Below are positions 1 through 52,184 of a DNA stretch of 52,184 nucleotides, piece by piece (the stretch's first letter is position 1; each line of letters begins with the position of its first letter). Location of the stretch: positions 1 through 52,184 of IMG/VR virus record IMGVR_UViG_3300017706_000575; one strand, given 5' to 3'. The DNA comes from a virus. Its lineage: Duplodnaviria; Caudoviricetes. A program made the translations under genes and the position numbers. The notes under the pieces were generated by a model. The model made no database searches. It was not told where the DNA came from and saw only the letters and a program-made list of their open reading frames with translations.

Positions 1-163
1 ATTTCTCTTTTGTTTTTATAGCTGAATCGTGTGGGTGGGGGTGTTCTATAAGATACCTATTTACTTCCCATACCACTTTGAACAAATCATTATCCGTAGC
101 ATTTCCATCCATATGATTACCTATAACATTATCAAGTTTAGTAAATAAATCTGTTTCTTTCAT
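1..163 (-). CDS. small hypothetical protein (MKETDLFTKLDNVIGNHMDG...), possibly running off the window edge
   Basis: ATG at 163, 2 nt after the stop of the 166..381 ORF; read manually; 3' end uncertain. Confidence 0.4.
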   Translation of the reverse strand, partial: MKETDLFTKLDNVIGNHMDGNATDNDLFKVVWEVNRYLIEHPHPHDSAIKTKEK

Positions 164-165
164 TT

Positions 166-381
166 CTATTTTGTTTTAAAGGTTTCTTTTAAATCTCTAA
201 TCCGTAACTCAAGGTCATCAACTCTTCCTTTTAGGAATATTTTCTTCCGATTAGTCTCTCCATCAAAACTTGAGTGCCAATAAACTTCATTCATCACAAT
301 ACTCATTTGATGTTCTAATGCCGCAAGCCTATCTAATACTTGAGTCTCAAATGATTTGGATGTTTCTCTAACTTCTTTCAT
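166..381 (-). CDS. hypothetical coiled-coil protein
   Basis: 71-aa ORF directly downstream of the tRNA cluster, co-oriented with neighbours. Confidence 0.6.
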   Translation of the reverse strand: MKEVRETSKSFETQVLDRLAALEHQMSIVMNEVYWHSSFDGETNRKKIFLKGRVDDLELRIRDLKETFKTK

Positions 382-400
382 TTCTCTTTGGTGTTAAAGG

Positions 401-474
401 TGGACCCTACAGGACTTGAACCTGTGACCTTTTCATTATGAGTGAACTGCTCTGACCAACTGAGCTAAGAGTCC
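401..474 (-). tRNA. tRNA with CAT anticodon, most likely tRNA-Ile2 (lysidine-modified, reads ATA)
   Basis: Revcomp GGACTCTTAGCTCAGTTGGTCAGAGCAGTTCACTCATAATGAAAAGGTCACAGGTTCAAGTCCTGTAGGGTCCA: acceptor GGACTCT/AGGGTCC, loop CT-CAT-AA, T-loop GTTCAAGT; body resembles bacterial Ile2 (ileX-type) more than fMet; no complete CCA. Confidence 0.88.
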
Positions 475-563
475 TGGTAGCCGGAGTGGGACTTGAACCC
501 ACACGGACATTACTGTCCAAAGGATTTTAAGTCCTTCATGTCTACCAATTCCATCATCCGGCC
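475..563 (-). tRNA. tRNA-Leu(TAA)
   Basis: Acceptor GGCCGGA/TCCGGCT, discriminator A, encoded CCA; anticodon arm AAGGA-CTTAAAA-TCCTT; long variable arm GGACAGTAATGTCC. Confidence 0.95.
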
Positions 564-568
564 AACAG

Positions 569-642
569 TGATCCCACAAGGACTTGAACCTTGAACCTAC
601 AGCTTAGAAGGCTGTTGCTCTATCCAATTGAGCTATAGGACC
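569..642 (-). tRNA. tRNA-Arg(TCT)
   Basis: Acceptor GGTCCTA/TGGGATC; anticodon arm ACAGC-CTTCTAA-GCTGT; T-loop GTTCAAGT; no encoded CCA. Confidence 0.95.
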
Positions 643-649
643 TGATGAT

Positions 650-657
650 CAAATTTA
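650..657 (-). promoter_or_regulatory. Bacteroidota-type -7 promoter element TAAATTTG upstream of the tRNA cluster
   Basis: Exact TAnnTTTG match ending 7 nt before the 5' end of tRNA-Arg; overlaps the TAA stop of the upstream ORF. Confidence 0.55.
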
Positions 658-1059
658 GTCACGTTTTTCTGAATATCCAAGCTCAATTGCTTCTTTAGGA
701 TGCTCTTCTATATACATATGACAAGCTCTACAGACTGAAAGCCAAGTGCTAACCACTAAATGATATTTACCACGTCCTTTTTTGTGATGAACATCTGTTG
801 AACCACCGGCACAACAAGGCAAAGCTGCTTGACACATTGGATTTTCTTCCATAAACTTACGTCTAAGTTTAGTGTAAGCTTGATCAATGACCTGCATCTT
901 CTTTGACTTTTGATTGATGGGTGTTTTCTTTAGTGGTTTAGCATCTGAACTCTTACTTCTATACCAGCAACTCTTGCAATACCTATTACCCTTATCATTT
1001 TTCCAAATGAATTGGTCAGTATTGCAATTGCTGCACAGCTTCTTTTTCTGTTTAATCAC
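655..1059 (-). CDS. Zn-binding HNH-family (NinG/Ref-like) endonuclease
   Basis: N-terminal CxxC...CxxC; C-terminal CQ...DVHHKKGRG...VCRACH...H HNH-like signature. Confidence 0.65.
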   Translation of the reverse strand: MIKQKKKLCSNCNTDQFIWKNDKGNRYCKSCWYRSKSSDAKPLKKTPINQKSKKMQVIDQAYTKLRRKFMEENPMCQAALPCCAGGSTDVHHKKGRGKYHLVVSTWLSVCRACHMYIEEHPKEAIELGYSEKRD

Positions 1060-1598
1060 GCTTTAAGTTGTTTTTGGTTATCATTAGGCTTAAGAGTAAG
1101 AAAGTTCTTAGGCAATAAACCCTTTGACATGAACAGTAAGATTACATCTTCATAATTAACGTTTAAATCTTTAAAGGTTAAAGTATTATTGTAATCCTCC
1201 AGATATTCATCAACTGGTATATTAAGCATAAACTCTACAGCAGGGCCTTTGAATGTCCTTTTGAAATAGTTGTTAACTTTCTTATTGCAAATCATCTGCT
1301 TCCAAGCATTGATTTCTCTTTGGCCTCTTCTCCAGACTTTAGATATTCTTCTCTTCTTATCCCAGTGCAACTTTTCAACTTCAGCTTTGTCATAAACATT
1401 TAACCCGTGTAACACTCTTTTAAATAAGAAATGCTGATAAGAGTTTAGTGATGAGTATGTGAAGTTGTTAATTATTGAGGTTGGATGTAACTGATATTCT
1501 TCCAGTAATCCGTAGTAGTGGTAACGTTGCAAAAGCTGTGATAATAGAGCTTTACTTTCATTTTCTTTTATTTGTGTTATTTGTTCCTGAGATAGCAT
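1056..1598 (-). CDS. hypothetical protein (start re-called at MLSQEQ, 1598)
   Basis: ORF-track start at 1667 lies inside a terminator hairpin; ATG at 1598 has an A-rich leader. Confidence 0.7.
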   Translation of the reverse strand: MLSQEQITQIKENESKALLSQLLQRYHYYGLLEEYQLHPTSIINNFTYSSLNSYQHFLFKRVLHGLNVYDKAEVEKLHWDKKRRISKVWRRGQREINAWKQMICNKKVNNYFKRTFKGPAVEFMLNIPVDEYLEDYNNTLTFKDLNVNYEDVILLFMSKGLLPKNFLTLKPNDNQKQLKA

Positions 1599-1650
1599 AC
1601 ATATGTTTTTTGTTTTTTTAAATAATAAATTGAATAAGATGTTTAAAATG

Positions 1651-1685
1651 AAAGAGGGAACCTCCACCTAAGTGTTAGTCCCCTC
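1651..1685 (-). terminator. hairpin or weak intrinsic terminator after the 1713..2282 gene
   Basis: Minus strand GAGGGGAC...GTTCCCTC followed by TTTCATTTT. Confidence 0.55.
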
Positions 1686-1712
1686 CATGCATTCTTTAGA
1701 GTGATCTATGTT

Positions 1713-2282
1713 TTACAGTTCAAAAGTTTCTGCTTCTTCAGAAACCTCTTCAACTATTTCATTAACAGGTTCTTCTGTTATTTCTTCATCACTTGCGTCA
1801 AATCCAAATGCTTTAGCTGGATCTTCTGGCATAGCTACTGTAGATTTTTCAGCGTTGAAGTTAGAAGCATTGGCTTCTTTAATAGCATCACCATTATTGT
1901 GAGCTACCAAGACATCCTGTGATGCTGCATCAGCAACATAGAATGTTTTCCTATAAATAGGTTCTCCATCAACACAACAAATGATACCTGTATCACCTGC
2001 ATACTTTAAATCACGATCTGGATTATTCTGATTGAACGGTGTTAACTGTTCTTTGATTACAATTCTACCTGGTATTGTTTCCATACTACTTAGTCCTAAT
2101 GACTGAAGGTCTTCTAACTTACCATGTAATAGTGTACTAATGTTTGACTTTTTAACCCAGCCATTGTTACCAAATGTAACTCTGTCTTGTTGTAGTCTTA
2201 CAAATCCATACTCTGAACTTGTGCTTGATTGGCGGATAACATTTCCCATGTCATCAGCAACGATGTTTACTTTACTTTGCAT
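1713..2282 (-). CDS. hypothetical protein, possibly ssDNA-binding (beta-rich core, acidic C-terminal tail)
   Basis: 189 aa; tail DEEITEEPVNEIVEEVSEEAETFEL resembles phage SSB tails; function inferred only. Confidence 0.55.
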   Translation of the reverse strand: MQSKVNIVADDMGNVIRQSSTSSEYGFVRLQQDRVTFGNNGWVKKSNISTLLHGKLEDLQSLGLSSMETIPGRIVIKEQLTPFNQNNPDRDLKYAGDTGIICCVDGEPIYRKTFYVADAASQDVLVAHNNGDAIKEANASNFNAEKSTVAMPEDPAKAFGFDASDEEITEEPVNEIVEEVSEEAETFEL

Positions 2283-2325
2283 AATTTTTGTTGTTAAATA
2301 ATAAAATGATTGATGTGTCTATCTT

Positions 2326-2592
2326 TTAGACATCATCATTGTGAAAATCAGGGTCAATTCTTTTTTCAATCTCTTCAATTTCATCTAAAGCTGGTTCTCT
2401 TTCCTGAAGATAATCTTCAGAATCTTGGTCTATCTTGTTTGAATTGAAATAAGTATTGTAGAAAGGATTACCCACTTCTTTAGTATAAGCTGCGCTAAGA
2501 CCGTTGAGGTCTTGTATCTCTTCATCAGAAAGAGATAAGTATTGCTCAACTGAGCATTCAACTATACGTCCATTAGGTAACTGAATTATCAT
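2326..2592 (-). CDS. acidic hypothetical protein
   Basis: 88-aa ORF preceded by TAAATTTG element. Confidence 0.7.
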   Translation of the reverse strand: MIIQLPNGRIVECSVEQYLSLSDEEIQDLNGLSAAYTKEVGNPFYNTYFNSNKIDQDSEDYLQEREPALDEIEEIEKRIDPDFHNDDV

Positions 2593-2614
2593 TCTATTTG
2601 CTAAGTAAGTTTAA

Positions 2615-2622
2615 CAAATTTA
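2615..2622 (-). promoter_or_regulatory. Bacteroidota-type -7 element TAAATTTG
   Basis: Intergenic exact TAnnTTTG match about 22 nt upstream of ATG 2592. Confidence 0.5.
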
Positions 2623-2707
2623 TAATAAATACATCACTTAATTTGGTATATCAAATACAATTTAGTATAAGAGCAGAATTTAAAGAGCATATATATAGCT
2701 AATGGTA

Positions 2708-2956
2708 CTATTTTATTATTAGCTTTCTGCCTACTCTTTTGACATAACCTTGTTCTTTCAGTTCTTTTATCAATCTTTTAATTGTTCTTTGACTTACATT
2801 TAAGTCGTCAGCTAGTGTTGATATAGAAGGAAAGCAAGATCTTTGTTTATTGGCATAGCAAGCAAGTGTTGAATAAACAGCTTTTGCTTGCAGTGATAAA
2901 TCTGGTTCTGTTATGACATCACGGCTAACAATACCAAATCTATAGTTTGATGACAT
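2708..2956 (-). CDS. helix-turn-helix protein (HTH_36 / replication-initiator-like winged HTH)
   Basis: LSLQAKAVYSTLACYANK..SCFPSISTLADDLNVSQRTIKRLIKELKEQGYV is a typical HTH_36 pattern. Confidence 0.8.
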   Translation of the reverse strand: MSSNYRFGIVSRDVITEPDLSLQAKAVYSTLACYANKQRSCFPSISTLADDLNVSQRTIKRLIKELKEQGYVKRVGRKLIIK

Positions 2957-3125
2957 GTCTAGACATTATTATTAATAAGGCTATGTTAGGATCTAACTCC
3001 TTTTCTAGTTCCTTATCTTCAAAGTGATATCTAGAGTTCATTACTCTACCAAAAGGTTCTCTATTTTTTAGTTTCTGCCATTCACTATAATCTTTTCTTA
3101 ATAGTTCTACTGATATACTTGCCAT
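2940..3125 (-). CDS. hypothetical protein
   Basis: 61 aa, overlaps the start of the next gene. Confidence 0.6.
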   Translation of the reverse strand: MASISVELLRKDYSEWQKLKNREPFGRVMNSRYHFEDKELEKELDPNIALLIIMSRHVIKL

Positions 3126-3127
3126 AA

Positions 3128-3673
3128 TTATAATTCATTCTGTAGTTTTTCTTCTTCTTCCTTTATTAAATCTAAAAGATCTCTCTGTGCCGGTTTCTCT
3201 ACCTGTTTAAAGTAAGGTATGTCTTCCTTAGATACCTTTTGTAATGAAAAGGTTGTTATTGAATAATTGTCTTTGATTAGTTCCCTGTCATAATAAAGCA
3301 GATCCACTTTCATCTTATGAGAGTATGGGTCAAATTCACTTGACCATGAACCATCTTCTGTAATTATACCATAGACATATTTATCTTCTGTTGCTAGACC
3401 ATTATCCATAAGGACATCCCATTCAAACTTATCACCTTCATGATAAGCTGGTGGTTTTGCTTTCACATAGTCACCAATTGCTAGTGGTATATGTACATCT
3501 TTAGATAATATCATTTCCATTAAGGCACTAACATGGTCACGATTCAGTGAAGTACTTAATATACTTATGACGTTTTCCATATTGCCTTTGTTCTCAAGCT
3601 TATCTTTATTTATTATAGATTTAATAATGTGTTTAACAGTGTCTGCTGCTAAGCTATATGTTTCTTCTTTCAT
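3128..3673 (-). CDS. hypothetical protein
   Basis: 181-aa ORF in tight operon spacing. Confidence 0.7.
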   Translation of the reverse strand: MKEETYSLAADTVKHIIKSIINKDKLENKGNMENVISILSTSLNRDHVSALMEMILSKDVHIPLAIGDYVKAKPPAYHEGDKFEWDVLMDNGLATEDKYVYGIITEDGSWSSEFDPYSHKMKVDLLYYDRELIKDNYSITTFSLQKVSKEDIPYFKQVEKPAQRDLLDLIKEEEEKLQNEL

Positions 3674-3684
3674 GATTTAATTTT

Positions 3685-3769
3685 AAAAAAACATAGTAGA
3701 CCAACCATACTGCGAACAGCTTTAAAACCAAATTAAAAATGAATTTGTATGATTGATACTACTATGTTT
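3685..3769 (-). ncRNA. candidate structured sRNA: ~22-bp hairpin with large loop containing UUUGGUUUU, followed by U-tract
   Basis: Minus strand AAACATAGTAG-T-ATCAATCATAC pairs with GTATGGTTGGT-CTACTATGTTT; the two mismatches are G.U pairs only on the minus (sense) strand. Confidence 0.5.
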
Positions 3770-3885
3770 AGGTTACCACTATAACCATTATATGTTATGC
3801 TTTCCTGCTATGCTATCAACTGATACTACCTAGTGATATTATAGATATAATATTACTGGTGTTGTTAGGGTGACAGGTGTGGCAC

Positions 3886-4206
3886 TTATTTTTTGCGTCT
3901 TTTAATTTCTAATGTCATACATGGTAGTACAATCATTAGAGCTACGTCTTTCTTGTATCCGTTGTCAACTCCTATGGCCAATCCAAAGACGGGTTGCCAT
4001 TCAAAGTTTACAATAGGAACCATGGATGTATTGTCCCAGTGTACCATCCAAAATAATGAATTAGATATAACGGTTACAATGGATAAAACACATATTACAT
4101 TTGCTAGTCCTGACATATGTATATCTGTAAATAGATAACATAAGGCTGTTGCTATTACCACTACGGGTAATATAACAACATAAAATAATTTTACAATAGA
4201 TTTCAT
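3886..4206 (-). CDS. small membrane protein
   Basis: 106 aa with two clear N-terminal hydrophobic helices. Confidence 0.65.
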   Translation of the reverse strand: MKSIVKLFYVVILPVVVIATALCYLFTDIHMSGLANVICVLSIVTVISNSLFWMVHWDNTSMVPIVNFEWQPVFGLAIGVDNGYKKDVALMIVLPCMTLEIKRRKK

Positions 4207-4212
4207 GGCAGT

Positions 4213-4500
4213 TTAATTAAAAGATGAATAATAAGTTAAATAAGATTTACGATCATGATGAGACCATTGCTTTTCAATAAGATCATGCTCAAATGCTAGA
4301 TCTCTAAATGATTCATCAGTTTTTAGTTTTTCATTTAAGTCTATCATTAAAGGAGACTTAATTTCATTACGTTTGATTACGAAATGTTGGTTACCTGTAA
4401 ATAGGTTAACCTTTGGGTTGTCATCTGTATTGAACAGAATGATTCCAATGTTTTCTTTGTACTGAACAAAACGTTCAGGATGTGTGATAAGTATTTGCAT
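4213..4500 (-). CDS. hypothetical protein
   Basis: 95-aa ORF with A-rich leader. Confidence 0.65.
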   Translation of the reverse strand: MQILITHPERFVQYKENIGIILFNTDDNPKVNLFTGNQHFVIKRNEIKSPLMIDLNEKLKTDESFRDLAFEHDLIEKQWSHHDRKSYLTYYSSFN

Positions 4501-5028
4501 ATGTTTTTGTTTTTTGTATTAGTGGTTAATGTAAAGACACCCATAAGAAGCAGATGATTAAGGCTTATATTCTCCTCATACTATACTAGTAATAGTATAA
4601 CTGCTCCTGTTATTATTAGGTTGGACCTCCCAGTCCTCATTCAATCATTTTGATTGGTGCTCTACGTAAAGATTGTTAATGTAGTGATTTCTATATTGCG
4701 GGTAATACTATGCTATTCCTATAGAGGAAGAAACAAAGACTACTCATGTTATAGTGTCAAGTGTAATAGTTACACCTGTTGTAGTGTTAGCTATATTTAT
4801 ATCTATATGGTCCAGTGATTATAATAAGGGCCTTAAAGGTGGTTTATATGGCTTATGAGACCTCATCTATACATTGCAACACACAAATAAATAAAAAATA
4901 AGTTGTGTAATACGCAATGTGCACTGCAAAACATAGTTAGGGAGCAGAGAGTAGAGGAAAGTTCAAGAGCAGAGAACAGAAAGAGGTAGAATAACAAAAA
5001 ATAAGCCGTGTAACTAGCAATGGTGATT

Positions 5029-5060
5029 AAAAAAAAGGGAAAGCTTTTACACTCTCCCTT
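5029..5060 (-). terminator. intrinsic terminator
   Basis: Minus strand AAGGGAGAG-loop-CTTTCCCTT plus T-run, 10 nt after stop at 5071. Confidence 0.7.
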
Positions 5061-5070
5061 GTTCTGATGC

Positions 5071-5415
5071 TTATGGATTCTCTACGTCATAGGCTTCCAC
5101 CCAAAACATATTAGTTTCCTCACCAGTCTTCATGTCAATCTGTGGATTGGATGAAAATCTAAAGCCTACCAATTCATGTCCAGGCTCAAGCTTTTGCATG
5201 AGTGACTGAATGGTAGGATGGTTTGCCCTCATTGTCTTACCCGTAGATGGGTCTTTAAGAGATAGGCTACCCCATACAATACTTTGAGTGCTGGAAGCTG
5301 ATACCTCAACTCCAGCAATCTTTTTGATTGTGTTGGTCACAGGATGGGATGTACATTGTAGCACCGCAGAGCCTGTAGACTCATTAATTTGCATTTTTCT
5401 GTAGAATACGTTCAC
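5071..5415 (-). CDS. hypothetical protein, first gene of the minus-strand arm (probable GTG start at 5415)
   Basis: In-frame GTG preceded by A-rich AACAAAATTAATAACTAATAAC leader; ORF track extends to 5454. Confidence 0.6.
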   Translation of the reverse strand: MNVFYRKMQINESTGSAVLQCTSHPVTNTIKKIAGVEVSASSTQSIVWGSLSLKDPSTGKTMRANHPTIQSLMQKLEPGHELVGFRFSSNPQIDMKTGEETNMFWVEAYDVENP

Positions 5416-5628
5416 GTTATTAGTTATTAATTTTGTTGGATACCACTTAGACACGGGGGTACCCTTACCGCAAAAATTAGTTGGGGATCAGATAGCTAGA
5501 TCCTCTCAAGCATGCAATACACAGAACATTTGGTATACGTGAGGGGTGTAAAAAATTAGGAAAAAAAATTTTTTGTGTGTCCCGTGGGCAATGAAATATT
5601 ATAAATTATTTTCAGAACACAGTATAAA

Positions 5629-5648
5629 TTTGTATATTACTTATATAG
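5629..5648 (+). promoter_or_regulatory. phage late-promoter motif TTTGTATATTA-N4-TATA
   Basis: One of five exact intergenic TTTGTATATTA copies found upstream of plus-strand genes. Confidence 0.65.
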
Positions 5649-5674
5649 AAGTAGAACATTAATTTGTAACAGCT

Positions 5675-5992
5675 ATGAGTGAAGAAGAAAAAAACAAAGA
5701 TCCATTAGATGACATTTATCAGAAACAGATAGAAGAAGAGATGGTTAATATTGCATATGATAATTCGTATAAAATATTAAGTGGGGAAATGACTTTTGAT
5801 TCTTTGTTGGAGTGTAACTATGTAGATGGGGATTCAGCACTTATGGGTTTTGATCCGGAATATGGCCCATTGCAATCAGAATTAGAAAATATGATTGAAT
5901 GGTATATAGACTCAGAGGAGTATGAAAGATGTGCTAAACTTCATGAAATATTAATAAGTAAATATCCAAAATCAATAGATGCTAGTTCGTGA
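5675..5992 (+). CDS. acidic protein with C-terminal UVR (UvrB/C)-like coiled-coil motif
   Basis: LENMIEWYIDSEEYERCAKLHEIL resembles the UVR motif. Confidence 0.55.
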   Translation: MSEEEKNKDPLDDIYQKQIEEEMVNIAYDNSYKILSGEMTFDSLLECNYVDGDSALMGFDPEYGPLQSELENMIEWYIDSEEYERCAKLHEILISKYPKSIDASS

Positions 5993-6482
5993 GAAATATA
6001 AATATGAAGGTCAAGCAAAGATAGAGCATGATGATTGGGCTAAGTATTTTTCCTTATCTACAATAGGAGAAGAGTATGAGGTTTTATACAATACGGAAGA
6101 TGGGATGCTTATTATGTCAGATACAGAATATGAAGCAATCACCAATCAAGAGTTTTTTGAGAACGTCAAGAAGGGTGATAAAATTTTGTCTATTGGTTAT
6201 GGTATAGGGTTTATAAATGATCGTGTAATAGAAGAAGGGGCAGACTTAACCGTTATAGAAAAATATCCAGACGTTGTTCTATTAGATGAAAATGTAAATC
6301 CCAACGTACATATACTATATGGGGACGTAAATAGATTTCCATTTAAACAGGTATTTGGAGATGAAAAATTTGACATTGTGTATTTTGATTCTTATGAAGA
6401 AACAAATGATCCAAATGTTATTGAGGATTTAAAAAAATTATTAAAACCAAAGGGTAAGTACATCCGATGGAAACACTTATAA
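5979..6482 (+). CDS. class I SAM-dependent methyltransferase (RMT2/GAMT- or spermidine-synthase-like)
   Basis: Motif I GDKILSIGYGIG, post-I LTVIEKYPDV, ILYGD, FDIVYFDSY. Confidence 0.75.
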   Translation: MLVREKYKYEGQAKIEHDDWAKYFSLSTIGEEYEVLYNTEDGMLIMSDTEYEAITNQEFFENVKKGDKILSIGYGIGFINDRVIEEGADLTVIEKYPDVVLLDENVNPNVHILYGDVNRFPFKQVFGDEKFDIVYFDSYEETNDPNVIEDLKKLLKPKGKYIRWKHL

Positions 6483-6493
6483 AAATAAATAAA

Positions 6494-6844
6494 ATGGGAA
6501 ATATACTACAAGACATGATGGGTATGCTGTCAAGAAAAAAGACAGTGACACCTAAAACTGATGATTATGTTGCAATAGCAAGATATGCTGGTGCACAAGA
6601 AAGAATGAAACCTCATCCAAAAGTTGAGACAGAACTTATTACACTAGGTTCTATTAAAACATTTACTAATGCAGGTTTGAATTGTTTACCAAAAACAGGG
6701 GGAACCATTTCTGGTAATTTAGATGTTACTGGAACAATAGAACTTTCATCATCAGGTGAAGGTATTATTCTTACTTCACCAGACGGTACAAAATTTAAGC
6801 AAACAATAAGTAACGCAGGAGTTCCTGAATATACAGCAATATAA
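6494..6844 (+). CDS. putative virion/fibre-associated small protein (start re-called at MGNILQD)
   Basis: LPKTGGTISGNLDV and IILTSPDGTKFKQTISNAG resemble phage fibre motifs; ATG 6494 follows an A-rich leader. Confidence 0.55.
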   Translation: MGNILQDMMGMLSRKKTVTPKTDDYVAIARYAGAQERMKPHPKVETELITLGSIKTFTNAGLNCLPKTGGTISGNLDVTGTIELSSSGEGIILTSPDGTKFKQTISNAGVPEYTAI

Positions 6845-7035
6845 TGGCAGCAAAGAAAAAAAGTACAGTTAACAGTTCTGGTAATTATACAAAACCGGGA
6901 ATGCGTAAGAGATTATTTAATTCTATTAAGGCAGGTGGAAAAGGTGGGGCTCCTGGTCAGTGGTCTGCACGTAAAGCTCAAATGCTAGCTAAACGTTATA
7001 AAGCTAACGGAGGCGGATATAAATCTAAAAAGTAA
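6844..7035 (+). CDS. small very basic protein (N-terminal half of DUF5872-like family)
   Basis: NYTKPGMRKR...GGKGGAPGQWSARKAQMLAKRYKANGGGY motif. Confidence 0.7.
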   Translation: MAAKKKSTVNSSGNYTKPGMRKRLFNSIKAGGKGGAPGQWSARKAQMLAKRYKANGGGYKSKK

Positions 7036-7274
7036 TGAAAGATCTTACTCTAAATATTGGCAATATAATTTGGATCATAGGTATAATATTTACAATGGGT
7101 ATAGCCTATAGTCAAATAGCACAGTTATCAGATGATATGGTGGTATTAGAATCTAGATTAGAAAAGAAGATCAGAATGATTAATGAATCTGAAGATAGAA
7201 TTGTAAACTTAGAGAAAGAACTTATCAGGCTTCAAGAGTCCCAGTGTAAACATAAAAGAAATGGCAAAAACTAA
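7035..7274 (+). CDS. single-TM coiled-coil protein (holin/spanin-like?)
   Basis: IGNIIWIIGIIFTMGIAY hydrophobic segment followed by heptad pattern; TAATG coupling to the upstream gene. Confidence 0.55.
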   Translation: MKDLTLNIGNIIWIIGIIFTMGIAYSQIAQLSDDMVVLESRLEKKIRMINESEDRIVNLEKELIRLQESQCKHKRNGKN

Positions 7275-7503
7275 ACAACAAAAAAGTCTTAGCAGATGGA
7301 CTAAACAGAAATGGACAACCGCATCAGGAAAAAAGAGTTCTGAAACAGGAGAGGTTTATGCACCTAAGAAGACTATTGCTAAATTAAAAAGCACTAAAAA
7401 AGGAAAAGCTAAACTAGCAGCTGCAAATAAAAAAAAGCGTGCTGCCACAAAGAAAGGTAAACAACATGCAAGTCACGGTTTGCATAAAGGTAAAAAAAGA
7501 TAA
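7261..7503 (+). CDS. small very basic protein (C-terminal half of DUF5872-like family)
   Basis: QKSLSRWTKQKWTTASGKKSSETGEVYAPKK; 27 of 80 residues are K/R. Confidence 0.7.
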   Translation: MAKTKQQKSLSRWTKQKWTTASGKKSSETGEVYAPKKTIAKLKSTKKGKAKLAAANKKKRAATKKGKQHASHGLHKGKKR

Positions 7504-7505
7504 TT

Positions 7506-7730
7506 ATGGCACTAAAGAAAAAAAAGTCAGTAGCAGCAAAACCAATGGCTAAATCTGTTTATAAAAAGGGTGGGTCAGTAGGATCTACCAAAAGTGTAAA
7601 AGCACCAGCAGGTTTTCACTGGATGAAAAGTGGATCTGAATTTAAACTTATGAAACACTCTGGAAAGTTTGTTCCTCACAACGGAGGATCATTAGTTGCT
7701 AAGTTTAAGGTTCAAAAGAAACACAAGTAA
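7506..7730 (+). CDS. small basic protein
   Basis: Lys-rich; contains YKKGG and VKAPAGFHWMK. Confidence 0.7.
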   Translation: MALKKKKSVAAKPMAKSVYKKGGSVGSTKSVKAPAGFHWMKSGSEFKLMKHSGKFVPHNGGSLVAKFKVQKKHK

Positions 7731-8020
7731 TGGCAGCAAAAAAAGATAGCAGATTAGCAAAAGCAGGGGTGTCAGCTTATAATAAGCCTAAACGTACTCC
7801 ATCACATCCAAAAAAATCTCATGTTGTAGTAGCTAAGGTTGGTGATAAAGTAAAGACAATCAGGTTTGGAGAACAAGGGGCTAGTACTGCAGGTAAACCT
7901 AAAGCAGGAGAGTCAGCTAAAATGAAAGCAAAAAGAAAGTCTTTTAAAGCTAGACATGGCAAAAATATTGCTAAAGGTAAAATGTCTGCAGCATATTGGG
8001 CTGATAAAGTCAAATGGTAA
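7730..8020 (+). CDS. small basic protein of a widespread marine-phage family
   Basis: YNKPKRTPSHPKKSHVVVAK...IRFGEQG...RKSFKARH...SAAYWADKVKW. Confidence 0.75.
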   Translation: MAAKKDSRLAKAGVSAYNKPKRTPSHPKKSHVVVAKVGDKVKTIRFGEQGASTAGKPKAGESAKMKAKRKSFKARHGKNIAKGKMSAAYWADKVKW

Positions 8021-8080
8021 ATACAGGAAGAGAGTGGGATTGGATGGATGATTATTGTCCTGAATCAAATACAAAAAGGT

Positions 8081-8512
8081 ATGGGCAAGATAATTATAAT
8101 ATTATATACTTTATTGTGCAGTCTTGCATATGGTCAGGAGTGCAGTCCTTTTTATAAACCCAAGAGTTATACTTTAGATAAAAATAAATCTGCAGCTATT
8201 GGATATGTAGCGTGTCTTCATGCAAGGGGTGTTGTTGCTGAAGTAGGATATGATAAACTGTTTCTTGGAATCTTAGCAATGGGACAAGGACATCATGGTG
8301 CAACTTATACATTTTTACAATATGAAGTGCCTTTTGATAGATTTAGAGTTTATATAGGACCAGCATATAAACTAAATCATGATCCTAGATTAATAATTGG
8401 TAGAGTTGGACTAGATTTAAAACTATATAAGAAATTCTATGCAACTGGCAGCATTCTTCAAATAAATCAGAATCTAAATTATTTACATGTCGGTTTTAAG
8501 GTTTTGATATAA
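8081..8512 (+). CDS. secreted or outer-membrane beta-barrel-like protein (start re-called at MGKII)
   Basis: Signal peptide MGKIIIILYTLLCSLAYG|Q; alternating amphipathic strands; C-terminal YLHVGFKVLI. Confidence 0.55.
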   Translation: MGKIIIILYTLLCSLAYGQECSPFYKPKSYTLDKNKSAAIGYVACLHARGVVAEVGYDKLFLGILAMGQGHHGATYTFLQYEVPFDRFRVYIGPAYKLNHDPRLIIGRVGLDLKLYKKFYATGSILQINQNLNYLHVGFKVLI

Positions 8513-8536
8513 ATAAGGTCTATAAACTTTTTTTAT

Positions 8537-8575
8537 TTAAACTAATTTTATATATATTTGTAAAAATTAGTTTAA
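8537..8575 (+). promoter_or_regulatory. TATATTTG (-7) promoter element enclosed in a perfect 13-bp inverted repeat
   Basis: TTAAACTAATTTT (8537-8549) / AAAATTAGTTTAA (8563-8575); TATATTTG at 8553-8560. Confidence 0.55.
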
Positions 8576-8591
8576 CATTAAAAATTAAGAC

Positions 8592-8891
8592 ATGTCAAAA
8601 TCAACAAAAAACTTAACGGAAGAAAATGACCCTACTTTATCTAAAGAAGAAATGGCTGCACGCAGAGAAGAAATCACTGCATTCTACAAAGACAACATTC
8701 CTCATTTAGAAGTACAAGCAGAATATGAAGTATTGCTAGCTACTATTGAGAAGTCTAGAGCAGAGCGTATGCAAGCCCAAATGTTTATGGCACAGCAATA
8801 TTCTGATCAGAAAGAAGGAGTGGATGTTAATTCAGAAGAAGCTAAAGCTTTTAAACAAGCTATGGAAGAAGCTGCTTCAAAAATAGACTGA
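8592..8891 (+). CDS. helical hypothetical protein
   Basis: 99-aa ORF upstream of the endolysin. Confidence 0.7.
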   Translation: MSKSTKNLTEENDPTLSKEEMAARREEITAFYKDNIPHLEVQAEYEVLLATIEKSRAERMQAQMFMAQQYSDQKEGVDVNSEEAKAFKQAMEEAASKID

Positions 8892-8895
8892 TATT

Positions 8896-9816
8896 ATGCG
8901 GATACTAAAAAGAGGAGATAAAGGATCTGATGTACAAACTCTTCAAAGAGCATTAAACATTACATCTGATGGAGATTTTGGGCCTATAACAGAAAAGGCT
9001 GTAATAAGATTTCAACTAAGCAATAATTTTCCTATTACAGGAATTGTTGATTCACCAATGTGGACTTTATTATTTAATAAAGAAATTACAGTTACAGAGG
9101 AAATAGATGAAGATACAGACATTTCTGCAGAGTATTTTGAGACTACATTTGATCAAGTAATTCACAGACATTTTTTACCTAAAGGTCAATATGTAGAAGG
9201 ACCTGTAGAAAACAATTATATTTTTTTACATCATACTGCAGGACATGCAAATCCTTACAGAACAGTTGATCATTGGGGTAGAGATAGCAGAGGGAGAGTA
9301 GCAACAGAGTTTGTTTTAGGTGGCATAGACCATAGAAATGGAAATGCAGATAATGATGGAATTATGATTCAAGCATTTCCAGAAAAGTGTCAGGGATGGC
9401 ACTTAGGTAGAACGGGTTCTGGCAGAATGAATAGAAGTTCTGTAGGTTTAGAGATATGTAACATGGGATACTTAACAGATGATGACAAGACTTATGTAAG
9501 GTCTCGTTGTACACCAAGTCAAGTTACCGTATTGGAAAAACCTTTTAGAGGTCATAGCAGATGGCATAGCTATACTGATGCTCAGATTAAAGAAACTGAA
9601 AAATGGATAAGATATGTAGGGGAAAGAGATGATATAGACATCAGAGTTGGCTTACAAGAATATATACATAAATATGGTGCATATAAGGGGTTTGATTTTC
9701 ATGAGGATGCTTATTATGGAAAAGTAAAAGGATTATTAACACATACCAACGTAAGGAGAGATAAGTCTGATTGTTATCCTCATCCTGATCTAGTTGATAT
9801 GATAATGAGTTTATAA
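8896..9816 (+). CDS. endolysin: N-terminal peptidoglycan-binding domain plus N-acetylmuramoyl-L-alanine amidase (Amidase_2)
   Basis: LKRGDKGSDVQTLQRAL..DGDFGPITEKAVIRFQ..TGIVD; IFLHHTAG, GWHLG, NRSSVGLEICN, LLTHTNV..KSDC. Confidence 0.88.
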   Translation: MRILKRGDKGSDVQTLQRALNITSDGDFGPITEKAVIRFQLSNNFPITGIVDSPMWTLLFNKEITVTEEIDEDTDISAEYFETTFDQVIHRHFLPKGQYVEGPVENNYIFLHHTAGHANPYRTVDHWGRDSRGRVATEFVLGGIDHRNGNADNDGIMIQAFPEKCQGWHLGRTGSGRMNRSSVGLEICNMGYLTDDDKTYVRSRCTPSQVTVLEKPFRGHSRWHSYTDAQIKETEKWIRYVGERDDIDIRVGLQEYIHKYGAYKGFDFHEDAYYGKVKGLLTHTNVRRDKSDCYPHPDLVDMIMSL

Positions 9817-9817
9817 T

Positions 9818-10189
9818 ATGGCAATAGTAACTAATGTAGATCTAAAACTTAAGGTGGATATTAATGATTCAATAAAGTATCAGATACTTACTTATTGTTT
9901 CTTTAATAAAACATTAATAAGTAATACTGATTTAGAATTTTTAACTGAACTTTCTAAAAATCCTAAAATAGAAATTTCTAAATTCTGTGGAATCTTGACT
10001 GAGAAGTTAATATTTAAAAGTCCTCAGTCAGCAAGAAATGCAATTTCAAAAGCTGAGAAAAAAAATCTTTTAGTAAAAAGTGGTACTAATAAAAAAACAA
10101 TTAGTATAAAAAAAGAAATAAACGTGCAAGTAAAAGGATTAGTATTACTGAATTATAAAGTTCTAGGAAATGAATCCGAAGAAGCATAG
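9818..10189 (+). CDS. hypothetical protein, possible winged-helix
   Basis: FKSPQSARNAISKAEKKNLLVK resembles a recognition helix plus wing. Confidence 0.55.
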   Translation: MAIVTNVDLKLKVDINDSIKYQILTYCFFNKTLISNTDLEFLTELSKNPKIEISKFCGILTEKLIFKSPQSARNAISKAEKKNLLVKSGTNKKTISIKKEINVQVKGLVLLNYKVLGNESEEA

Positions 10190-10526
10190 TGAATTTAAAG
10201 ATGGCATAGCAGAAGAGGTGGGAGTACACTCTCAATTGGTTGATGATTTTATAACATTCTACTATAGTAAAGTAAGAAAGAAACTTTCTAAGTTAGAATT
10301 CCCTAGAATCTATATTGAAGGATTAGGTACATTTTATCTTAGGAAGAATAAGTTAGAAAATGCAATAAAAAGGCAAAAGAGTATGTTAGGAAATATAGCT
10401 AAACGTACATATAATGGTTATGCTAAAAGTGAAAACATATTATTAAATATTGAAGAAATGGAAAAAGCTCTAGAACAAATGGAGAAAGATATTTTAAAGA
10501 AAAAAGAATTTAAATCAAAGATGTAA
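10170..10526 (+). CDS. HU/IHF-like DNA-binding protein
   Basis: IAEEVGVHSQLVDDFITFY...RIYIEGLGTFYL HU/IHF signature; such genes are typical of crAss-like phages. Confidence 0.7.
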   Translation: MNPKKHSEFKDGIAEEVGVHSQLVDDFITFYYSKVRKKLSKLEFPRIYIEGLGTFYLRKNKLENAIKRQKSMLGNIAKRTYNGYAKSENILLNIEEMEKALEQMEKDILKKKEFKSKM

Positions 10527-10847
10527 ATGTCAAAGCCGTGGAAAAAATATATAGATGCATTTAAAAATGCAGATAAGATTGCAGAAGGAATAAAAAATAA
10601 GATATTTAAAAAAGAACACATTGAAGCTGTAGCAACTGATAGATTTCAGATATGCATAAAGTGTTCTTTATTTGATGCTAAAGGAAGTGATTGTATTGCT
10701 CCAGGAACTCAACCATGTTGTTCAGATTGTGGTTGTAGTTTAGCATTTAAAGTTAGATCATTATCTTCTGAATGTCCAAAAGGATTTTGGGATGCATTTA
10801 CTACAGAAGAGCAAGAGAATAAAATAAACCAACAGATTAAAAAATAA
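10527..10847 (+). CDS. Cys-rich putative Zn-binding protein
   Basis: RFQICIKC...C..PGTQPCCSDCGC...KVRSLSSECPKGFW. Confidence 0.7.
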   Translation: MSKPWKKYIDAFKNADKIAEGIKNKIFKKEHIEAVATDRFQICIKCSLFDAKGSDCIAPGTQPCCSDCGCSLAFKVRSLSSECPKGFWDAFTTEEQENKINQQIKK

Positions 10848-10850
10848 ATA

Positions 10851-11093
10851 ATGAGTGATTTACTTAAACCAGTAGTTGTATCAGATATTGTAAGAGATTT
10901 ACTAGAATATAAATTGATTACAAAAGATTCAGCAGTAATATTATTAAACGCTGAGGCAAAAGCTAATGCATTTGATAATCAAACAGTGTTACCACCAGAA
11001 TGGATACCTAACATTGAAAAAGAAGAAACTATAACATGGACAATAGATCCATCAAATCCGGATTTACCACATTGGTATACAACAATAGCATAG
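10851..11093 (+). CDS. hypothetical protein
   Basis: 80 aa, operon spacing. Confidence 0.6.
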   Translation: MSDLLKPVVVSDIVRDLLEYKLITKDSAVILLNAEAKANAFDNQTVLPPEWIPNIEKEETITWTIDPSNPDLPHWYTTIA

Positions 11094-11097
11094 TATT

Positions 11098-11910
11098 ATG
11101 GCAATTATATTTAAAGAAGAAGGACATAGTTATGAAAGTATAGACAAAGATGCTATAGAGTGGTTAAGTGTAACTTCTTTTATAGGTATGTTTAAACCCA
11201 AGTTTGATGCTAAGGGTCAAGCTAAAAAGTCAGCTAAAAATAAAAGATCTAAATGGTATGGTATGACTGAAAAAGAAATACTAACTGCATGGGATAATGA
11301 GACTAAGAGAGCTATTAAGTTAGGTAATTTTTATCATAATCAAAGAGAAGCTGACATGTTAGATTTTGACACTATTGAACGTGATGGCACAGAGATACCT
11401 ATTGTCAAACCTTTAGTTAATGATGATGGTATTAAATTAGCACCTGAACAAAAAGTGGAAGATGGTATATATCCAGAACACTTGGTATATTTAAAGTCTG
11501 CTGGAATTTGTGGTCAGGCTGATTTAGTTGAAATTGTAAATGGTTATATTAACATATATGATTATAAAACTAATAAAGAGATTAAGGAAAAAGGATTTAC
11601 TAATTGGGAAGGTATAACAAGCAAAATGTTTAAGCCTGTGAATAATTTAGATGATTGTAATCTTAATCATTATAATCTGCAATTAAGTATTTATGCGTAT
11701 ATTATTAAAAAACACAACCCTAAACTTAAAATAGGCAAGTTAGTAATACAACATGTAAAGTTTAAACAAATAGGGGAAGATGAAAATGGTTATCCTGTTA
11801 ATGAACATGTTAATGGAGAACCTGTATTAGAAACAATTAAAATGTATGAATTACCATATCTTAAAGATGAAGTAAATTCTTTAATAATGTGGTTAAAAGA
11901 AAATAGATAA
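11098..11910 (+). CDS. PD-(D/E)XK (Cas4/RecB-like) exonuclease
   Basis: SVTSFI, GNFYH, PEHLVY, CGQADLV, IYDYKTN, YNLQLSIYAY. Confidence 0.85.
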   Translation: MAIIFKEEGHSYESIDKDAIEWLSVTSFIGMFKPKFDAKGQAKKSAKNKRSKWYGMTEKEILTAWDNETKRAIKLGNFYHNQREADMLDFDTIERDGTEIPIVKPLVNDDGIKLAPEQKVEDGIYPEHLVYLKSAGICGQADLVEIVNGYINIYDYKTNKEIKEKGFTNWEGITSKMFKPVNNLDDCNLNHYNLQLSIYAYIIKKHNPKLKIGKLVIQHVKFKQIGEDENGYPVNEHVNGEPVLETIKMYELPYLKDEVNSLIMWLKENR

Positions 11911-12164
11911 TGGCATCAATAGTATTAACACAAGTTCATTTAGCACAAAAATCTCCAACAGATTCATCACAACCTTTATATGTTGTACCAGGATCAGATA
12001 ACCCATTAGCAATAGATCAACCGGAAATAATTGGTGTTGGGGTAGTATACAATTTAGATGGAACAATCCTTGATGCTAGACAAGTATATGTAGCTGGTTT
12101 GGTAACTCCAATTTATGTTGCTGATTCTTATGCTACAGTGAAGCAGTATATTGATCAAAACTAA
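11910..12164 (+). CDS. hypothetical protein
   Basis: 84 aa, TAATG coupling. Confidence 0.65.
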   Translation: MASIVLTQVHLAQKSPTDSSQPLYVVPGSDNPLAIDQPEIIGVGVVYNLDGTILDARQVYVAGLVTPIYVADSYATVKQYIDQN

Positions 12165-12176
12165 AAACATAAAATT

Positions 12177-12695
12177 ATGCTAATAAGATTATTTGATGTA
12201 CAAAACTCAAAAGTGGTACCAACAGAGCATTGTTATGCTTTACCTTTTTTAAATAAAATTATGGAAGAATATCCTGATAGTTATTTAAAAATTTATCAAT
12301 ACATTTTTTATATGTCTTGTCCTAATCCTGACATGAATCCATTTTTTAATTTACCAGAACATGAAAAGGAAGATATAATAATTGAAGAAATACAATTAGA
12401 AGATTCTCCTGAAGATGGTAAGATTAGATATGCATTAGATATGTGCAAACAGATGTATGAAACACCAACATATAGAGCTTATGTAGGTATCAAAGCTATG
12501 TTAGATAGATTAGCTAAGTATATGGAAGTAACACCTATAGAACATGGTAGAGATGGAAATATGAACTCTATGATAAACGCTGCTGCAAAATTTGAACAGA
12601 TTAGGCAGTCATATAAAGGAGCTTTTAGTGATATGAAGCAGGAGCAAGAAAGTTCAGTTAGGGGAGGTGCAGGATTAGCATATGACCAAATATGA
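12177..12695 (+). CDS. conserved helical protein upstream of terminase (possible small terminase subunit)
   Basis: Position, helical composition, C-terminal SVRGGAGLAYDQ; function inferred from position. Confidence 0.55.
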   Translation: MLIRLFDVQNSKVVPTEHCYALPFLNKIMEEYPDSYLKIYQYIFYMSCPNPDMNPFFNLPEHEKEDIIIEEIQLEDSPEDGKIRYALDMCKQMYETPTYRAYVGIKAMLDRLAKYMEVTPIEHGRDGNMNSMINAAAKFEQIRQSYKGAFSDMKQEQESSVRGGAGLAYDQI

Positions 12696-12844
12696 CAAAA
12701 GATAAATGGCACTTTTGTTATTGGGATGAACCAGATTTCAATACTGATAAAAAAAAATTAATTAACAATAAAGAAACCAAAAAAAATGGCACAACAAATA
12801 GTTCCGGTAGGAAAAAAAATTCTGATAAAACAAAGAGAAGCTGA
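12692..12844 (+). CDS. possible 50-aa microprotein MTKDKWHFCYWDEPDFN...
   Basis: ATGA overlap with the upstream stop; fills the gap before groES and overlaps its start; below ORF-track cutoff. Confidence 0.35.
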   Translation: MTKDKWHFCYWDEPDFNTDKKKLINNKETKKNGTTNSSGRKKNSDKTKRS

Positions 12845-13064
12845 AAAGTTTTTTAATAACACAAATATTATGATACCTGATGGTGCTCAAGAAAGAGAAA
12901 ACATAGGTTCTGTTGTTGGTGTTGGAGCATCTGTAGAAGAGATAAAAGTTGGTGATGTAGTTCAATATACAGATCATTGCCTACCTGTACCAATGAAGCA
13001 TAATGATGTAGAACACTTATTGATTCAAGAGGGTGATATATTTGCAATTTTAGTGGATGTATAA
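12786..13064 (+). CDS. groES: co-chaperonin GroES (Cpn10)
   Basis: PVGKKILIK...IMIPDGAQE..IGSVVGVG...IKVGDVVQY...HLLIQEGDIFAI. Confidence 0.9.
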   Translation: MAQQIVPVGKKILIKQREAEKFFNNTNIMIPDGAQERENIGSVVGVGASVEEIKVGDVVQYTDHCLPVPMKHNDVEHLLIQEGDIFAILVDV

Positions 13065-15243
13065 ATCCATACCCACATATTATAAAGGTACATGGGAAAC
13101 TACTGATTTTGAAACTAAGAATGATTTCATAGAATTTTTATTAAGTATATTTAGTGAGCCTGGGAAATATGATTTTACCATTTTATCTAAAGAATTTAAT
13201 AGAGAGGCTAAGACCTTTAATGAGAATGGGTTTTATTGTGATAAACCTTTTAGATCAAAAGATTTTATTTCTTATTGGAATGATCAAAAAAATAAATGTA
13301 GAGTAGGTGTAATTTATAAGAATGATGATAAGTCTTGGTATTTATCAAGAGATTATTATATGTGGTTAAATTTTTTGCCAATCTTTGATAAAGAAGAAAA
13401 AAAATACGGGTTTGCTAAAGTAAGAGATGCACAATATCATATGGCTCTTTATGAGCTATTAGCTGAATTAAATAATAAACATTCAGCAATACTTAAAAAA
13501 CGTCAAATAGCATCATCTTATTTTCACATGGGTAAGATTATAAATCAGTATTGGTTTGAAGAGGGAAGCATTTGTAAAGTTGGGGCATCTCTTAAAGATT
13601 TTATAAATGATAAAGGATCATGGAAATTTTTAGATGAATATAAAATATTTCTTAATGAGCATACTGCATGGTATAGACCAAGTAATCCTGAAAAGGTTTT
13701 ATTGTGGCAGCAACAGATTGAAGTAAAAGTTGGAAATAGAAAAACTGCCAGAGGTCTTAAATCAAAAATACAAGGGGGATCATTTGAAAAAAATGCTACT
13801 ACAGGAGTAGGTGGACCTTGTACATACTTTTTTCATGAAGAGGCTGGGATTGCACCCAAGATGTCAGAGACATATGAGTATTTACGTCCTGCAATGTCAT
13901 CTGGTATGATGACTACAGGTATGTTTATAGCAGCTGGATCGGTGGGTGACTTGGAGCAATGTAATCCATTAAAGGAAATGATTATAAATCCTAAATCAAA
14001 TGATATATATTCTATAGAAACGGATTTAATAGACGCTGATGGTACAGTTGGTATGGCTGGACTATTTATTCCTGAACAGTGGTCTATGCCCCCTTATATT
14101 GATGACTATGGTAACTCTTTAGTAGAAGAAGCTATAGAAGCAATTACTTTAGAAAGGGCACGTTGGAAGAATGAATTAAATGGAGAACAGTTTCAATTAA
14201 GAATATCTCAAAAACCTTTGAATATTGCAGAAGCATTTGCATATAGAAAAGCATCAATATTTCCACAAGGTATTTTAAGCAGACAACAAAAAAGAATTGA
14301 AGAAAAAGAATACCCTTATGAACTTATTGAATTAGATAGAAATGAAAAAGGGATCTTTGCAAAGAGGACAAATAAATTACCAATAACTAGATTTCCTGTA
14401 GATAAAAAACAAACAGACAAAACAGGTACTATAGTTGTTTGGGAAAGACCTGTAAAAAATCCAGAGTTTGGTGCTTATTATGCTTCTATTGACCCTGTTT
14501 CAGAAGGGAAGACAACAACATCAGATTCTTTGTGTAGCATATTTGTTTATAAAAATGCTGCAGAAGTAACAAGAACTACAGCAGCAGGAGATGTAGAGCA
14601 GTTTTTAGAAAAAGATAAAATAGTAGCTGCTTGGTGTGGTAGATTTGATGATATAAATAAAACTCATGAAAGATTAGAGTTAATCATTGAATGGTATAAT
14701 GCTTGGACAGTTGTAGAAAATAACATTTCTCTTTTTATTCAGCATATGATTGCCAGAAAGAAACAGAGATATTTAGTACCTAAACAACAGATATTATTTT
14801 TAAAAGATCTTGGATCTAATAGAACGGTATATCAAGAATATGGTTGGAAAAATACAGGTACTTTATTTAAAAGTCATTTAATATCTTATGCTATAGAATT
14901 TTTAAGAGAGGTTATAGATGAAGAAACAGATGTAAATGGTGTTGTCATTAATCAGACTTTAGGTGTAGAAAGAATACCAGATCCAATGTTAATTAAAGAA
15001 ATGTTGGCTTATTATCCTGGATTGAACGTAGATAGGTTAGTTGCTTTTGGAGCTTTAATAGCTTTTGCAAAAATTCAACAATCAAATAGAGGCTACTCTA
15101 AGCGGCAAGAATCAGAAGATAATTCTTTGGTAAAGTCAGATAATTTCAGTAAATTAAAGTATAGTCCGTTTAAAAATATAGGGCGTAATAGATCAAGAAA
15201 TACCAATAGACCTAGTAGATCTGGATTTAAAAATTATAAGTAG
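13057..15243 (+). CDS. terL: terminase large subunit
   Basis: Walker A-like LKKRQIASSY, Walker B FFHEEAG, AAGSVG coupling motif, nuclease ASIDPVSEG, VENN, NVDRLVA; directly upstream of portal. Confidence 0.92.
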   Translation: MYKSIPTYYKGTWETTDFETKNDFIEFLLSIFSEPGKYDFTILSKEFNREAKTFNENGFYCDKPFRSKDFISYWNDQKNKCRVGVIYKNDDKSWYLSRDYYMWLNFLPIFDKEEKKYGFAKVRDAQYHMALYELLAELNNKHSAILKKRQIASSYFHMGKIINQYWFEEGSICKVGASLKDFINDKGSWKFLDEYKIFLNEHTAWYRPSNPEKVLLWQQQIEVKVGNRKTARGLKSKIQGGSFEKNATTGVGGPCTYFFHEEAGIAPKMSETYEYLRPAMSSGMMTTGMFIAAGSVGDLEQCNPLKEMIINPKSNDIYSIETDLIDADGTVGMAGLFIPEQWSMPPYIDDYGNSLVEEAIEAITLERARWKNELNGEQFQLRISQKPLNIAEAFAYRKASIFPQGILSRQQKRIEEKEYPYELIELDRNEKGIFAKRTNKLPITRFPVDKKQTDKTGTIVVWERPVKNPEFGAYYASIDPVSEGKTTTSDSLCSIFVYKNAAEVTRTTAAGDVEQFLEKDKIVAAWCGRFDDINKTHERLELIIEWYNAWTVVENNISLFIQHMIARKKQRYLVPKQQILFLKDLGSNRTVYQEYGWKNTGTLFKSHLISYAIEFLREVIDEETDVNGVVINQTLGVERIPDPMLIKEMLAYYPGLNVDRLVAFGALIAFAKIQQSNRGYSKRQESEDNSLVKSDNFSKLKYSPFKNIGRNRSRNTNRPSRSGFKNYK

Positions 15244-15263
15244 ACTAATTAAAAATATCTAGA

Positions 15264-18020
15264 ATGAGAGTATTAAATGCAATGCAGTTAAAAAATGGAG
15301 CTAAAGCTGATGGCGTATCTACGTTTTCTAGTTTAACTCAGCCAGTTCAGTTTTTACCATCTAAGGAGAAGACTGATGATTGGGCTGCATGGAATTTAGA
15401 TTGGCTTGAATTACAAGGTGTAGAGTTTTTAAGAATTAATGCAAGAAGGTTATTAAAAAATTATAAGTTAGCTAAAGGTATTATTGATAAGAGTGATTAC
15501 ATTGTTGAACCAGACAATGACTATAAGGAAATGATGGACGTTTTAACAGCTGAAAATGATTCAGCATTAGAACTAAAGTTTTATCCAATTGTACCCAATG
15601 TAATTAATGTATTAAGCGGAGAGTTTTCTAAGAGATATAACAAAGTTCAATTTAGAGCTGTTGATGACAAATCATATAATGAAATGTTAGAACAGAAGAA
15701 GATGCAAATTGAAGAGTCATTATTAGCTGAGGCAGAATCAAATCTTGTAGCAACAATGCTTGAGATGGGTATGGACCCAGCATCTGAAGAAGCTCAGCAA
15801 AAGTTATCACCAGAAGGTCTTAAATCACTTCCTGAAATAGAAGATTTTTTTAGTAAGTCATACAGAAGTATGGTTGAAGAATGGGCATCTCATCAGTTGA
15901 ATGTTGATGAAGAAAGATTCAGAATGCAAGAATTAGAAGAAAGAGCATTTAGAGATAGCCTTATTGCAGATAGAGAGTTTTGGCATTTTAAAATGTTAGA
16001 AGATGATTATGATATTGAATTATGGAATCCCGTATTAACTTTTTATCAAAAATCCCCAGATCAAAGATATATTTCAGATTCTAACTATGTTGGAAAAATT
16101 GATTTGATGACTGTATCTGATGTAGTAGATAAGTATGGCTACTTAATGAATCAGAAGCAATTACAATCTCTTCAAAAAATATATCCAGCAAGATCAGCTC
16201 AATATCAAGTTAATGGGTATCAGAATGATGGAGCATATTATGATGCAACTAGATCTCATGAGTGGAACACTAATGCTCCCGGTCTAGCATATAGACAATA
16301 TGCAAGTAATTACATGGCTGATCCAGAACGTGGTGGAGATATTGTTACCCAAATACTTTCTCAAAGTGAAGATTTAGAAGGCTTTGGTGATAGCAACTTA
16401 ATGAGAGTTTCTACTATATACTGGAAAACTCAAAGAAAAGTTGGACACTTAACTAAGATAGAATTTGATGGTGAGGTAACTCAGGAGATTATTGATGAAA
16501 CATATAAGATATCTGAAAAACCTGTTTATGATACATCTATTTTTAAAAATAAAAGCAAAGAGACTTTATTACAAGGAGAGCATGTAGATTGGATTTGGAT
16601 AAATGAAGTTTGGGGTGGTGTAAAAGTTGGTCCTAATGTTCCTGCCATGTGGAGAACTACAATGGATGATAATGTAAATCCTATATATTTAGGTGTTAAT
16701 AGAACTAAACCTGGAAGATTACCATTCCAATTCAAAGGTAATAATTCACTTTATGGGTGTAAACTTCCTGTAGAAGGTAGAGTTTTTTCTGATAGAAATA
16801 CAAGATCTACCTCACTTGTAGATTTAATGAAAGCATATCAAGTTGGTTATAACATGGTTAATAATCAAATTGCAGATATCCTGATAGATGAGTTAGGAAC
16901 AGTGATAATGTTTGATCAAAATGCTTTACCACGTCATTCAATGGGAGAAGATTGGGGTAAAAATAATTATGCAAAAGCATTTGTAGCAATGAAAGATTTT
17001 CAAATGCTACCTCTAGATACATCAATTACTAATACTGAAAATGCTACAAATTTCAATCATTATCAGACTCTTAATATGGAGCAAACAGGTAGGTTGATGT
17101 CTAGAATTCAACTTGCAAATTACTTTAAACAACAATGTTTTGATGCAATAGGAATTAATCCTCAACGTTTAGGAGGGGCTGTATCAGCTCAAACAGCTAC
17201 AGGGGTAGTTAATGCTATGCAACAGTCTTATGCTCAAACAGAGATTTATTTTGTACAGCATTCAGATCATTTAATGCCTAGAGTACATCAGATGAGAACT
17301 GATTTAGCACAATATTATTATAGCACAAACCCAAGTGTAAGGTTGTCTTATATATCAACAGAAGCACAAAAAGTAAACTTTACAATTAACGGTACTGATT
17401 TATTGTTAAGAGATTTTAATGTTTTTGCAACAACTAAAACAAATCATAGACAAGTCTTAGAACAGTTAAAGCAAATGGCTTTGACTAACAACACTACTGG
17501 AGCCTCTATTTTTGAATTAGGTAATATTGTTAAAGCTGATTCAATTGCTGAAGTAACAGATATCTTAAAAGATTCTGAAACTAGAATGCAAGAACAAAGA
17601 CAGCAAGAAATGCAACAGCAACGTCAAATGCAAGAAGAACAACTTCAAGCTAAGGCTCAAGAAGAGCAAATGAAGTTGCAAGCTGAAATGCAAGAAAATG
17701 ATAAGGATAGACAAAATGATTTAACCATTGCTGAAATAAGAGCTGCAGGATACGGTTCTATGGCTGATATCAATCAAAATCAAGTATCTGATTACCAAGA
17801 TGCAATGAAAGATATTAGAGATTCAACTAGATATCAAGAGCAAGCAAATCTTAAACGTGAAGAAATGAATAGCAAAGGCTCTCTTGAAAAAAGTAGACTA
17901 GAAGTAGAAAGAGAAAAAATTGCTGCAGATAGAGCAATTGCAGACACTAAATTAGCAATTGCTAGAGAAAATAAAAACAAATATGATAACCCTTCTTCAA
18001 AAAAGAAAGAAGATAAATAA
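15264..18020 (+). CDS. portal protein (crAss-like)
   Basis: 918 aa; FYPIVPNVINVLSGE, SLVDLMKAYQVGYN, GINPQRLG..TATGV; Gln-rich coiled-coil C-terminus; TerL-portal-scaffold-MCP order. Confidence 0.88.
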   Translation: MRVLNAMQLKNGAKADGVSTFSSLTQPVQFLPSKEKTDDWAAWNLDWLELQGVEFLRINARRLLKNYKLAKGIIDKSDYIVEPDNDYKEMMDVLTAENDSALELKFYPIVPNVINVLSGEFSKRYNKVQFRAVDDKSYNEMLEQKKMQIEESLLAEAESNLVATMLEMGMDPASEEAQQKLSPEGLKSLPEIEDFFSKSYRSMVEEWASHQLNVDEERFRMQELEERAFRDSLIADREFWHFKMLEDDYDIELWNPVLTFYQKSPDQRYISDSNYVGKIDLMTVSDVVDKYGYLMNQKQLQSLQKIYPARSAQYQVNGYQNDGAYYDATRSHEWNTNAPGLAYRQYASNYMADPERGGDIVTQILSQSEDLEGFGDSNLMRVSTIYWKTQRKVGHLTKIEFDGEVTQEIIDETYKISEKPVYDTSIFKNKSKETLLQGEHVDWIWINEVWGGVKVGPNVPAMWRTTMDDNVNPIYLGVNRTKPGRLPFQFKGNNSLYGCKLPVEGRVFSDRNTRSTSLVDLMKAYQVGYNMVNNQIADILIDELGTVIMFDQNALPRHSMGEDWGKNNYAKAFVAMKDFQMLPLDTSITNTENATNFNHYQTLNMEQTGRLMSRIQLANYFKQQCFDAIGINPQRLGGAVSAQTATGVVNAMQQSYAQTEIYFVQHSDHLMPRVHQMRTDLAQYYYSTNPSVRLSYISTEAQKVNFTINGTDLLLRDFNVFATTKTNHRQVLEQLKQMALTNNTTGASIFELGNIVKADSIAEVTDILKDSETRMQEQRQQEMQQQRQMQEEQLQAKAQEEQMKLQAEMQENDKDRQNDLTIAEIRAAGYGSMADINQNQVSDYQDAMKDIRDSTRYQEQANLKREEMNSKGSLEKSRLEVEREKIAADRAIADTKLAIARENKNKYDNPSSKKKEDK

Positions 18021-18101
18021 TTACTGTTAGCTATATACTGCAAAAAACTTTACTGTTATTACAAATTATATAAGTTTATTACTTTATAACCGATTAAAGT
18101 T

Positions 18102-18121
18102 TTTGTATATTATATATATAA
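18102..18121 (+). promoter_or_regulatory. late-promoter motif TTTGTATATTA-N4-TATA
   Basis: Exact motif about 36 nt upstream of ATG 18148. Confidence 0.65.
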
Positions 18122-18147
18122 GTATTAAATATTAAAACCAACAAGAT

Positions 18148-19464
18148 ATGGATACAAAAGAAAACACTGTGAAAAGTAACGTAGAAACATTAGACATTAA
18201 CTTAGATGAGATCTTTAACGGATCTCCTGGAGCTGATGATGTTACATTACCCGCAGAAGAAAAAAGCAAACCAAATATTTTTACAGGAAAACCAAAAGCA
18301 GACTTTTCATTTGCTGATCCTGATGAGGATGGTGTAGATGATTTATCAGCTAAATCAAAAGAAGAAGAAAAAACAACTGAACAAGTTGAAGAAGTTGAAG
18401 CAGCAAAGCCTGTTGAAACAGATGATGCTCAGATGTCTAAAAAAGACACAGATGACATTATGGATTCTTTAACAGATGAGGTTGAAGATGCTGAAGAAGA
18501 AAAAAGGGAAACAAGAGGTAGAAAATCTATATCCGGAATAAGTGATGTATTTAACAAACTTATAAAGGCTGATAAAATAGTTCCTTTTGATGATGATAAG
18601 GAATTAGCAGATTATACAGCTAAAGATTGGGAGGAACTTATTGAGGCTAACTTAGAAGAGAAGGCTAATCAAGCAAGACGTGAAACTCCAAAGCAATTTT
18701 TTGCAAGTTTACCAGAAGAGCTACAAGTTGCGGCTAGATATGTAGCAGATGGAGGACAAGATTTAAAAGGTTTGTTTTCAACTTTAGCTCAGGTAGAAGA
18801 AACTAGGACTTTAGATATTAAATCTGAATCAGGGCAGGAAACAATTATCAGAGAATATTTAGGTGCTACAGGATATGGCACACAAGAAGAAATCTCTGAA
18901 GAAATTGAGATATGGAAAGATTTAGGAAAACTTGAACAACAAGCTTCAAAGTTTAAACCTAAGTTAGATAAAATGCAAGAAAAAGTTGTTGCAAAAAAGA
19001 TTGAAGAACAAGATCTTAAAAGAAAGCAACAAGAGCAGGCATCTAAAACGTACATGTCTAATGTATATGAAACATTAAAAGACGGTAACTTAGGTGACAT
19101 TAAGATAGATAAAAGAACACAAGCAATGTTGTATAATGGTTTAGTTCAACCAAGTTATCCTTCAGTTAGTGGGAAAAATACAAATTTACTTGGACACTTA
19201 TTAGAAAAGTATCAATTTGTTGAACCTAACTATAATTTGATTTCTGAAGCTTTATGGTTATTGCAAGATCCAGAAGGATACAAGTCAAAAATCATGGATA
19301 AAGGAGCTCAAAAAAGTGTTGAGAAAACAGTTAGAAAATTAAAAACTGAACAGGCAAATGCAGGCGGATCTAATTCTCTAGGTATACAAGAGAAGGAAGA
19401 AACTAAAAGAAAGTCAAGTGGTAGAAAGCTACCAAGAACCAACAACATTTTCAAAAGGATTTAA
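18148..19464 (+). CDS. scaffold-like protein upstream of the major capsid gene
   Basis: Acidic low-complexity N-terminus, helical/coiled-coil C-terminus; conserved position between portal and MCP. Confidence 0.7.
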   Translation: MDTKENTVKSNVETLDINLDEIFNGSPGADDVTLPAEEKSKPNIFTGKPKADFSFADPDEDGVDDLSAKSKEEEKTTEQVEEVEAAKPVETDDAQMSKKDTDDIMDSLTDEVEDAEEEKRETRGRKSISGISDVFNKLIKADKIVPFDDDKELADYTAKDWEELIEANLEEKANQARRETPKQFFASLPEELQVAARYVADGGQDLKGLFSTLAQVEETRTLDIKSESGQETIIREYLGATGYGTQEEISEEIEIWKDLGKLEQQASKFKPKLDKMQEKVVAKKIEEQDLKRKQQEQASKTYMSNVYETLKDGNLGDIKIDKRTQAMLYNGLVQPSYPSVSGKNTNLLGHLLEKYQFVEPNYNLISEALWLLQDPEGYKSKIMDKGAQKSVEKTVRKLKTEQANAGGSNSLGIQEKEETKRKSSGRKLPRTNNIFKRI

Positions 19465-19514
19465 TAATCACAAATAAATAAATAAATAATAACAATTAAA
19501 AACAAGTAAAAATT

Positions 19515-21134
19515 ATGGCAACTCCAGTATTAAATAATGGAATTTTCCTAAGAGATACAAGCTACAAAGCTAGTTCTCATGTTGATTCTTATCACCTAAC
19601 CCAGATGCTTGGTAACGCTGAGCCTATGGACATGGGACCAGTAGATCTTTGGGCAATGACCCAGAAGGTAGAAATGCCTTTGTATCAGATGGCTTCATTC
19701 GGTGGAAAGAACACAATCATGGTGGACAACGCACGTGGTGAGTACAAATGGCAAACTCCAATTGCTCAAGATCTTCCATACATTGTGGCAGACATTGAAG
19801 CGGCAAACACAAACAAAGGTGTAGATGGTACAACCTTTAAAATTAAAATTTCCAAAAGAACTTTTGGTCATGGTGATATTATTACTTATGACAAGTACAA
19901 TGGATTAGAACTTTACATTACAGCAGATGATATTATCCCTGCAGGTGACGGTTTTATCTACACAGTTCAATTGGTAAACAACAACAATGCAGCTATCTTG
20001 GATAACAAGTATTTAGCTAAAGGTACTAAATTCTTCAGAAAAGGTTCTGCAAGAGGTGAGTATGGAGAAAGATTCTCTGACATTGAAACAGGTTCTGGTT
20101 TCCGTGAATTCTACAATTTCGTAGGGGGAGCAGAAGCACATGTACATTATTCTATTTCTAGCCGTGCTGATCTTATGATCAAAGGTGGCTTGAATGCTGA
20201 TGGTACTGTACCAGTAACTGAAATATGGAGAAACTTTGATACAGACTCTAACAATCCTTCAGTTCCTTCTATTGAGGGTCTGATTGCTAATATGGGTAAA
20301 GCTGGTGCAAGAGAAGCATTTGAAAATGGTACTCTTACTAGAACTTTCATTACTAATATGGAAGCAGCTCACTTATCTAAAATTGCTACGGATATTGAAA
20401 CTTACCTAATGTGGGGTAAAGGTGGTAGAGTAAAACAAGACGGACCAGATGATATTAGATTGTCTGTTGGTCTTTGGTCTCAGTTAGATAACTCTTTCAA
20501 AAGAGTATATAACAAGTCCTCATTTACTCTTGACATGTTTAAGTCTGAGCTTTACAACTTCTATCAAGGTAAAGTTGAATTTAAAGGGCCAGACCCACAA
20601 AGATCACTTGTTGTTCAAACAGGTATTGCAGGTATGCAACTAATTAACAAAGCTATTGCTGATGAAGTATATGGTTCTGGTTTAGTTCAAAATGCTAGTG
20701 ATATTGGTGCGGTAACAGGTAAAGGTATGGATTTAGATTATGGTTTTGCTTACACAAGCTTTACTATTCCTTTCCTTGCTAATGTTAAGTTTGTACTTAA
20801 CCCAGCATTTGATAACTTAAATACAAATGATATTGAGAATCCATTGATTGATGGAAGACCTTTAAGTTCTTATAGCTTTATCATTTTTGATGTTACAGAT
20901 GAAGGAAATGACAACATTCACTTGTTGAAACTTTCTTGGGATAATCAACTCAAGTGGTTCTACCAAAATGGTACTATGGACTACATGGGAAGAACTCAAG
21001 GGTTTGCATCTACAGGAAACTTTAATGGTTACCGTGTAATGATGTCTCAAACTATGCCAGCTATTTGGGTAAAAGATCCAACTAAAGTTCTTAAAATTGT
21101 AATGAGAAACCCTGTTACAGGAGGATCATTCTAG
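19515..21134 (+). CDS. major capsid protein (crAss-like HK97 fold)
   Basis: 539 aa; position, strongly biased codon usage (TTC, AAC, TAC, CGT), ETYLMWGKGG..VGLWSQL, AIWVKDPT, strong terminator after the gene. Confidence 0.88.
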   Translation: MATPVLNNGIFLRDTSYKASSHVDSYHLTQMLGNAEPMDMGPVDLWAMTQKVEMPLYQMASFGGKNTIMVDNARGEYKWQTPIAQDLPYIVADIEAANTNKGVDGTTFKIKISKRTFGHGDIITYDKYNGLELYITADDIIPAGDGFIYTVQLVNNNNAAILDNKYLAKGTKFFRKGSARGEYGERFSDIETGSGFREFYNFVGGAEAHVHYSISSRADLMIKGGLNADGTVPVTEIWRNFDTDSNNPSVPSIEGLIANMGKAGAREAFENGTLTRTFITNMEAAHLSKIATDIETYLMWGKGGRVKQDGPDDIRLSVGLWSQLDNSFKRVYNKSSFTLDMFKSELYNFYQGKVEFKGPDPQRSLVVQTGIAGMQLINKAIADEVYGSGLVQNASDIGAVTGKGMDLDYGFAYTSFTIPFLANVKFVLNPAFDNLNTNDIENPLIDGRPLSSYSFIIFDVTDEGNDNIHLLKLSWDNQLKWFYQNGTMDYMGRTQGFASTGNFNGYRVMMSQTMPAIWVKDPTKVLKIVMRNPVTGGSF

Positions 21135-21145
21135 AACTAATAATT

Positions 21146-21180
21146 AAAGGGGGGGAGTTAAACCTCCTCCCTTTTTTTTT
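21146..21180 (+). terminator. intrinsic terminator after MCP
   Basis: AAAGGGGGGGAG-TTAAAC-CTCCTCCC followed by T9. Confidence 0.85.
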
Positions 21181-21200
21181 AATCTTTAAAACAAATAATC

Positions 21201-21395
21201 ATGGGACTAGATATAAAAAAAGCAAATAAAACTACTGAATTCACTAATTTAAGTGTTTCTAAAATTATTGCTTCTAAAGCCGTTGGTAAAGATATATTAG
21301 TCAAAGACTATGCAAATAATGCTGCAGCCGTTGCAGCAGGTTTAGTCAAAGGTGATCTATATCATTCCAGTGGAGATTTAAAGGTGGTAGTATAA
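21201..21395 (+). CDS. small virion-associated protein
   Basis: YANNAAAVAAGLVKGDLYH..GDLKVV resembles motifs at C-termini of phage fibre/decoration proteins. Confidence 0.65.
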   Translation: MGLDIKKANKTTEFTNLSVSKIIASKAVGKDILVKDYANNAAAVAAGLVKGDLYHSSGDLKVVV

Positions 21396-21398
21396 TAA

Positions 21399-21480
21399 AA
21401 GTCAAAAAACTTTAGCAAGCGTAATACCTTGCTTTAGAAATTAGTAATAATAAATGTACATAAATATGTACCTTTGACTT
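21399..21480 (+). ncRNA. candidate three-way-junction cis-regulatory RNA
   Basis: Outer stem AAGTCAAA/TTTGACTT enclosing hairpins AGCAAG/CTTGCT and GTACAT/ATGTAC. Confidence 0.4.
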
Positions 21481-21513
21481 AAAATAGTTATTAATTAATA
21501 AACCAAAAAAAAG

Positions 21514-22530
21514 ATGAATGATTACACAATTGTAGAAAAGTATCAACAAAGTAAAGATCAGACTATTGCTATACGTCCTTTCTTTAATCCAACTAAAGAA
21601 AATATGGGGTTAGAACAGTATGGTCTCTCACTCCATGATGGAGTATTTCATGAAGAATCTTTAGCCTGTTTAGAAATGAATGGTGTTAAAAGATATGTAA
21701 CTGGACTTAATGAATTTGCACCTGAAGTAAAATTATTACCAAAGGATAAAAAAATAGCAAAGATTAAAGAAATAAGACAAGTAGTTGCTCAATTAGAGGC
21801 AGAACTAGCAGCTAATGTAGTTGACCCGGAAGATAAAGATTTCTGGAATAAGTTAACAGTAATGAAGCCTGATAACTCTAAATTTTGGGATAAAATCAGT
21901 TTAAGATGTGGTAATGAACCAGTATTTTTAGATCCTATGAAAGATCCGTATGATCTTATAAAGTTACATGCTATTAATGCAGGAGGTTTTTCAATAGTTG
22001 CAGGATCATTAAGAGAAGCAAGAGCAATGAATAATTCTCCTAAATTTTATTTAGATACTGCACAAGAATCATTATCAACTAGAACAGAGTTGAGTAAATT
22101 GAAAAATAAAGCATTAGTTGCTTTACAGAATATGTATGACTCTAACGTTACTAAACTAATGTATGTTGCTAAAATATGTGATATAGATAGTGTGCAGTAT
22201 GTTAAAGCTACACCTAATGATGTATTATATGAAAATATGGACACATACATTAACGGTTTTGGAGCAGAGTCATCTAAAAAAAGAGCAGCATCTCAATTCT
22301 TAGAAGCTTCTGGATTATCTATGGAAGAATTAAAAATAAGAGCACTTATAAAAGATGGCCTTTATTATAGATTTATTACAACAAAAGCAGGTGGATGGAT
22401 TGAACCAATTGACAGTGGTGTTAAGTTTGGTAAAACCCCATCAGAATGTTTAACGTTCTTACAAAATCCAGAAAATGAAGAATCCTTAATGTCACTTTTA
22501 GAAAAGGTTGAACCATATTGGAATTCATAA
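21514..22530 (+). CDS. conserved crAss-like protein downstream of MCP
   Basis: 338 aa; position in the capsid block; RYVTGLNE, FLDPMKDPYDLIK, FLQNPENEE. Confidence 0.7.
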   Translation: MNDYTIVEKYQQSKDQTIAIRPFFNPTKENMGLEQYGLSLHDGVFHEESLACLEMNGVKRYVTGLNEFAPEVKLLPKDKKIAKIKEIRQVVAQLEAELAANVVDPEDKDFWNKLTVMKPDNSKFWDKISLRCGNEPVFLDPMKDPYDLIKLHAINAGGFSIVAGSLREARAMNNSPKFYLDTAQESLSTRTELSKLKNKALVALQNMYDSNVTKLMYVAKICDIDSVQYVKATPNDVLYENMDTYINGFGAESSKKRAASQFLEASGLSMEELKIRALIKDGLYYRFITTKAGGWIEPIDSGVKFGKTPSECLTFLQNPENEESLMSLLEKVEPYWNS

Positions 22531-22541
22531 AAATATAGAAA

Positions 22542-23249
22542 ATGAACAATGACACTCTTTTACTAAAATTAAAACAAAGGCTTAACAAACTAGACAGTCA
22601 AGATTATGACAATATAGAATGTTGGCAATTTGTAGAAGCTTTTAACAAGGTTCAATTAGAGTGGTGTAGAAGAAATCTGCATGGGGGAAACATGTATAAA
22701 GAAGGAGATGAGTTATCTAAAAAAAGAATAGATGATTTACAACCTTTATTAATAGAGCTTTCTTTAACTGGAACTATTACAGATACATATTTTGAATCAA
22801 ATAATTTTCCAGTAGATGAGTATTTAGAATATAAAAGAGTTGGCACTGATGCTACCTCAGAATGCTGTACAGATCCAAGATCTATGACAGTATATTTATC
22901 TGAAGTAGCAAATGTTCCTTTATTGTTAAGAGATCCTTTAAAAAATCCTGATTTTGAATGGGGTGAAACTTTCTGCACAATGCAGAATAATACAATAAGA
23001 ATTTATAGAAATACAGATTTTAATATTGTAAATCCAGTTTTAACTTACTACAGAAAACCAGTATATATTGAAGTATTAGGATGTACTGATCCATATACAG
23101 GAGTAACAAGTACAGTAAATATTGAATGTGAATTTAAAGATGATGTAACAGAACTTATGTTAGATGATACAGCATCATTGATTGCAGGAGATATAGAAAA
23201 TATATATCAACAACAAAGAGGTCAAGCTGCTGCTGAACGTAATAACTAA
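22542..23249 (+). CDS. head-tail adaptor / ring protein (crAss-like)
   Basis: LKQRLNKLDSQDY...FNKVQ..SKKRIDDLQPLL...LTYYRKP; position in the capsid block. Confidence 0.65.
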   Translation: MNNDTLLLKLKQRLNKLDSQDYDNIECWQFVEAFNKVQLEWCRRNLHGGNMYKEGDELSKKRIDDLQPLLIELSLTGTITDTYFESNNFPVDEYLEYKRVGTDATSECCTDPRSMTVYLSEVANVPLLLRDPLKNPDFEWGETFCTMQNNTIRIYRNTDFNIVNPVLTYYRKPVYIEVLGCTDPYTGVTSTVNIECEFKDDVTELMLDDTASLIAGDIENIYQQQRGQAAAERNN

Positions 23250-23254
23250 TTATT

Positions 23255-23701
23255 ATGGAATATAGATCATTAAAAAAAGATGGTGATAAAAAGTCTAAAG
23301 GAATAGGAAGACTTAGCAGTTCCCTTCATGATCAGACTGCTGAATTAGTGGTTGAATTAATGAATGCTGCCACTAGTTTTCATAAACTTCATTTATCTGT
23401 AACAGGAGATGGTTCATATGCTCAGCATAAAGCATTAAATGAAATTTATGATGCTTTACCAGAATTAGCAGATACAATTGCTGAGGGTATGCAAGGTGCT
23501 TGTGAAAAGATATTAAACTATCCTGATAAAGCTCCTGTAAGTTTAAGTGGTGTTGATGGTGCAGTTCAATATCTTAGAAATTTAACTGAAGAAGTAAACC
23601 AATTACAAGCAGTTATGCCTTATTCAGAAATAATAAATAATCTTGATCTTGTTAAGGATTCTATTAATACTGCAAAATATAAGTTGATTTTCTTATCTTA
23701 A
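23255..23701 (+). CDS. Dps/ferritin-like four-helix protein
   Basis: FHKLHL..SYAQHKALNEIYDALPELADTIAE ferroxidase-like H/D/E pattern; C-terminal KYKLIFL. Confidence 0.75.
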   Translation: MEYRSLKKDGDKKSKGIGRLSSSLHDQTAELVVELMNAATSFHKLHLSVTGDGSYAQHKALNEIYDALPELADTIAEGMQGACEKILNYPDKAPVSLSGVDGAVQYLRNLTEEVNQLQAVMPYSEIINNLDLVKDSINTAKYKLIFLS

Positions 23702-23720
23702 TTTGATTAAGTAACAATAA

Positions 23721-23741
23721 TTGCTTATATTATTAATGTAC
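23721..23741 (+). promoter_or_regulatory. variant late-promoter motif TTGCTTATATTA-N4-TGTA
   Basis: Same TATATTA-N4-TRTA core, intergenic. Confidence 0.4.
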
Positions 23742-23783
23742 AATGAAGTACAAATATATATATCTAATTAAAAATTAAAAATT

Positions 23784-25316
23784 ATGGCTTATTTTAATCA
23801 TGCGTTTAACAAAACGTTTATTGCAGACAGCACGCTGAGAGCGGCTGGTACTGCAACAAGTGCTCTCACTGCAGGGCAACTAGCTCTAGTGGATGGTGCA
23901 GACTGGGAATCAGTTGCATTACCAGGTGGAGCTGCTGTTCCAGCAATTGGAACAGGAGATCTTGCATATGTAGTGCAAGGATCATTTTACACTAAAGACA
24001 GTATTGGAAACAATCCTGGTCATGGTGGTTACAAAGAATCAGTAAAATCTAAAGGTATCAACCCGAAGTATATTACTAGACTTTGGAAAACAAACTGTAT
24101 TGAGGCTACTCAAGCAACTGCTTCTTTAGCATTAGGTGCTGAATGTACTCCATGTGGAACTACACAATTCATGAGAATGGATGTTAAAGGTTCTCCAGCA
24201 TTACGTTTTTTAAATCACAATGCTTATGCAATTGGTGATTCTGCAAATCTTTGCTGTATTGATGGACAAGAATTTTTGGATCCTGCATTAGTGTTAGCTA
24301 CTGAAGCTGCACAAGTTGTTGGAAACATGTTAGCAAAAGATGCTGTTGGATATGACGCTGGTAATCCACTAATCACTCCTTTTACAAAAGAAGCTGATTT
24401 AGATGGTGTTTTAACTGCTACTTTAGTTGGTGGTACAGGTTATGCTGTTGCTGACGGAGTTGCTACTACTGTTGCTTCTCCTTCTGTAGGATCTGGTGCA
24501 TTAATTAACATTTTAACTGTTGCAGGTGGTGCAATTGCTACTTATAGCTTTGCTTCACAAGGTTCAGGTTATGCTGTTGGTGATGTATTAACAGTTTCTG
24601 GTGGTGGCGGTGATGCAACATTAACTGTTACTGCTGTAACTGAAGGTGGTGTTGTAGTAAATGTAACCGATGCTGCTGGACAGGTTGTTTCAAATATTTA
24701 TTCAATTGCTCAAGCGCAAGGTCTTGCTGCTGCAGGAAATTATGTTCCTTCAACAACTCCTAACGCTGCTGCAGCTACTGTAGATGCAGTTGTTCATTTT
24801 GTTGGAGCTTATGTTAGCACTGAATTTGGAAACTGTTCTTTTGATACAAGAGACTTTTATGGCAAAGAGCCTGTAGAGATTATTGCAAGTATCTTAGATG
24901 AAACTGGAGATCCATGTAATGATTGTGGTACTGCTGCAAGAACTGCTGGTCAAATGCAACAAACTCAAGGTGAGCAAGTAATTAGAGAATTAATTTTATC
25001 TGAAAGATACCGTCAGTCTCCTTACAATCAAGGAAACAGAGACAGTGCTAGAATCAGAGAAATTGAAATGTCTGATGAACTTCTTGCTGCTGTAGATAGA
25101 ACTGAAACTTACAGAGCATATTATATTCAACACACTGTGCCAAGATTTAACAATCCAACTGGTGTATTTGATAATGATCAATATGTATACAAAGTATATG
25201 TAAAGTGTTCTGATGCTGGTGCACAAGGTGAGTTAGATGATCTATTTGAAGGTTTGGCTGCATGGGCAAGTGACAACGGCAATAAAATTGCTATTGAAAC
25301 AAATCCAGTATGGTAA
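23784..25316 (+). CDS. abundant structural protein (auxiliary capsid protein-like) with inserted Gly/Ala/Val-rich domain
   Basis: MAYFNHAF start, position in the crAss capsid block, own promoter motif and terminator. Confidence 0.6.
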   Translation: MAYFNHAFNKTFIADSTLRAAGTATSALTAGQLALVDGADWESVALPGGAAVPAIGTGDLAYVVQGSFYTKDSIGNNPGHGGYKESVKSKGINPKYITRLWKTNCIEATQATASLALGAECTPCGTTQFMRMDVKGSPALRFLNHNAYAIGDSANLCCIDGQEFLDPALVLATEAAQVVGNMLAKDAVGYDAGNPLITPFTKEADLDGVLTATLVGGTGYAVADGVATTVASPSVGSGALINILTVAGGAIATYSFASQGSGYAVGDVLTVSGGGGDATLTVTAVTEGGVVVNVTDAAGQVVSNIYSIAQAQGLAAAGNYVPSTTPNAAAATVDAVVHFVGAYVSTEFGNCSFDTRDFYGKEPVEIIASILDETGDPCNDCGTAARTAGQMQQTQGEQVIRELILSERYRQSPYNQGNRDSARIREIEMSDELLAAVDRTETYRAYYIQHTVPRFNNPTGVFDNDQYVYKVYVKCSDAGAQGELDDLFEGLAAWASDNGNKIAIETNPVW

Positions 25317-25347
25317 ACATATAATCTAGCATTATATAATCTTAATT

Positions 25348-25382
25348 AGAGCAGGAGAAATAAAAAACTCCTGCTCTTTTTA
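25348..25382 (+). terminator. intrinsic terminator
   Basis: AGAGCAGGAG-loop-CTCCTGCTCT followed by T-run. Confidence 0.85.
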
Positions 25383-25402
25383 TTTTATATTCTCTGTATT
25401 TT

Positions 25403-25422
25403 TTTGTATATTATCTATATAG
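25403..25422 (+). promoter_or_regulatory. late-promoter motif TTTGTATATTA-N4-TATA
   Basis: Exact motif upstream of ATG 25442. Confidence 0.65.
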
Positions 25423-25441
25423 TGTGATAAAGTAATATAAA

Positions 25442-25993
25442 ATGGCAGATAAACATATACTAAGTTTAGAAATACCCACTGTTTCAAACTGTGGGTTATT
25501 GTGTATTAAAGATACAAGTCAATATGCTTCAGAGTTAGATGTAGATTGTGAAGAATTATTAATTACTTTACCAGGATACTCAGTTCCTGTATTAATTAAA
25601 GTTGATAAAAACTTTGATTTTTGTTTAACTGCATGTGCGTTAGGATCTCAAAAAACAGATTGCGGAAAAACTCAACAAAATATACCTGATGGTATTTATA
25701 TTATAAGATATAGTGTATCACCTAATTCAAAAGTATATGTTGAATATAACCATTTAAGAGTAACAAGTTTACTTAAAAAGTACTATGATGTACTATGTGG
25801 TTTAAATATTCAAGCTTGCCAACCGGAAGCTAAGAAACAAGCCTTATTAGATGAGATGGGTTTTATTAGAACTTTAATTGATGCTGCTGTAGCAAATGCT
25901 GAATACTGTTCTTCATCTGCTCAGGCAATGCAATTATATAATTATGCTAAACAAAGATTAAATAAAATAAATTGTCCAACGGGACATTGTTGA
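25442..25993 (+). CDS. Cys-rich putative virion protein
   Basis: IKDTSQY, LLITLPG, IPDGIYIIRYSVSP pattern; position. Confidence 0.6.
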   Translation: MADKHILSLEIPTVSNCGLLCIKDTSQYASELDVDCEELLITLPGYSVPVLIKVDKNFDFCLTACALGSQKTDCGKTQQNIPDGIYIIRYSVSPNSKVYVEYNHLRVTSLLKKYYDVLCGLNIQACQPEAKKQALLDEMGFIRTLIDAAVANAEYCSSSAQAMQLYNYAKQRLNKINCPTGHC

Positions 25994-26020
25994 TAATAAA
26001 GCTTAAACCAATAGAGTAAT

Positions 26021-26215
26021 ATGAACTGTGCTAATTGTAATAAAGGATTTAGTTGTGGATGTCAAAAGATGACTGTAGATGGAGTAACTATTCACAAAAC
26101 ATGTCAGAATGAGTGGAATAATAAAAAACTATCTAATCAAAGTGAACAAGCACCTAAACAAGATTTGAATTTGCAGTTAGCTGCAGATCAAATTAAAAAT
26201 TTAAGAAACAAATAA
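26021..26215 (+). CDS. small Zn-finger-like protein
   Basis: MNCANCNKGFSCGCQK...HKTC. Confidence 0.65.
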   Translation: MNCANCNKGFSCGCQKMTVDGVTIHKTCQNEWNNKKLSNQSEQAPKQDLNLQLAADQIKNLRNK

Positions 26216-26216
26216 A

Positions 26217-26759
26217 ATGAGTATAGTAAAAACATCAAACACAGCTTATCAAGAAGATCAATGTATTATTGAAAAAATTAACATTGAACAAAATTTTGCT
26301 CAGCAAGTGTATGTTGTTTTTAGAGAAATAAAATTTGGAATAACACCTTGTTGCTATAGTGACTATGAAGATGCTGTTATTAATAAAGCACTTTCTGATT
26401 GGAGATATGCTAAATCACATAAAACAATCTTATGTATTGAAAAAGCAGGAGAGTTTGTAAAACCTTTAGCACCAATAAATAAAGAAGCAAGCATGGATTG
26501 TCCTCCTAATCCATCTAATGTATGTACAATAGAAGATATATGTTCTTTAAGAAGTTCAGCAGCAACATATACTCAATGTTTTGAGTCTGCTTTATCTACC
26601 TGGGTCATAACACATAATTTAGGTAAGTTTCCTTCTATAACAATAGTTGATGTAAACAATGAAATAGTAGTGGGAGATGTAGATTACACAACCTCAAATA
26701 TAATAACAGTAACATTTAACAATCCGTTTGCGGGTTGTGCATTTTTAAATTCAAAATAA
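26217..26759 (+). CDS. tail-fibre-associated protein
   Basis: C-terminal WVITHNLGKFPSITIVD..VGDVDY....ITVTF..PFAG.A.LN module typical of phage fibre proteins. Confidence 0.65.
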   Translation: MSIVKTSNTAYQEDQCIIEKINIEQNFAQQVYVVFREIKFGITPCCYSDYEDAVINKALSDWRYAKSHKTILCIEKAGEFVKPLAPINKEASMDCPPNPSNVCTIEDICSLRSSAATYTQCFESALSTWVITHNLGKFPSITIVDVNNEIVVGDVDYTTSNIITVTFNNPFAGCAFLNSK

Positions 26760-26785
26760 TAAACAATAAAAAAAAAAGATAAACA

Positions 26786-29179
26786 ATGGCAATTAAGTAT
26801 TTAGTGGGTTTAGACATTGATGGAAACATTGATTTAAACTCAAATCAAATTAAGGAGGTTCGTATTGACAACCTTGCCTCTGATCCCACTGGATCACTTG
26901 GTAGAATATATTACAATACGGGTGCAAATGTATTAAAATTTTATAACGGAACTGCTTGGGTGCCTTTATCTACTGCTGTAGATACAAACACTACTTATGA
27001 TTTATCAGGTGTTGGTTCATCAAATGGAACAGCAGGTGTAAGACTTGCAGGTTCAGATGGAACCAATGATGATGTATTAGTAGTTGGTGCTGGTACAGTA
27101 GGAGTAACAAGGAGTGGTAATACACTTACAGTTACAGGAACTGACTCTGCAGTTGGTACAGTTACAGATGTATCAGGTGGAACAGGAATTACTATAACAG
27201 GAACATCTACAGTTACCCCAACAGTTAATATTGATACTGTAGGTACAGATAACGCAATTGAAGTATTAGTTGCAGCAGATCCAGTAGGAGCTGATTATGT
27301 ATGGTTTTCAGATGTAAGTGATTCAAATACATTAAGAAAATCACTTATATCTAATATGCCAGGTTTTGGTAAAGACGGTACAGTAACTTCTGTAGATTCT
27401 GGAGCTGGTTTAACAGGTGGTGCTATCACAGCAACTGGTACAATATCTGTAGATTATGTAGGTGCAGATAACGTAGTATTAGCTGCGTCTGATGGTACAG
27501 GAATATCCGTAGTAGCAGGAGATAGAATACTTGTTTCTGATTCTAGTGACAGCAATGCTAAATATGTAAATATTTCACAGATTACTGCTGCAATTGGTGG
27601 TGGTACTGTAACTTCTATTGATGTAAGTGGTGGAACAACTGGATTAACTACTTCAGGTGGGCCAGTTACTGCTTCAGGTACAATAACGTTAGCTGGTACA
27701 TTAGCTGCTGCAAATGGTGGTACCGGACAATCAAGTTACACAGTAGGTGATATACTATATGCATCAGGAACAGGTGCGTTATCTAAATTAGGAATTGGAA
27801 CAGCAGGGCAAGTATTAAAAGTAGCGGGTGGTATTCCATCTTGGGCTACAGATGCTAATGCAGGTGGAACAGTAACAAGTATTGGTATTACTGAAACAGG
27901 TACAGCATTAGCAATTACAGGTTCTCCAGTTACAACATCTGGTGATATTAACATTGCAGGTGCAGGAACATCTTCTCAAGTAATATTAGGAGATTTATCT
28001 TTAGGTACTTTTACAAGTGGTACAGTAACTAGTGTTACTGCATCTAATGGGGCTAAAGTAACAGGTACAGCAACGACAGTTCCTAATGTAGAAGTTGATT
28101 ATTCTGCAACTGGTGTTGTTGATTCAGCAGCTGGAATGAGCGGTAATGCTGAAGCTGATGATAAAATTTTGTTAGCAGATGATAGTGCATCTGGCGTGGT
28201 TGTTAAAGCACCATTGTTAGATATTCCATTAAATGTATTAGGAGCACCTATTGCGGATTTATCTATAGGTTCACAAAAATTGACTAGTGTTGCAACAGGT
28301 ACTGCAGGTACAGATGGTGTTAATTTAGCACAAGTACAAGCAATAGCAGCCGGTGTTGGTGTATTCCAAGGAGGTTATAACGCAACAACAAACTCTCCTG
28401 CATTGACAGGAGCAAGTAACGTTGCTTTAGTACAAGGTGATTTCTATGTAGTTACTGTTGATGGTACATTCTTTACAGAAACTGTAGAGGTTGGAGATTT
28501 GATATTTGCTAATGGAACAATTGCAGCTGGGTCAAGTCCAGTGATTGGAGATTACACTGTTGTTATTTCAGATGCTAACATTGCAGGTGTAGGTGCTACA
28601 GATGGAGCAACTGAAAAAGGTGTTGCTGGATTTAGTAGTGCAACTTTTGCTGGTACAGCAAATGGATTCATTACTGTTAAAGCAGGCGGAATTAGTGATG
28701 CTCAGTTAGCAAGTACATTTAACAAGATTATTGGTACTGATACAGATCTTGATACAAGTGGTGTAGATGTAGTTGATCAGATTAATGTTACTGATGGTGT
28801 TATTACATCAATGAGTAAAAGAACATTACCTAATGCTGCAACAGGATCAGTTGGTGTTACAGAGATAGCAACACAAGCTGAGGTTGACGCAGGAACAGAT
28901 ACATTTAGATATGTAACTCCAGCAACATTAAAAAGTGCTCAATCTAAAAGATCATATACAGGCACATGGCCTACAACAGATGCGTCTAGTTGGGTTATTG
29001 ATTTAGGTACTCACTTGTTAGCTACTGGACCTTACATTATACAAACATATGATGTTGATACTTTTGATCAAGTATTTTTAGATGTTAACGCAAATACTAC
29101 TAGTGGAGATGTTACTTTTACAGCATCAAATACAATAACTGCAGGTACAATACGTGTAAATATTATATTGGTTGATTAA
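26786..29179 (+). CDS. tail fibre protein
   Basis: 797 aa, Gly/Thr/Ser/Val-rich; repeated GTVTSV/GTVTSI..G motifs; GRIYYNT..LKFYNGTAW; IATQAEVDAGTD..VTPATL. Confidence 0.8.
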   Translation: MAIKYLVGLDIDGNIDLNSNQIKEVRIDNLASDPTGSLGRIYYNTGANVLKFYNGTAWVPLSTAVDTNTTYDLSGVGSSNGTAGVRLAGSDGTNDDVLVVGAGTVGVTRSGNTLTVTGTDSAVGTVTDVSGGTGITITGTSTVTPTVNIDTVGTDNAIEVLVAADPVGADYVWFSDVSDSNTLRKSLISNMPGFGKDGTVTSVDSGAGLTGGAITATGTISVDYVGADNVVLAASDGTGISVVAGDRILVSDSSDSNAKYVNISQITAAIGGGTVTSIDVSGGTTGLTTSGGPVTASGTITLAGTLAAANGGTGQSSYTVGDILYASGTGALSKLGIGTAGQVLKVAGGIPSWATDANAGGTVTSIGITETGTALAITGSPVTTSGDINIAGAGTSSQVILGDLSLGTFTSGTVTSVTASNGAKVTGTATTVPNVEVDYSATGVVDSAAGMSGNAEADDKILLADDSASGVVVKAPLLDIPLNVLGAPIADLSIGSQKLTSVATGTAGTDGVNLAQVQAIAAGVGVFQGGYNATTNSPALTGASNVALVQGDFYVVTVDGTFFTETVEVGDLIFANGTIAAGSSPVIGDYTVVISDANIAGVGATDGATEKGVAGFSSATFAGTANGFITVKAGGISDAQLASTFNKIIGTDTDLDTSGVDVVDQINVTDGVITSMSKRTLPNAATGSVGVTEIATQAEVDAGTDTFRYVTPATLKSAQSKRSYTGTWPTTDASSWVIDLGTHLLATGPYIIQTYDVDTFDQVFLDVNANTTSGDVTFTASNTITAGTIRVNIILVD

Positions 29180-29194
29180 TAATAATTAAAATTT

Positions 29195-29238
29195 AAAGGG
29201 GAATTTTGAATTTTGATATTTAAGATTCCCCTTTTTTT
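29195..29238 (+). terminator. intrinsic terminator
   Basis: AAAGGGGAAT...ATTCCCCTTT followed by T-run. Confidence 0.75.
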
Positions 29239-29272
29239 AAAATGTATTATATTTACACATTTATAAATTAGG

Positions 29273-32200
29273 ATGGCAAAGATATTAAATGACTTAGAAG
29301 TTACAGGATCAATTGAGGTAGATACATTAGTAAATGCTGCATCTAACACAAATGCATTTTTAGTATCTGATGGCGGTCTAGTTAAGTTTCGTACAGGTAC
29401 ACAATTGAGATCAGATATTGGAGCTGGAACAGGAAGCGGAAGTGTGACATCTGTAACAGTAACTGGATCAAGTGGTTTATCTGGCACAGGTACAGTTACA
29501 TCTTCAGGAACAATTACTTTATCAAATTCTGATAAAGGTTCTTCCCAGGCAATTTATAAAAATGTAGTGGCTGATTCCGGTGGAACAGCAACTGCTAATA
29601 GCAATAATGATTCTATTACTATAGCAGGTGGTAGTAATGTTAGCACAGTTAGAAGTGGTGATACTATTACAATTAATGCTACAGATACAACAACAAATAA
29701 TTACGTTAGTTCTGTAAGTTTTAATACTACAAATGGAATATTAACATTAAACCGTTCAGGTCTTAGTGCGCTAACAGTTGATCTTGATGGTAGATATGTT
29801 ACAAGCTCAGGTGTTACTTCTATAGCTACTACAAACGGTATTACAGGTGGTACAATAACAGGATCAGGAACTATTCAATTAGACAGTACAGTAGTAAGAA
29901 CTACAGGTTCACAAAGCATAGCAGGAGCTAAAACATTTACTAATAATTTAGAAATTGGAGGTACTACTGGATCTACTGGTAATGCTTTTGTTGTAAATAG
30001 AGGTAGTGATGGAGCTAGTGCTTTAACAGTACAAAACTCAGGTGAAGTTGTAATACCAAGTAATTATTTATATGCAAGTGCCAGTGGAACATCAATATAT
30101 GTACAGAACACAGCTGTTTTTAGAGGAGCTATTATAAATGACGTTGCAGGAGCAGGTGTAAATATTGCTGATGATTTATCAATTAATAATGACTTAATAG
30201 TATCTGGTGGAGATATTACATTAGGAGGCACCGGTAGAATACAAGGTGTTGATACAGTTTCATCTGGAACAGATGCAGCTAATAAAACTTATGTAGATAA
30301 TGCTGTTGCTGGTGTGCCACAAGGGGATATAACAGCAGTAGTGGCAGGAACAGGACTAAGTGGAGGAGGTACTTCAGGTAGTGTAACATTAAACAATACT
30401 ATTACTAACAATAACCAATTAACAAATGGTGAGGGATACACTACTTTTGCAGAACCTGGTATATTTAGTGGAGGTGGTACACCTACATTAGCTAGTGGAG
30501 TAACTGCGGCTGAAGTTAGATCTTTAATTGGAGCTGGAACATCAAGTTCTTCTGGCGTAACAAGTGTTGCTACATCAGGATCAGTAAATGGTTTAACATT
30601 AACGGGTGGAACAATTACATCAACTGGTACTATAACATTAGGTGGTACACTTGCAATTAGCAATAGTGATTGGTCAGGGACTGATTTATCAATTGCCAAT
30701 GGTGGTACAGGAGCTAGTACAGCTTCACAGGCTAGAACTAACTTGGGAGTTGTTAATGATACTGGAACACCAGCAATTCTTTCAAATGGAAGTACACCAT
30801 CTTTAAATTCAGGTATATCTGCGGCAGAGGTAAGAACTCTAATTGGTGCAGGTACAAGTTCATCAACAGGTACAGTTACATCTGTTGCAGCTTCTATTGA
30901 TGGTGATGGATTAACTTTAAGTGGAACTCCTATTACTAGTAGTGGTACTTTAGCTTTTTTATGGGCAGGTGGCTCTACTGATTACATTAATGGTCAAGGT
31001 GATATTACATCTTTTCCAAGCATACCACAAGGAGACATAACAGCAGTAGTAGCTGGTACAGGGATGTCTGGTGGTGGAACAAGTGGTTCTGTTACATTAA
31101 ATTGTACTGTAGTTGGTGACACAGGTGTTCCAGCTATATTATCAAATGGTACTACACCTAGTTTAAATAGTGGTATTTCAGCTGCTGAAGTTAGAACTTT
31201 AATAGGTGCAGGGACAAGTTCAAGTGCTGGTGTTACATCTGTTGCTACATCAGGTAGTGTAAATGGATTAACGTTAACTGGAGGTACGATAACATCTACA
31301 GGTACAATAACCCTTGGAGGTACATTATCAATTAATAATGGTGACTGGTCTGGAACAGACTTATCAGTTGCTAACGGTGGTACTGGTTCAAGCACAGCAT
31401 CTGGTGCAAGAAGTAACTTAGGTGTCGTTAATGATACAGGTACACCTGCAATATTAAGCAATGGTACAACACCAACATTAAATTCAGGTATTAGTGCTTC
31501 TGAAGTAAGGACTTTAATTGGAGCAGGTACAAGCTCTAGTACGGGTACAGTGACTTCTGTTGCAACAGGAGGAGGTTTAGATGGAGGTACTATAACATCT
31601 AGTGGAACATTAGAAGTAGAATATGATAGTGTAGCCACAAATGTATTATTTTCAGGTTTTAATTTTACTGGAGCTCAAAATCCAGAAAACTTTTTGATGG
31701 TTAGTGACACGGGAATAAACCCGTCAAGAGTTGGTTATTGTCAAATTCAAGATTTACCATTTACATCCAATGTTGGTGATATAACAGCAGTAACTGCTGG
31801 TACAAATCTTACTGGAGGTGGTTCATCAGGAAGTGTAACAATAAATATGGCAACTGGAGGAGTTGGAGCTGGAACATATGGCTCTACATCCAACAGCACA
31901 AAGATAGATAATATAGTAGTTGATGCATATGGTAGAATAACTAGTGTAACTACAGGTGCAACTGGTGCTGGAGACATTACAGCAGTAACTGCTGGCGATG
32001 GATTAACTGGGGGTGGCACAAGTGGTGCAGTAACACTAAATGTAGATTATGTAGGATCTGATAACATTATTTTAGATTCACCAACTTCTGCAACTGGAAC
32101 TTTATCTACATCAGATAACATATTAGTTAGCAATGGTTCAAATAATGCTGTTAAAGCATCTATAAGTCTTTTACCATTTACAAATAATTCAGGTGATATT

Positions 32201-33118
32201 ACAAATGTCACTGCTGGTACCGGAATGTCAGGTGGTGGTAGTTCAGGTTCAGTAACTTTGAACTGTACTATTACTAATAATAATCAGTTAACTAACGGAG
32301 CTGGTTATACAACTAATGTAGGAACTTTAACTGGCGTAGTTGCTGGTAATGCTATTAAAGGTGGAGGAACTTCAGGTTCACCTACTCTATCTCTTGACTA
32401 TACTACTGCTAGTTCTAATGTGGTTATGGGTTGCCCAACACAGGGAGTCCCAGATTCAGATGATTATTTACTATATGGTGCTGATTCTTCAGCATCTGGT
32501 GAAACAATCGTAGCACAGTTTACAGATATACCTTTAAATGTATTTGATAAATATGTAGATACTCTTTCTTTAGCTGGTAATATAGTTCATACAGGTGACA
32601 CAAATACTTATTTTGGATTTCATGCATCAGACCAGTGGAGAGTTGTTACAGGCGGTACTGAAAGATTTGAAGTAAATAATTCTCAAGTTTATGCTACTAG
32701 AGAAATCAGATGTACACAAGATATTATTGCATTTTATTCTGATGAAAGATTAAAGGAAAAGCTGGGTAGTATTGAATCCCCATTAGATAAGATATCTAAG
32801 TTGGATGCATTCTATTATTCAAATAATGATTTAGCAAAAGAAAAAGGATTTGAAGATAATAAGAAACAAATAGGTTTATCTGCTCAGCAAGTAAAAGAAG
32901 TATTACCAGAAGTTGTTCATTCAGCACCATTTGATACTGATTTTGATGAGGATGGTAATATGTTCTCTACATCAGGTGAAGATTATTTAACTCTTAAATA
33001 TGATAGATTAGTACCACTGTTAGTTGAAGGTATTAAAGAACAAACTGAAATTGTAAAAACTCAGCAAAAAGAAATAGATGAGTTAAAAGAAATGGTCAAA
33101 CTTTTATTAAATAAATAA
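29273..33118 (+). CDS. long tail fibre with C-terminal intramolecular chaperone (peptidase S74)
   Basis: 1281 aa with internal repeats; AFYSDERLKE, IGLSAQQVKEVLPEVV, YDRLVPLLVEGIKE plus terminal coiled coil. Confidence 0.88.
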   Translation: MAKILNDLEVTGSIEVDTLVNAASNTNAFLVSDGGLVKFRTGTQLRSDIGAGTGSGSVTSVTVTGSSGLSGTGTVTSSGTITLSNSDKGSSQAIYKNVVADSGGTATANSNNDSITIAGGSNVSTVRSGDTITINATDTTTNNYVSSVSFNTTNGILTLNRSGLSALTVDLDGRYVTSSGVTSIATTNGITGGTITGSGTIQLDSTVVRTTGSQSIAGAKTFTNNLEIGGTTGSTGNAFVVNRGSDGASALTVQNSGEVVIPSNYLYASASGTSIYVQNTAVFRGAIINDVAGAGVNIADDLSINNDLIVSGGDITLGGTGRIQGVDTVSSGTDAANKTYVDNAVAGVPQGDITAVVAGTGLSGGGTSGSVTLNNTITNNNQLTNGEGYTTFAEPGIFSGGGTPTLASGVTAAEVRSLIGAGTSSSSGVTSVATSGSVNGLTLTGGTITSTGTITLGGTLAISNSDWSGTDLSIANGGTGASTASQARTNLGVVNDTGTPAILSNGSTPSLNSGISAAEVRTLIGAGTSSSTGTVTSVAASIDGDGLTLSGTPITSSGTLAFLWAGGSTDYINGQGDITSFPSIPQGDITAVVAGTGMSGGGTSGSVTLNCTVVGDTGVPAILSNGTTPSLNSGISAAEVRTLIGAGTSSSAGVTSVATSGSVNGLTLTGGTITSTGTITLGGTLSINNGDWSGTDLSVANGGTGSSTASGARSNLGVVNDTGTPAILSNGTTPTLNSGISASEVRTLIGAGTSSSTGTVTSVATGGGLDGGTITSSGTLEVEYDSVATNVLFSGFNFTGAQNPENFLMVSDTGINPSRVGYCQIQDLPFTSNVGDITAVTAGTNLTGGGSSGSVTINMATGGVGAGTYGSTSNSTKIDNIVVDAYGRITSVTTGATGAGDITAVTAGDGLTGGGTSGAVTLNVDYVGSDNIILDSPTSATGTLSTSDNILVSNGSNNAVKASISLLPFTNNSGDITNVTAGTGMSGGGSSGSVTLNCTITNNNQLTNGAGYTTNVGTLTGVVAGNAIKGGGTSGSPTLSLDYTTASSNVVMGCPTQGVPDSDDYLLYGADSSASGETIVAQFTDIPLNVFDKYVDTLSLAGNIVHTGDTNTYFGFHASDQWRVVTGGTERFEVNNSQVYATREIRCTQDIIAFYSDERLKEKLGSIESPLDKISKLDAFYYSNNDLAKEKGFEDNKKQIGLSAQQVKEVLPEVVHSAPFDTDFDEDGNMFSTSGEDYLTLKYDRLVPLLVEGIKEQTEIVKTQQKEIDELKEMVKLLLNK
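30317..32395 (+). repeat. intragenic protein repeats in the tail fibre
   Basis: Six GDITAV.AG.G..GGG.SG.VTL-type units (~30317, 31025, 31772, 31967, 32189, 32318) and a ~112-aa duplication (30554-30889 vs 31229-31564). Confidence 0.85.
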
Positions 33119-33119
33119 A

Positions 33120-33596
33120 ATGGCAGTACCTACTTCAGGACCTTTAACATTAGAAGGATTAGCACAAGAGTGTTATTATGGTACTTATGGGAGCGGTATT
33201 ATAACAGATCCTATATACATAAGTGATTTGATTAATGGTGGTAATGCTGCCGGTTCAGGAATGGTGTATCCTCCAATAAATCAACAAAGCCCTCAATTTC
33301 CAGTAAACCCTACATTTAGTGAGTTTTATGGTTATGATTCAACTTATTCTCCTGTAACTACATTCCCTATAGTTTTATACTATGATCAATTTGATCCATT
33401 TGTAGCTTGTGCAAATCCTGGTAATCAACAAACTTATTACATAGATGCTCCTACTTTACAAGGTGCTACTCAGTTATGGGATAATTCTGGTGGAACCATA
33501 CCTTCACAACCTGGTTTTTATGCTCAAACAACAGGTAGACCAAGATACGTTGTAGAGTGGGATGGAATCCAGTTTATTTACAATGCCATTTGTTAA
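33120..33596 (+). CDS. fibre-tip / adhesin-like protein
   Basis: MAVPTSGPLTL...FSEFYGYD N-terminus typical of proteins that follow S74 fibres. Confidence 0.55.
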   Translation: MAVPTSGPLTLEGLAQECYYGTYGSGIITDPIYISDLINGGNAAGSGMVYPPINQQSPQFPVNPTFSEFYGYDSTYSPVTTFPIVLYYDQFDPFVACANPGNQQTYYIDAPTLQGATQLWDNSGGTIPSQPGFYAQTTGRPRYVVEWDGIQFIYNAIC

Positions 33597-33621
33597 GTTT
33601 AAAAATATAAAATAGAATATC

Positions 33622-34110
33622 ATGAATACTAAGAAAAAACCAATTGTAAAAAAGTCAAATACTTTAACTTTAAAATCTAATAAGGTTAAAAAATCTGTTA
33701 GCAAAAAGCAAGTTAAAAAGAAAACAACTAAACCTAAACCTAAAACTAAAGCTAAAGGTCCTATTATTATAAAGCCTGTTTTTAATGAGAAACCTATACA
33801 GTATATAGAGTATTCTTGGGATATTGAAAATATTGAAGTTTCAGAATCTAACACTATTATTAAAATCTTTTATATATACACCGGGATTAGCAAAAATTAT
33901 AAAGTTGAAAAATCTGCTTCATGCTCAGGGCTAATTGAAACGAAACATGATCCAACTAGTAAAGTAGAAACTTCTGATTATAAAAATTTGAAAAAACAAG
34001 ATTTAATTGGTTACATACAATCTTTTGTATCTTTAAGACAAGTACAACAGATGAAAAATATAATAGTTAATGAACTTGGTGATGGTAAAAAAATTATAAA
34101 ACCTTTTTAG
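33622..34110 (+). CDS. hypothetical protein with Lys-rich N-terminus (tail-fibre-assembly-like C-terminus)
   Basis: KKKTTKPKPKTKAK low-complexity region; YSWDIENIE...IFYIYTG module. Confidence 0.55.
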   Translation: MNTKKKPIVKKSNTLTLKSNKVKKSVSKKQVKKKTTKPKPKTKAKGPIIIKPVFNEKPIQYIEYSWDIENIEVSESNTIIKIFYIYTGISKNYKVEKSASCSGLIETKHDPTSKVETSDYKNLKKQDLIGYIQSFVSLRQVQQMKNIIVNELGDGKKIIKPF

Positions 34111-34128
34111 TTTTAGAATAATTAATCA

Positions 34129-34136
34129 TATATTTG
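34129..34136 (+). promoter_or_regulatory. Bacteroidota-type -7 element TATATTTG
   Basis: Intergenic, 23 nt upstream of ATG 34160. Confidence 0.5.
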
Positions 34137-34159
34137 TATAAATTAAAAAATCAAAGACA

Positions 34160-34435
34160 ATGGCAAAATCAAAAATGAGCAAAGTAGCAAAAGATGCAAA
34201 ACCTGTAGATAAAATTGCTGACAAGCAATTACAAGAACTAAAGGAACTTCAATTAAAGTTGAATAATATATTACTTAACTTAGGTAATGCTGAAGTAGCA
34301 AAACAATCTATGCTTACAGCACATATTGCATTAAAGTTGGAATGGGAAACTATGACAACATCACTTGAAGAAGAGTATGGTCAAGTTAATATTAGTCTAG
34401 AAGACGGTGCCATTTCACCAATAGAAGAAGAATAA
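34160..34435 (+). CDS. coiled-coil protein (fibre chaperone-like)
   Basis: Heptad pattern ending LEEEYGQVNISLEDGAI. Confidence 0.65.
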   Translation: MAKSKMSKVAKDAKPVDKIADKQLQELKELQLKLNNILLNLGNAEVAKQSMLTAHIALKLEWETMTTSLEEEYGQVNISLEDGAISPIEEE

Positions 34436-34471
34436 CAAACACTTCTTTTTTTTCATAATTGTTTTTCAAAG

Positions 34472-34512
34472 ATTTTTAAAACCTTTCTTCTTGTTTGGTT
34501 TTAAAAATTTTT
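34472..34512 (+). terminator. AT-rich hairpin or terminator abutting a late promoter
   Basis: Perfect 12-bp inverted repeat ATTTTTAAAACC/GGTTTTAAAAAT followed by T-run. Confidence 0.45.
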
Positions 34513-34529
34513 GTATATTATATATGTAT
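34510..34529 (+). promoter_or_regulatory. late-promoter motif TTTGTATATTA-N4-TGTA
   Basis: Exact TTTGTATATTA upstream of ATG 34571. Confidence 0.65.
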
Positions 34530-34570
34530 AGAGTGTAATAACCAGGTACATTATAGAAAAAAAAGCATTT

Positions 34571-36802
34571 ATGATTCCAACTAACTCCAGCACAACTACA
34601 AATGGTTGTGATAATATATCATCCAATTGTGTTATTTGGCAGGGGCCAGATATTGCTTGTATAGATCTTTGCCATGGAGATACTGTAAGTGACGTAATTG
34701 CAAAATTAGCTACTGAACTTTGTGATCTAATTACAAATGGTGTTATTGCAAATCCAAGTTTGGAAGGGTTAGACCTTACCTGTCTTAACATTCCTGGCAT
34801 AACTCCAACAACTTTAGTTCCTGTTTTACAGGCAATGATTACACAAATTTGTAAAAATGAAGTGTCGTCACAATCTGATGATGGTAGAAAAACACAAGTA
34901 CAAGCAGATTTGCCAGTACTTACTTTACCAGGTTGTTTAGAATATGATGATGCTAATGGTAATAGAGTTACAGAATTACGCTTAGATTTATTTGCACAAA
35001 AAACTGCACAGCAAGTATGTCTCAATCTTGCAGATATACAAGCTGCTCAAATTACGTTAGCTTCACACGGACAAGACATTGCTGAATTACAAGCATGTGT
35101 TCTTCCATGTGATGGTGGGGTAGTAGAAGCACAAATAGTACCAACTTGTGTTAGTACTGTAGGAACTTTAACAAATGTCTCTACAGTTTTATTAGCATTA
35201 GAAATTAGATTTTGCGCATTAGAAAATGCTGTTGGATTACCTTCAGTAATTAATAGTGCTATATCTCAATCTATTATTACAGGATCTTATATTACTTTAA
35301 CTAACAATGCAGTTAGTTATGGTTCTATAACAGGATGGAATAATAGCACTACAAATTTAGCTCAAAGCATGCAAAACGCATGGGTAGTTATAGATGATAT
35401 GTATAGTGCTATTACAAATATTAAAAATAATTGTTGTCCATCAGGATGTGATGGTGTAACATTTGGATATACAACTACTAACATACTTTCAAACGGAGAG
35501 ATTACAGGTTTAAACTTTAATTTCCAAGGATCTACAATACCTGCAGCGTTTAATGATTGTGCAGGAAGCACAGTTATTACAATTACAGATGTGTCTAATA
35601 ATGTTATTACACAAACTGTTAATGTGAGTTCTTTACAAACAGTTTCAGGTGGAATAAATGTTTCTTTACCTACAATAAATACCAATCAAGATTTTACTGC
35701 TAGTGTAGCATTTTGTGTAACAGATGGAGCTGACACATGTTCAGATACTATATTATCAACAATAAATGGAGTACTAGCTTGTCCTCCAACTATTACTGTA
35801 ACACAAATTTCAGGTACAGGAGCAACAGTTTCTTTTGTTAATTTAATTGGAACGACAGCAGTATATACAATTGATATATTAGATCCATCTAATAATGTTG
35901 TTGGAACATTTGTACAAAATTCTCCAGGAACAAATGTATCTCATGTTTTTACAGGTTTAATACCTGGAACTACTTATACTGTTAGGCTTACTGTTGCTCA
36001 AGGCGGTGCAACCCAAGTATGTCCTAATACACAAGCATTTAGCACATTAACTGCAGATGCAGATTGTGACCAAGGAATGGATGTAGCATTTATAGTAGAT
36101 TATTCTGGTAGCATGGGTACTGATATTAATGCTATTAAAAGTGGTATAGCAGGTGTTACTTCAACTATTATAAATGAATCTTCTCCTAATGATTATAGAT
36201 TAAGTTTAGCATTAGCAGATGAGGGACCTACATCAGTACCAAATTATAATACATCCGTTAGTTATGTAGCATTACCTGCTGCACAAAAAGTTATTAATAC
36301 GGGCTCTTCCTCTTTTCAGTTTATTACTGCAATGGAAAAATTTGCAACTAATAATGTTACAACATTTACAGCTCAATTAAATAAAATAAATACAGGTGCT
36401 CCAACTGCAGATATGCCATTGGGTAGCGGTGTAGGTATACCTGAACCAGTAGATATGGCAATTGGTTTGACAGTAGAAGCTAATCAATTTTTAGGAGCAT
36501 TTAGATCGGGTGTTGCTAAATATTTAATTATTATAACTGATGCTTTACCAAGTGGAGATGATGATACATTTGATGCAAGTGATGTTTCTAGATTGAATTC
36601 ATTACAAGTGACATGTTCATTAGCAGGAATTAAATGTTTTGTTTTAGGAGGTGGAGTTAATCAAACATTTACCCAAGGTGGTGTTACCACATATCCATGG
36701 AGGAGTTTTGCTCTAGGAACTGGAGGTAATTGGAATGTTAGTCCATCACCTGCTTCAATTTCTACTGAAATAGTAAACGGTTGTGCACCACCTGCACCAT
36801 AA
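34571..36802 (+). CDS. Cys-rich virion protein with Fn3 and von Willebrand A domains
   Basis: FTGLIPGTTYTVRL (Fn3); MDVAFIVDYSGSM MIDAS motif, FRSGVAKYLIIITDALP (VWA). Confidence 0.75.
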   Translation: MIPTNSSTTTNGCDNISSNCVIWQGPDIACIDLCHGDTVSDVIAKLATELCDLITNGVIANPSLEGLDLTCLNIPGITPTTLVPVLQAMITQICKNEVSSQSDDGRKTQVQADLPVLTLPGCLEYDDANGNRVTELRLDLFAQKTAQQVCLNLADIQAAQITLASHGQDIAELQACVLPCDGGVVEAQIVPTCVSTVGTLTNVSTVLLALEIRFCALENAVGLPSVINSAISQSIITGSYITLTNNAVSYGSITGWNNSTTNLAQSMQNAWVVIDDMYSAITNIKNNCCPSGCDGVTFGYTTTNILSNGEITGLNFNFQGSTIPAAFNDCAGSTVITITDVSNNVITQTVNVSSLQTVSGGINVSLPTINTNQDFTASVAFCVTDGADTCSDTILSTINGVLACPPTITVTQISGTGATVSFVNLIGTTAVYTIDILDPSNNVVGTFVQNSPGTNVSHVFTGLIPGTTYTVRLTVAQGGATQVCPNTQAFSTLTADADCDQGMDVAFIVDYSGSMGTDINAIKSGIAGVTSTIINESSPNDYRLSLALADEGPTSVPNYNTSVSYVALPAAQKVINTGSSSFQFITAMEKFATNNVTTFTAQLNKINTGAPTADMPLGSGVGIPEPVDMAIGLTVEANQFLGAFRSGVAKYLIIITDALPSGDDDTFDASDVSRLNSLQVTCSLAGIKCFVLGGGVNQTFTQGGVTTYPWRSFALGTGGNWNVSPSPASISTEIVNGCAPPAP

Positions 36803-36827
36803 TTAGAAAATAAAATAAAATATAAAA

Positions 36828-37385
36828 ATGGCATGTAATTGTACAAAATGTAGTACCAAATGTAGTTGTTCAGACACTGCATTAACTAATCCATGTACTT
36901 ATACTGATTGTAGTGTGGGCAGTGAGAGGTGTGAAGATATTCAGTGTGCTGAATGTGTAAGTTATTGTGGAACATCTTTTCAAATAGGAACTCCTGAATC
37001 TTTATTATTAATAACTAAAGGTGAAAGGTTAGATTCTATTATTCAAAAGTTTGCTATGATCTTAGCTAATGGTTTGGGTCCTTGTACAAGTGATGATATG
37101 CAACATGATCCATATAACGTATTTGCAGGTTTAATTACTAGTAATACAGCAAATATATTATGGAATGGAACATGGGCATCTAGTTTAGGTATAGATATTT
37201 ATTATGATACGCAAGTAGCTCCAACAGGTTGGACATTAGCAAATCCATCCCCAATTGCAACTACAATATTTAATTATACAATAACAAATTTAACTGCTAG
37301 TACAGCATATAAAGTAAAAGTAGTAGATACAGAGAACACTGGTTGTGAACCAATTGAACTTCTTTTTTCTACTTTAGCTGTATAG
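36828..37385 (+). CDS. Cys-rich protein with C-terminal Fn3 domain
   Basis: MACNCTKCSTKCSC...; YTITNLTASTAYKVKV. Confidence 0.7.
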   Translation: MACNCTKCSTKCSCSDTALTNPCTYTDCSVGSERCEDIQCAECVSYCGTSFQIGTPESLLLITKGERLDSIIQKFAMILANGLGPCTSDDMQHDPYNVFAGLITSNTANILWNGTWASSLGIDIYYDTQVAPTGWTLANPSPIATTIFNYTITNLTASTAYKVKVVDTENTGCEPIELLFSTLAV

Positions 37386-37401
37386 TCATTTATAAAAAAT
37401 A

Positions 37402-37443
37402 CAACAGAAGTGATAGTTTGTTGGTTTTCTATCACAAAAGTTG
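37402..37443 (+). ncRNA. candidate sRNA hairpin with UUUGUUGGUUUU loop
   Basis: CAAC..GTGATAG-TTTGTTGGTTTT-CTATCAC..GTTG immediately before a terminator. Confidence 0.45.
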
Positions 37444-37444
37444 G

Positions 37445-37475
37445 AGAGGTTCCTTTCAGGAGCCTCTTTTTTTTT
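37445..37475 (+). terminator. intrinsic terminator
   Basis: AGAGGTTCCT-TTC-AGGAGCCTCT followed by T-run. Confidence 0.85.
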
Positions 37476-37489
37476 AATAATTAATTCAT

Positions 37490-37497
37490 TATATTTG
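37490..37497 (+). promoter_or_regulatory. Bacteroidota-type -7 element TATATTTG
   Basis: Between the terminator and ATG 37519. Confidence 0.5.
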
Positions 37498-37518
37498 GTA
37501 AATTTAAAAACTTTTGGT

Positions 37519-38742
37519 ATGGAAGATATTAAACAGAAGGTAATCAATTCATTACGTTGGAAAAAGAGTACTGCTGTATCTGCTAGGCGATGTAATATGA
37601 CTGAAGAAGAATACATCAAAGTCAAAAAACAAATCTTTAAAGACAGAAAATCCAAGAGAAAAAAATCATTATTTTTTAATAAAGTTATAGATAATGCACA
37701 GATTACTGAGGCAATAGATTTAGAAAAAGGTGAAGGTAAAATATCAGGTACATTTGATCATGAACCTAAAAGTGCAGAAGAAATAATTCAGTTATTAAAA
37801 ATAGATACTGACAGATGGAAACTATCTCAGTATTGGAATAAACAAATGAGTGATCACTGGAGAGTATCAGCATTAGTAAGTCAAATTAAAAATCCAGAAG
37901 AAAAATTATTTCAAGACCTTCTTAAAAATTGGAAACCTAAAAAACATAAGATAACAAATAGCAGATTGGGAAATAAATCTTTTAATGATCCCCATTGTGC
38001 AGTTATATCTCTTCAAGATATACACTTTGGTAAAGAGGGTAATGATACTATTGATAAAGATTTTGAAGACACAATTAAAAATTTAGTTCAACGAGCTAAT
38101 GCTATTCACTATATTGAAACAATGTATTTTGTTGTAGGAGGTGATTTAATGAACATGGATACCTTTACTGGAACAACTACAGGAGGAACACCTGTAGATA
38201 ATTGTATGACTGCCACAGAAGCTTATATGCAGGCATTTGATGCAATGCATTGGGCAGTAACATATATTAAATCTTTTTGTGATAAATTGGTAGTGGTATA
38301 TATTCCAGGAAATCATGATAGGCTTTCTTCTTTTCATTTAGCTCATGCACTTTCAAAGTCAATAGAATGTGATAAAATAACTTGGGATGTAAAATATGAA
38401 GAAAGAAAAGTTCATGTTTGGCATAACAACTTTAATGCTTTTGAGCACGGAGATAAACGTAGCAAAAATAATCCTTTAATATATGCATCAGAATATCCTG
38501 AGCAATGGGGTAGCACTACAAATAGAACTTTATTTAAAGGCCATATACATACAGATAGAAAGGTAGAATATATGACCTCTAATGAGACAGCAGGTTTTAT
38601 AGAAAAAACTTTACCTAGTCTGGGTAAAACTGATTACTATCATTATAGCAATAAATTTGTAGGCAATAGAAGATCAGGAAAGTTAGAGATCCAGCATCCT
38701 ACAATGGGTAATATATGTGTATTAACTCATCAAGCCCTATAA
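37519..38742 (+). CDS. calcineurin-like metallophosphoesterase (start re-called at 37519)
   Basis: DIHFGK, GGDLMNMD, PGNHD, EHGD, GHIH motifs; ORF-track TTG start at 37441 overlaps the terminator region. Confidence 0.85.
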   Translation: MEDIKQKVINSLRWKKSTAVSARRCNMTEEEYIKVKKQIFKDRKSKRKKSLFFNKVIDNAQITEAIDLEKGEGKISGTFDHEPKSAEEIIQLLKIDTDRWKLSQYWNKQMSDHWRVSALVSQIKNPEEKLFQDLLKNWKPKKHKITNSRLGNKSFNDPHCAVISLQDIHFGKEGNDTIDKDFEDTIKNLVQRANAIHYIETMYFVVGGDLMNMDTFTGTTTGGTPVDNCMTATEAYMQAFDAMHWAVTYIKSFCDKLVVVYIPGNHDRLSSFHLAHALSKSIECDKITWDVKYEERKVHVWHNNFNAFEHGDKRSKNNPLIYASEYPEQWGSTTNRTLFKGHIHTDRKVEYMTSNETAGFIEKTLPSLGKTDYYHYSNKFVGNRRSGKLEIQHPTMGNICVLTHQAL

Positions 38743-38744
38743 TC

Positions 38745-38779
38745 AGACCAATTAAATTTCATTAAGTGGTCTTTTTTTT
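38745..38779 (+). terminator. intrinsic terminator whose T-tract overlaps the next promoter motif
   Basis: AGACCA..TTAA...TTAA.TGGTCT followed by T-run. Confidence 0.65.
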
Positions 38780-38796
38780 GTAAATTATAAATATAA
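38777..38796 (+). promoter_or_regulatory. late-promoter motif variant TTTGTAAATTA-N4-TATA
   Basis: One mismatch to consensus; directly upstream of ATG 38801. Confidence 0.55.
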
Positions 38797-38800
38797 CTGT

Positions 38801-39364
38801 ATGATAAACAATTTTAAAAAACCTGATTTAACTGCCTCTAGATACAGAGAAAAGAGATTGGGTTTATTAAATGAAGAAACAATAAAGGAATTTAAGGAAA
38901 AAAAGCCTTTGTATTCTAATATTGACAATGATAAATTAAAAAAAATAATTAAACTATATAATGTAAAATTATGGAGAGCTGTTATTGAGTTTAGAGATGG
39001 AGTTGAATTACCTGATTCATTAGGTTATTTATTTATAGGAACGTGCTCTGCCTCTAAAACAATAAACACTAATTATAAATTATCTAATCAATATGGAAAA
39101 GTATTACAAAATAAGAATTGGGAGACTGATGGGAATTTAGGAAAAATATTTTATACAAATTGGTCAACAAAGTACAGATATAAAAATAGAGAGCTATGGA
39201 GATTTGTAGCATGTAGAGAATTTAAAAGAGCAGTGGCAAAAGAGTATCCGGCAAATTGGACAAAATATGTTACTATGAAAAACAAATATAGAGTTGCTCA
39301 TTTATATGATAATACAGAACAATCAAAAGAAGCTTTGAAGAATTATAATGAATTTGAAACATAA
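38801..39364 (+). CDS. IHF/HU-like protein preceding tail genes
   Basis: IIKLYNVKLWRAVIEFRDGVELPDSLGYLFI...WRFVACREFKRAV; matches crAss order IHF-like, tail tubular, tail stabilisation. Confidence 0.6.
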   Translation: MINNFKKPDLTASRYREKRLGLLNEETIKEFKEKKPLYSNIDNDKLKKIIKLYNVKLWRAVIEFRDGVELPDSLGYLFIGTCSASKTINTNYKLSNQYGKVLQNKNWETDGNLGKIFYTNWSTKYRYKNRELWRFVACREFKRAVAKEYPANWTKYVTMKNKYRVAHLYDNTEQSKEALKNYNEFET

Positions 39365-39370
39365 ACGAAA

Positions 39371-40042
39371 ATGTCAACAATAGCACAAACAATATCAAGA
39401 ATTAGAGGTCAGGTTAAAGCTGAAGTTCAAGATGCTTTTGTTACAGATAGATATATTTATAGTTTAATAGAAAAGTTTGCTCAAGTATTAATGAGAAGAC
39501 AAGACTATGCTAATAAACTTATGAAGTTCAATGCTGTATGGAAAGCCTTACCTTATGTTGAGTTAATAGATGTAGATAAGATAGAAGCTGGATGTTCTGG
39601 AATCCAAAGTGGTTGTACAATAAAACGTACAAAACTTAGATTACCATCAATGATTGAAGGCTACTGGGGACCGCTTATACGTACTGTAAGCTCTATAGAT
39701 GGTTCTCAAGAGCTTCAAGCAACTCAACCGGGTACATATACTTCAATGACTAAAACCACGTCATTTAAGTACAATACAACAAGATATTTTTGGTGGCTAG
39801 ATGGATATATATATTCTCCTAATATAGAATGGGATGCTTTAAAAATAGAAGGTGTATTTAATTCTGACATTACTAAATGGAATTGTGATGAGGAAGACGA
39901 TTGTACACCACGTTATGAACAACCAATTTATATTCCAGAAGCATTATTTGCAGAGATTGAACAACAAGTTATAAATGTTATGATGAATACTATGAAAATT
40001 CCTGCAGAAGATTCAGATAACAAAATTAATATTAATAGATAA
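39371..40042 (+). CDS. tail ring / tubular protein
   Basis: DAFVTDRYI, IKRTKLRLP, YFWWLDGYIY; position. Confidence 0.6.
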   Translation: MSTIAQTISRIRGQVKAEVQDAFVTDRYIYSLIEKFAQVLMRRQDYANKLMKFNAVWKALPYVELIDVDKIEAGCSGIQSGCTIKRTKLRLPSMIEGYWGPLIRTVSSIDGSQELQATQPGTYTSMTKTTSFKYNTTRYFWWLDGYIYSPNIEWDALKIEGVFNSDITKWNCDEEDDCTPRYEQPIYIPEALFAEIEQQVINVMMNTMKIPAEDSDNKININR

Positions 40043-40998
40043 TGGGAGTATCAAATAAATATAGAACCTTTACCTCATTGATGGAAGATGTTTCTATTGA
40101 TTTTTCTACATATGCGTTAGAAGGATTAATTGAACCACAGCAACTTATTAAAGTAGCAACAAGAGTTAACTATGATCTTGGATTGAGAATACATAGAACT
40201 AAAGAAGTTATTATTGATATTGAACATGGAAGAGGTCAATTGCCCATGGATTTTGCATATTTAAATTATGCATTTTTATGTGGTGATTATAAGATTAATG
40301 CAACAATGCCATCAGGGACACATGTAGAAACATTTAATGATGTCCCATATGTGCCTGCTCCTGGTGAGTCTGGACCTTGTGATGATCCAAGTTGTAAAGA
40401 CGTTTGTGTAATTGAAACATGTGATGGCAAAAATAGCCATCAGCTAGTTCAAAGAATAGGACCCAATCAGTTTAGAACTTTTGATACATGGACTCAATTA
40501 AGGATTCAAGATGTTAATGATACAGTATGCTATTGTCCTGCATTGGGTGCACAGGCACCTGATATTGCACAAATAGAAGATGGTTTTTTAGTTACAACAT
40601 TTAGAACGGGAAAGGTATATTTAAGTTATCAAGGAGCTATGGAAGCACCTAATGGTGACTTGTTAGTATTAGATCAACCATATTGCAATGAATATTATGA
40701 ATATGCTTTAAAACAAAGAATATTAGAAAACATGATTTGGCAAGGAGAAAGCGTTAGTCAACAGTTAGGTTTAGTTGAGACTAGATTGAGGGCGGCTAGA
40801 AACAATGCTTTAAGTTTTGTTAATACACCAAACTTCCAGGAAATGCAAAAAGTGTGGACTATGAATAGAAGAGCACAGTACCATAATTATTATAACATGT
40901 TTTTAAGTTACGCACCAGTAAATCCAAGAGTGGCTCCAATAAGAGGTAACTCATTATCTGGATCTAATAGTGGTAGCAATGTAACATCATCATGCTAA
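40042..40998 (+). CDS. tail tubular / ring protein (P22 gp4-like in crAss phages)
   Basis: IDIEHGRGQLPMDF, GFLVTTFRTGKVYLSYQG..LLVLD; directly upstream of the tail stabilisation gene. Confidence 0.65.
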   Translation: MGVSNKYRTFTSLMEDVSIDFSTYALEGLIEPQQLIKVATRVNYDLGLRIHRTKEVIIDIEHGRGQLPMDFAYLNYAFLCGDYKINATMPSGTHVETFNDVPYVPAPGESGPCDDPSCKDVCVIETCDGKNSHQLVQRIGPNQFRTFDTWTQLRIQDVNDTVCYCPALGAQAPDIAQIEDGFLVTTFRTGKVYLSYQGAMEAPNGDLLVLDQPYCNEYYEYALKQRILENMIWQGESVSQQLGLVETRLRAARNNALSFVNTPNFQEMQKVWTMNRRAQYHNYYNMFLSYAPVNPRVAPIRGNSLSGSNSGSNVTSSC

Positions 40999-41015
40999 TA
41001 AAGAAGTAATTTATT

Positions 41016-44000
41016 ATGGCTAAGCAAAATAGAAACTCTAAGACAAGTACATCTGTAATTACTAATTCATTCATAAAAGGAATGAATAAAGATATTACAC
41101 AGTCTATGGAACCAGCACAAAGTTGGTGGCATGCACGTAATGCTGCTAATAATTCTACAGATGGTGACTTAGGTGTAATAGGTAATGAGCCTTCTAATTT
41201 GCAATGTGGAGTTATTCCATATACAATTATTGGTGCAATACATAGATTTGGTGATGAATGGATAATTTATTCAACTGATGATGTTAATTCTGAAATTGGC
41301 AGATTTGATGATAGTGAGTGTAAGTATACAACTATTGTAAATGACCCTTGTTTAAATTTTAACAGAAAATATTTAATTACAGGTGCAGCAAAAGAAAACT
41401 TTGATTGCACTTGGGCAGTATATTGGGATGATGGAAATAATCCATCACGTTATCTAAATGTTGATGATGTTCCTTATAAGCAATATATAAGTTCTGCTCC
41501 AGGAGATCCTTGTATAGTATATAGTGATATAGAACCAAAAGAATTAGACTGTGAAAAAATAAGATTAGCTCCTTTACTTGATACACCTTGTATTAGTTTA
41601 ACAAAAAATGTTGATGGGGGAATGCTGAATAATGGTAGTTATCAAGCATTTATTGCATATACAGAAAATGAAATAAAGGTTACAGATTATATAGGTGTAT
41701 CTAATGTTCAATCATTATGGAGTCATGAAGGAAGCGGTGGTTCTTTAGATATTTCAGTTTCTAATTTAGATACTGATTATGAGTTTTATGAGTTGACATT
41801 GTTAATTAGACAACAAGGTCAAGTATTTGCAAAACGTATAGGTTTATATAGTACGCAGCAGCAAAACATAAATGTAGATTTCATTAGTGATGAATTAATA
41901 GCTGTTGATTTAAAGATAATTCCTATGCGTAGCCCTGCTTATGAGAAGTCAGAGGCAATGTATGTTGTTAATGATTATTTAATTAGACAAGGACCAACTG
42001 AACAATTTGATTTTAATTATCAACCTATTGCAAATGAAATCAAAGTAAATTGGGTTGCAAATCAAATAGATTCTCAGTACTATCATATAGGTGGTAACAA
42101 AACAGGTTTTTTAAGAGATGAACAATATGCTTTTTTTATAAGATGGATTTATAACACAGGAGAAAGATCTTCATCATATCACATACCGGGCAGAGCACCA
42201 GAACTATATAATGTTGCAACTCAACAATTTACAAATGTACCAGGCCCTGATGTTTATTATGAAAATGAAAATATAATTAATCCCAATGCATTAAATCCTA
42301 CCGGAGAGCCTTTATATAAAATATTTAATACAGGAGATATACTAGCCCAAGGTTTAAGTGAAGTTCAAGAAGACGGATCTTTAGTTATTGGAAGAGGTAA
42401 AATGGGATATTGGGAATCTACAGAAAGATATCCTATCAACAAACCTGATATATGGGGTGATCTATGCGGTCTTCCTATTAGACATCATAAGATGCCTACT
42501 GAAGAAAGAGGTGGTTCAAATTCACCATTACACATTAGCACTACTGCTGGAGATCTTATAAATTTATTAGGAGTAGAATTTACTAACATAGGCAGACCAA
42601 AAAATAATGATGGATCTTATATTCAAAATGTAGTAGGTTATGAAATATTAAGAGGTTCAAGAGCTGGAGCTAAATCAATTTTGGCAAAAGGTTTATTTAG
42701 GAATATGCGTAAGTACAATGTTCCTAATGCTGAAAATTTAATTGGTGGAAGTGTAACAGGGTTGTATGCTAATTATCCTTACAATGATTTAAGACCTGAT
42801 ATGTATTTTTGGGATAAAATAACACCACCTGGTAATCCATTATTTGAACCACTTAAAAGAACAGAGAGTTGTGACAATCTTACTGAATCAATTCAAGATT
42901 TTCCACCTTTAGGGACTCCAAATTCAGGAACAGATGGCTATTCTAAAAAAGTATTTACATTTTCTTCACCGGATTTAATGTTTACTAAGCCTTTTTTAGA
43001 TGCTTATGAAACTAGAATTTATGGGCAACTAGATGGCAGACAATCAGGTAATTTTATACCATCAGAAGATCATCCACAGTTTAAATTACTTAGGAATAGT
43101 TCAGCACTAATGGGTGCTATTATAGGTATTGGTTATGCTATATCTCAAGTCCGAGGTGAAACATCTGAAGAGATGACTTCATCTAAAATGCGTTATCAAT
43201 CAACTGGTGACTTTGCAGGAATAGCTGCAAATGCTGTAGCTAACAATATAGCAATTGCAGTCCCTCCATTTCCAATACCTGTAGCTGCAGGAGCTATAGT
43301 TGGTATGCAACAAGGAACTTTAGCAGCTGGTCTAGCTGATATATGGGCCTTTGGTGCTGCACAGGGTGGTATAGATAATTTTGTTCAAAATACTAATGCT
43401 GCTGTAGGATTGCTTCCTGGAACAGAGGCAGGTGATTACAAACTTACAATAAAAAGAAATAGCCCGATTTCTAATTTTCCCAATGCATTAAAAGCTGTTG
43501 TAGGTATTTTTACTTCAGGAGCAAACATTGCTATTGGAGGGAATGAAATAATAGATTTGATTTACAATTTAGTTAAAAAATCTAGTTTTGTTTTAAAATA
43601 TAATTCAGCAGGTTTCTTTAATAAATTTAGAAAAAATAACATTAACGATACATTTAGATTTAAAAATACAGATTCTAATTATTTAGGTTCTTCATTTCAA
43701 ACTTTTAATCAAGGTGAATATAAAATAAATAATTTATTTAGACCATCTACAGTTGCTGTTGCATTGGAGAAAGATTTACAAGATCCTGCAGTTCAAGATA
43801 GATCAAGATTTACTGTTGGAGGGGAAGTAGATCTAGGTGGTGGTTCTGGTCAAGCTACTCCTTTTGGAGATACGTATTTAGAAAAGCCTTCTTCTGAAAG
43901 ACAAACTAACATATCTGCTTTTTATGGAGCATTGAAGTTTAATTTTGATAATCAATACGGTCAGTTAAGTGGAATAAAACAAGTTCCAATGAGAGGCTGT

Positions 44001-47000
44001 GTTGAATTACTAGATCCAACAAAACCTCCTCAATTTTTGTATTCTTCTAAAGCTATATTTGCAGGAGATGTATATATAAATAGATATACAGAGAAAGTAA
44101 TAATGCCAATTTTTGCTCAATATTTATTAGGGCAACCAGATGAGTATACTTATGATTATTCTCAACATGTTAATATACCATATCCAAGATTTTGGTTAAA
44201 CTCTCAAAAGTTTGACATGACTAAGATAGGTAAATTTATTGGAAACCCAATTACAGCTATTGCTTCTCTTGGTAATGGTTTTTTTACCGATTTACTACCT
44301 AATGATTTATTTTATTTAGATAGAGGCCAAAATAGTTGCCAGAATGCTTTTGGTGCTATTTTTAATAATAATGATCCTAATCCAATGTTTGCTATGAGAT
44401 TTGCATATATGTATTCTCATTCAAATGGTATCTTGGATTTCTTTGTAGAATCAGAGATTAATTTAGCTCAAAGAGATTGGGAAGATACAAGAGCAAGACA
44501 AATATATAGTGTTTATAATTATAATGATAGAGAGGAATTATTTCATGCTCAAATAGAAAAAGTAGATAATTTTTATAAGTATGATGAATCATTAAGTATA
44601 GGAAAATTTCCAACTCAACTTTCAAGTTTTGGAGAAGTTCAACCATTATATTATGATCCTTATGTTGCAGCTAATTGTTATGTGAGTAGACCTAAAAGAT
44701 TAATATATTCTTTGCAAGCACAAGAGGAAGCAAGAAAAGATTTTTGGAGAGTATTTTTACCTCTTAATTATAAAGACTTTAAAAATAAAGTAAGTGTAAT
44801 TAAACCCATAAATAAAAACGGAGCAATAGTTTTCTTTCCTTATTTATCACCTCAGATGTTTCCAGGAACAGATGTTTTAAAAACTGGATTAGATACAAAG
44901 ATAACAATTGGAGATGGTGGATTATTTGCACAACCCATGCAAAATATTGCTAATGCAGATCTTTCAAATGAATATGGATCTAATGAAAGTTTAAGGAGTG
45001 CTATGAATACTCCTCAAGGTTTATTCTTTATTTCACAAGCACAAGGAAAAATATTTCAATATGCGGGTAGAGGATTAGATCCTATATCTAATAGAGGAAT
45101 GAAGTGGTGGTTTAATAAATATTTGCCATCACAACTAGTTAAGCAATATCCTGATTTAGAATATTCTGTTTTATCTGATAATCCAGTTATTGGAGTTGGC
45201 TGTCATACAATATATGATGCCAATGATGATATTGTTTACTTTATGAAGAAAGACTTTAGAGTAAAGAAAGAATATATAAGCAGTGTATCTTATACAGAAA
45301 AAAGAGGTTTTACAGTAAGACTTGATACTGATGGGGGTAAATATAGTTTTCCTATTCAAATAGGTGATCCATTATATTTTGATGATTGTTGTTGGACTAT
45401 AAGTTATGATCCAAAAGCAAAAGCTTGGATATCTTTTCATGATTGGTGTCCTGAATTAGCATTACCAAGTATAAATCATTTTTTTACTACTAAGAGTATT
45501 GAAACTGATGAGCCGCAGTGTCCACCAGGATATACATTTAATGGTGCAACAGGACTATGTGAATTAGTTGTAAATGAAACTGAATTGTCAACTGTTACTG
45601 TTAGTGAATTAAATTCAATTGTAACAGGAGGTTCTCAAGATTGTTTATTAGATATTGTAATAGCAATGGATGATTCAGGTAGTACGGGTGGTACTAATCC
45701 AGGATCTATTGGAGCTGCTCAATTAACTTGGTTAAATTCATTTTTAACTAATCCTGCTATAACTGGGCCAATGGCTGCAGGAGATATGCAAATAGGTTTT
45801 ACTAAATGGAATTCTACTAGCACAGCTTATCAAATACCTTATCTTTTAGGTACATACAGTATGAGTAATACTGTAACACCAACGCAAGTTAATAATTGGT
45901 ATACTACTAATTGGTGTGTTAATCCTGGGTGCGGAACAAGTGTACCACTTGGATTGGCTAGTGCTGAGAATTGGCTTAATAACAAAGCTTCTAGTCAACT
46001 AGGTGATAGAACTGCACAACCAAACTTTAAACAGATTATTATTTTAATTACTGATACTACCAGCAACCCTGGAGCTATTGGGTGTCCGTATCAAGCAGTG
46101 GGTGTATCACCTTCATCAACAGGTCCTGCAAATCAAAATGTATTTGCTTTATTTTGTGGTACTGGAAGTAGTACACCATCTAACCCACTTGTATTAGGTA
46201 ATATTACTTGTACATCTGGTCCTGTTAATGTAGATGGTTATCAATTTGGTATTGCCGTTAGTAATCCAGCAGGAATAGATGTTGTTGCAGATACAATTGC
46301 AACAAGTGTTTGTTCTCTTCCATTTGAATGTAATTGTGCACCAGGATATACCACGGTTTATTTAGATCCTGTAACAGGAACTTATACTGCACCTACAGGA
46401 GTATGTGATGATATTACACCACCTATTTGTAGAAAAGTAGAATGTGCTTGCCCAACATCACCTCCAAATTTTCTTACAACAATAACAGGGACATGTGATG
46501 ATGTTTATTTAACAGGTGATCCTGATTATGTAAATCCAGATCCACAAGTTTGTGATTATTATTTAAAATTAACTACTCCAGCTAGTTTTAAATATGGTAC
46601 GTTATGGAGACATAATGTTAGATGTGATGATTTTGCAAATTTTTATAATGTTAGTTATCCATGGGAAGTTGAACTTGTAGCTAATAGTGGACAACAGGTT
46701 AATACTGTTAGAAGCATGGAATATCAATTAGAATGTTATGTCTATAAAGGAGATATGGGTAATGCATGTAATGATGATAAGTGGGAAGATTTAGATTTTA
46801 ATTTTGATCAATCTATAATTTATAATAATGAACAAGTATCAGGATTATTACAATTAACACCTACACCATACAATCAACCTCTTTTAAATTTAACTTATCC
46901 TATAATTGGTACTAGTAGCATTGAAATTTTATGTTCTAAAGTTGAACAGAAATATAGATTTAATCAATTTTGGGACATAACTAATGATAGAGGAGAGTTT

Positions 47001-47210
47001 ACTATTGCTGAGCAACCTATATGGAAAACACAGCCAAATGGATATATAAAAGATTTAAATGCAATTAATTTAAATTATAATAAGCCGCCATTGCAACATA
47101 AGAAGTTTAGACATTACTATACTAACATAATATTACGTAGAGTTAATTCTTCAAACAGAAAGATGTTGTTAAGATTAAATAATAGTAAATTGTTAACATC
47201 CCTTAGATAA
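41016..47210 (+). CDS. tail stabilisation / muzzle protein (P22 gp10-like) with inserted VWA and Cys-rich modules
   Basis: 2064 aa; FIKGMNKD..ARNA..IGNEPSN, GFLRDEQYAFFIRW, IFAGDVYINRY, WTISYDPKAKAWISFHDW, LWRHN; VWA LDIVIAMDDSGS. Confidence 0.8.
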   Translation: MAKQNRNSKTSTSVITNSFIKGMNKDITQSMEPAQSWWHARNAANNSTDGDLGVIGNEPSNLQCGVIPYTIIGAIHRFGDEWIIYSTDDVNSEIGRFDDSECKYTTIVNDPCLNFNRKYLITGAAKENFDCTWAVYWDDGNNPSRYLNVDDVPYKQYISSAPGDPCIVYSDIEPKELDCEKIRLAPLLDTPCISLTKNVDGGMLNNGSYQAFIAYTENEIKVTDYIGVSNVQSLWSHEGSGGSLDISVSNLDTDYEFYELTLLIRQQGQVFAKRIGLYSTQQQNINVDFISDELIAVDLKIIPMRSPAYEKSEAMYVVNDYLIRQGPTEQFDFNYQPIANEIKVNWVANQIDSQYYHIGGNKTGFLRDEQYAFFIRWIYNTGERSSSYHIPGRAPELYNVATQQFTNVPGPDVYYENENIINPNALNPTGEPLYKIFNTGDILAQGLSEVQEDGSLVIGRGKMGYWESTERYPINKPDIWGDLCGLPIRHHKMPTEERGGSNSPLHISTTAGDLINLLGVEFTNIGRPKNNDGSYIQNVVGYEILRGSRAGAKSILAKGLFRNMRKYNVPNAENLIGGSVTGLYANYPYNDLRPDMYFWDKITPPGNPLFEPLKRTESCDNLTESIQDFPPLGTPNSGTDGYSKKVFTFSSPDLMFTKPFLDAYETRIYGQLDGRQSGNFIPSEDHPQFKLLRNSSALMGAIIGIGYAISQVRGETSEEMTSSKMRYQSTGDFAGIAANAVANNIAIAVPPFPIPVAAGAIVGMQQGTLAAGLADIWAFGAAQGGIDNFVQNTNAAVGLLPGTEAGDYKLTIKRNSPISNFPNALKAVVGIFTSGANIAIGGNEIIDLIYNLVKKSSFVLKYNSAGFFNKFRKNNINDTFRFKNTDSNYLGSSFQTFNQGEYKINNLFRPSTVAVALEKDLQDPAVQDRSRFTVGGEVDLGGGSGQATPFGDTYLEKPSSERQTNISAFYGALKFNFDNQYGQLSGIKQVPMRGCVELLDPTKPPQFLYSSKAIFAGDVYINRYTEKVIMPIFAQYLLGQPDEYTYDYSQHVNIPYPRFWLNSQKFDMTKIGKFIGNPITAIASLGNGFFTDLLPNDLFYLDRGQNSCQNAFGAIFNNNDPNPMFAMRFAYMYSHSNGILDFFVESEINLAQRDWEDTRARQIYSVYNYNDREELFHAQIEKVDNFYKYDESLSIGKFPTQLSSFGEVQPLYYDPYVAANCYVSRPKRLIYSLQAQEEARKDFWRVFLPLNYKDFKNKVSVIKPINKNGAIVFFPYLSPQMFPGTDVLKTGLDTKITIGDGGLFAQPMQNIANADLSNEYGSNESLRSAMNTPQGLFFISQAQGKIFQYAGRGLDPISNRGMKWWFNKYLPSQLVKQYPDLEYSVLSDNPVIGVGCHTIYDANDDIVYFMKKDFRVKKEYISSVSYTEKRGFTVRLDTDGGKYSFPIQIGDPLYFDDCCWTISYDPKAKAWISFHDWCPELALPSINHFFTTKSIETDEPQCPPGYTFNGATGLCELVVNETELSTVTVSELNSIVTGGSQDCLLDIVIAMDDSGSTGGTNPGSIGAAQLTWLNSFLTNPAITGPMAAGDMQIGFTKWNSTSTAYQIPYLLGTYSMSNTVTPTQVNNWYTTNWCVNPGCGTSVPLGLASAENWLNNKASSQLGDRTAQPNFKQIIILITDTTSNPGAIGCPYQAVGVSPSSTGPANQNVFALFCGTGSSTPSNPLVLGNITCTSGPVNVDGYQFGIAVSNPAGIDVVADTIATSVCSLPFECNCAPGYTTVYLDPVTGTYTAPTGVCDDITPPICRKVECACPTSPPNFLTTITGTCDDVYLTGDPDYVNPDPQVCDYYLKLTTPASFKYGTLWRHNVRCDDFANFYNVSYPWEVELVANSGQQVNTVRSMEYQLECYVYKGDMGNACNDDKWEDLDFNFDQSIIYNNEQVSGLLQLTPTPYNQPLLNLTYPIIGTSSIEILCSKVEQKYRFNQFWDITNDRGEFTIAEQPIWKTQPNGYIKDLNAINLNYNKPPLQHKKFRHYYTNIILRRVNSSNRKMLLRLNNSKLLTSLR

Positions 47211-50200
47211 TGAGAAACAAAAAAAGCATAGGATTACCAAATGGCCCAAATGAGTTTCTCAAAGATATAACTCAGTATATATCTGTAGAAGGTTATAAGC
47301 GTTATAGTGAAGATATAAACAACCCTTACAATATTATTGAGTCAGGCTATATTACTATGGAAGATGTAGATTTTCCTGTTAAGGGTACAGACAACTTAGG
47401 TAACGAACAAATAATGATGCCTGGTATGAACTATCAGTTTCCAGGAGATAGTGTCTTAGAAGTGCCCATGGCTCAAGAAGGCATTGAAGTACCATTAAAC
47501 CGTGGTGAAGTATTTAATATACCTAGAACAATGGGTTATGAAGACGGTAAAATGGTTCTTCAAGATAAACCTATATATGATGGTATGCTTGATGAAGTTA
47601 CTGTTACCCCATACACTTCAAACCAAATGTTGTATAAAGATTTCATGACTGCTAAAGCTACAGGTGGACTAAAACCTGTATATCCGTTGTTTGATATAAT
47701 GACTTTAGGTTTAAAAGCTCCTCTGACTGCTGGTGCTAAAGTTATAAAGGCAGGTATTAAAAAAGCACCTTCTAAAATAAATCCTAAATACTATAATCCT
47801 AATACGCTAGCAAAGGGAAATCCTAACACTATGTATAGAGAGATTGGCAAAGATGCTTATCAGGATTTTGCAAATAGTGGACTTGTAAGAACTAAAGCTG
47901 AAATTACAGATAATCCTATATTAGGGTTAGTTAAGACACAAAAAGAAATAAAAGATGTTCTACGTTTTAATAAAGAGTATGGGCAATTTCAATATAGACA
48001 CCCTACAGACTTTAGAGCTCCTTTTTTTAGCAGAGGTAAAACAACTATATTAAAAAAGGGGGATCCTGATTACTTGATTCAAACTCGTCCTGATAGAGTT
48101 GGACCTGATAAGTTTTCTAGTGCACAGTGGAATATTCTTCATGGTAATCAGCAGCCTCCTGCGGGTGGGTTTGGAATAATGGATCCTATGTACAGAGACG
48201 CAGATAACTTTGATGTATTTAAGAAAAACTGGTGGTCAGGTTATAAACAAATTAAACAAGATGGTGGAGAGCAAGGAATTCAAGTACCTAAAAGAAATGG
48301 AGTTAGAAAAAATTCTGATGGTACTGAGTCAACACACCTTATGGCTACTGAAACTTTAGATGGTAAAAACTGGTTTTCATTTCCTACTTTATTTCAAAAT
48401 GAAGATAGTACTTGGTTAGACATGTCTGACAAGCCTTGGATGGAAGCATATAAAGAAGCAATCAAAAGAGGTGAGGTTATAGAGTTTGGTACAGATAAAG
48501 ATGCTGCTATTAAATTTGGTGAAGGTTCTTGGAAACCTAAAGCTCAAGTTGGTCAAGAAGTAATAAGATCAAACAGAGATCCATATGAGTATAAAAGAGA
48601 AGCAGATAAATTTTATACAAGAAAAAGAGAAGGAGAATGGGAGTCAGAAGAACAGCCAGATTGGACACTAGCATCTGACAATGCAGAGAAGGCAATTAGA
48701 GAAAAAATATATGATGAGGATGTTTCTGACTCAGGAGCAGAAGATGGAAAAGCATTTAGAGAAATTGGTAATGCAAAAACAATTCAGGAAAATATTCAAG
48801 CACTTGATACCTCATCCTATGGTCTTAGGGTTATTTCTTATCCAATTGGACATGAAGTAAATCCTCCTGGACATATTGAAGCTGTGTTGTTTGACAAAAA
48901 AACAGGTAAGTTGATAAATAAAGTACCCGGTACTAAATTTAAAGGACATATAAATAGATGGGCAAAGGAAGGAAATAAACCTGTAGTAGAAAGCAATTAC
49001 AAAGGTGATAAGAATGTACAAGTTGTAGATTTAAGATTACCTGAGCAAGAACTCAAAGATTTTTTAGTTCAAGCGCAGGGTTTTTTACCTAACACTGAAG
49101 GTAAGATTCACAAAAATTTAGGTTTATCAAAAAATAAACTTCCTATTTCTTCTAGTAATAATCCAAAACAATATGGCATCATAGGTTCTAATTGTGCTAC
49201 AGGTATGTGTTTAGGGTTGGGTCTAGATCCAGATTCTCCAGAAAATCAAACAGCAGGTATAACTGATCCAAATAAAGTTATGGATAATATTCTAACAAAC
49301 TTTAGTAACTACTATGATTCAGAAAAAGATTATAGAGGAAATAAGGTAAGTAAGAGAGAAGGTATTAGAAAACTTATTTCTAACAAATTAGAAGTAGAAG
49401 GTAACACAAGAGCTGCTACAGCAATTGTGGATTATTTGGATGGTTTGGATGGAAAAGAGGCTAAGAAAACATTAGAAGAATTATCTGAAAATCCTATGAT
49501 ACAGAAGATGATTAAATCACCTAATTTAAAAGCATCAATTAAACCTTTATTAAATGCACCAATTACACAAGTTATTGATGCTTATAAAAAAATACCAGAC
49601 GGAACCTTTAACGCTTTAATGGAAGCTGGTTGGGAACAATACCCAAATCAATACATTAGAGAAAATACACCATTTGATTTTTCTGGAGAAGGTGTAGATA
49701 ATATAATACCATGGTGGGAAAACAATGTTATAAATCCTGTAGGAGAAGCTGGATCTGATGCTATAAAAAGCGTTAGAGATTTTTTTGGTTTTAAAGAAGG
49801 AGGAAGTGTTTCATGGCAGTTTAAAGGTAAATCATATTCAGGAACTTTAATACCTGGTATGGAAACTGAGAATAACAGATATGCTAGAACTCACAATGGC
49901 AAAATAAAAACACTACCTAAAGGTCAAGTTGGAAAAGAAATTAAAACAGGTAGAGGTACTCCAGGACTTCTTGATAAGCCGTATTTGGATCCTGGAAACA
50001 TTAATCTTATTTATGATGAAGATGAAGTTTATGAATCAGTATTTGATCCTAGAATTAGAGAAAGCAGAAGAGCAAATAAGTTAGCTAAAGAAGAATATGA
50101 ACGTAAGGTTCAGAAAAGAAATAAAGACATAAAATCAATAGAAGAAGCAAAAGCCTTATACAGAAATGTATGGTATGATGATTTTAAAGATACAACTTTT

Positions 50201-52042
50201 AAAACTAGTGCAGAAAGAAAAGAATGGCAAGAAAACAATCCCAGATGGAAAGCAGCAACTGATACTTTGGGGCGCTATGCTGCAGCTCCAAAAGGATTAA
50301 ATGCTTCTGTTAGTAATGCAAGTGGTTTTGAATATACACCATATTTTAATCCTGAAGCAAATTTAACTGATCTTTATCCTGAAAAACCTTTGTTAAAACT
50401 TCCATATCCTGATATTAAATATAATCTATCTAATCTACCAGAAGGTGTAGATGAAACAGAATTTAGAAAATGGGTTAATTATTATTATCCTGATTATGCA
50501 GTAGAAAATGATATTAGTTCTACAACTCCTTCAGAAAAAGAAAATGACTTTATTAAAAGTGCATGGTATGAATTGGGTAATCAGTATGAACCTTTTAAGA
50601 AACTTGAGATTAAAAAGTTAGAGCAACCTGCTTTAAAAGATAAACCTCAACTATCTAATTTTACAGAAACTAAATCAAAAGGAACTTTAGTATCAACTGG
50701 AATTGGTGATGGTAGAGTTAATGTAATTGATCTGGATACAGGTGGTGGTTTTGGAACATATGATACACCTGAACAAGCCCGTATTGCTATGATTGAAGCT
50801 TATACAGATGGTTATAGTTTAAGTAATCCTGAAATTGCTAATATTTCAGCAGAAGACTTAGGAAACCTTTATGATGTTGCAGATAAACAGCCAGCATATA
50901 GAGCTAATAATAGACCGCTTACCAATTATGAAAAGATTCAGGCAATGAAAAGAAAGATGTCTGAGGGTGGTCAATATCAAACTGGTGGTGAGCATACAGT
51001 ATCAGAAGGAGAAACGTTTTATGGTATTGCTAATAAAAATAAAATATCATGGAAGGATTTAGAAGCCTTTAATCCTAATATTGATATTAATGCTCTTAAG
51101 AAAGGACAAACTATTAATCTTTCTGCACAACCTACAAAAACTAAAAAAACTACTGAAGAAAAACGTGAACCAACATCATGGAGCGATTATATAAATCCTT
51201 ATAATTGGGGAGTTACTGATAGAGATGATGATGGCTCATATAATCAAGCTTTTAGAGCTGCAAGAAATGCTGGTGAAGATGAGTTTATGTGGTATGGTAA
51301 AAGATACACAACAGAACTTGATAAAACAGATGTTGCAAAAGAAAAAGAACCAGTAAAGAAAGAAGTTAGCAATTATAGTTTTCAAGAATATCAAGATGAC
51401 TTAAAAGCTCAAGAAAATCTTTCATTGAAAGGATGGGATCCTAAAAGACAATTGTGGTTTCCAACTCCAGCTCCAGAAGAAAATGGAGGTTTTGATATTG
51501 GTTATGGTCATAAGATTAAAAAAGGTGAAAATTTTTCTAAAGGTTTAACAGATGATCAAGTCAACAATCTTTTTGCAAAAGATCTTAATGTTAAATTTAA
51601 AGCAGCAAAGTCAACATTTAATAGACAAGGCCTAAATAGAAGTTGGGATGAGTTAAATGAACAAGAGCAAATATTACTTGGAGATTATCAATACAATGGA
51701 GTTTTAGGTGATTTTGAAAAATTGATGAAAGCTGTTGCGAATAAGGATAAAGATTCAATGCTTAAAGAATATGTAAGATATCAAGGCAAAGAAAAATTGG
51801 GAAGAAGAAATGACTGGACTAAATCTTATATAGATAGTGAAATAAATTATAAGAAAGGTGGAGAACCTAATCCATTAACTATTTATAGTAATTATATAAA
51901 TGGTGATTATGATGGTACAGATTTAGAAAATCAAGCTATAAAGATCTATGATAGACTTAATAGAATTCATTATGGAGATGCTAAATCATTAGGTATGTCT
52001 CCTGTAAATTATATATTAACTCATGTTGTAGCTAAAGCTTAA
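47210..52042 (+). CDS. multidomain cargo/ejection-type protein: ART-like domain, permuted papain-like peptidase, LysM, GH24-like lysozyme
   Basis: LysM HTVSEGETFYGIANKNKISWKDLEAFNP..LKKGQTINL (50993-51121); lysozyme LKAQEN..FDIGYGHKI..GLTDDQVNNLFAKDL..DYQYNG (~51380-51830); GHIEAVL...YGIIGSNCAT; MYREIG...FFS. Confidence 0.7.
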   Translation: MRNKKSIGLPNGPNEFLKDITQYISVEGYKRYSEDINNPYNIIESGYITMEDVDFPVKGTDNLGNEQIMMPGMNYQFPGDSVLEVPMAQEGIEVPLNRGEVFNIPRTMGYEDGKMVLQDKPIYDGMLDEVTVTPYTSNQMLYKDFMTAKATGGLKPVYPLFDIMTLGLKAPLTAGAKVIKAGIKKAPSKINPKYYNPNTLAKGNPNTMYREIGKDAYQDFANSGLVRTKAEITDNPILGLVKTQKEIKDVLRFNKEYGQFQYRHPTDFRAPFFSRGKTTILKKGDPDYLIQTRPDRVGPDKFSSAQWNILHGNQQPPAGGFGIMDPMYRDADNFDVFKKNWWSGYKQIKQDGGEQGIQVPKRNGVRKNSDGTESTHLMATETLDGKNWFSFPTLFQNEDSTWLDMSDKPWMEAYKEAIKRGEVIEFGTDKDAAIKFGEGSWKPKAQVGQEVIRSNRDPYEYKREADKFYTRKREGEWESEEQPDWTLASDNAEKAIREKIYDEDVSDSGAEDGKAFREIGNAKTIQENIQALDTSSYGLRVISYPIGHEVNPPGHIEAVLFDKKTGKLINKVPGTKFKGHINRWAKEGNKPVVESNYKGDKNVQVVDLRLPEQELKDFLVQAQGFLPNTEGKIHKNLGLSKNKLPISSSNNPKQYGIIGSNCATGMCLGLGLDPDSPENQTAGITDPNKVMDNILTNFSNYYDSEKDYRGNKVSKREGIRKLISNKLEVEGNTRAATAIVDYLDGLDGKEAKKTLEELSENPMIQKMIKSPNLKASIKPLLNAPITQVIDAYKKIPDGTFNALMEAGWEQYPNQYIRENTPFDFSGEGVDNIIPWWENNVINPVGEAGSDAIKSVRDFFGFKEGGSVSWQFKGKSYSGTLIPGMETENNRYARTHNGKIKTLPKGQVGKEIKTGRGTPGLLDKPYLDPGNINLIYDEDEVYESVFDPRIRESRRANKLAKEEYERKVQKRNKDIKSIEEAKALYRNVWYDDFKDTTFKTSAERKEWQENNPRWKAATDTLGRYAAAPKGLNASVSNASGFEYTPYFNPEANLTDLYPEKPLLKLPYPDIKYNLSNLPEGVDETEFRKWVNYYYPDYAVENDISSTTPSEKENDFIKSAWYELGNQYEPFKKLEIKKLEQPALKDKPQLSNFTETKSKGTLVSTGIGDGRVNVIDLDTGGGFGTYDTPEQARIAMIEAYTDGYSLSNPEIANISAEDLGNLYDVADKQPAYRANNRPLTNYEKIQAMKRKMSEGGQYQTGGEHTVSEGETFYGIANKNKISWKDLEAFNPNIDINALKKGQTINLSAQPTKTKKTTEEKREPTSWSDYINPYNWGVTDRDDDGSYNQAFRAARNAGEDEFMWYGKRYTTELDKTDVAKEKEPVKKEVSNYSFQEYQDDLKAQENLSLKGWDPKRQLWFPTPAPEENGGFDIGYGHKIKKGENFSKGLTDDQVNNLFAKDLNVKFKAAKSTFNRQGLNRSWDELNEQEQILLGDYQYNGVLGDFEKLMKAVANKDKDSMLKEYVRYQGKEKLGRRNDWTKSYIDSEINYKKGGEPNPLTIYSNYINGDYDGTDLENQAIKIYDRLNRIHYGDAKSLGMSPVNYILTHVVAKA

Positions 52043-52072
52043 ACCTTAAAAATTAGTAAATCTCTGGATTTA

Positions 52073-52092
52073 TTTGTATATTAATATTATAA
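52073..52092 (+). promoter_or_regulatory. late-promoter motif TTTGTATATTA-N4-TATA
   Basis: Exact motif upstream of GTG 52103. Confidence 0.65.
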
Positions 52093-52102
52093 AATAATTG
52101 TT

Positions 52103-52184
52103 GTGAAAGTAAACAAATTAAGTTTAAAACAGATGGGTGGACCTGCTACAAATCAATCAGTTGATCCCGCTATTCAACAAATTA
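52103..52184 (+). CDS. 5' end of next cargo-type protein (truncated): MKVNKLSLKQMGGPATNQ...
   Basis: GTG start after promoter motif, open to the window end, carries KQMGG motif. Confidence 0.55.
   Translation, partial: MKVNKLSLKQMGGPATNQSVDPAIQQI

Follow-up and report, generated by a model that had tools for sequence, protein, structure and literature searches.

The 3' end of a late tail-gene unit in an uncultured marine crAss-like phage carries a hairpin joined to an intrinsic terminator (37402-37475), in which a covarying stem frames an invariant 12-nt loop, and the complement of this loop is conserved just upstream of the start codon of a presumed head-scaffold gene. Positions refer to the window, the whole stretch of 52,184 nt that was analysed, and to its + strand unless stated otherwise. 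The sequence patterns suggest that the hairpin loop and a loop in the scaffold leader pair to control head-protein synthesis. In the best reading, with a probability of roughly 0.45, the hairpin bears an anti-leader loop within a 3'UTR that would pair in trans with late-gene leaders in a kissing-loop geometry. A wider formulation is more tentative: in this marine crAss-like lineage, a non-Shine-Dalgarno word, UUAAAACCAAC, displayed in a hairpin at the AUG may mark late genes, and the loop of the tail-operon 3'UTR may kiss them, tying scaffold translation to tail mRNA.

To our knowledge, RNA-based regulation in crAss-like phages has been little explored, and little is known of translational control outside Shine-Dalgarno pairing. 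Among the top-ranked full-text matches of a literature search, no conserved regulatory RNA was reported for crAss-like phages. If the predicted pairing is true, the element would provide a compact example of antisense control aimed at a non-Shine-Dalgarno leader signal, a defined leader motif marking a set of late genes and a new conserved RNA motif, suitable for curation as a family and present on about 100 public viral contigs. If the loop also kisses the leader, this would constitute an RNA-only circuit for timing or stoichiometry in a host phylum that starts translation without Shine-Dalgarno pairing. If the pairing is false, the invariant loop would still mark a strongly selected RNA-protein or RNA-RNA contact beside a terminator.

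Structure and conservation of the hairpin

The element follows a 185-aa gene whose stop codon is read at 37383-37385. Its 7-bp stem, P2, is formed by GTGATAG (37410-37416) and CTATCAC (37429-37435), both read from the sequence, the fold and covariation. Between them lies the 12-nt loop UUUGUUGGUUUU (DNA TTTGTTGGTTTT; 37417-37428), which is unpaired in the fold, forms the invariant core of the alignment and is the proposed pairing surface. An outer helix, P1, is predicted between CAAC (37402-37405) and GTTG (37440-37443). The CAAC belongs to an A-rich ACAACA flank that is kept in most of 52 unique sequences, shows no covariation among them and is missing in locus L071; the GTTG lies in the short linker AAAAGTTGG from hairpin to terminator, where GTTGG is nearly invariant among unique relatives. 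The intrinsic terminator (37444-37475) comprises an 11-bp stem closed by a 3-nt loop (37444-37468) and nine T (37467-37475), and is also called by a consensus scan (37443-37469, 12 pairs); a stem of 11-12 bp (37443/37444-37468/37469) followed by nine T is thus found by both routes. As RNA, 37386-37490 folds at -27.0 kcal/mol (z = -4.20), a value as good being reached by 0 of 200 shuffles, and together with the 7-bp stem this bears out the terminator-linked hairpin that the initial annotation placed at 37402-37475. Searches of Rfam matched only three tRNAs in the whole window at the gathering threshold and, with E up to 10 in 37300-37560, no family, the best score being 23 bits for suhB/mmgR against a cut-off of 41.

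Relatives were fetched through the neighbouring protein (80 loci, 62-84% identity) and not through the loop. The element stands at the same place in 79 of these 80 loci with its loop invariant, confirming the conservation that the initial annotation had proposed to check in related genomes. The window, the 79 related loci and two further loci (L081 and L082) yield the 52 unique sequences, in which all 12 loop columns and the closing G…CU are invariant; loop variants occur only in a few divergent contigs. Across stem P2, 98.4% of cells pair, compared with 29-81% for slid-partner controls, and four of the seven pairs change on both sides. Pairs of the G-U type are frequent (44/52 at one position, 23/52 at another) and would be C-A on the opposite strand, indicating that the folded species is RNA of the + strand. 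The covarying stem and the invariant loop indicate that the hairpin is a real, selected RNA element with a loop under strong purifying selection. A terminator is present in all relatives viewed, with its sequence and loop length drifting freely. A pattern scan for loop and stem matches 99 IMG/VR stretches, and the 21 loci outside the first 80 all show the same order of stop codon, hairpin, terminator, further intergenic stretch and next gene.

It appears improbable that the hairpin is merely a 3'-end stabilizer or termination aid whose leader match reflects the chance meeting of a U-rich loop and A-rich leaders. Tandem 3'-end hairpins are common, but such a role leaves unexplained how a 12-nt loop stays invariant next to a protein that is 62-84% identical and a terminator that drifts. 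The same invariance could reflect recognition by a phage or host protein, with the hairpin serving nut/boxB-like control of read-through towards the next operon, or processing or stability, and the complementarity coincidental or secondary. This explanation is unlikely, though it draws on several features. Every loop base and the closing G…CU are invariant, including bases that face variable leader positions, a pattern more in keeping with protein recognition than with pairing to a single target; a fixed 9-nt linker precedes the intrinsic terminator in all relatives, recalling nut sites; and the linear, A-rich ACAACA lies ahead of the hairpin as boxA lies ahead of boxB. The nut site of phage lambda consists of boxA and boxB, the latter with a 5-nt, purine-rich loop associated with the N protein. 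The present element resembles it in having a conserved linear element and then, ahead of a terminator, a hairpin with a covarying stem and a conserved loop. It differs in its 12-nt, U/G-rich loop, no candidate protein came to light, and a nut model leaves the complementary leader motif unaccounted for.

The hairpin occurs once per genome. A covariance model scores the focal copy at 71.6 bits and the next best match in the window at 16.5 bits, and finds a single match in each of three complete relatives. In four of five further contigs, where retention of the leader motif in genomes lacking the hairpin was at issue, the model gives no match, but all four are fragments that stop short of the place where the hairpin would lie. 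One copy per genome indicates that the hairpin does not belong to a paralogous family, and the family of phage anti-leader sRNAs envisaged in the initial annotation does not hold for the window or for these three relatives. The string TTGGTTTT, which had been noted as recurring in two other hairpins, is indeed in both, but neither matches the focal covariance model: in the 34465-34515 hairpin the string lies in the 3' arm of the stem, and in the 3685-3769 hairpin (minus strand) only UUGG reaches the apical loop. These are different structures, and a paralogous hairpin family was rejected. The 34472-34508 sequence is a second conserved inverted repeat, with opposed half-sites AAAACC … GGTTTT, directly upstream of a promoter-like motif.

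Complementary words in late-gene leaders

The gene at 18148 is presumed to encode the head scaffold, given its place between the portal and capsid genes and its acidic, charged sequence; a PDB sequence search with this protein and with the 338-aa protein described below gave no match. Its leader contains AAAACCAACAA (18134-18144), which is fully complementary to loop positions 2-12 and stops 3 nt short of the ATG, just where the initial annotation had reported an 11-nt complement. This 11-mer has exactly two occurrences in the window, one at 18134-18144 (+) and the other as the reverse complement of the loop. The loop complement AAAACCAAC is conserved just upstream of the scaffold ATG: of 58 unique scaffold leaders in relatives, 53 carry AAACCAAC and 32 the full 11-mer. 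In four of four genomes, no called gene offers the loop a better duplex than the scaffold start region does (-11.4 to -13.0 kcal/mol when the 12-nt loop is taken alone, vs a median of about -5), and the window duplex reaches -13.2 kcal/mol when the closing bases are added to the loop.

Folding places 18134-18144 as the 11-nt loop of a weak A-U leader hairpin (AUAUU/GAUAU; 18129-18149), the 3' arm of which overlaps the start codon. The whole 86-nt leader folds weakly (-4.7 kcal/mol, z = 0.21). Among 44 motif-anchored unique leaders, however, 35 have a stem of at least 5 bp and 26 a stem of at least 6 bp, vs a mean of 3.9 and a maximum of 10 leaders with at least 6 bp when the 3' flank is shuffled. 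The arms covary between classes, and the mean stem is 5.72 bp as observed vs 4.87 bp when flanks are swapped among relatives. Given that the target is the loop of a weak A-U hairpin with its 3' arm reaching into the AUG, contact would be loop to loop, and complementary bases are predicted to lie in hairpin loops of both partners, as in kissing complexes. The leader hairpin consists of A-U pairs only.

Related words precede other late genes. The initial annotation placed AAACCAA ahead of the groES-like gene and the genes at 21514 and 26021, and it is found in the leaders of the groES-like gene (12774-12780), a 338-aa gene (21500-21506) and a 64-aa gene (26005-26011), all on the + strand; like the copy at 18135, each lies 5-10 nt upstream of an ATG. 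The leader of the 338-aa gene is a secondary candidate target that is conserved in relatives: of its 47 unique counterparts, all carry AAACCAA within -30 to -1 and 41 carry AAAACCAA, the motif lying 0 to 10 nt from the ATG. In two complete relatives, the leaders of small genes similar to the 64-aa gene also carry AAAACCAA. Across four genomes, C-containing motif words rank among those with the strongest enrichment at -30 to -1, with odds ratios of 84 for TTAAAACC and 21.5 for AAAACCAA (third of 387 words), and the motif is oriented in the sense direction in 23 cases vs one antisense. The enrichment near starts that had been proposed for AAACCAA thus holds for motif words at -30 to -1, but not for AAACCAA window-wide (18 copies vs 15.25 expected). 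The Shine-Dalgarno words GGAG and GAGG are found at -20 to -5 in 0 of 55 window genes. The anti-leader interpretation of the initial annotation therefore keeps its conserved loop, start-enriched complement and leaders without Shine-Dalgarno words, and loses its sRNA family.

Protein recognition of the hairpin would leave unexplained both the exact complementarity of the loop to the C-containing leader word with the greatest enrichment and the display of this same word in a hairpin loop at the scaffold AUG. Composition also bears on it: nine U and three G can be arranged in 220 ways, of which, by a rough count, about 20 include UUGGUUUU, and by a rough estimate it would be far rarer in unconstrained 12-mers. 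Alternatively, the leader motif may be conserved for reasons of its own, as a feature near the transcript start, a translation enhancer or a protein operator, and its complementarity to the loop would then be secondary.

The conserved words might also act on DNA, a regulator or polymerase factor recognizing AAAACC(AAC) near late-gene starts and the hairpin being a site in the opposite orientation. At several late genes the motif does follow promoter-like sequences at a short distance, and the opposed half-sites at 34472-34508 adjoin a promoter-like motif in a manner that would suit such a factor. This account is nevertheless rather improbable: covariation of the stem and its many G-U pairs (44/52 and 23/52) would serve nothing in duplex DNA, the distance between motif and ATG differs among the 338-aa gene leaders (0 to 10 nt), and a ratio of 23 sense to one antisense is what an RNA signal or a directional promoter element would give, unlike a symmetric operator.

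Chance matching and loop-leader covariation

A U-rich loop matches A-rich leaders easily. With up to one mismatch, the 11-mer is found six times in the window vs 2.95 expected, and 6 of 100 shuffles reach six. Of 219 permutations of the loop, 21 reach the 11-nt leader match in the window, and 21, 27, 27 and 3 reach the true best match in the four genomes respectively; the number of leaders matching at least 8 nt of the loop is ordinary, being reached by 93 of the 219. Among permutations with a U-run of no more than four, none of the 79 does as well against leaders in every one of the four genomes. Within-genome complementarity is, by these permutations, unremarkable, and the weight of the match therefore comes from conservation. 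The unimpressive single-genome controls, like the window-wide count of AAACCAA, favour a purely structural 3'-end role for the hairpin, but such a role gives no reason for the complementary word to show conservation of its own and enrichment at starts.

Variation in the two partners was compared where it occurs. The first three loop bases are invariant, whereas the facing leader positions vary (CAACAA, CAACAT, CAACGT and CAATAT). One divergent contig has both a changed loop (…GUUUGG…) and a changed leader (…CCAAAU…), which together form nine Watson-Crick pairs, a G-U and one more, vs eight pairs with the usual loop. Another has the loop UUUGUUGGUAUAU with an unchanged leader, leaving seven pairs, so that overall one contig is compensated, one is not and one is neutral. 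This test of loop-leader compensation has little power because the loop hardly varies, and conservation of both partners comes near to a single evolutionary observation because all the genomes compared are related.

Transcription units and the proposed contact

The hairpin shares its strand with the scaffold leader, from which it is separated by 19 kb of genes that all run in a single direction. A promoter-like motif, TTGTATATTAYNTATAT, is located upstream of the scaffold-capsid unit (18103-18119, +) and at the head of the hairpin-bearing unit (34511-34527, +; genes 34571-37385). It has four matches in the window vs 0.02 expected, including a copy at 25404, and probably acts as a promoter. A strong terminator (21146-21175) follows the capsid gene, and the late tail-gene unit of the hairpin comprises the motif at 34511, genes 34571-37385 and, at its end, the terminator at 37444-37475. 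Because the terminator at 21146-21175 separates the two units, any pairing would be in trans. Pairing in cis, in which the loop would meet the 5' leader of the same long late mRNA and close a circle, would accord with the shared strand and the single direction of the genes across 19 kb, but is highly improbable: the capsid terminator intervenes, the promoter-like motifs at 25404 and 34511 make a single transcript unlikely, and the first gene of the hairpin's own unit (34571) lacks a complementary leader (best duplex -6.9 kcal/mol). Cyclization of one long mRNA was rejected on the basis of this terminator and the internal promoter-like motifs.

Conservation begins at the stop codon, and no copy of the promoter-like motif stands upstream of the hairpin as an own promoter for a separate sRNA, both of which support placing the loop in a 3'UTR. 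The element does show a conserved seed in an unpaired region and a conserved complement at the translation start of its target, as expected of sRNAs. In the preferred anti-leader reading, the covarying 7-bp stem would hold out the invariant loop, which would pair in trans with the conserved AAAACCAAC(AA) of the presumed scaffold leader and, more weakly and through UUGGUUUU, with the AAAACCAA-bearing leaders of a few further late genes. The loop could act either from the full mRNA or from a trimmed 3'-end fragment consisting of hairpin and terminator (about 75 nt). Contigs from two sequencing runs fall elsewhere within 33000-42000 and leave 37214-38116 uncovered, and no run listed is recorded as RNA, which weighs neither for nor against such a transcript. 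A loop-loop contact would cover the landing place of the 30S subunit on phage genes that carry no Shine-Dalgarno sequence. Its most likely effect would be a fall in scaffold translation as tail-unit RNA accumulates, coupling head and tail synthesis. We infer from these patterns that the RNAs meet, as well as the sign of the effect and any processing.

Several known systems offer partial parallels. RNAIII of Staphylococcus aureus, through its C-rich loops, and the c4 RNA of phages P1 and P7, acting on the ant region, are hairpin-loop antisense regulators of ribosome-binding sites. The present element likewise combines a short, conserved hairpin-loop sequence complementary to the translation start of an mRNA made elsewhere with an intrinsic terminator at its end. 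It differs in that its target is an A/C-rich leader motif, the genes of this phage having no Shine-Dalgarno sequences, and in that the putative regulator would be the 3' end of a structural-gene mRNA and not a separate gene. The plasmid pairs CopA/CopT and RNAI/RNAII form kissing loops between fully complementary RNAs from opposite strands of one locus. Here too, complementary bases are predicted to be exposed in a hairpin loop of each partner; however, the partners lie 19 kb apart on the same strand, share 9-12 nt and have larger loops of 10-12 nt. In the icaR mRNA of S. aureus, the 3'UTR pairs with the 5'UTR of the same mRNA. The phage element resembles icaR and 3'UTR-derived sRNAs, the latter reviewed in PMC9438474, in having complementarity to a translation start within the stretch that separates the stop codon of a coding transcript from its terminator. 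Unlike in icaR, a terminator and promoter-like motifs separate the two units.

The host of the phage probably belongs to the Bacteroidota. A packaging site was considered for the element and is unlikely, given distances of about 6 kb and 17.9 kb to the ends of two terminal-repeat records. The available text of a preprint on phi14:2 describes middle promoters and no hairpin, and has no bearing on the 37402-37475 element. A paper on RbpB, considered as a possible source of a host RNA-binding motif, supplies no short motif fit for comparison. A DNA search of a phage collection with the window gave no match, and protein searches against it gave only distant ones, with an exonuclease-like protein at <30% identity. 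The capsid protein shares 28% identity with that of a Leptolyngbya phage, a cyanophage that is its nearest cultured capsid relative, and 25% with those of Cellulophaga phages.

A covarying hairpin ahead of the exonuclease-like gene

A 133-nt gap, which separates a 185-aa tail-like gene (stop codon at 37383-37385) from an exonuclease-like gene starting at the ATG at 37519, contains the focal hairpin (37402-37475, plus strand). The element opens with CAAC in an A-rich stretch (37402-37405), followed by a 7-bp stem (37410-37416 paired with 37429-37435) that presents the loop TTTGTTGGTTTT (37417-37428). The linker AAAAGTTGG leads from this stem to an intrinsic terminator, called independently by a pattern scan, that consists of an 11-bp G+C-rich stem-loop (37444-37468) and a nine-T run (37467-37475). 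Folding of 37386-37490 as RNA gives -27.0 kcal/mol (z = -4.20), a stability equalled by none of 200 shuffled sequences.

Related loci were collected through the neighbouring exonuclease-like protein (80 loci, 62-84% protein identity), a sampling blind to the loop. The element occurs in the same position in 79 of them, the sole exception being a locus truncated 63 nt ahead of the gene. Across 52 unique sequences, all 12 loop columns are invariant at a mean column identity of 82%, while the adjacent terminator varies freely in sequence and loop length. Standard pairs fill 98.4% of 364 stem cells, with changes on both sides at four of the seven pairs; the covariation score was reached by none of 500 column shuffles, and sliding the partner by 1-3 columns lowers pairing to 29-81%. 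At two stem positions, G-U pairs are found in 44 and 23 of the 52 sequences. Read from the opposite strand, such pairs would turn into C-A mismatches, and the folded species is therefore the plus-strand RNA. A site acting at the DNA level is improbable and cannot account for a covarying stem rich in G-U; it gains a little from a second conserved inverted repeat at 34472-34508, where AAAACC opposes GGTTTT beside a promoter-like motif.

Two further protein-based scans, started from divergent members, recovered a clade with the stem GGTGATAA/TTATTACC and an unchanged loop, together with three loop variants (an extra internal U, an inserted A and a GGUAUAU ending). In IMG/VR, 99 stretches match the loop-plus-stem pattern, and all 21 loci beyond the first 80 keep the order stop codon, hairpin, linker, terminator, further intergenic sequence and next gene. 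Searched with a covariance model derived from the alignment, the window yields one match (71.6 bits; runner-up 16.5), as does each of three complete relatives of 113-115 kb; the element is therefore single-copy in every genome examined. The family of anti-leader hairpins that the initial annotation had envisaged is wrong, both for the window and for the three complete relatives. No Rfam family matches the element, which is a real, strongly selected and previously uncurated RNA motif.

Loop complementarity at the start of the 438-aa gene

Outside the hairpin, the 11-mer AAAACCAACAA occurs only once in the window, at 18134-18144, 3 nt ahead of the ATG of the 438-aa gene. The label of scaffold gene is a positional guess, from its place between the portal and capsid genes. 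Eighty leader loci obtained through the 438-aa protein (66-89% identity) share the block ATTAAAACCAAC a few bases upstream of the ATG. Among 58 unique upstream sequences, positions -30 to -1 contain AAACCAAC in 53 cases and AAAACCAAC in 45; the 11-mer is found there in 32 and the complete 12-mer in 16. As a predicted loop-only duplex target, this start region ranks first among all called genes in four of four genomes, at -11.4 to -13.0 kcal/mol for the bare 12-nt loop against a gene median of about -5; with the closing bases included, the window duplex reaches -13.2 kcal/mol.

In the predicted leader fold, a short A-U stem (18129-18133 paired to 18145-18149) presents AAAACCAACAA as an 11-nt loop, and the 3' arm of the stem takes in two bases of the start codon, A and U. 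The fold has low stability, with an 86-nt piece at -4.7 kcal/mol (z = 0.21). Of 44 motif-anchored unique leaders, 35 have the motif flanked by a stem of 5 bp or more and 26 by one of 6 bp or more; shuffling of the 3' flank brings the latter number to 3.9 on average and 10 at most. The arms co-vary by class (TAATATT/AATATTA, TAATTAT/ATAATTA, TTATT/AATAA and ATAAT/ATTAT). When 3' flanks are swapped among relatives, the stem still averages 4.87 bp; the observed mean of 5.72 bp is reached in none of 500 swaps. The leader-hairpin signal is real but modest, and the modelled geometry is one of two hairpins with complementary loops. Separately, a block GTTAGCTATATACTGC (18026-18041, plus strand) is nearly invariant among relatives; it directly follows the portal gene, some 110-120 nt ahead of the 438-aa ATG. 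The relatives also conserve AAGTTTA farther downstream.

Within the window genome, loop-leader complementarity is only weakly above chance. AAACCAA occurs 18 times against 15.25 expected, and the 11-mer with up to one mismatch six times against 2.95, a count equalled in 6 of 100 shuffles. Window leaders are 55% A, so that a U-rich loop finds matches easily: 21 of 219 loop permutations equal the real 11-nt leader match in the window, and 27, 27 and 3 of 219 equal the best match in the three complete relatives. The number of leaders with a match of at least 8 nt is ordinary, being reached by 93 of 219 permutations. When the U-run is limited to four, as in the real loop, 0 of 79 permutations equal the real values in all four genomes, with runners-up close behind. 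A merely structural 3' end whose match to the leaders is fortuitous is given a slim chance.

Compensation between loop and leader can be followed with low power, as the loop hardly varies. One contig speaks for it: its loop UUUUGUUUGGUUUU forms nine Watson-Crick pairs, a G-U and one more pair with its leader AAAAACCAAAUAUU, compared with eight for the usual loop. Another, UUUGUUGGUAUAU with leader AAAAACCAACAU, speaks against it, with seven pairs left, and a third is neutral, retaining a 10-nt match despite an A inserted in the loop. The three U that begin the loop are constant while the facing leader bases vary, which argues against a simple one-target model. All compared genomes belong to one lineage, so joint conservation does not amount to many independent observations. 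Total invariance of the loop is best explained by a protein-binding RNA site, for example a nut-like site ahead of the terminator. Such a site is considered rather unlikely; it leaves without account both the mirroring of the most distinctive leader word by the loop and the looping-out of that word at the start codon.

Leader words, transcription units and the anti-leader reading

AAACCAA also stands shortly upstream of the ATGs at 12786, 21514 and 26021. These sites, like the hairpin, the loop and the 11-mer at 18134-18144, agree with the coordinates and strings of the initial annotation. Words were compared over 351 crudely called genes from the window and the three complete relatives, in which calling followed a simple longest-ORF heuristic. 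The words with the strongest enrichment at -30 to -1 over gene bodies are mostly pure A/T; the exceptions are TTAAAACC (11 vs 6, odds ratio 84), TAAAACCA (12 vs 13) and AAAACCAA, which ranks third among 387 words (15 vs 32, odds ratio 21.5). AAACCAA itself has an odds ratio of 12.4 near starts, against 6-8 for A/T words, removing one objection that the initial annotation had raised to its own proposal. The leader word is strand-biased, with 23 sense and one antisense occurrences near starts against 82 and 52 in gene bodies. It recurs across genomes at the 438-aa, 338-339-aa, ~60-aa and GroES-like genes, and relatives carry it at further genes absent from the incomplete window. Among 47 unique leaders related to that of the 338-aa gene, all contain AAACCAA and 41 contain AAAACCAA; the distance from word to ATG ranges from 0 to 10 nt, and the match covers just the 3' eight bases of the loop. 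Upstream of this gene (21430-21513 in the window), the relatives (L294-L373) have in common a short hairpin of TGTACATAATTATGTAC type with covarying arms, then TTTTGAC, ATTATTAAT and the AAAACCAA word, an arrangement resembling a junction of terminator and promoter, the latter with sigma-70-like -35 and -10 boxes.

The 17-nt promoter-like motif TTGTATATTAYNTATAT has four plus-strand copies in the window (5630-5646, 18103-18119, 25404-25420 and 34511-34527) against 0.02 expected. In each case an ATG at the end of a long intergenic gap lies 24-50 nt downstream. The motif probably represents a late-promoter class of this phage. A strong terminator lies downstream of the capsid gene (21146-21175). 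These motifs suggest two distinct units that share a promoter class, one from 18103 to about 21175 (438-aa and capsid genes) and the other from 34511 to 37475 (an fn3-bearing 743-aa gene, the 185-aa gene, then the hairpin). Contact between loop and leader would therefore be in trans, between two co-expressed late RNAs. Cyclisation in cis of one long mRNA is very improbable, since the motifs and the 21146-21175 terminator would place loop and leader in separate units. The focal element is best seen as a 3'UTR feature, because conservation in the relatives viewed begins at the stop codon and none of the four TTGTATATTAYNTATAT copies lies just upstream of the hairpin. In the main clade (L001-L041), AAACCAA is also spelled by the final codons of the upstream gene (Cys-Lys-Pro-Ile-Glu), about 45 nt ahead of the hairpin; the word is absent in other clades and represented by AACCAA in the window. 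As a cis partner for the loop it is conceivable, though probably incidental.

The best available reading, unproven and with comparative data behind it, is the anti-leader one, to which a probability of roughly 45% is attached. The focal loop would pair with the AAAACCAAC loop at the AUG of the presumed scaffold gene, and more weakly with other AAAACCAA leaders; hindrance of 30S binding would be the most likely effect. The share of probability left over by this reading and its four rivals was given to no explanation.

Phage, host and other hairpins

The source virus is a crAss-like phage, with an estimated completeness of 45% for the IMG/VR record of 52,184 bases. It encodes a P22-like portal (15264-18020), Crassvirus major capsid (19515-21134) and muzzle (41016-47210) proteins, a GroES-like protein and three tandem tRNA genes (401-642, minus strand). 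Phage DNA and protein searches found no close cultured relatives. The nearest for the capsid protein is the Leptolyngbya (cyanobacterial) phage Lbo-JY46 (28% identity over 99% of length), also matched by the exonuclease-like protein and ahead of Cellulophaga phages (25%). The Bacteroidota host assumed by the initial annotation is consequently not established. Its assignment would draw on the crAss-like structural genes, on A-rich leaders lacking Shine-Dalgarno words (GGAG or GAGG at -20 to -5 in 0 of 55 window genes) and on a TAnnTTTG-like box at 37490-37497, presumably corresponding to the Bacteroidota consensus.

A long A/U-rich hairpin at 34472-34508 (plus strand), in which AAAACC pairs with GGUUUU close to the tip, immediately precedes the promoter-like motif at 34511. 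Across 30 instances representing 22 unique related contexts, its 3' side, (C/T/G)TTGTTTGGTTTTA(A/G)AA, is almost invariant, and changes in the 5' arm are mainly wobble-compatible. Its 12-base stretch TTGTTTGGTTTT matches the focal loop at all but two positions. One possibility is that the hairpin terminates the preceding gene and overlaps DNA upstream of the promoter; another is that it forms a second sequence of anti-leader-like kind, and AAAACCAAAC leaders occur in relatives. Between minus-strand genes lies an extended hairpin of 85 nt with a T-run behind it (3685-3769, minus strand; -27.3 kcal/mol, z = -7.6), which is far longer than an ordinary terminator and includes UUGG in its apical loop.
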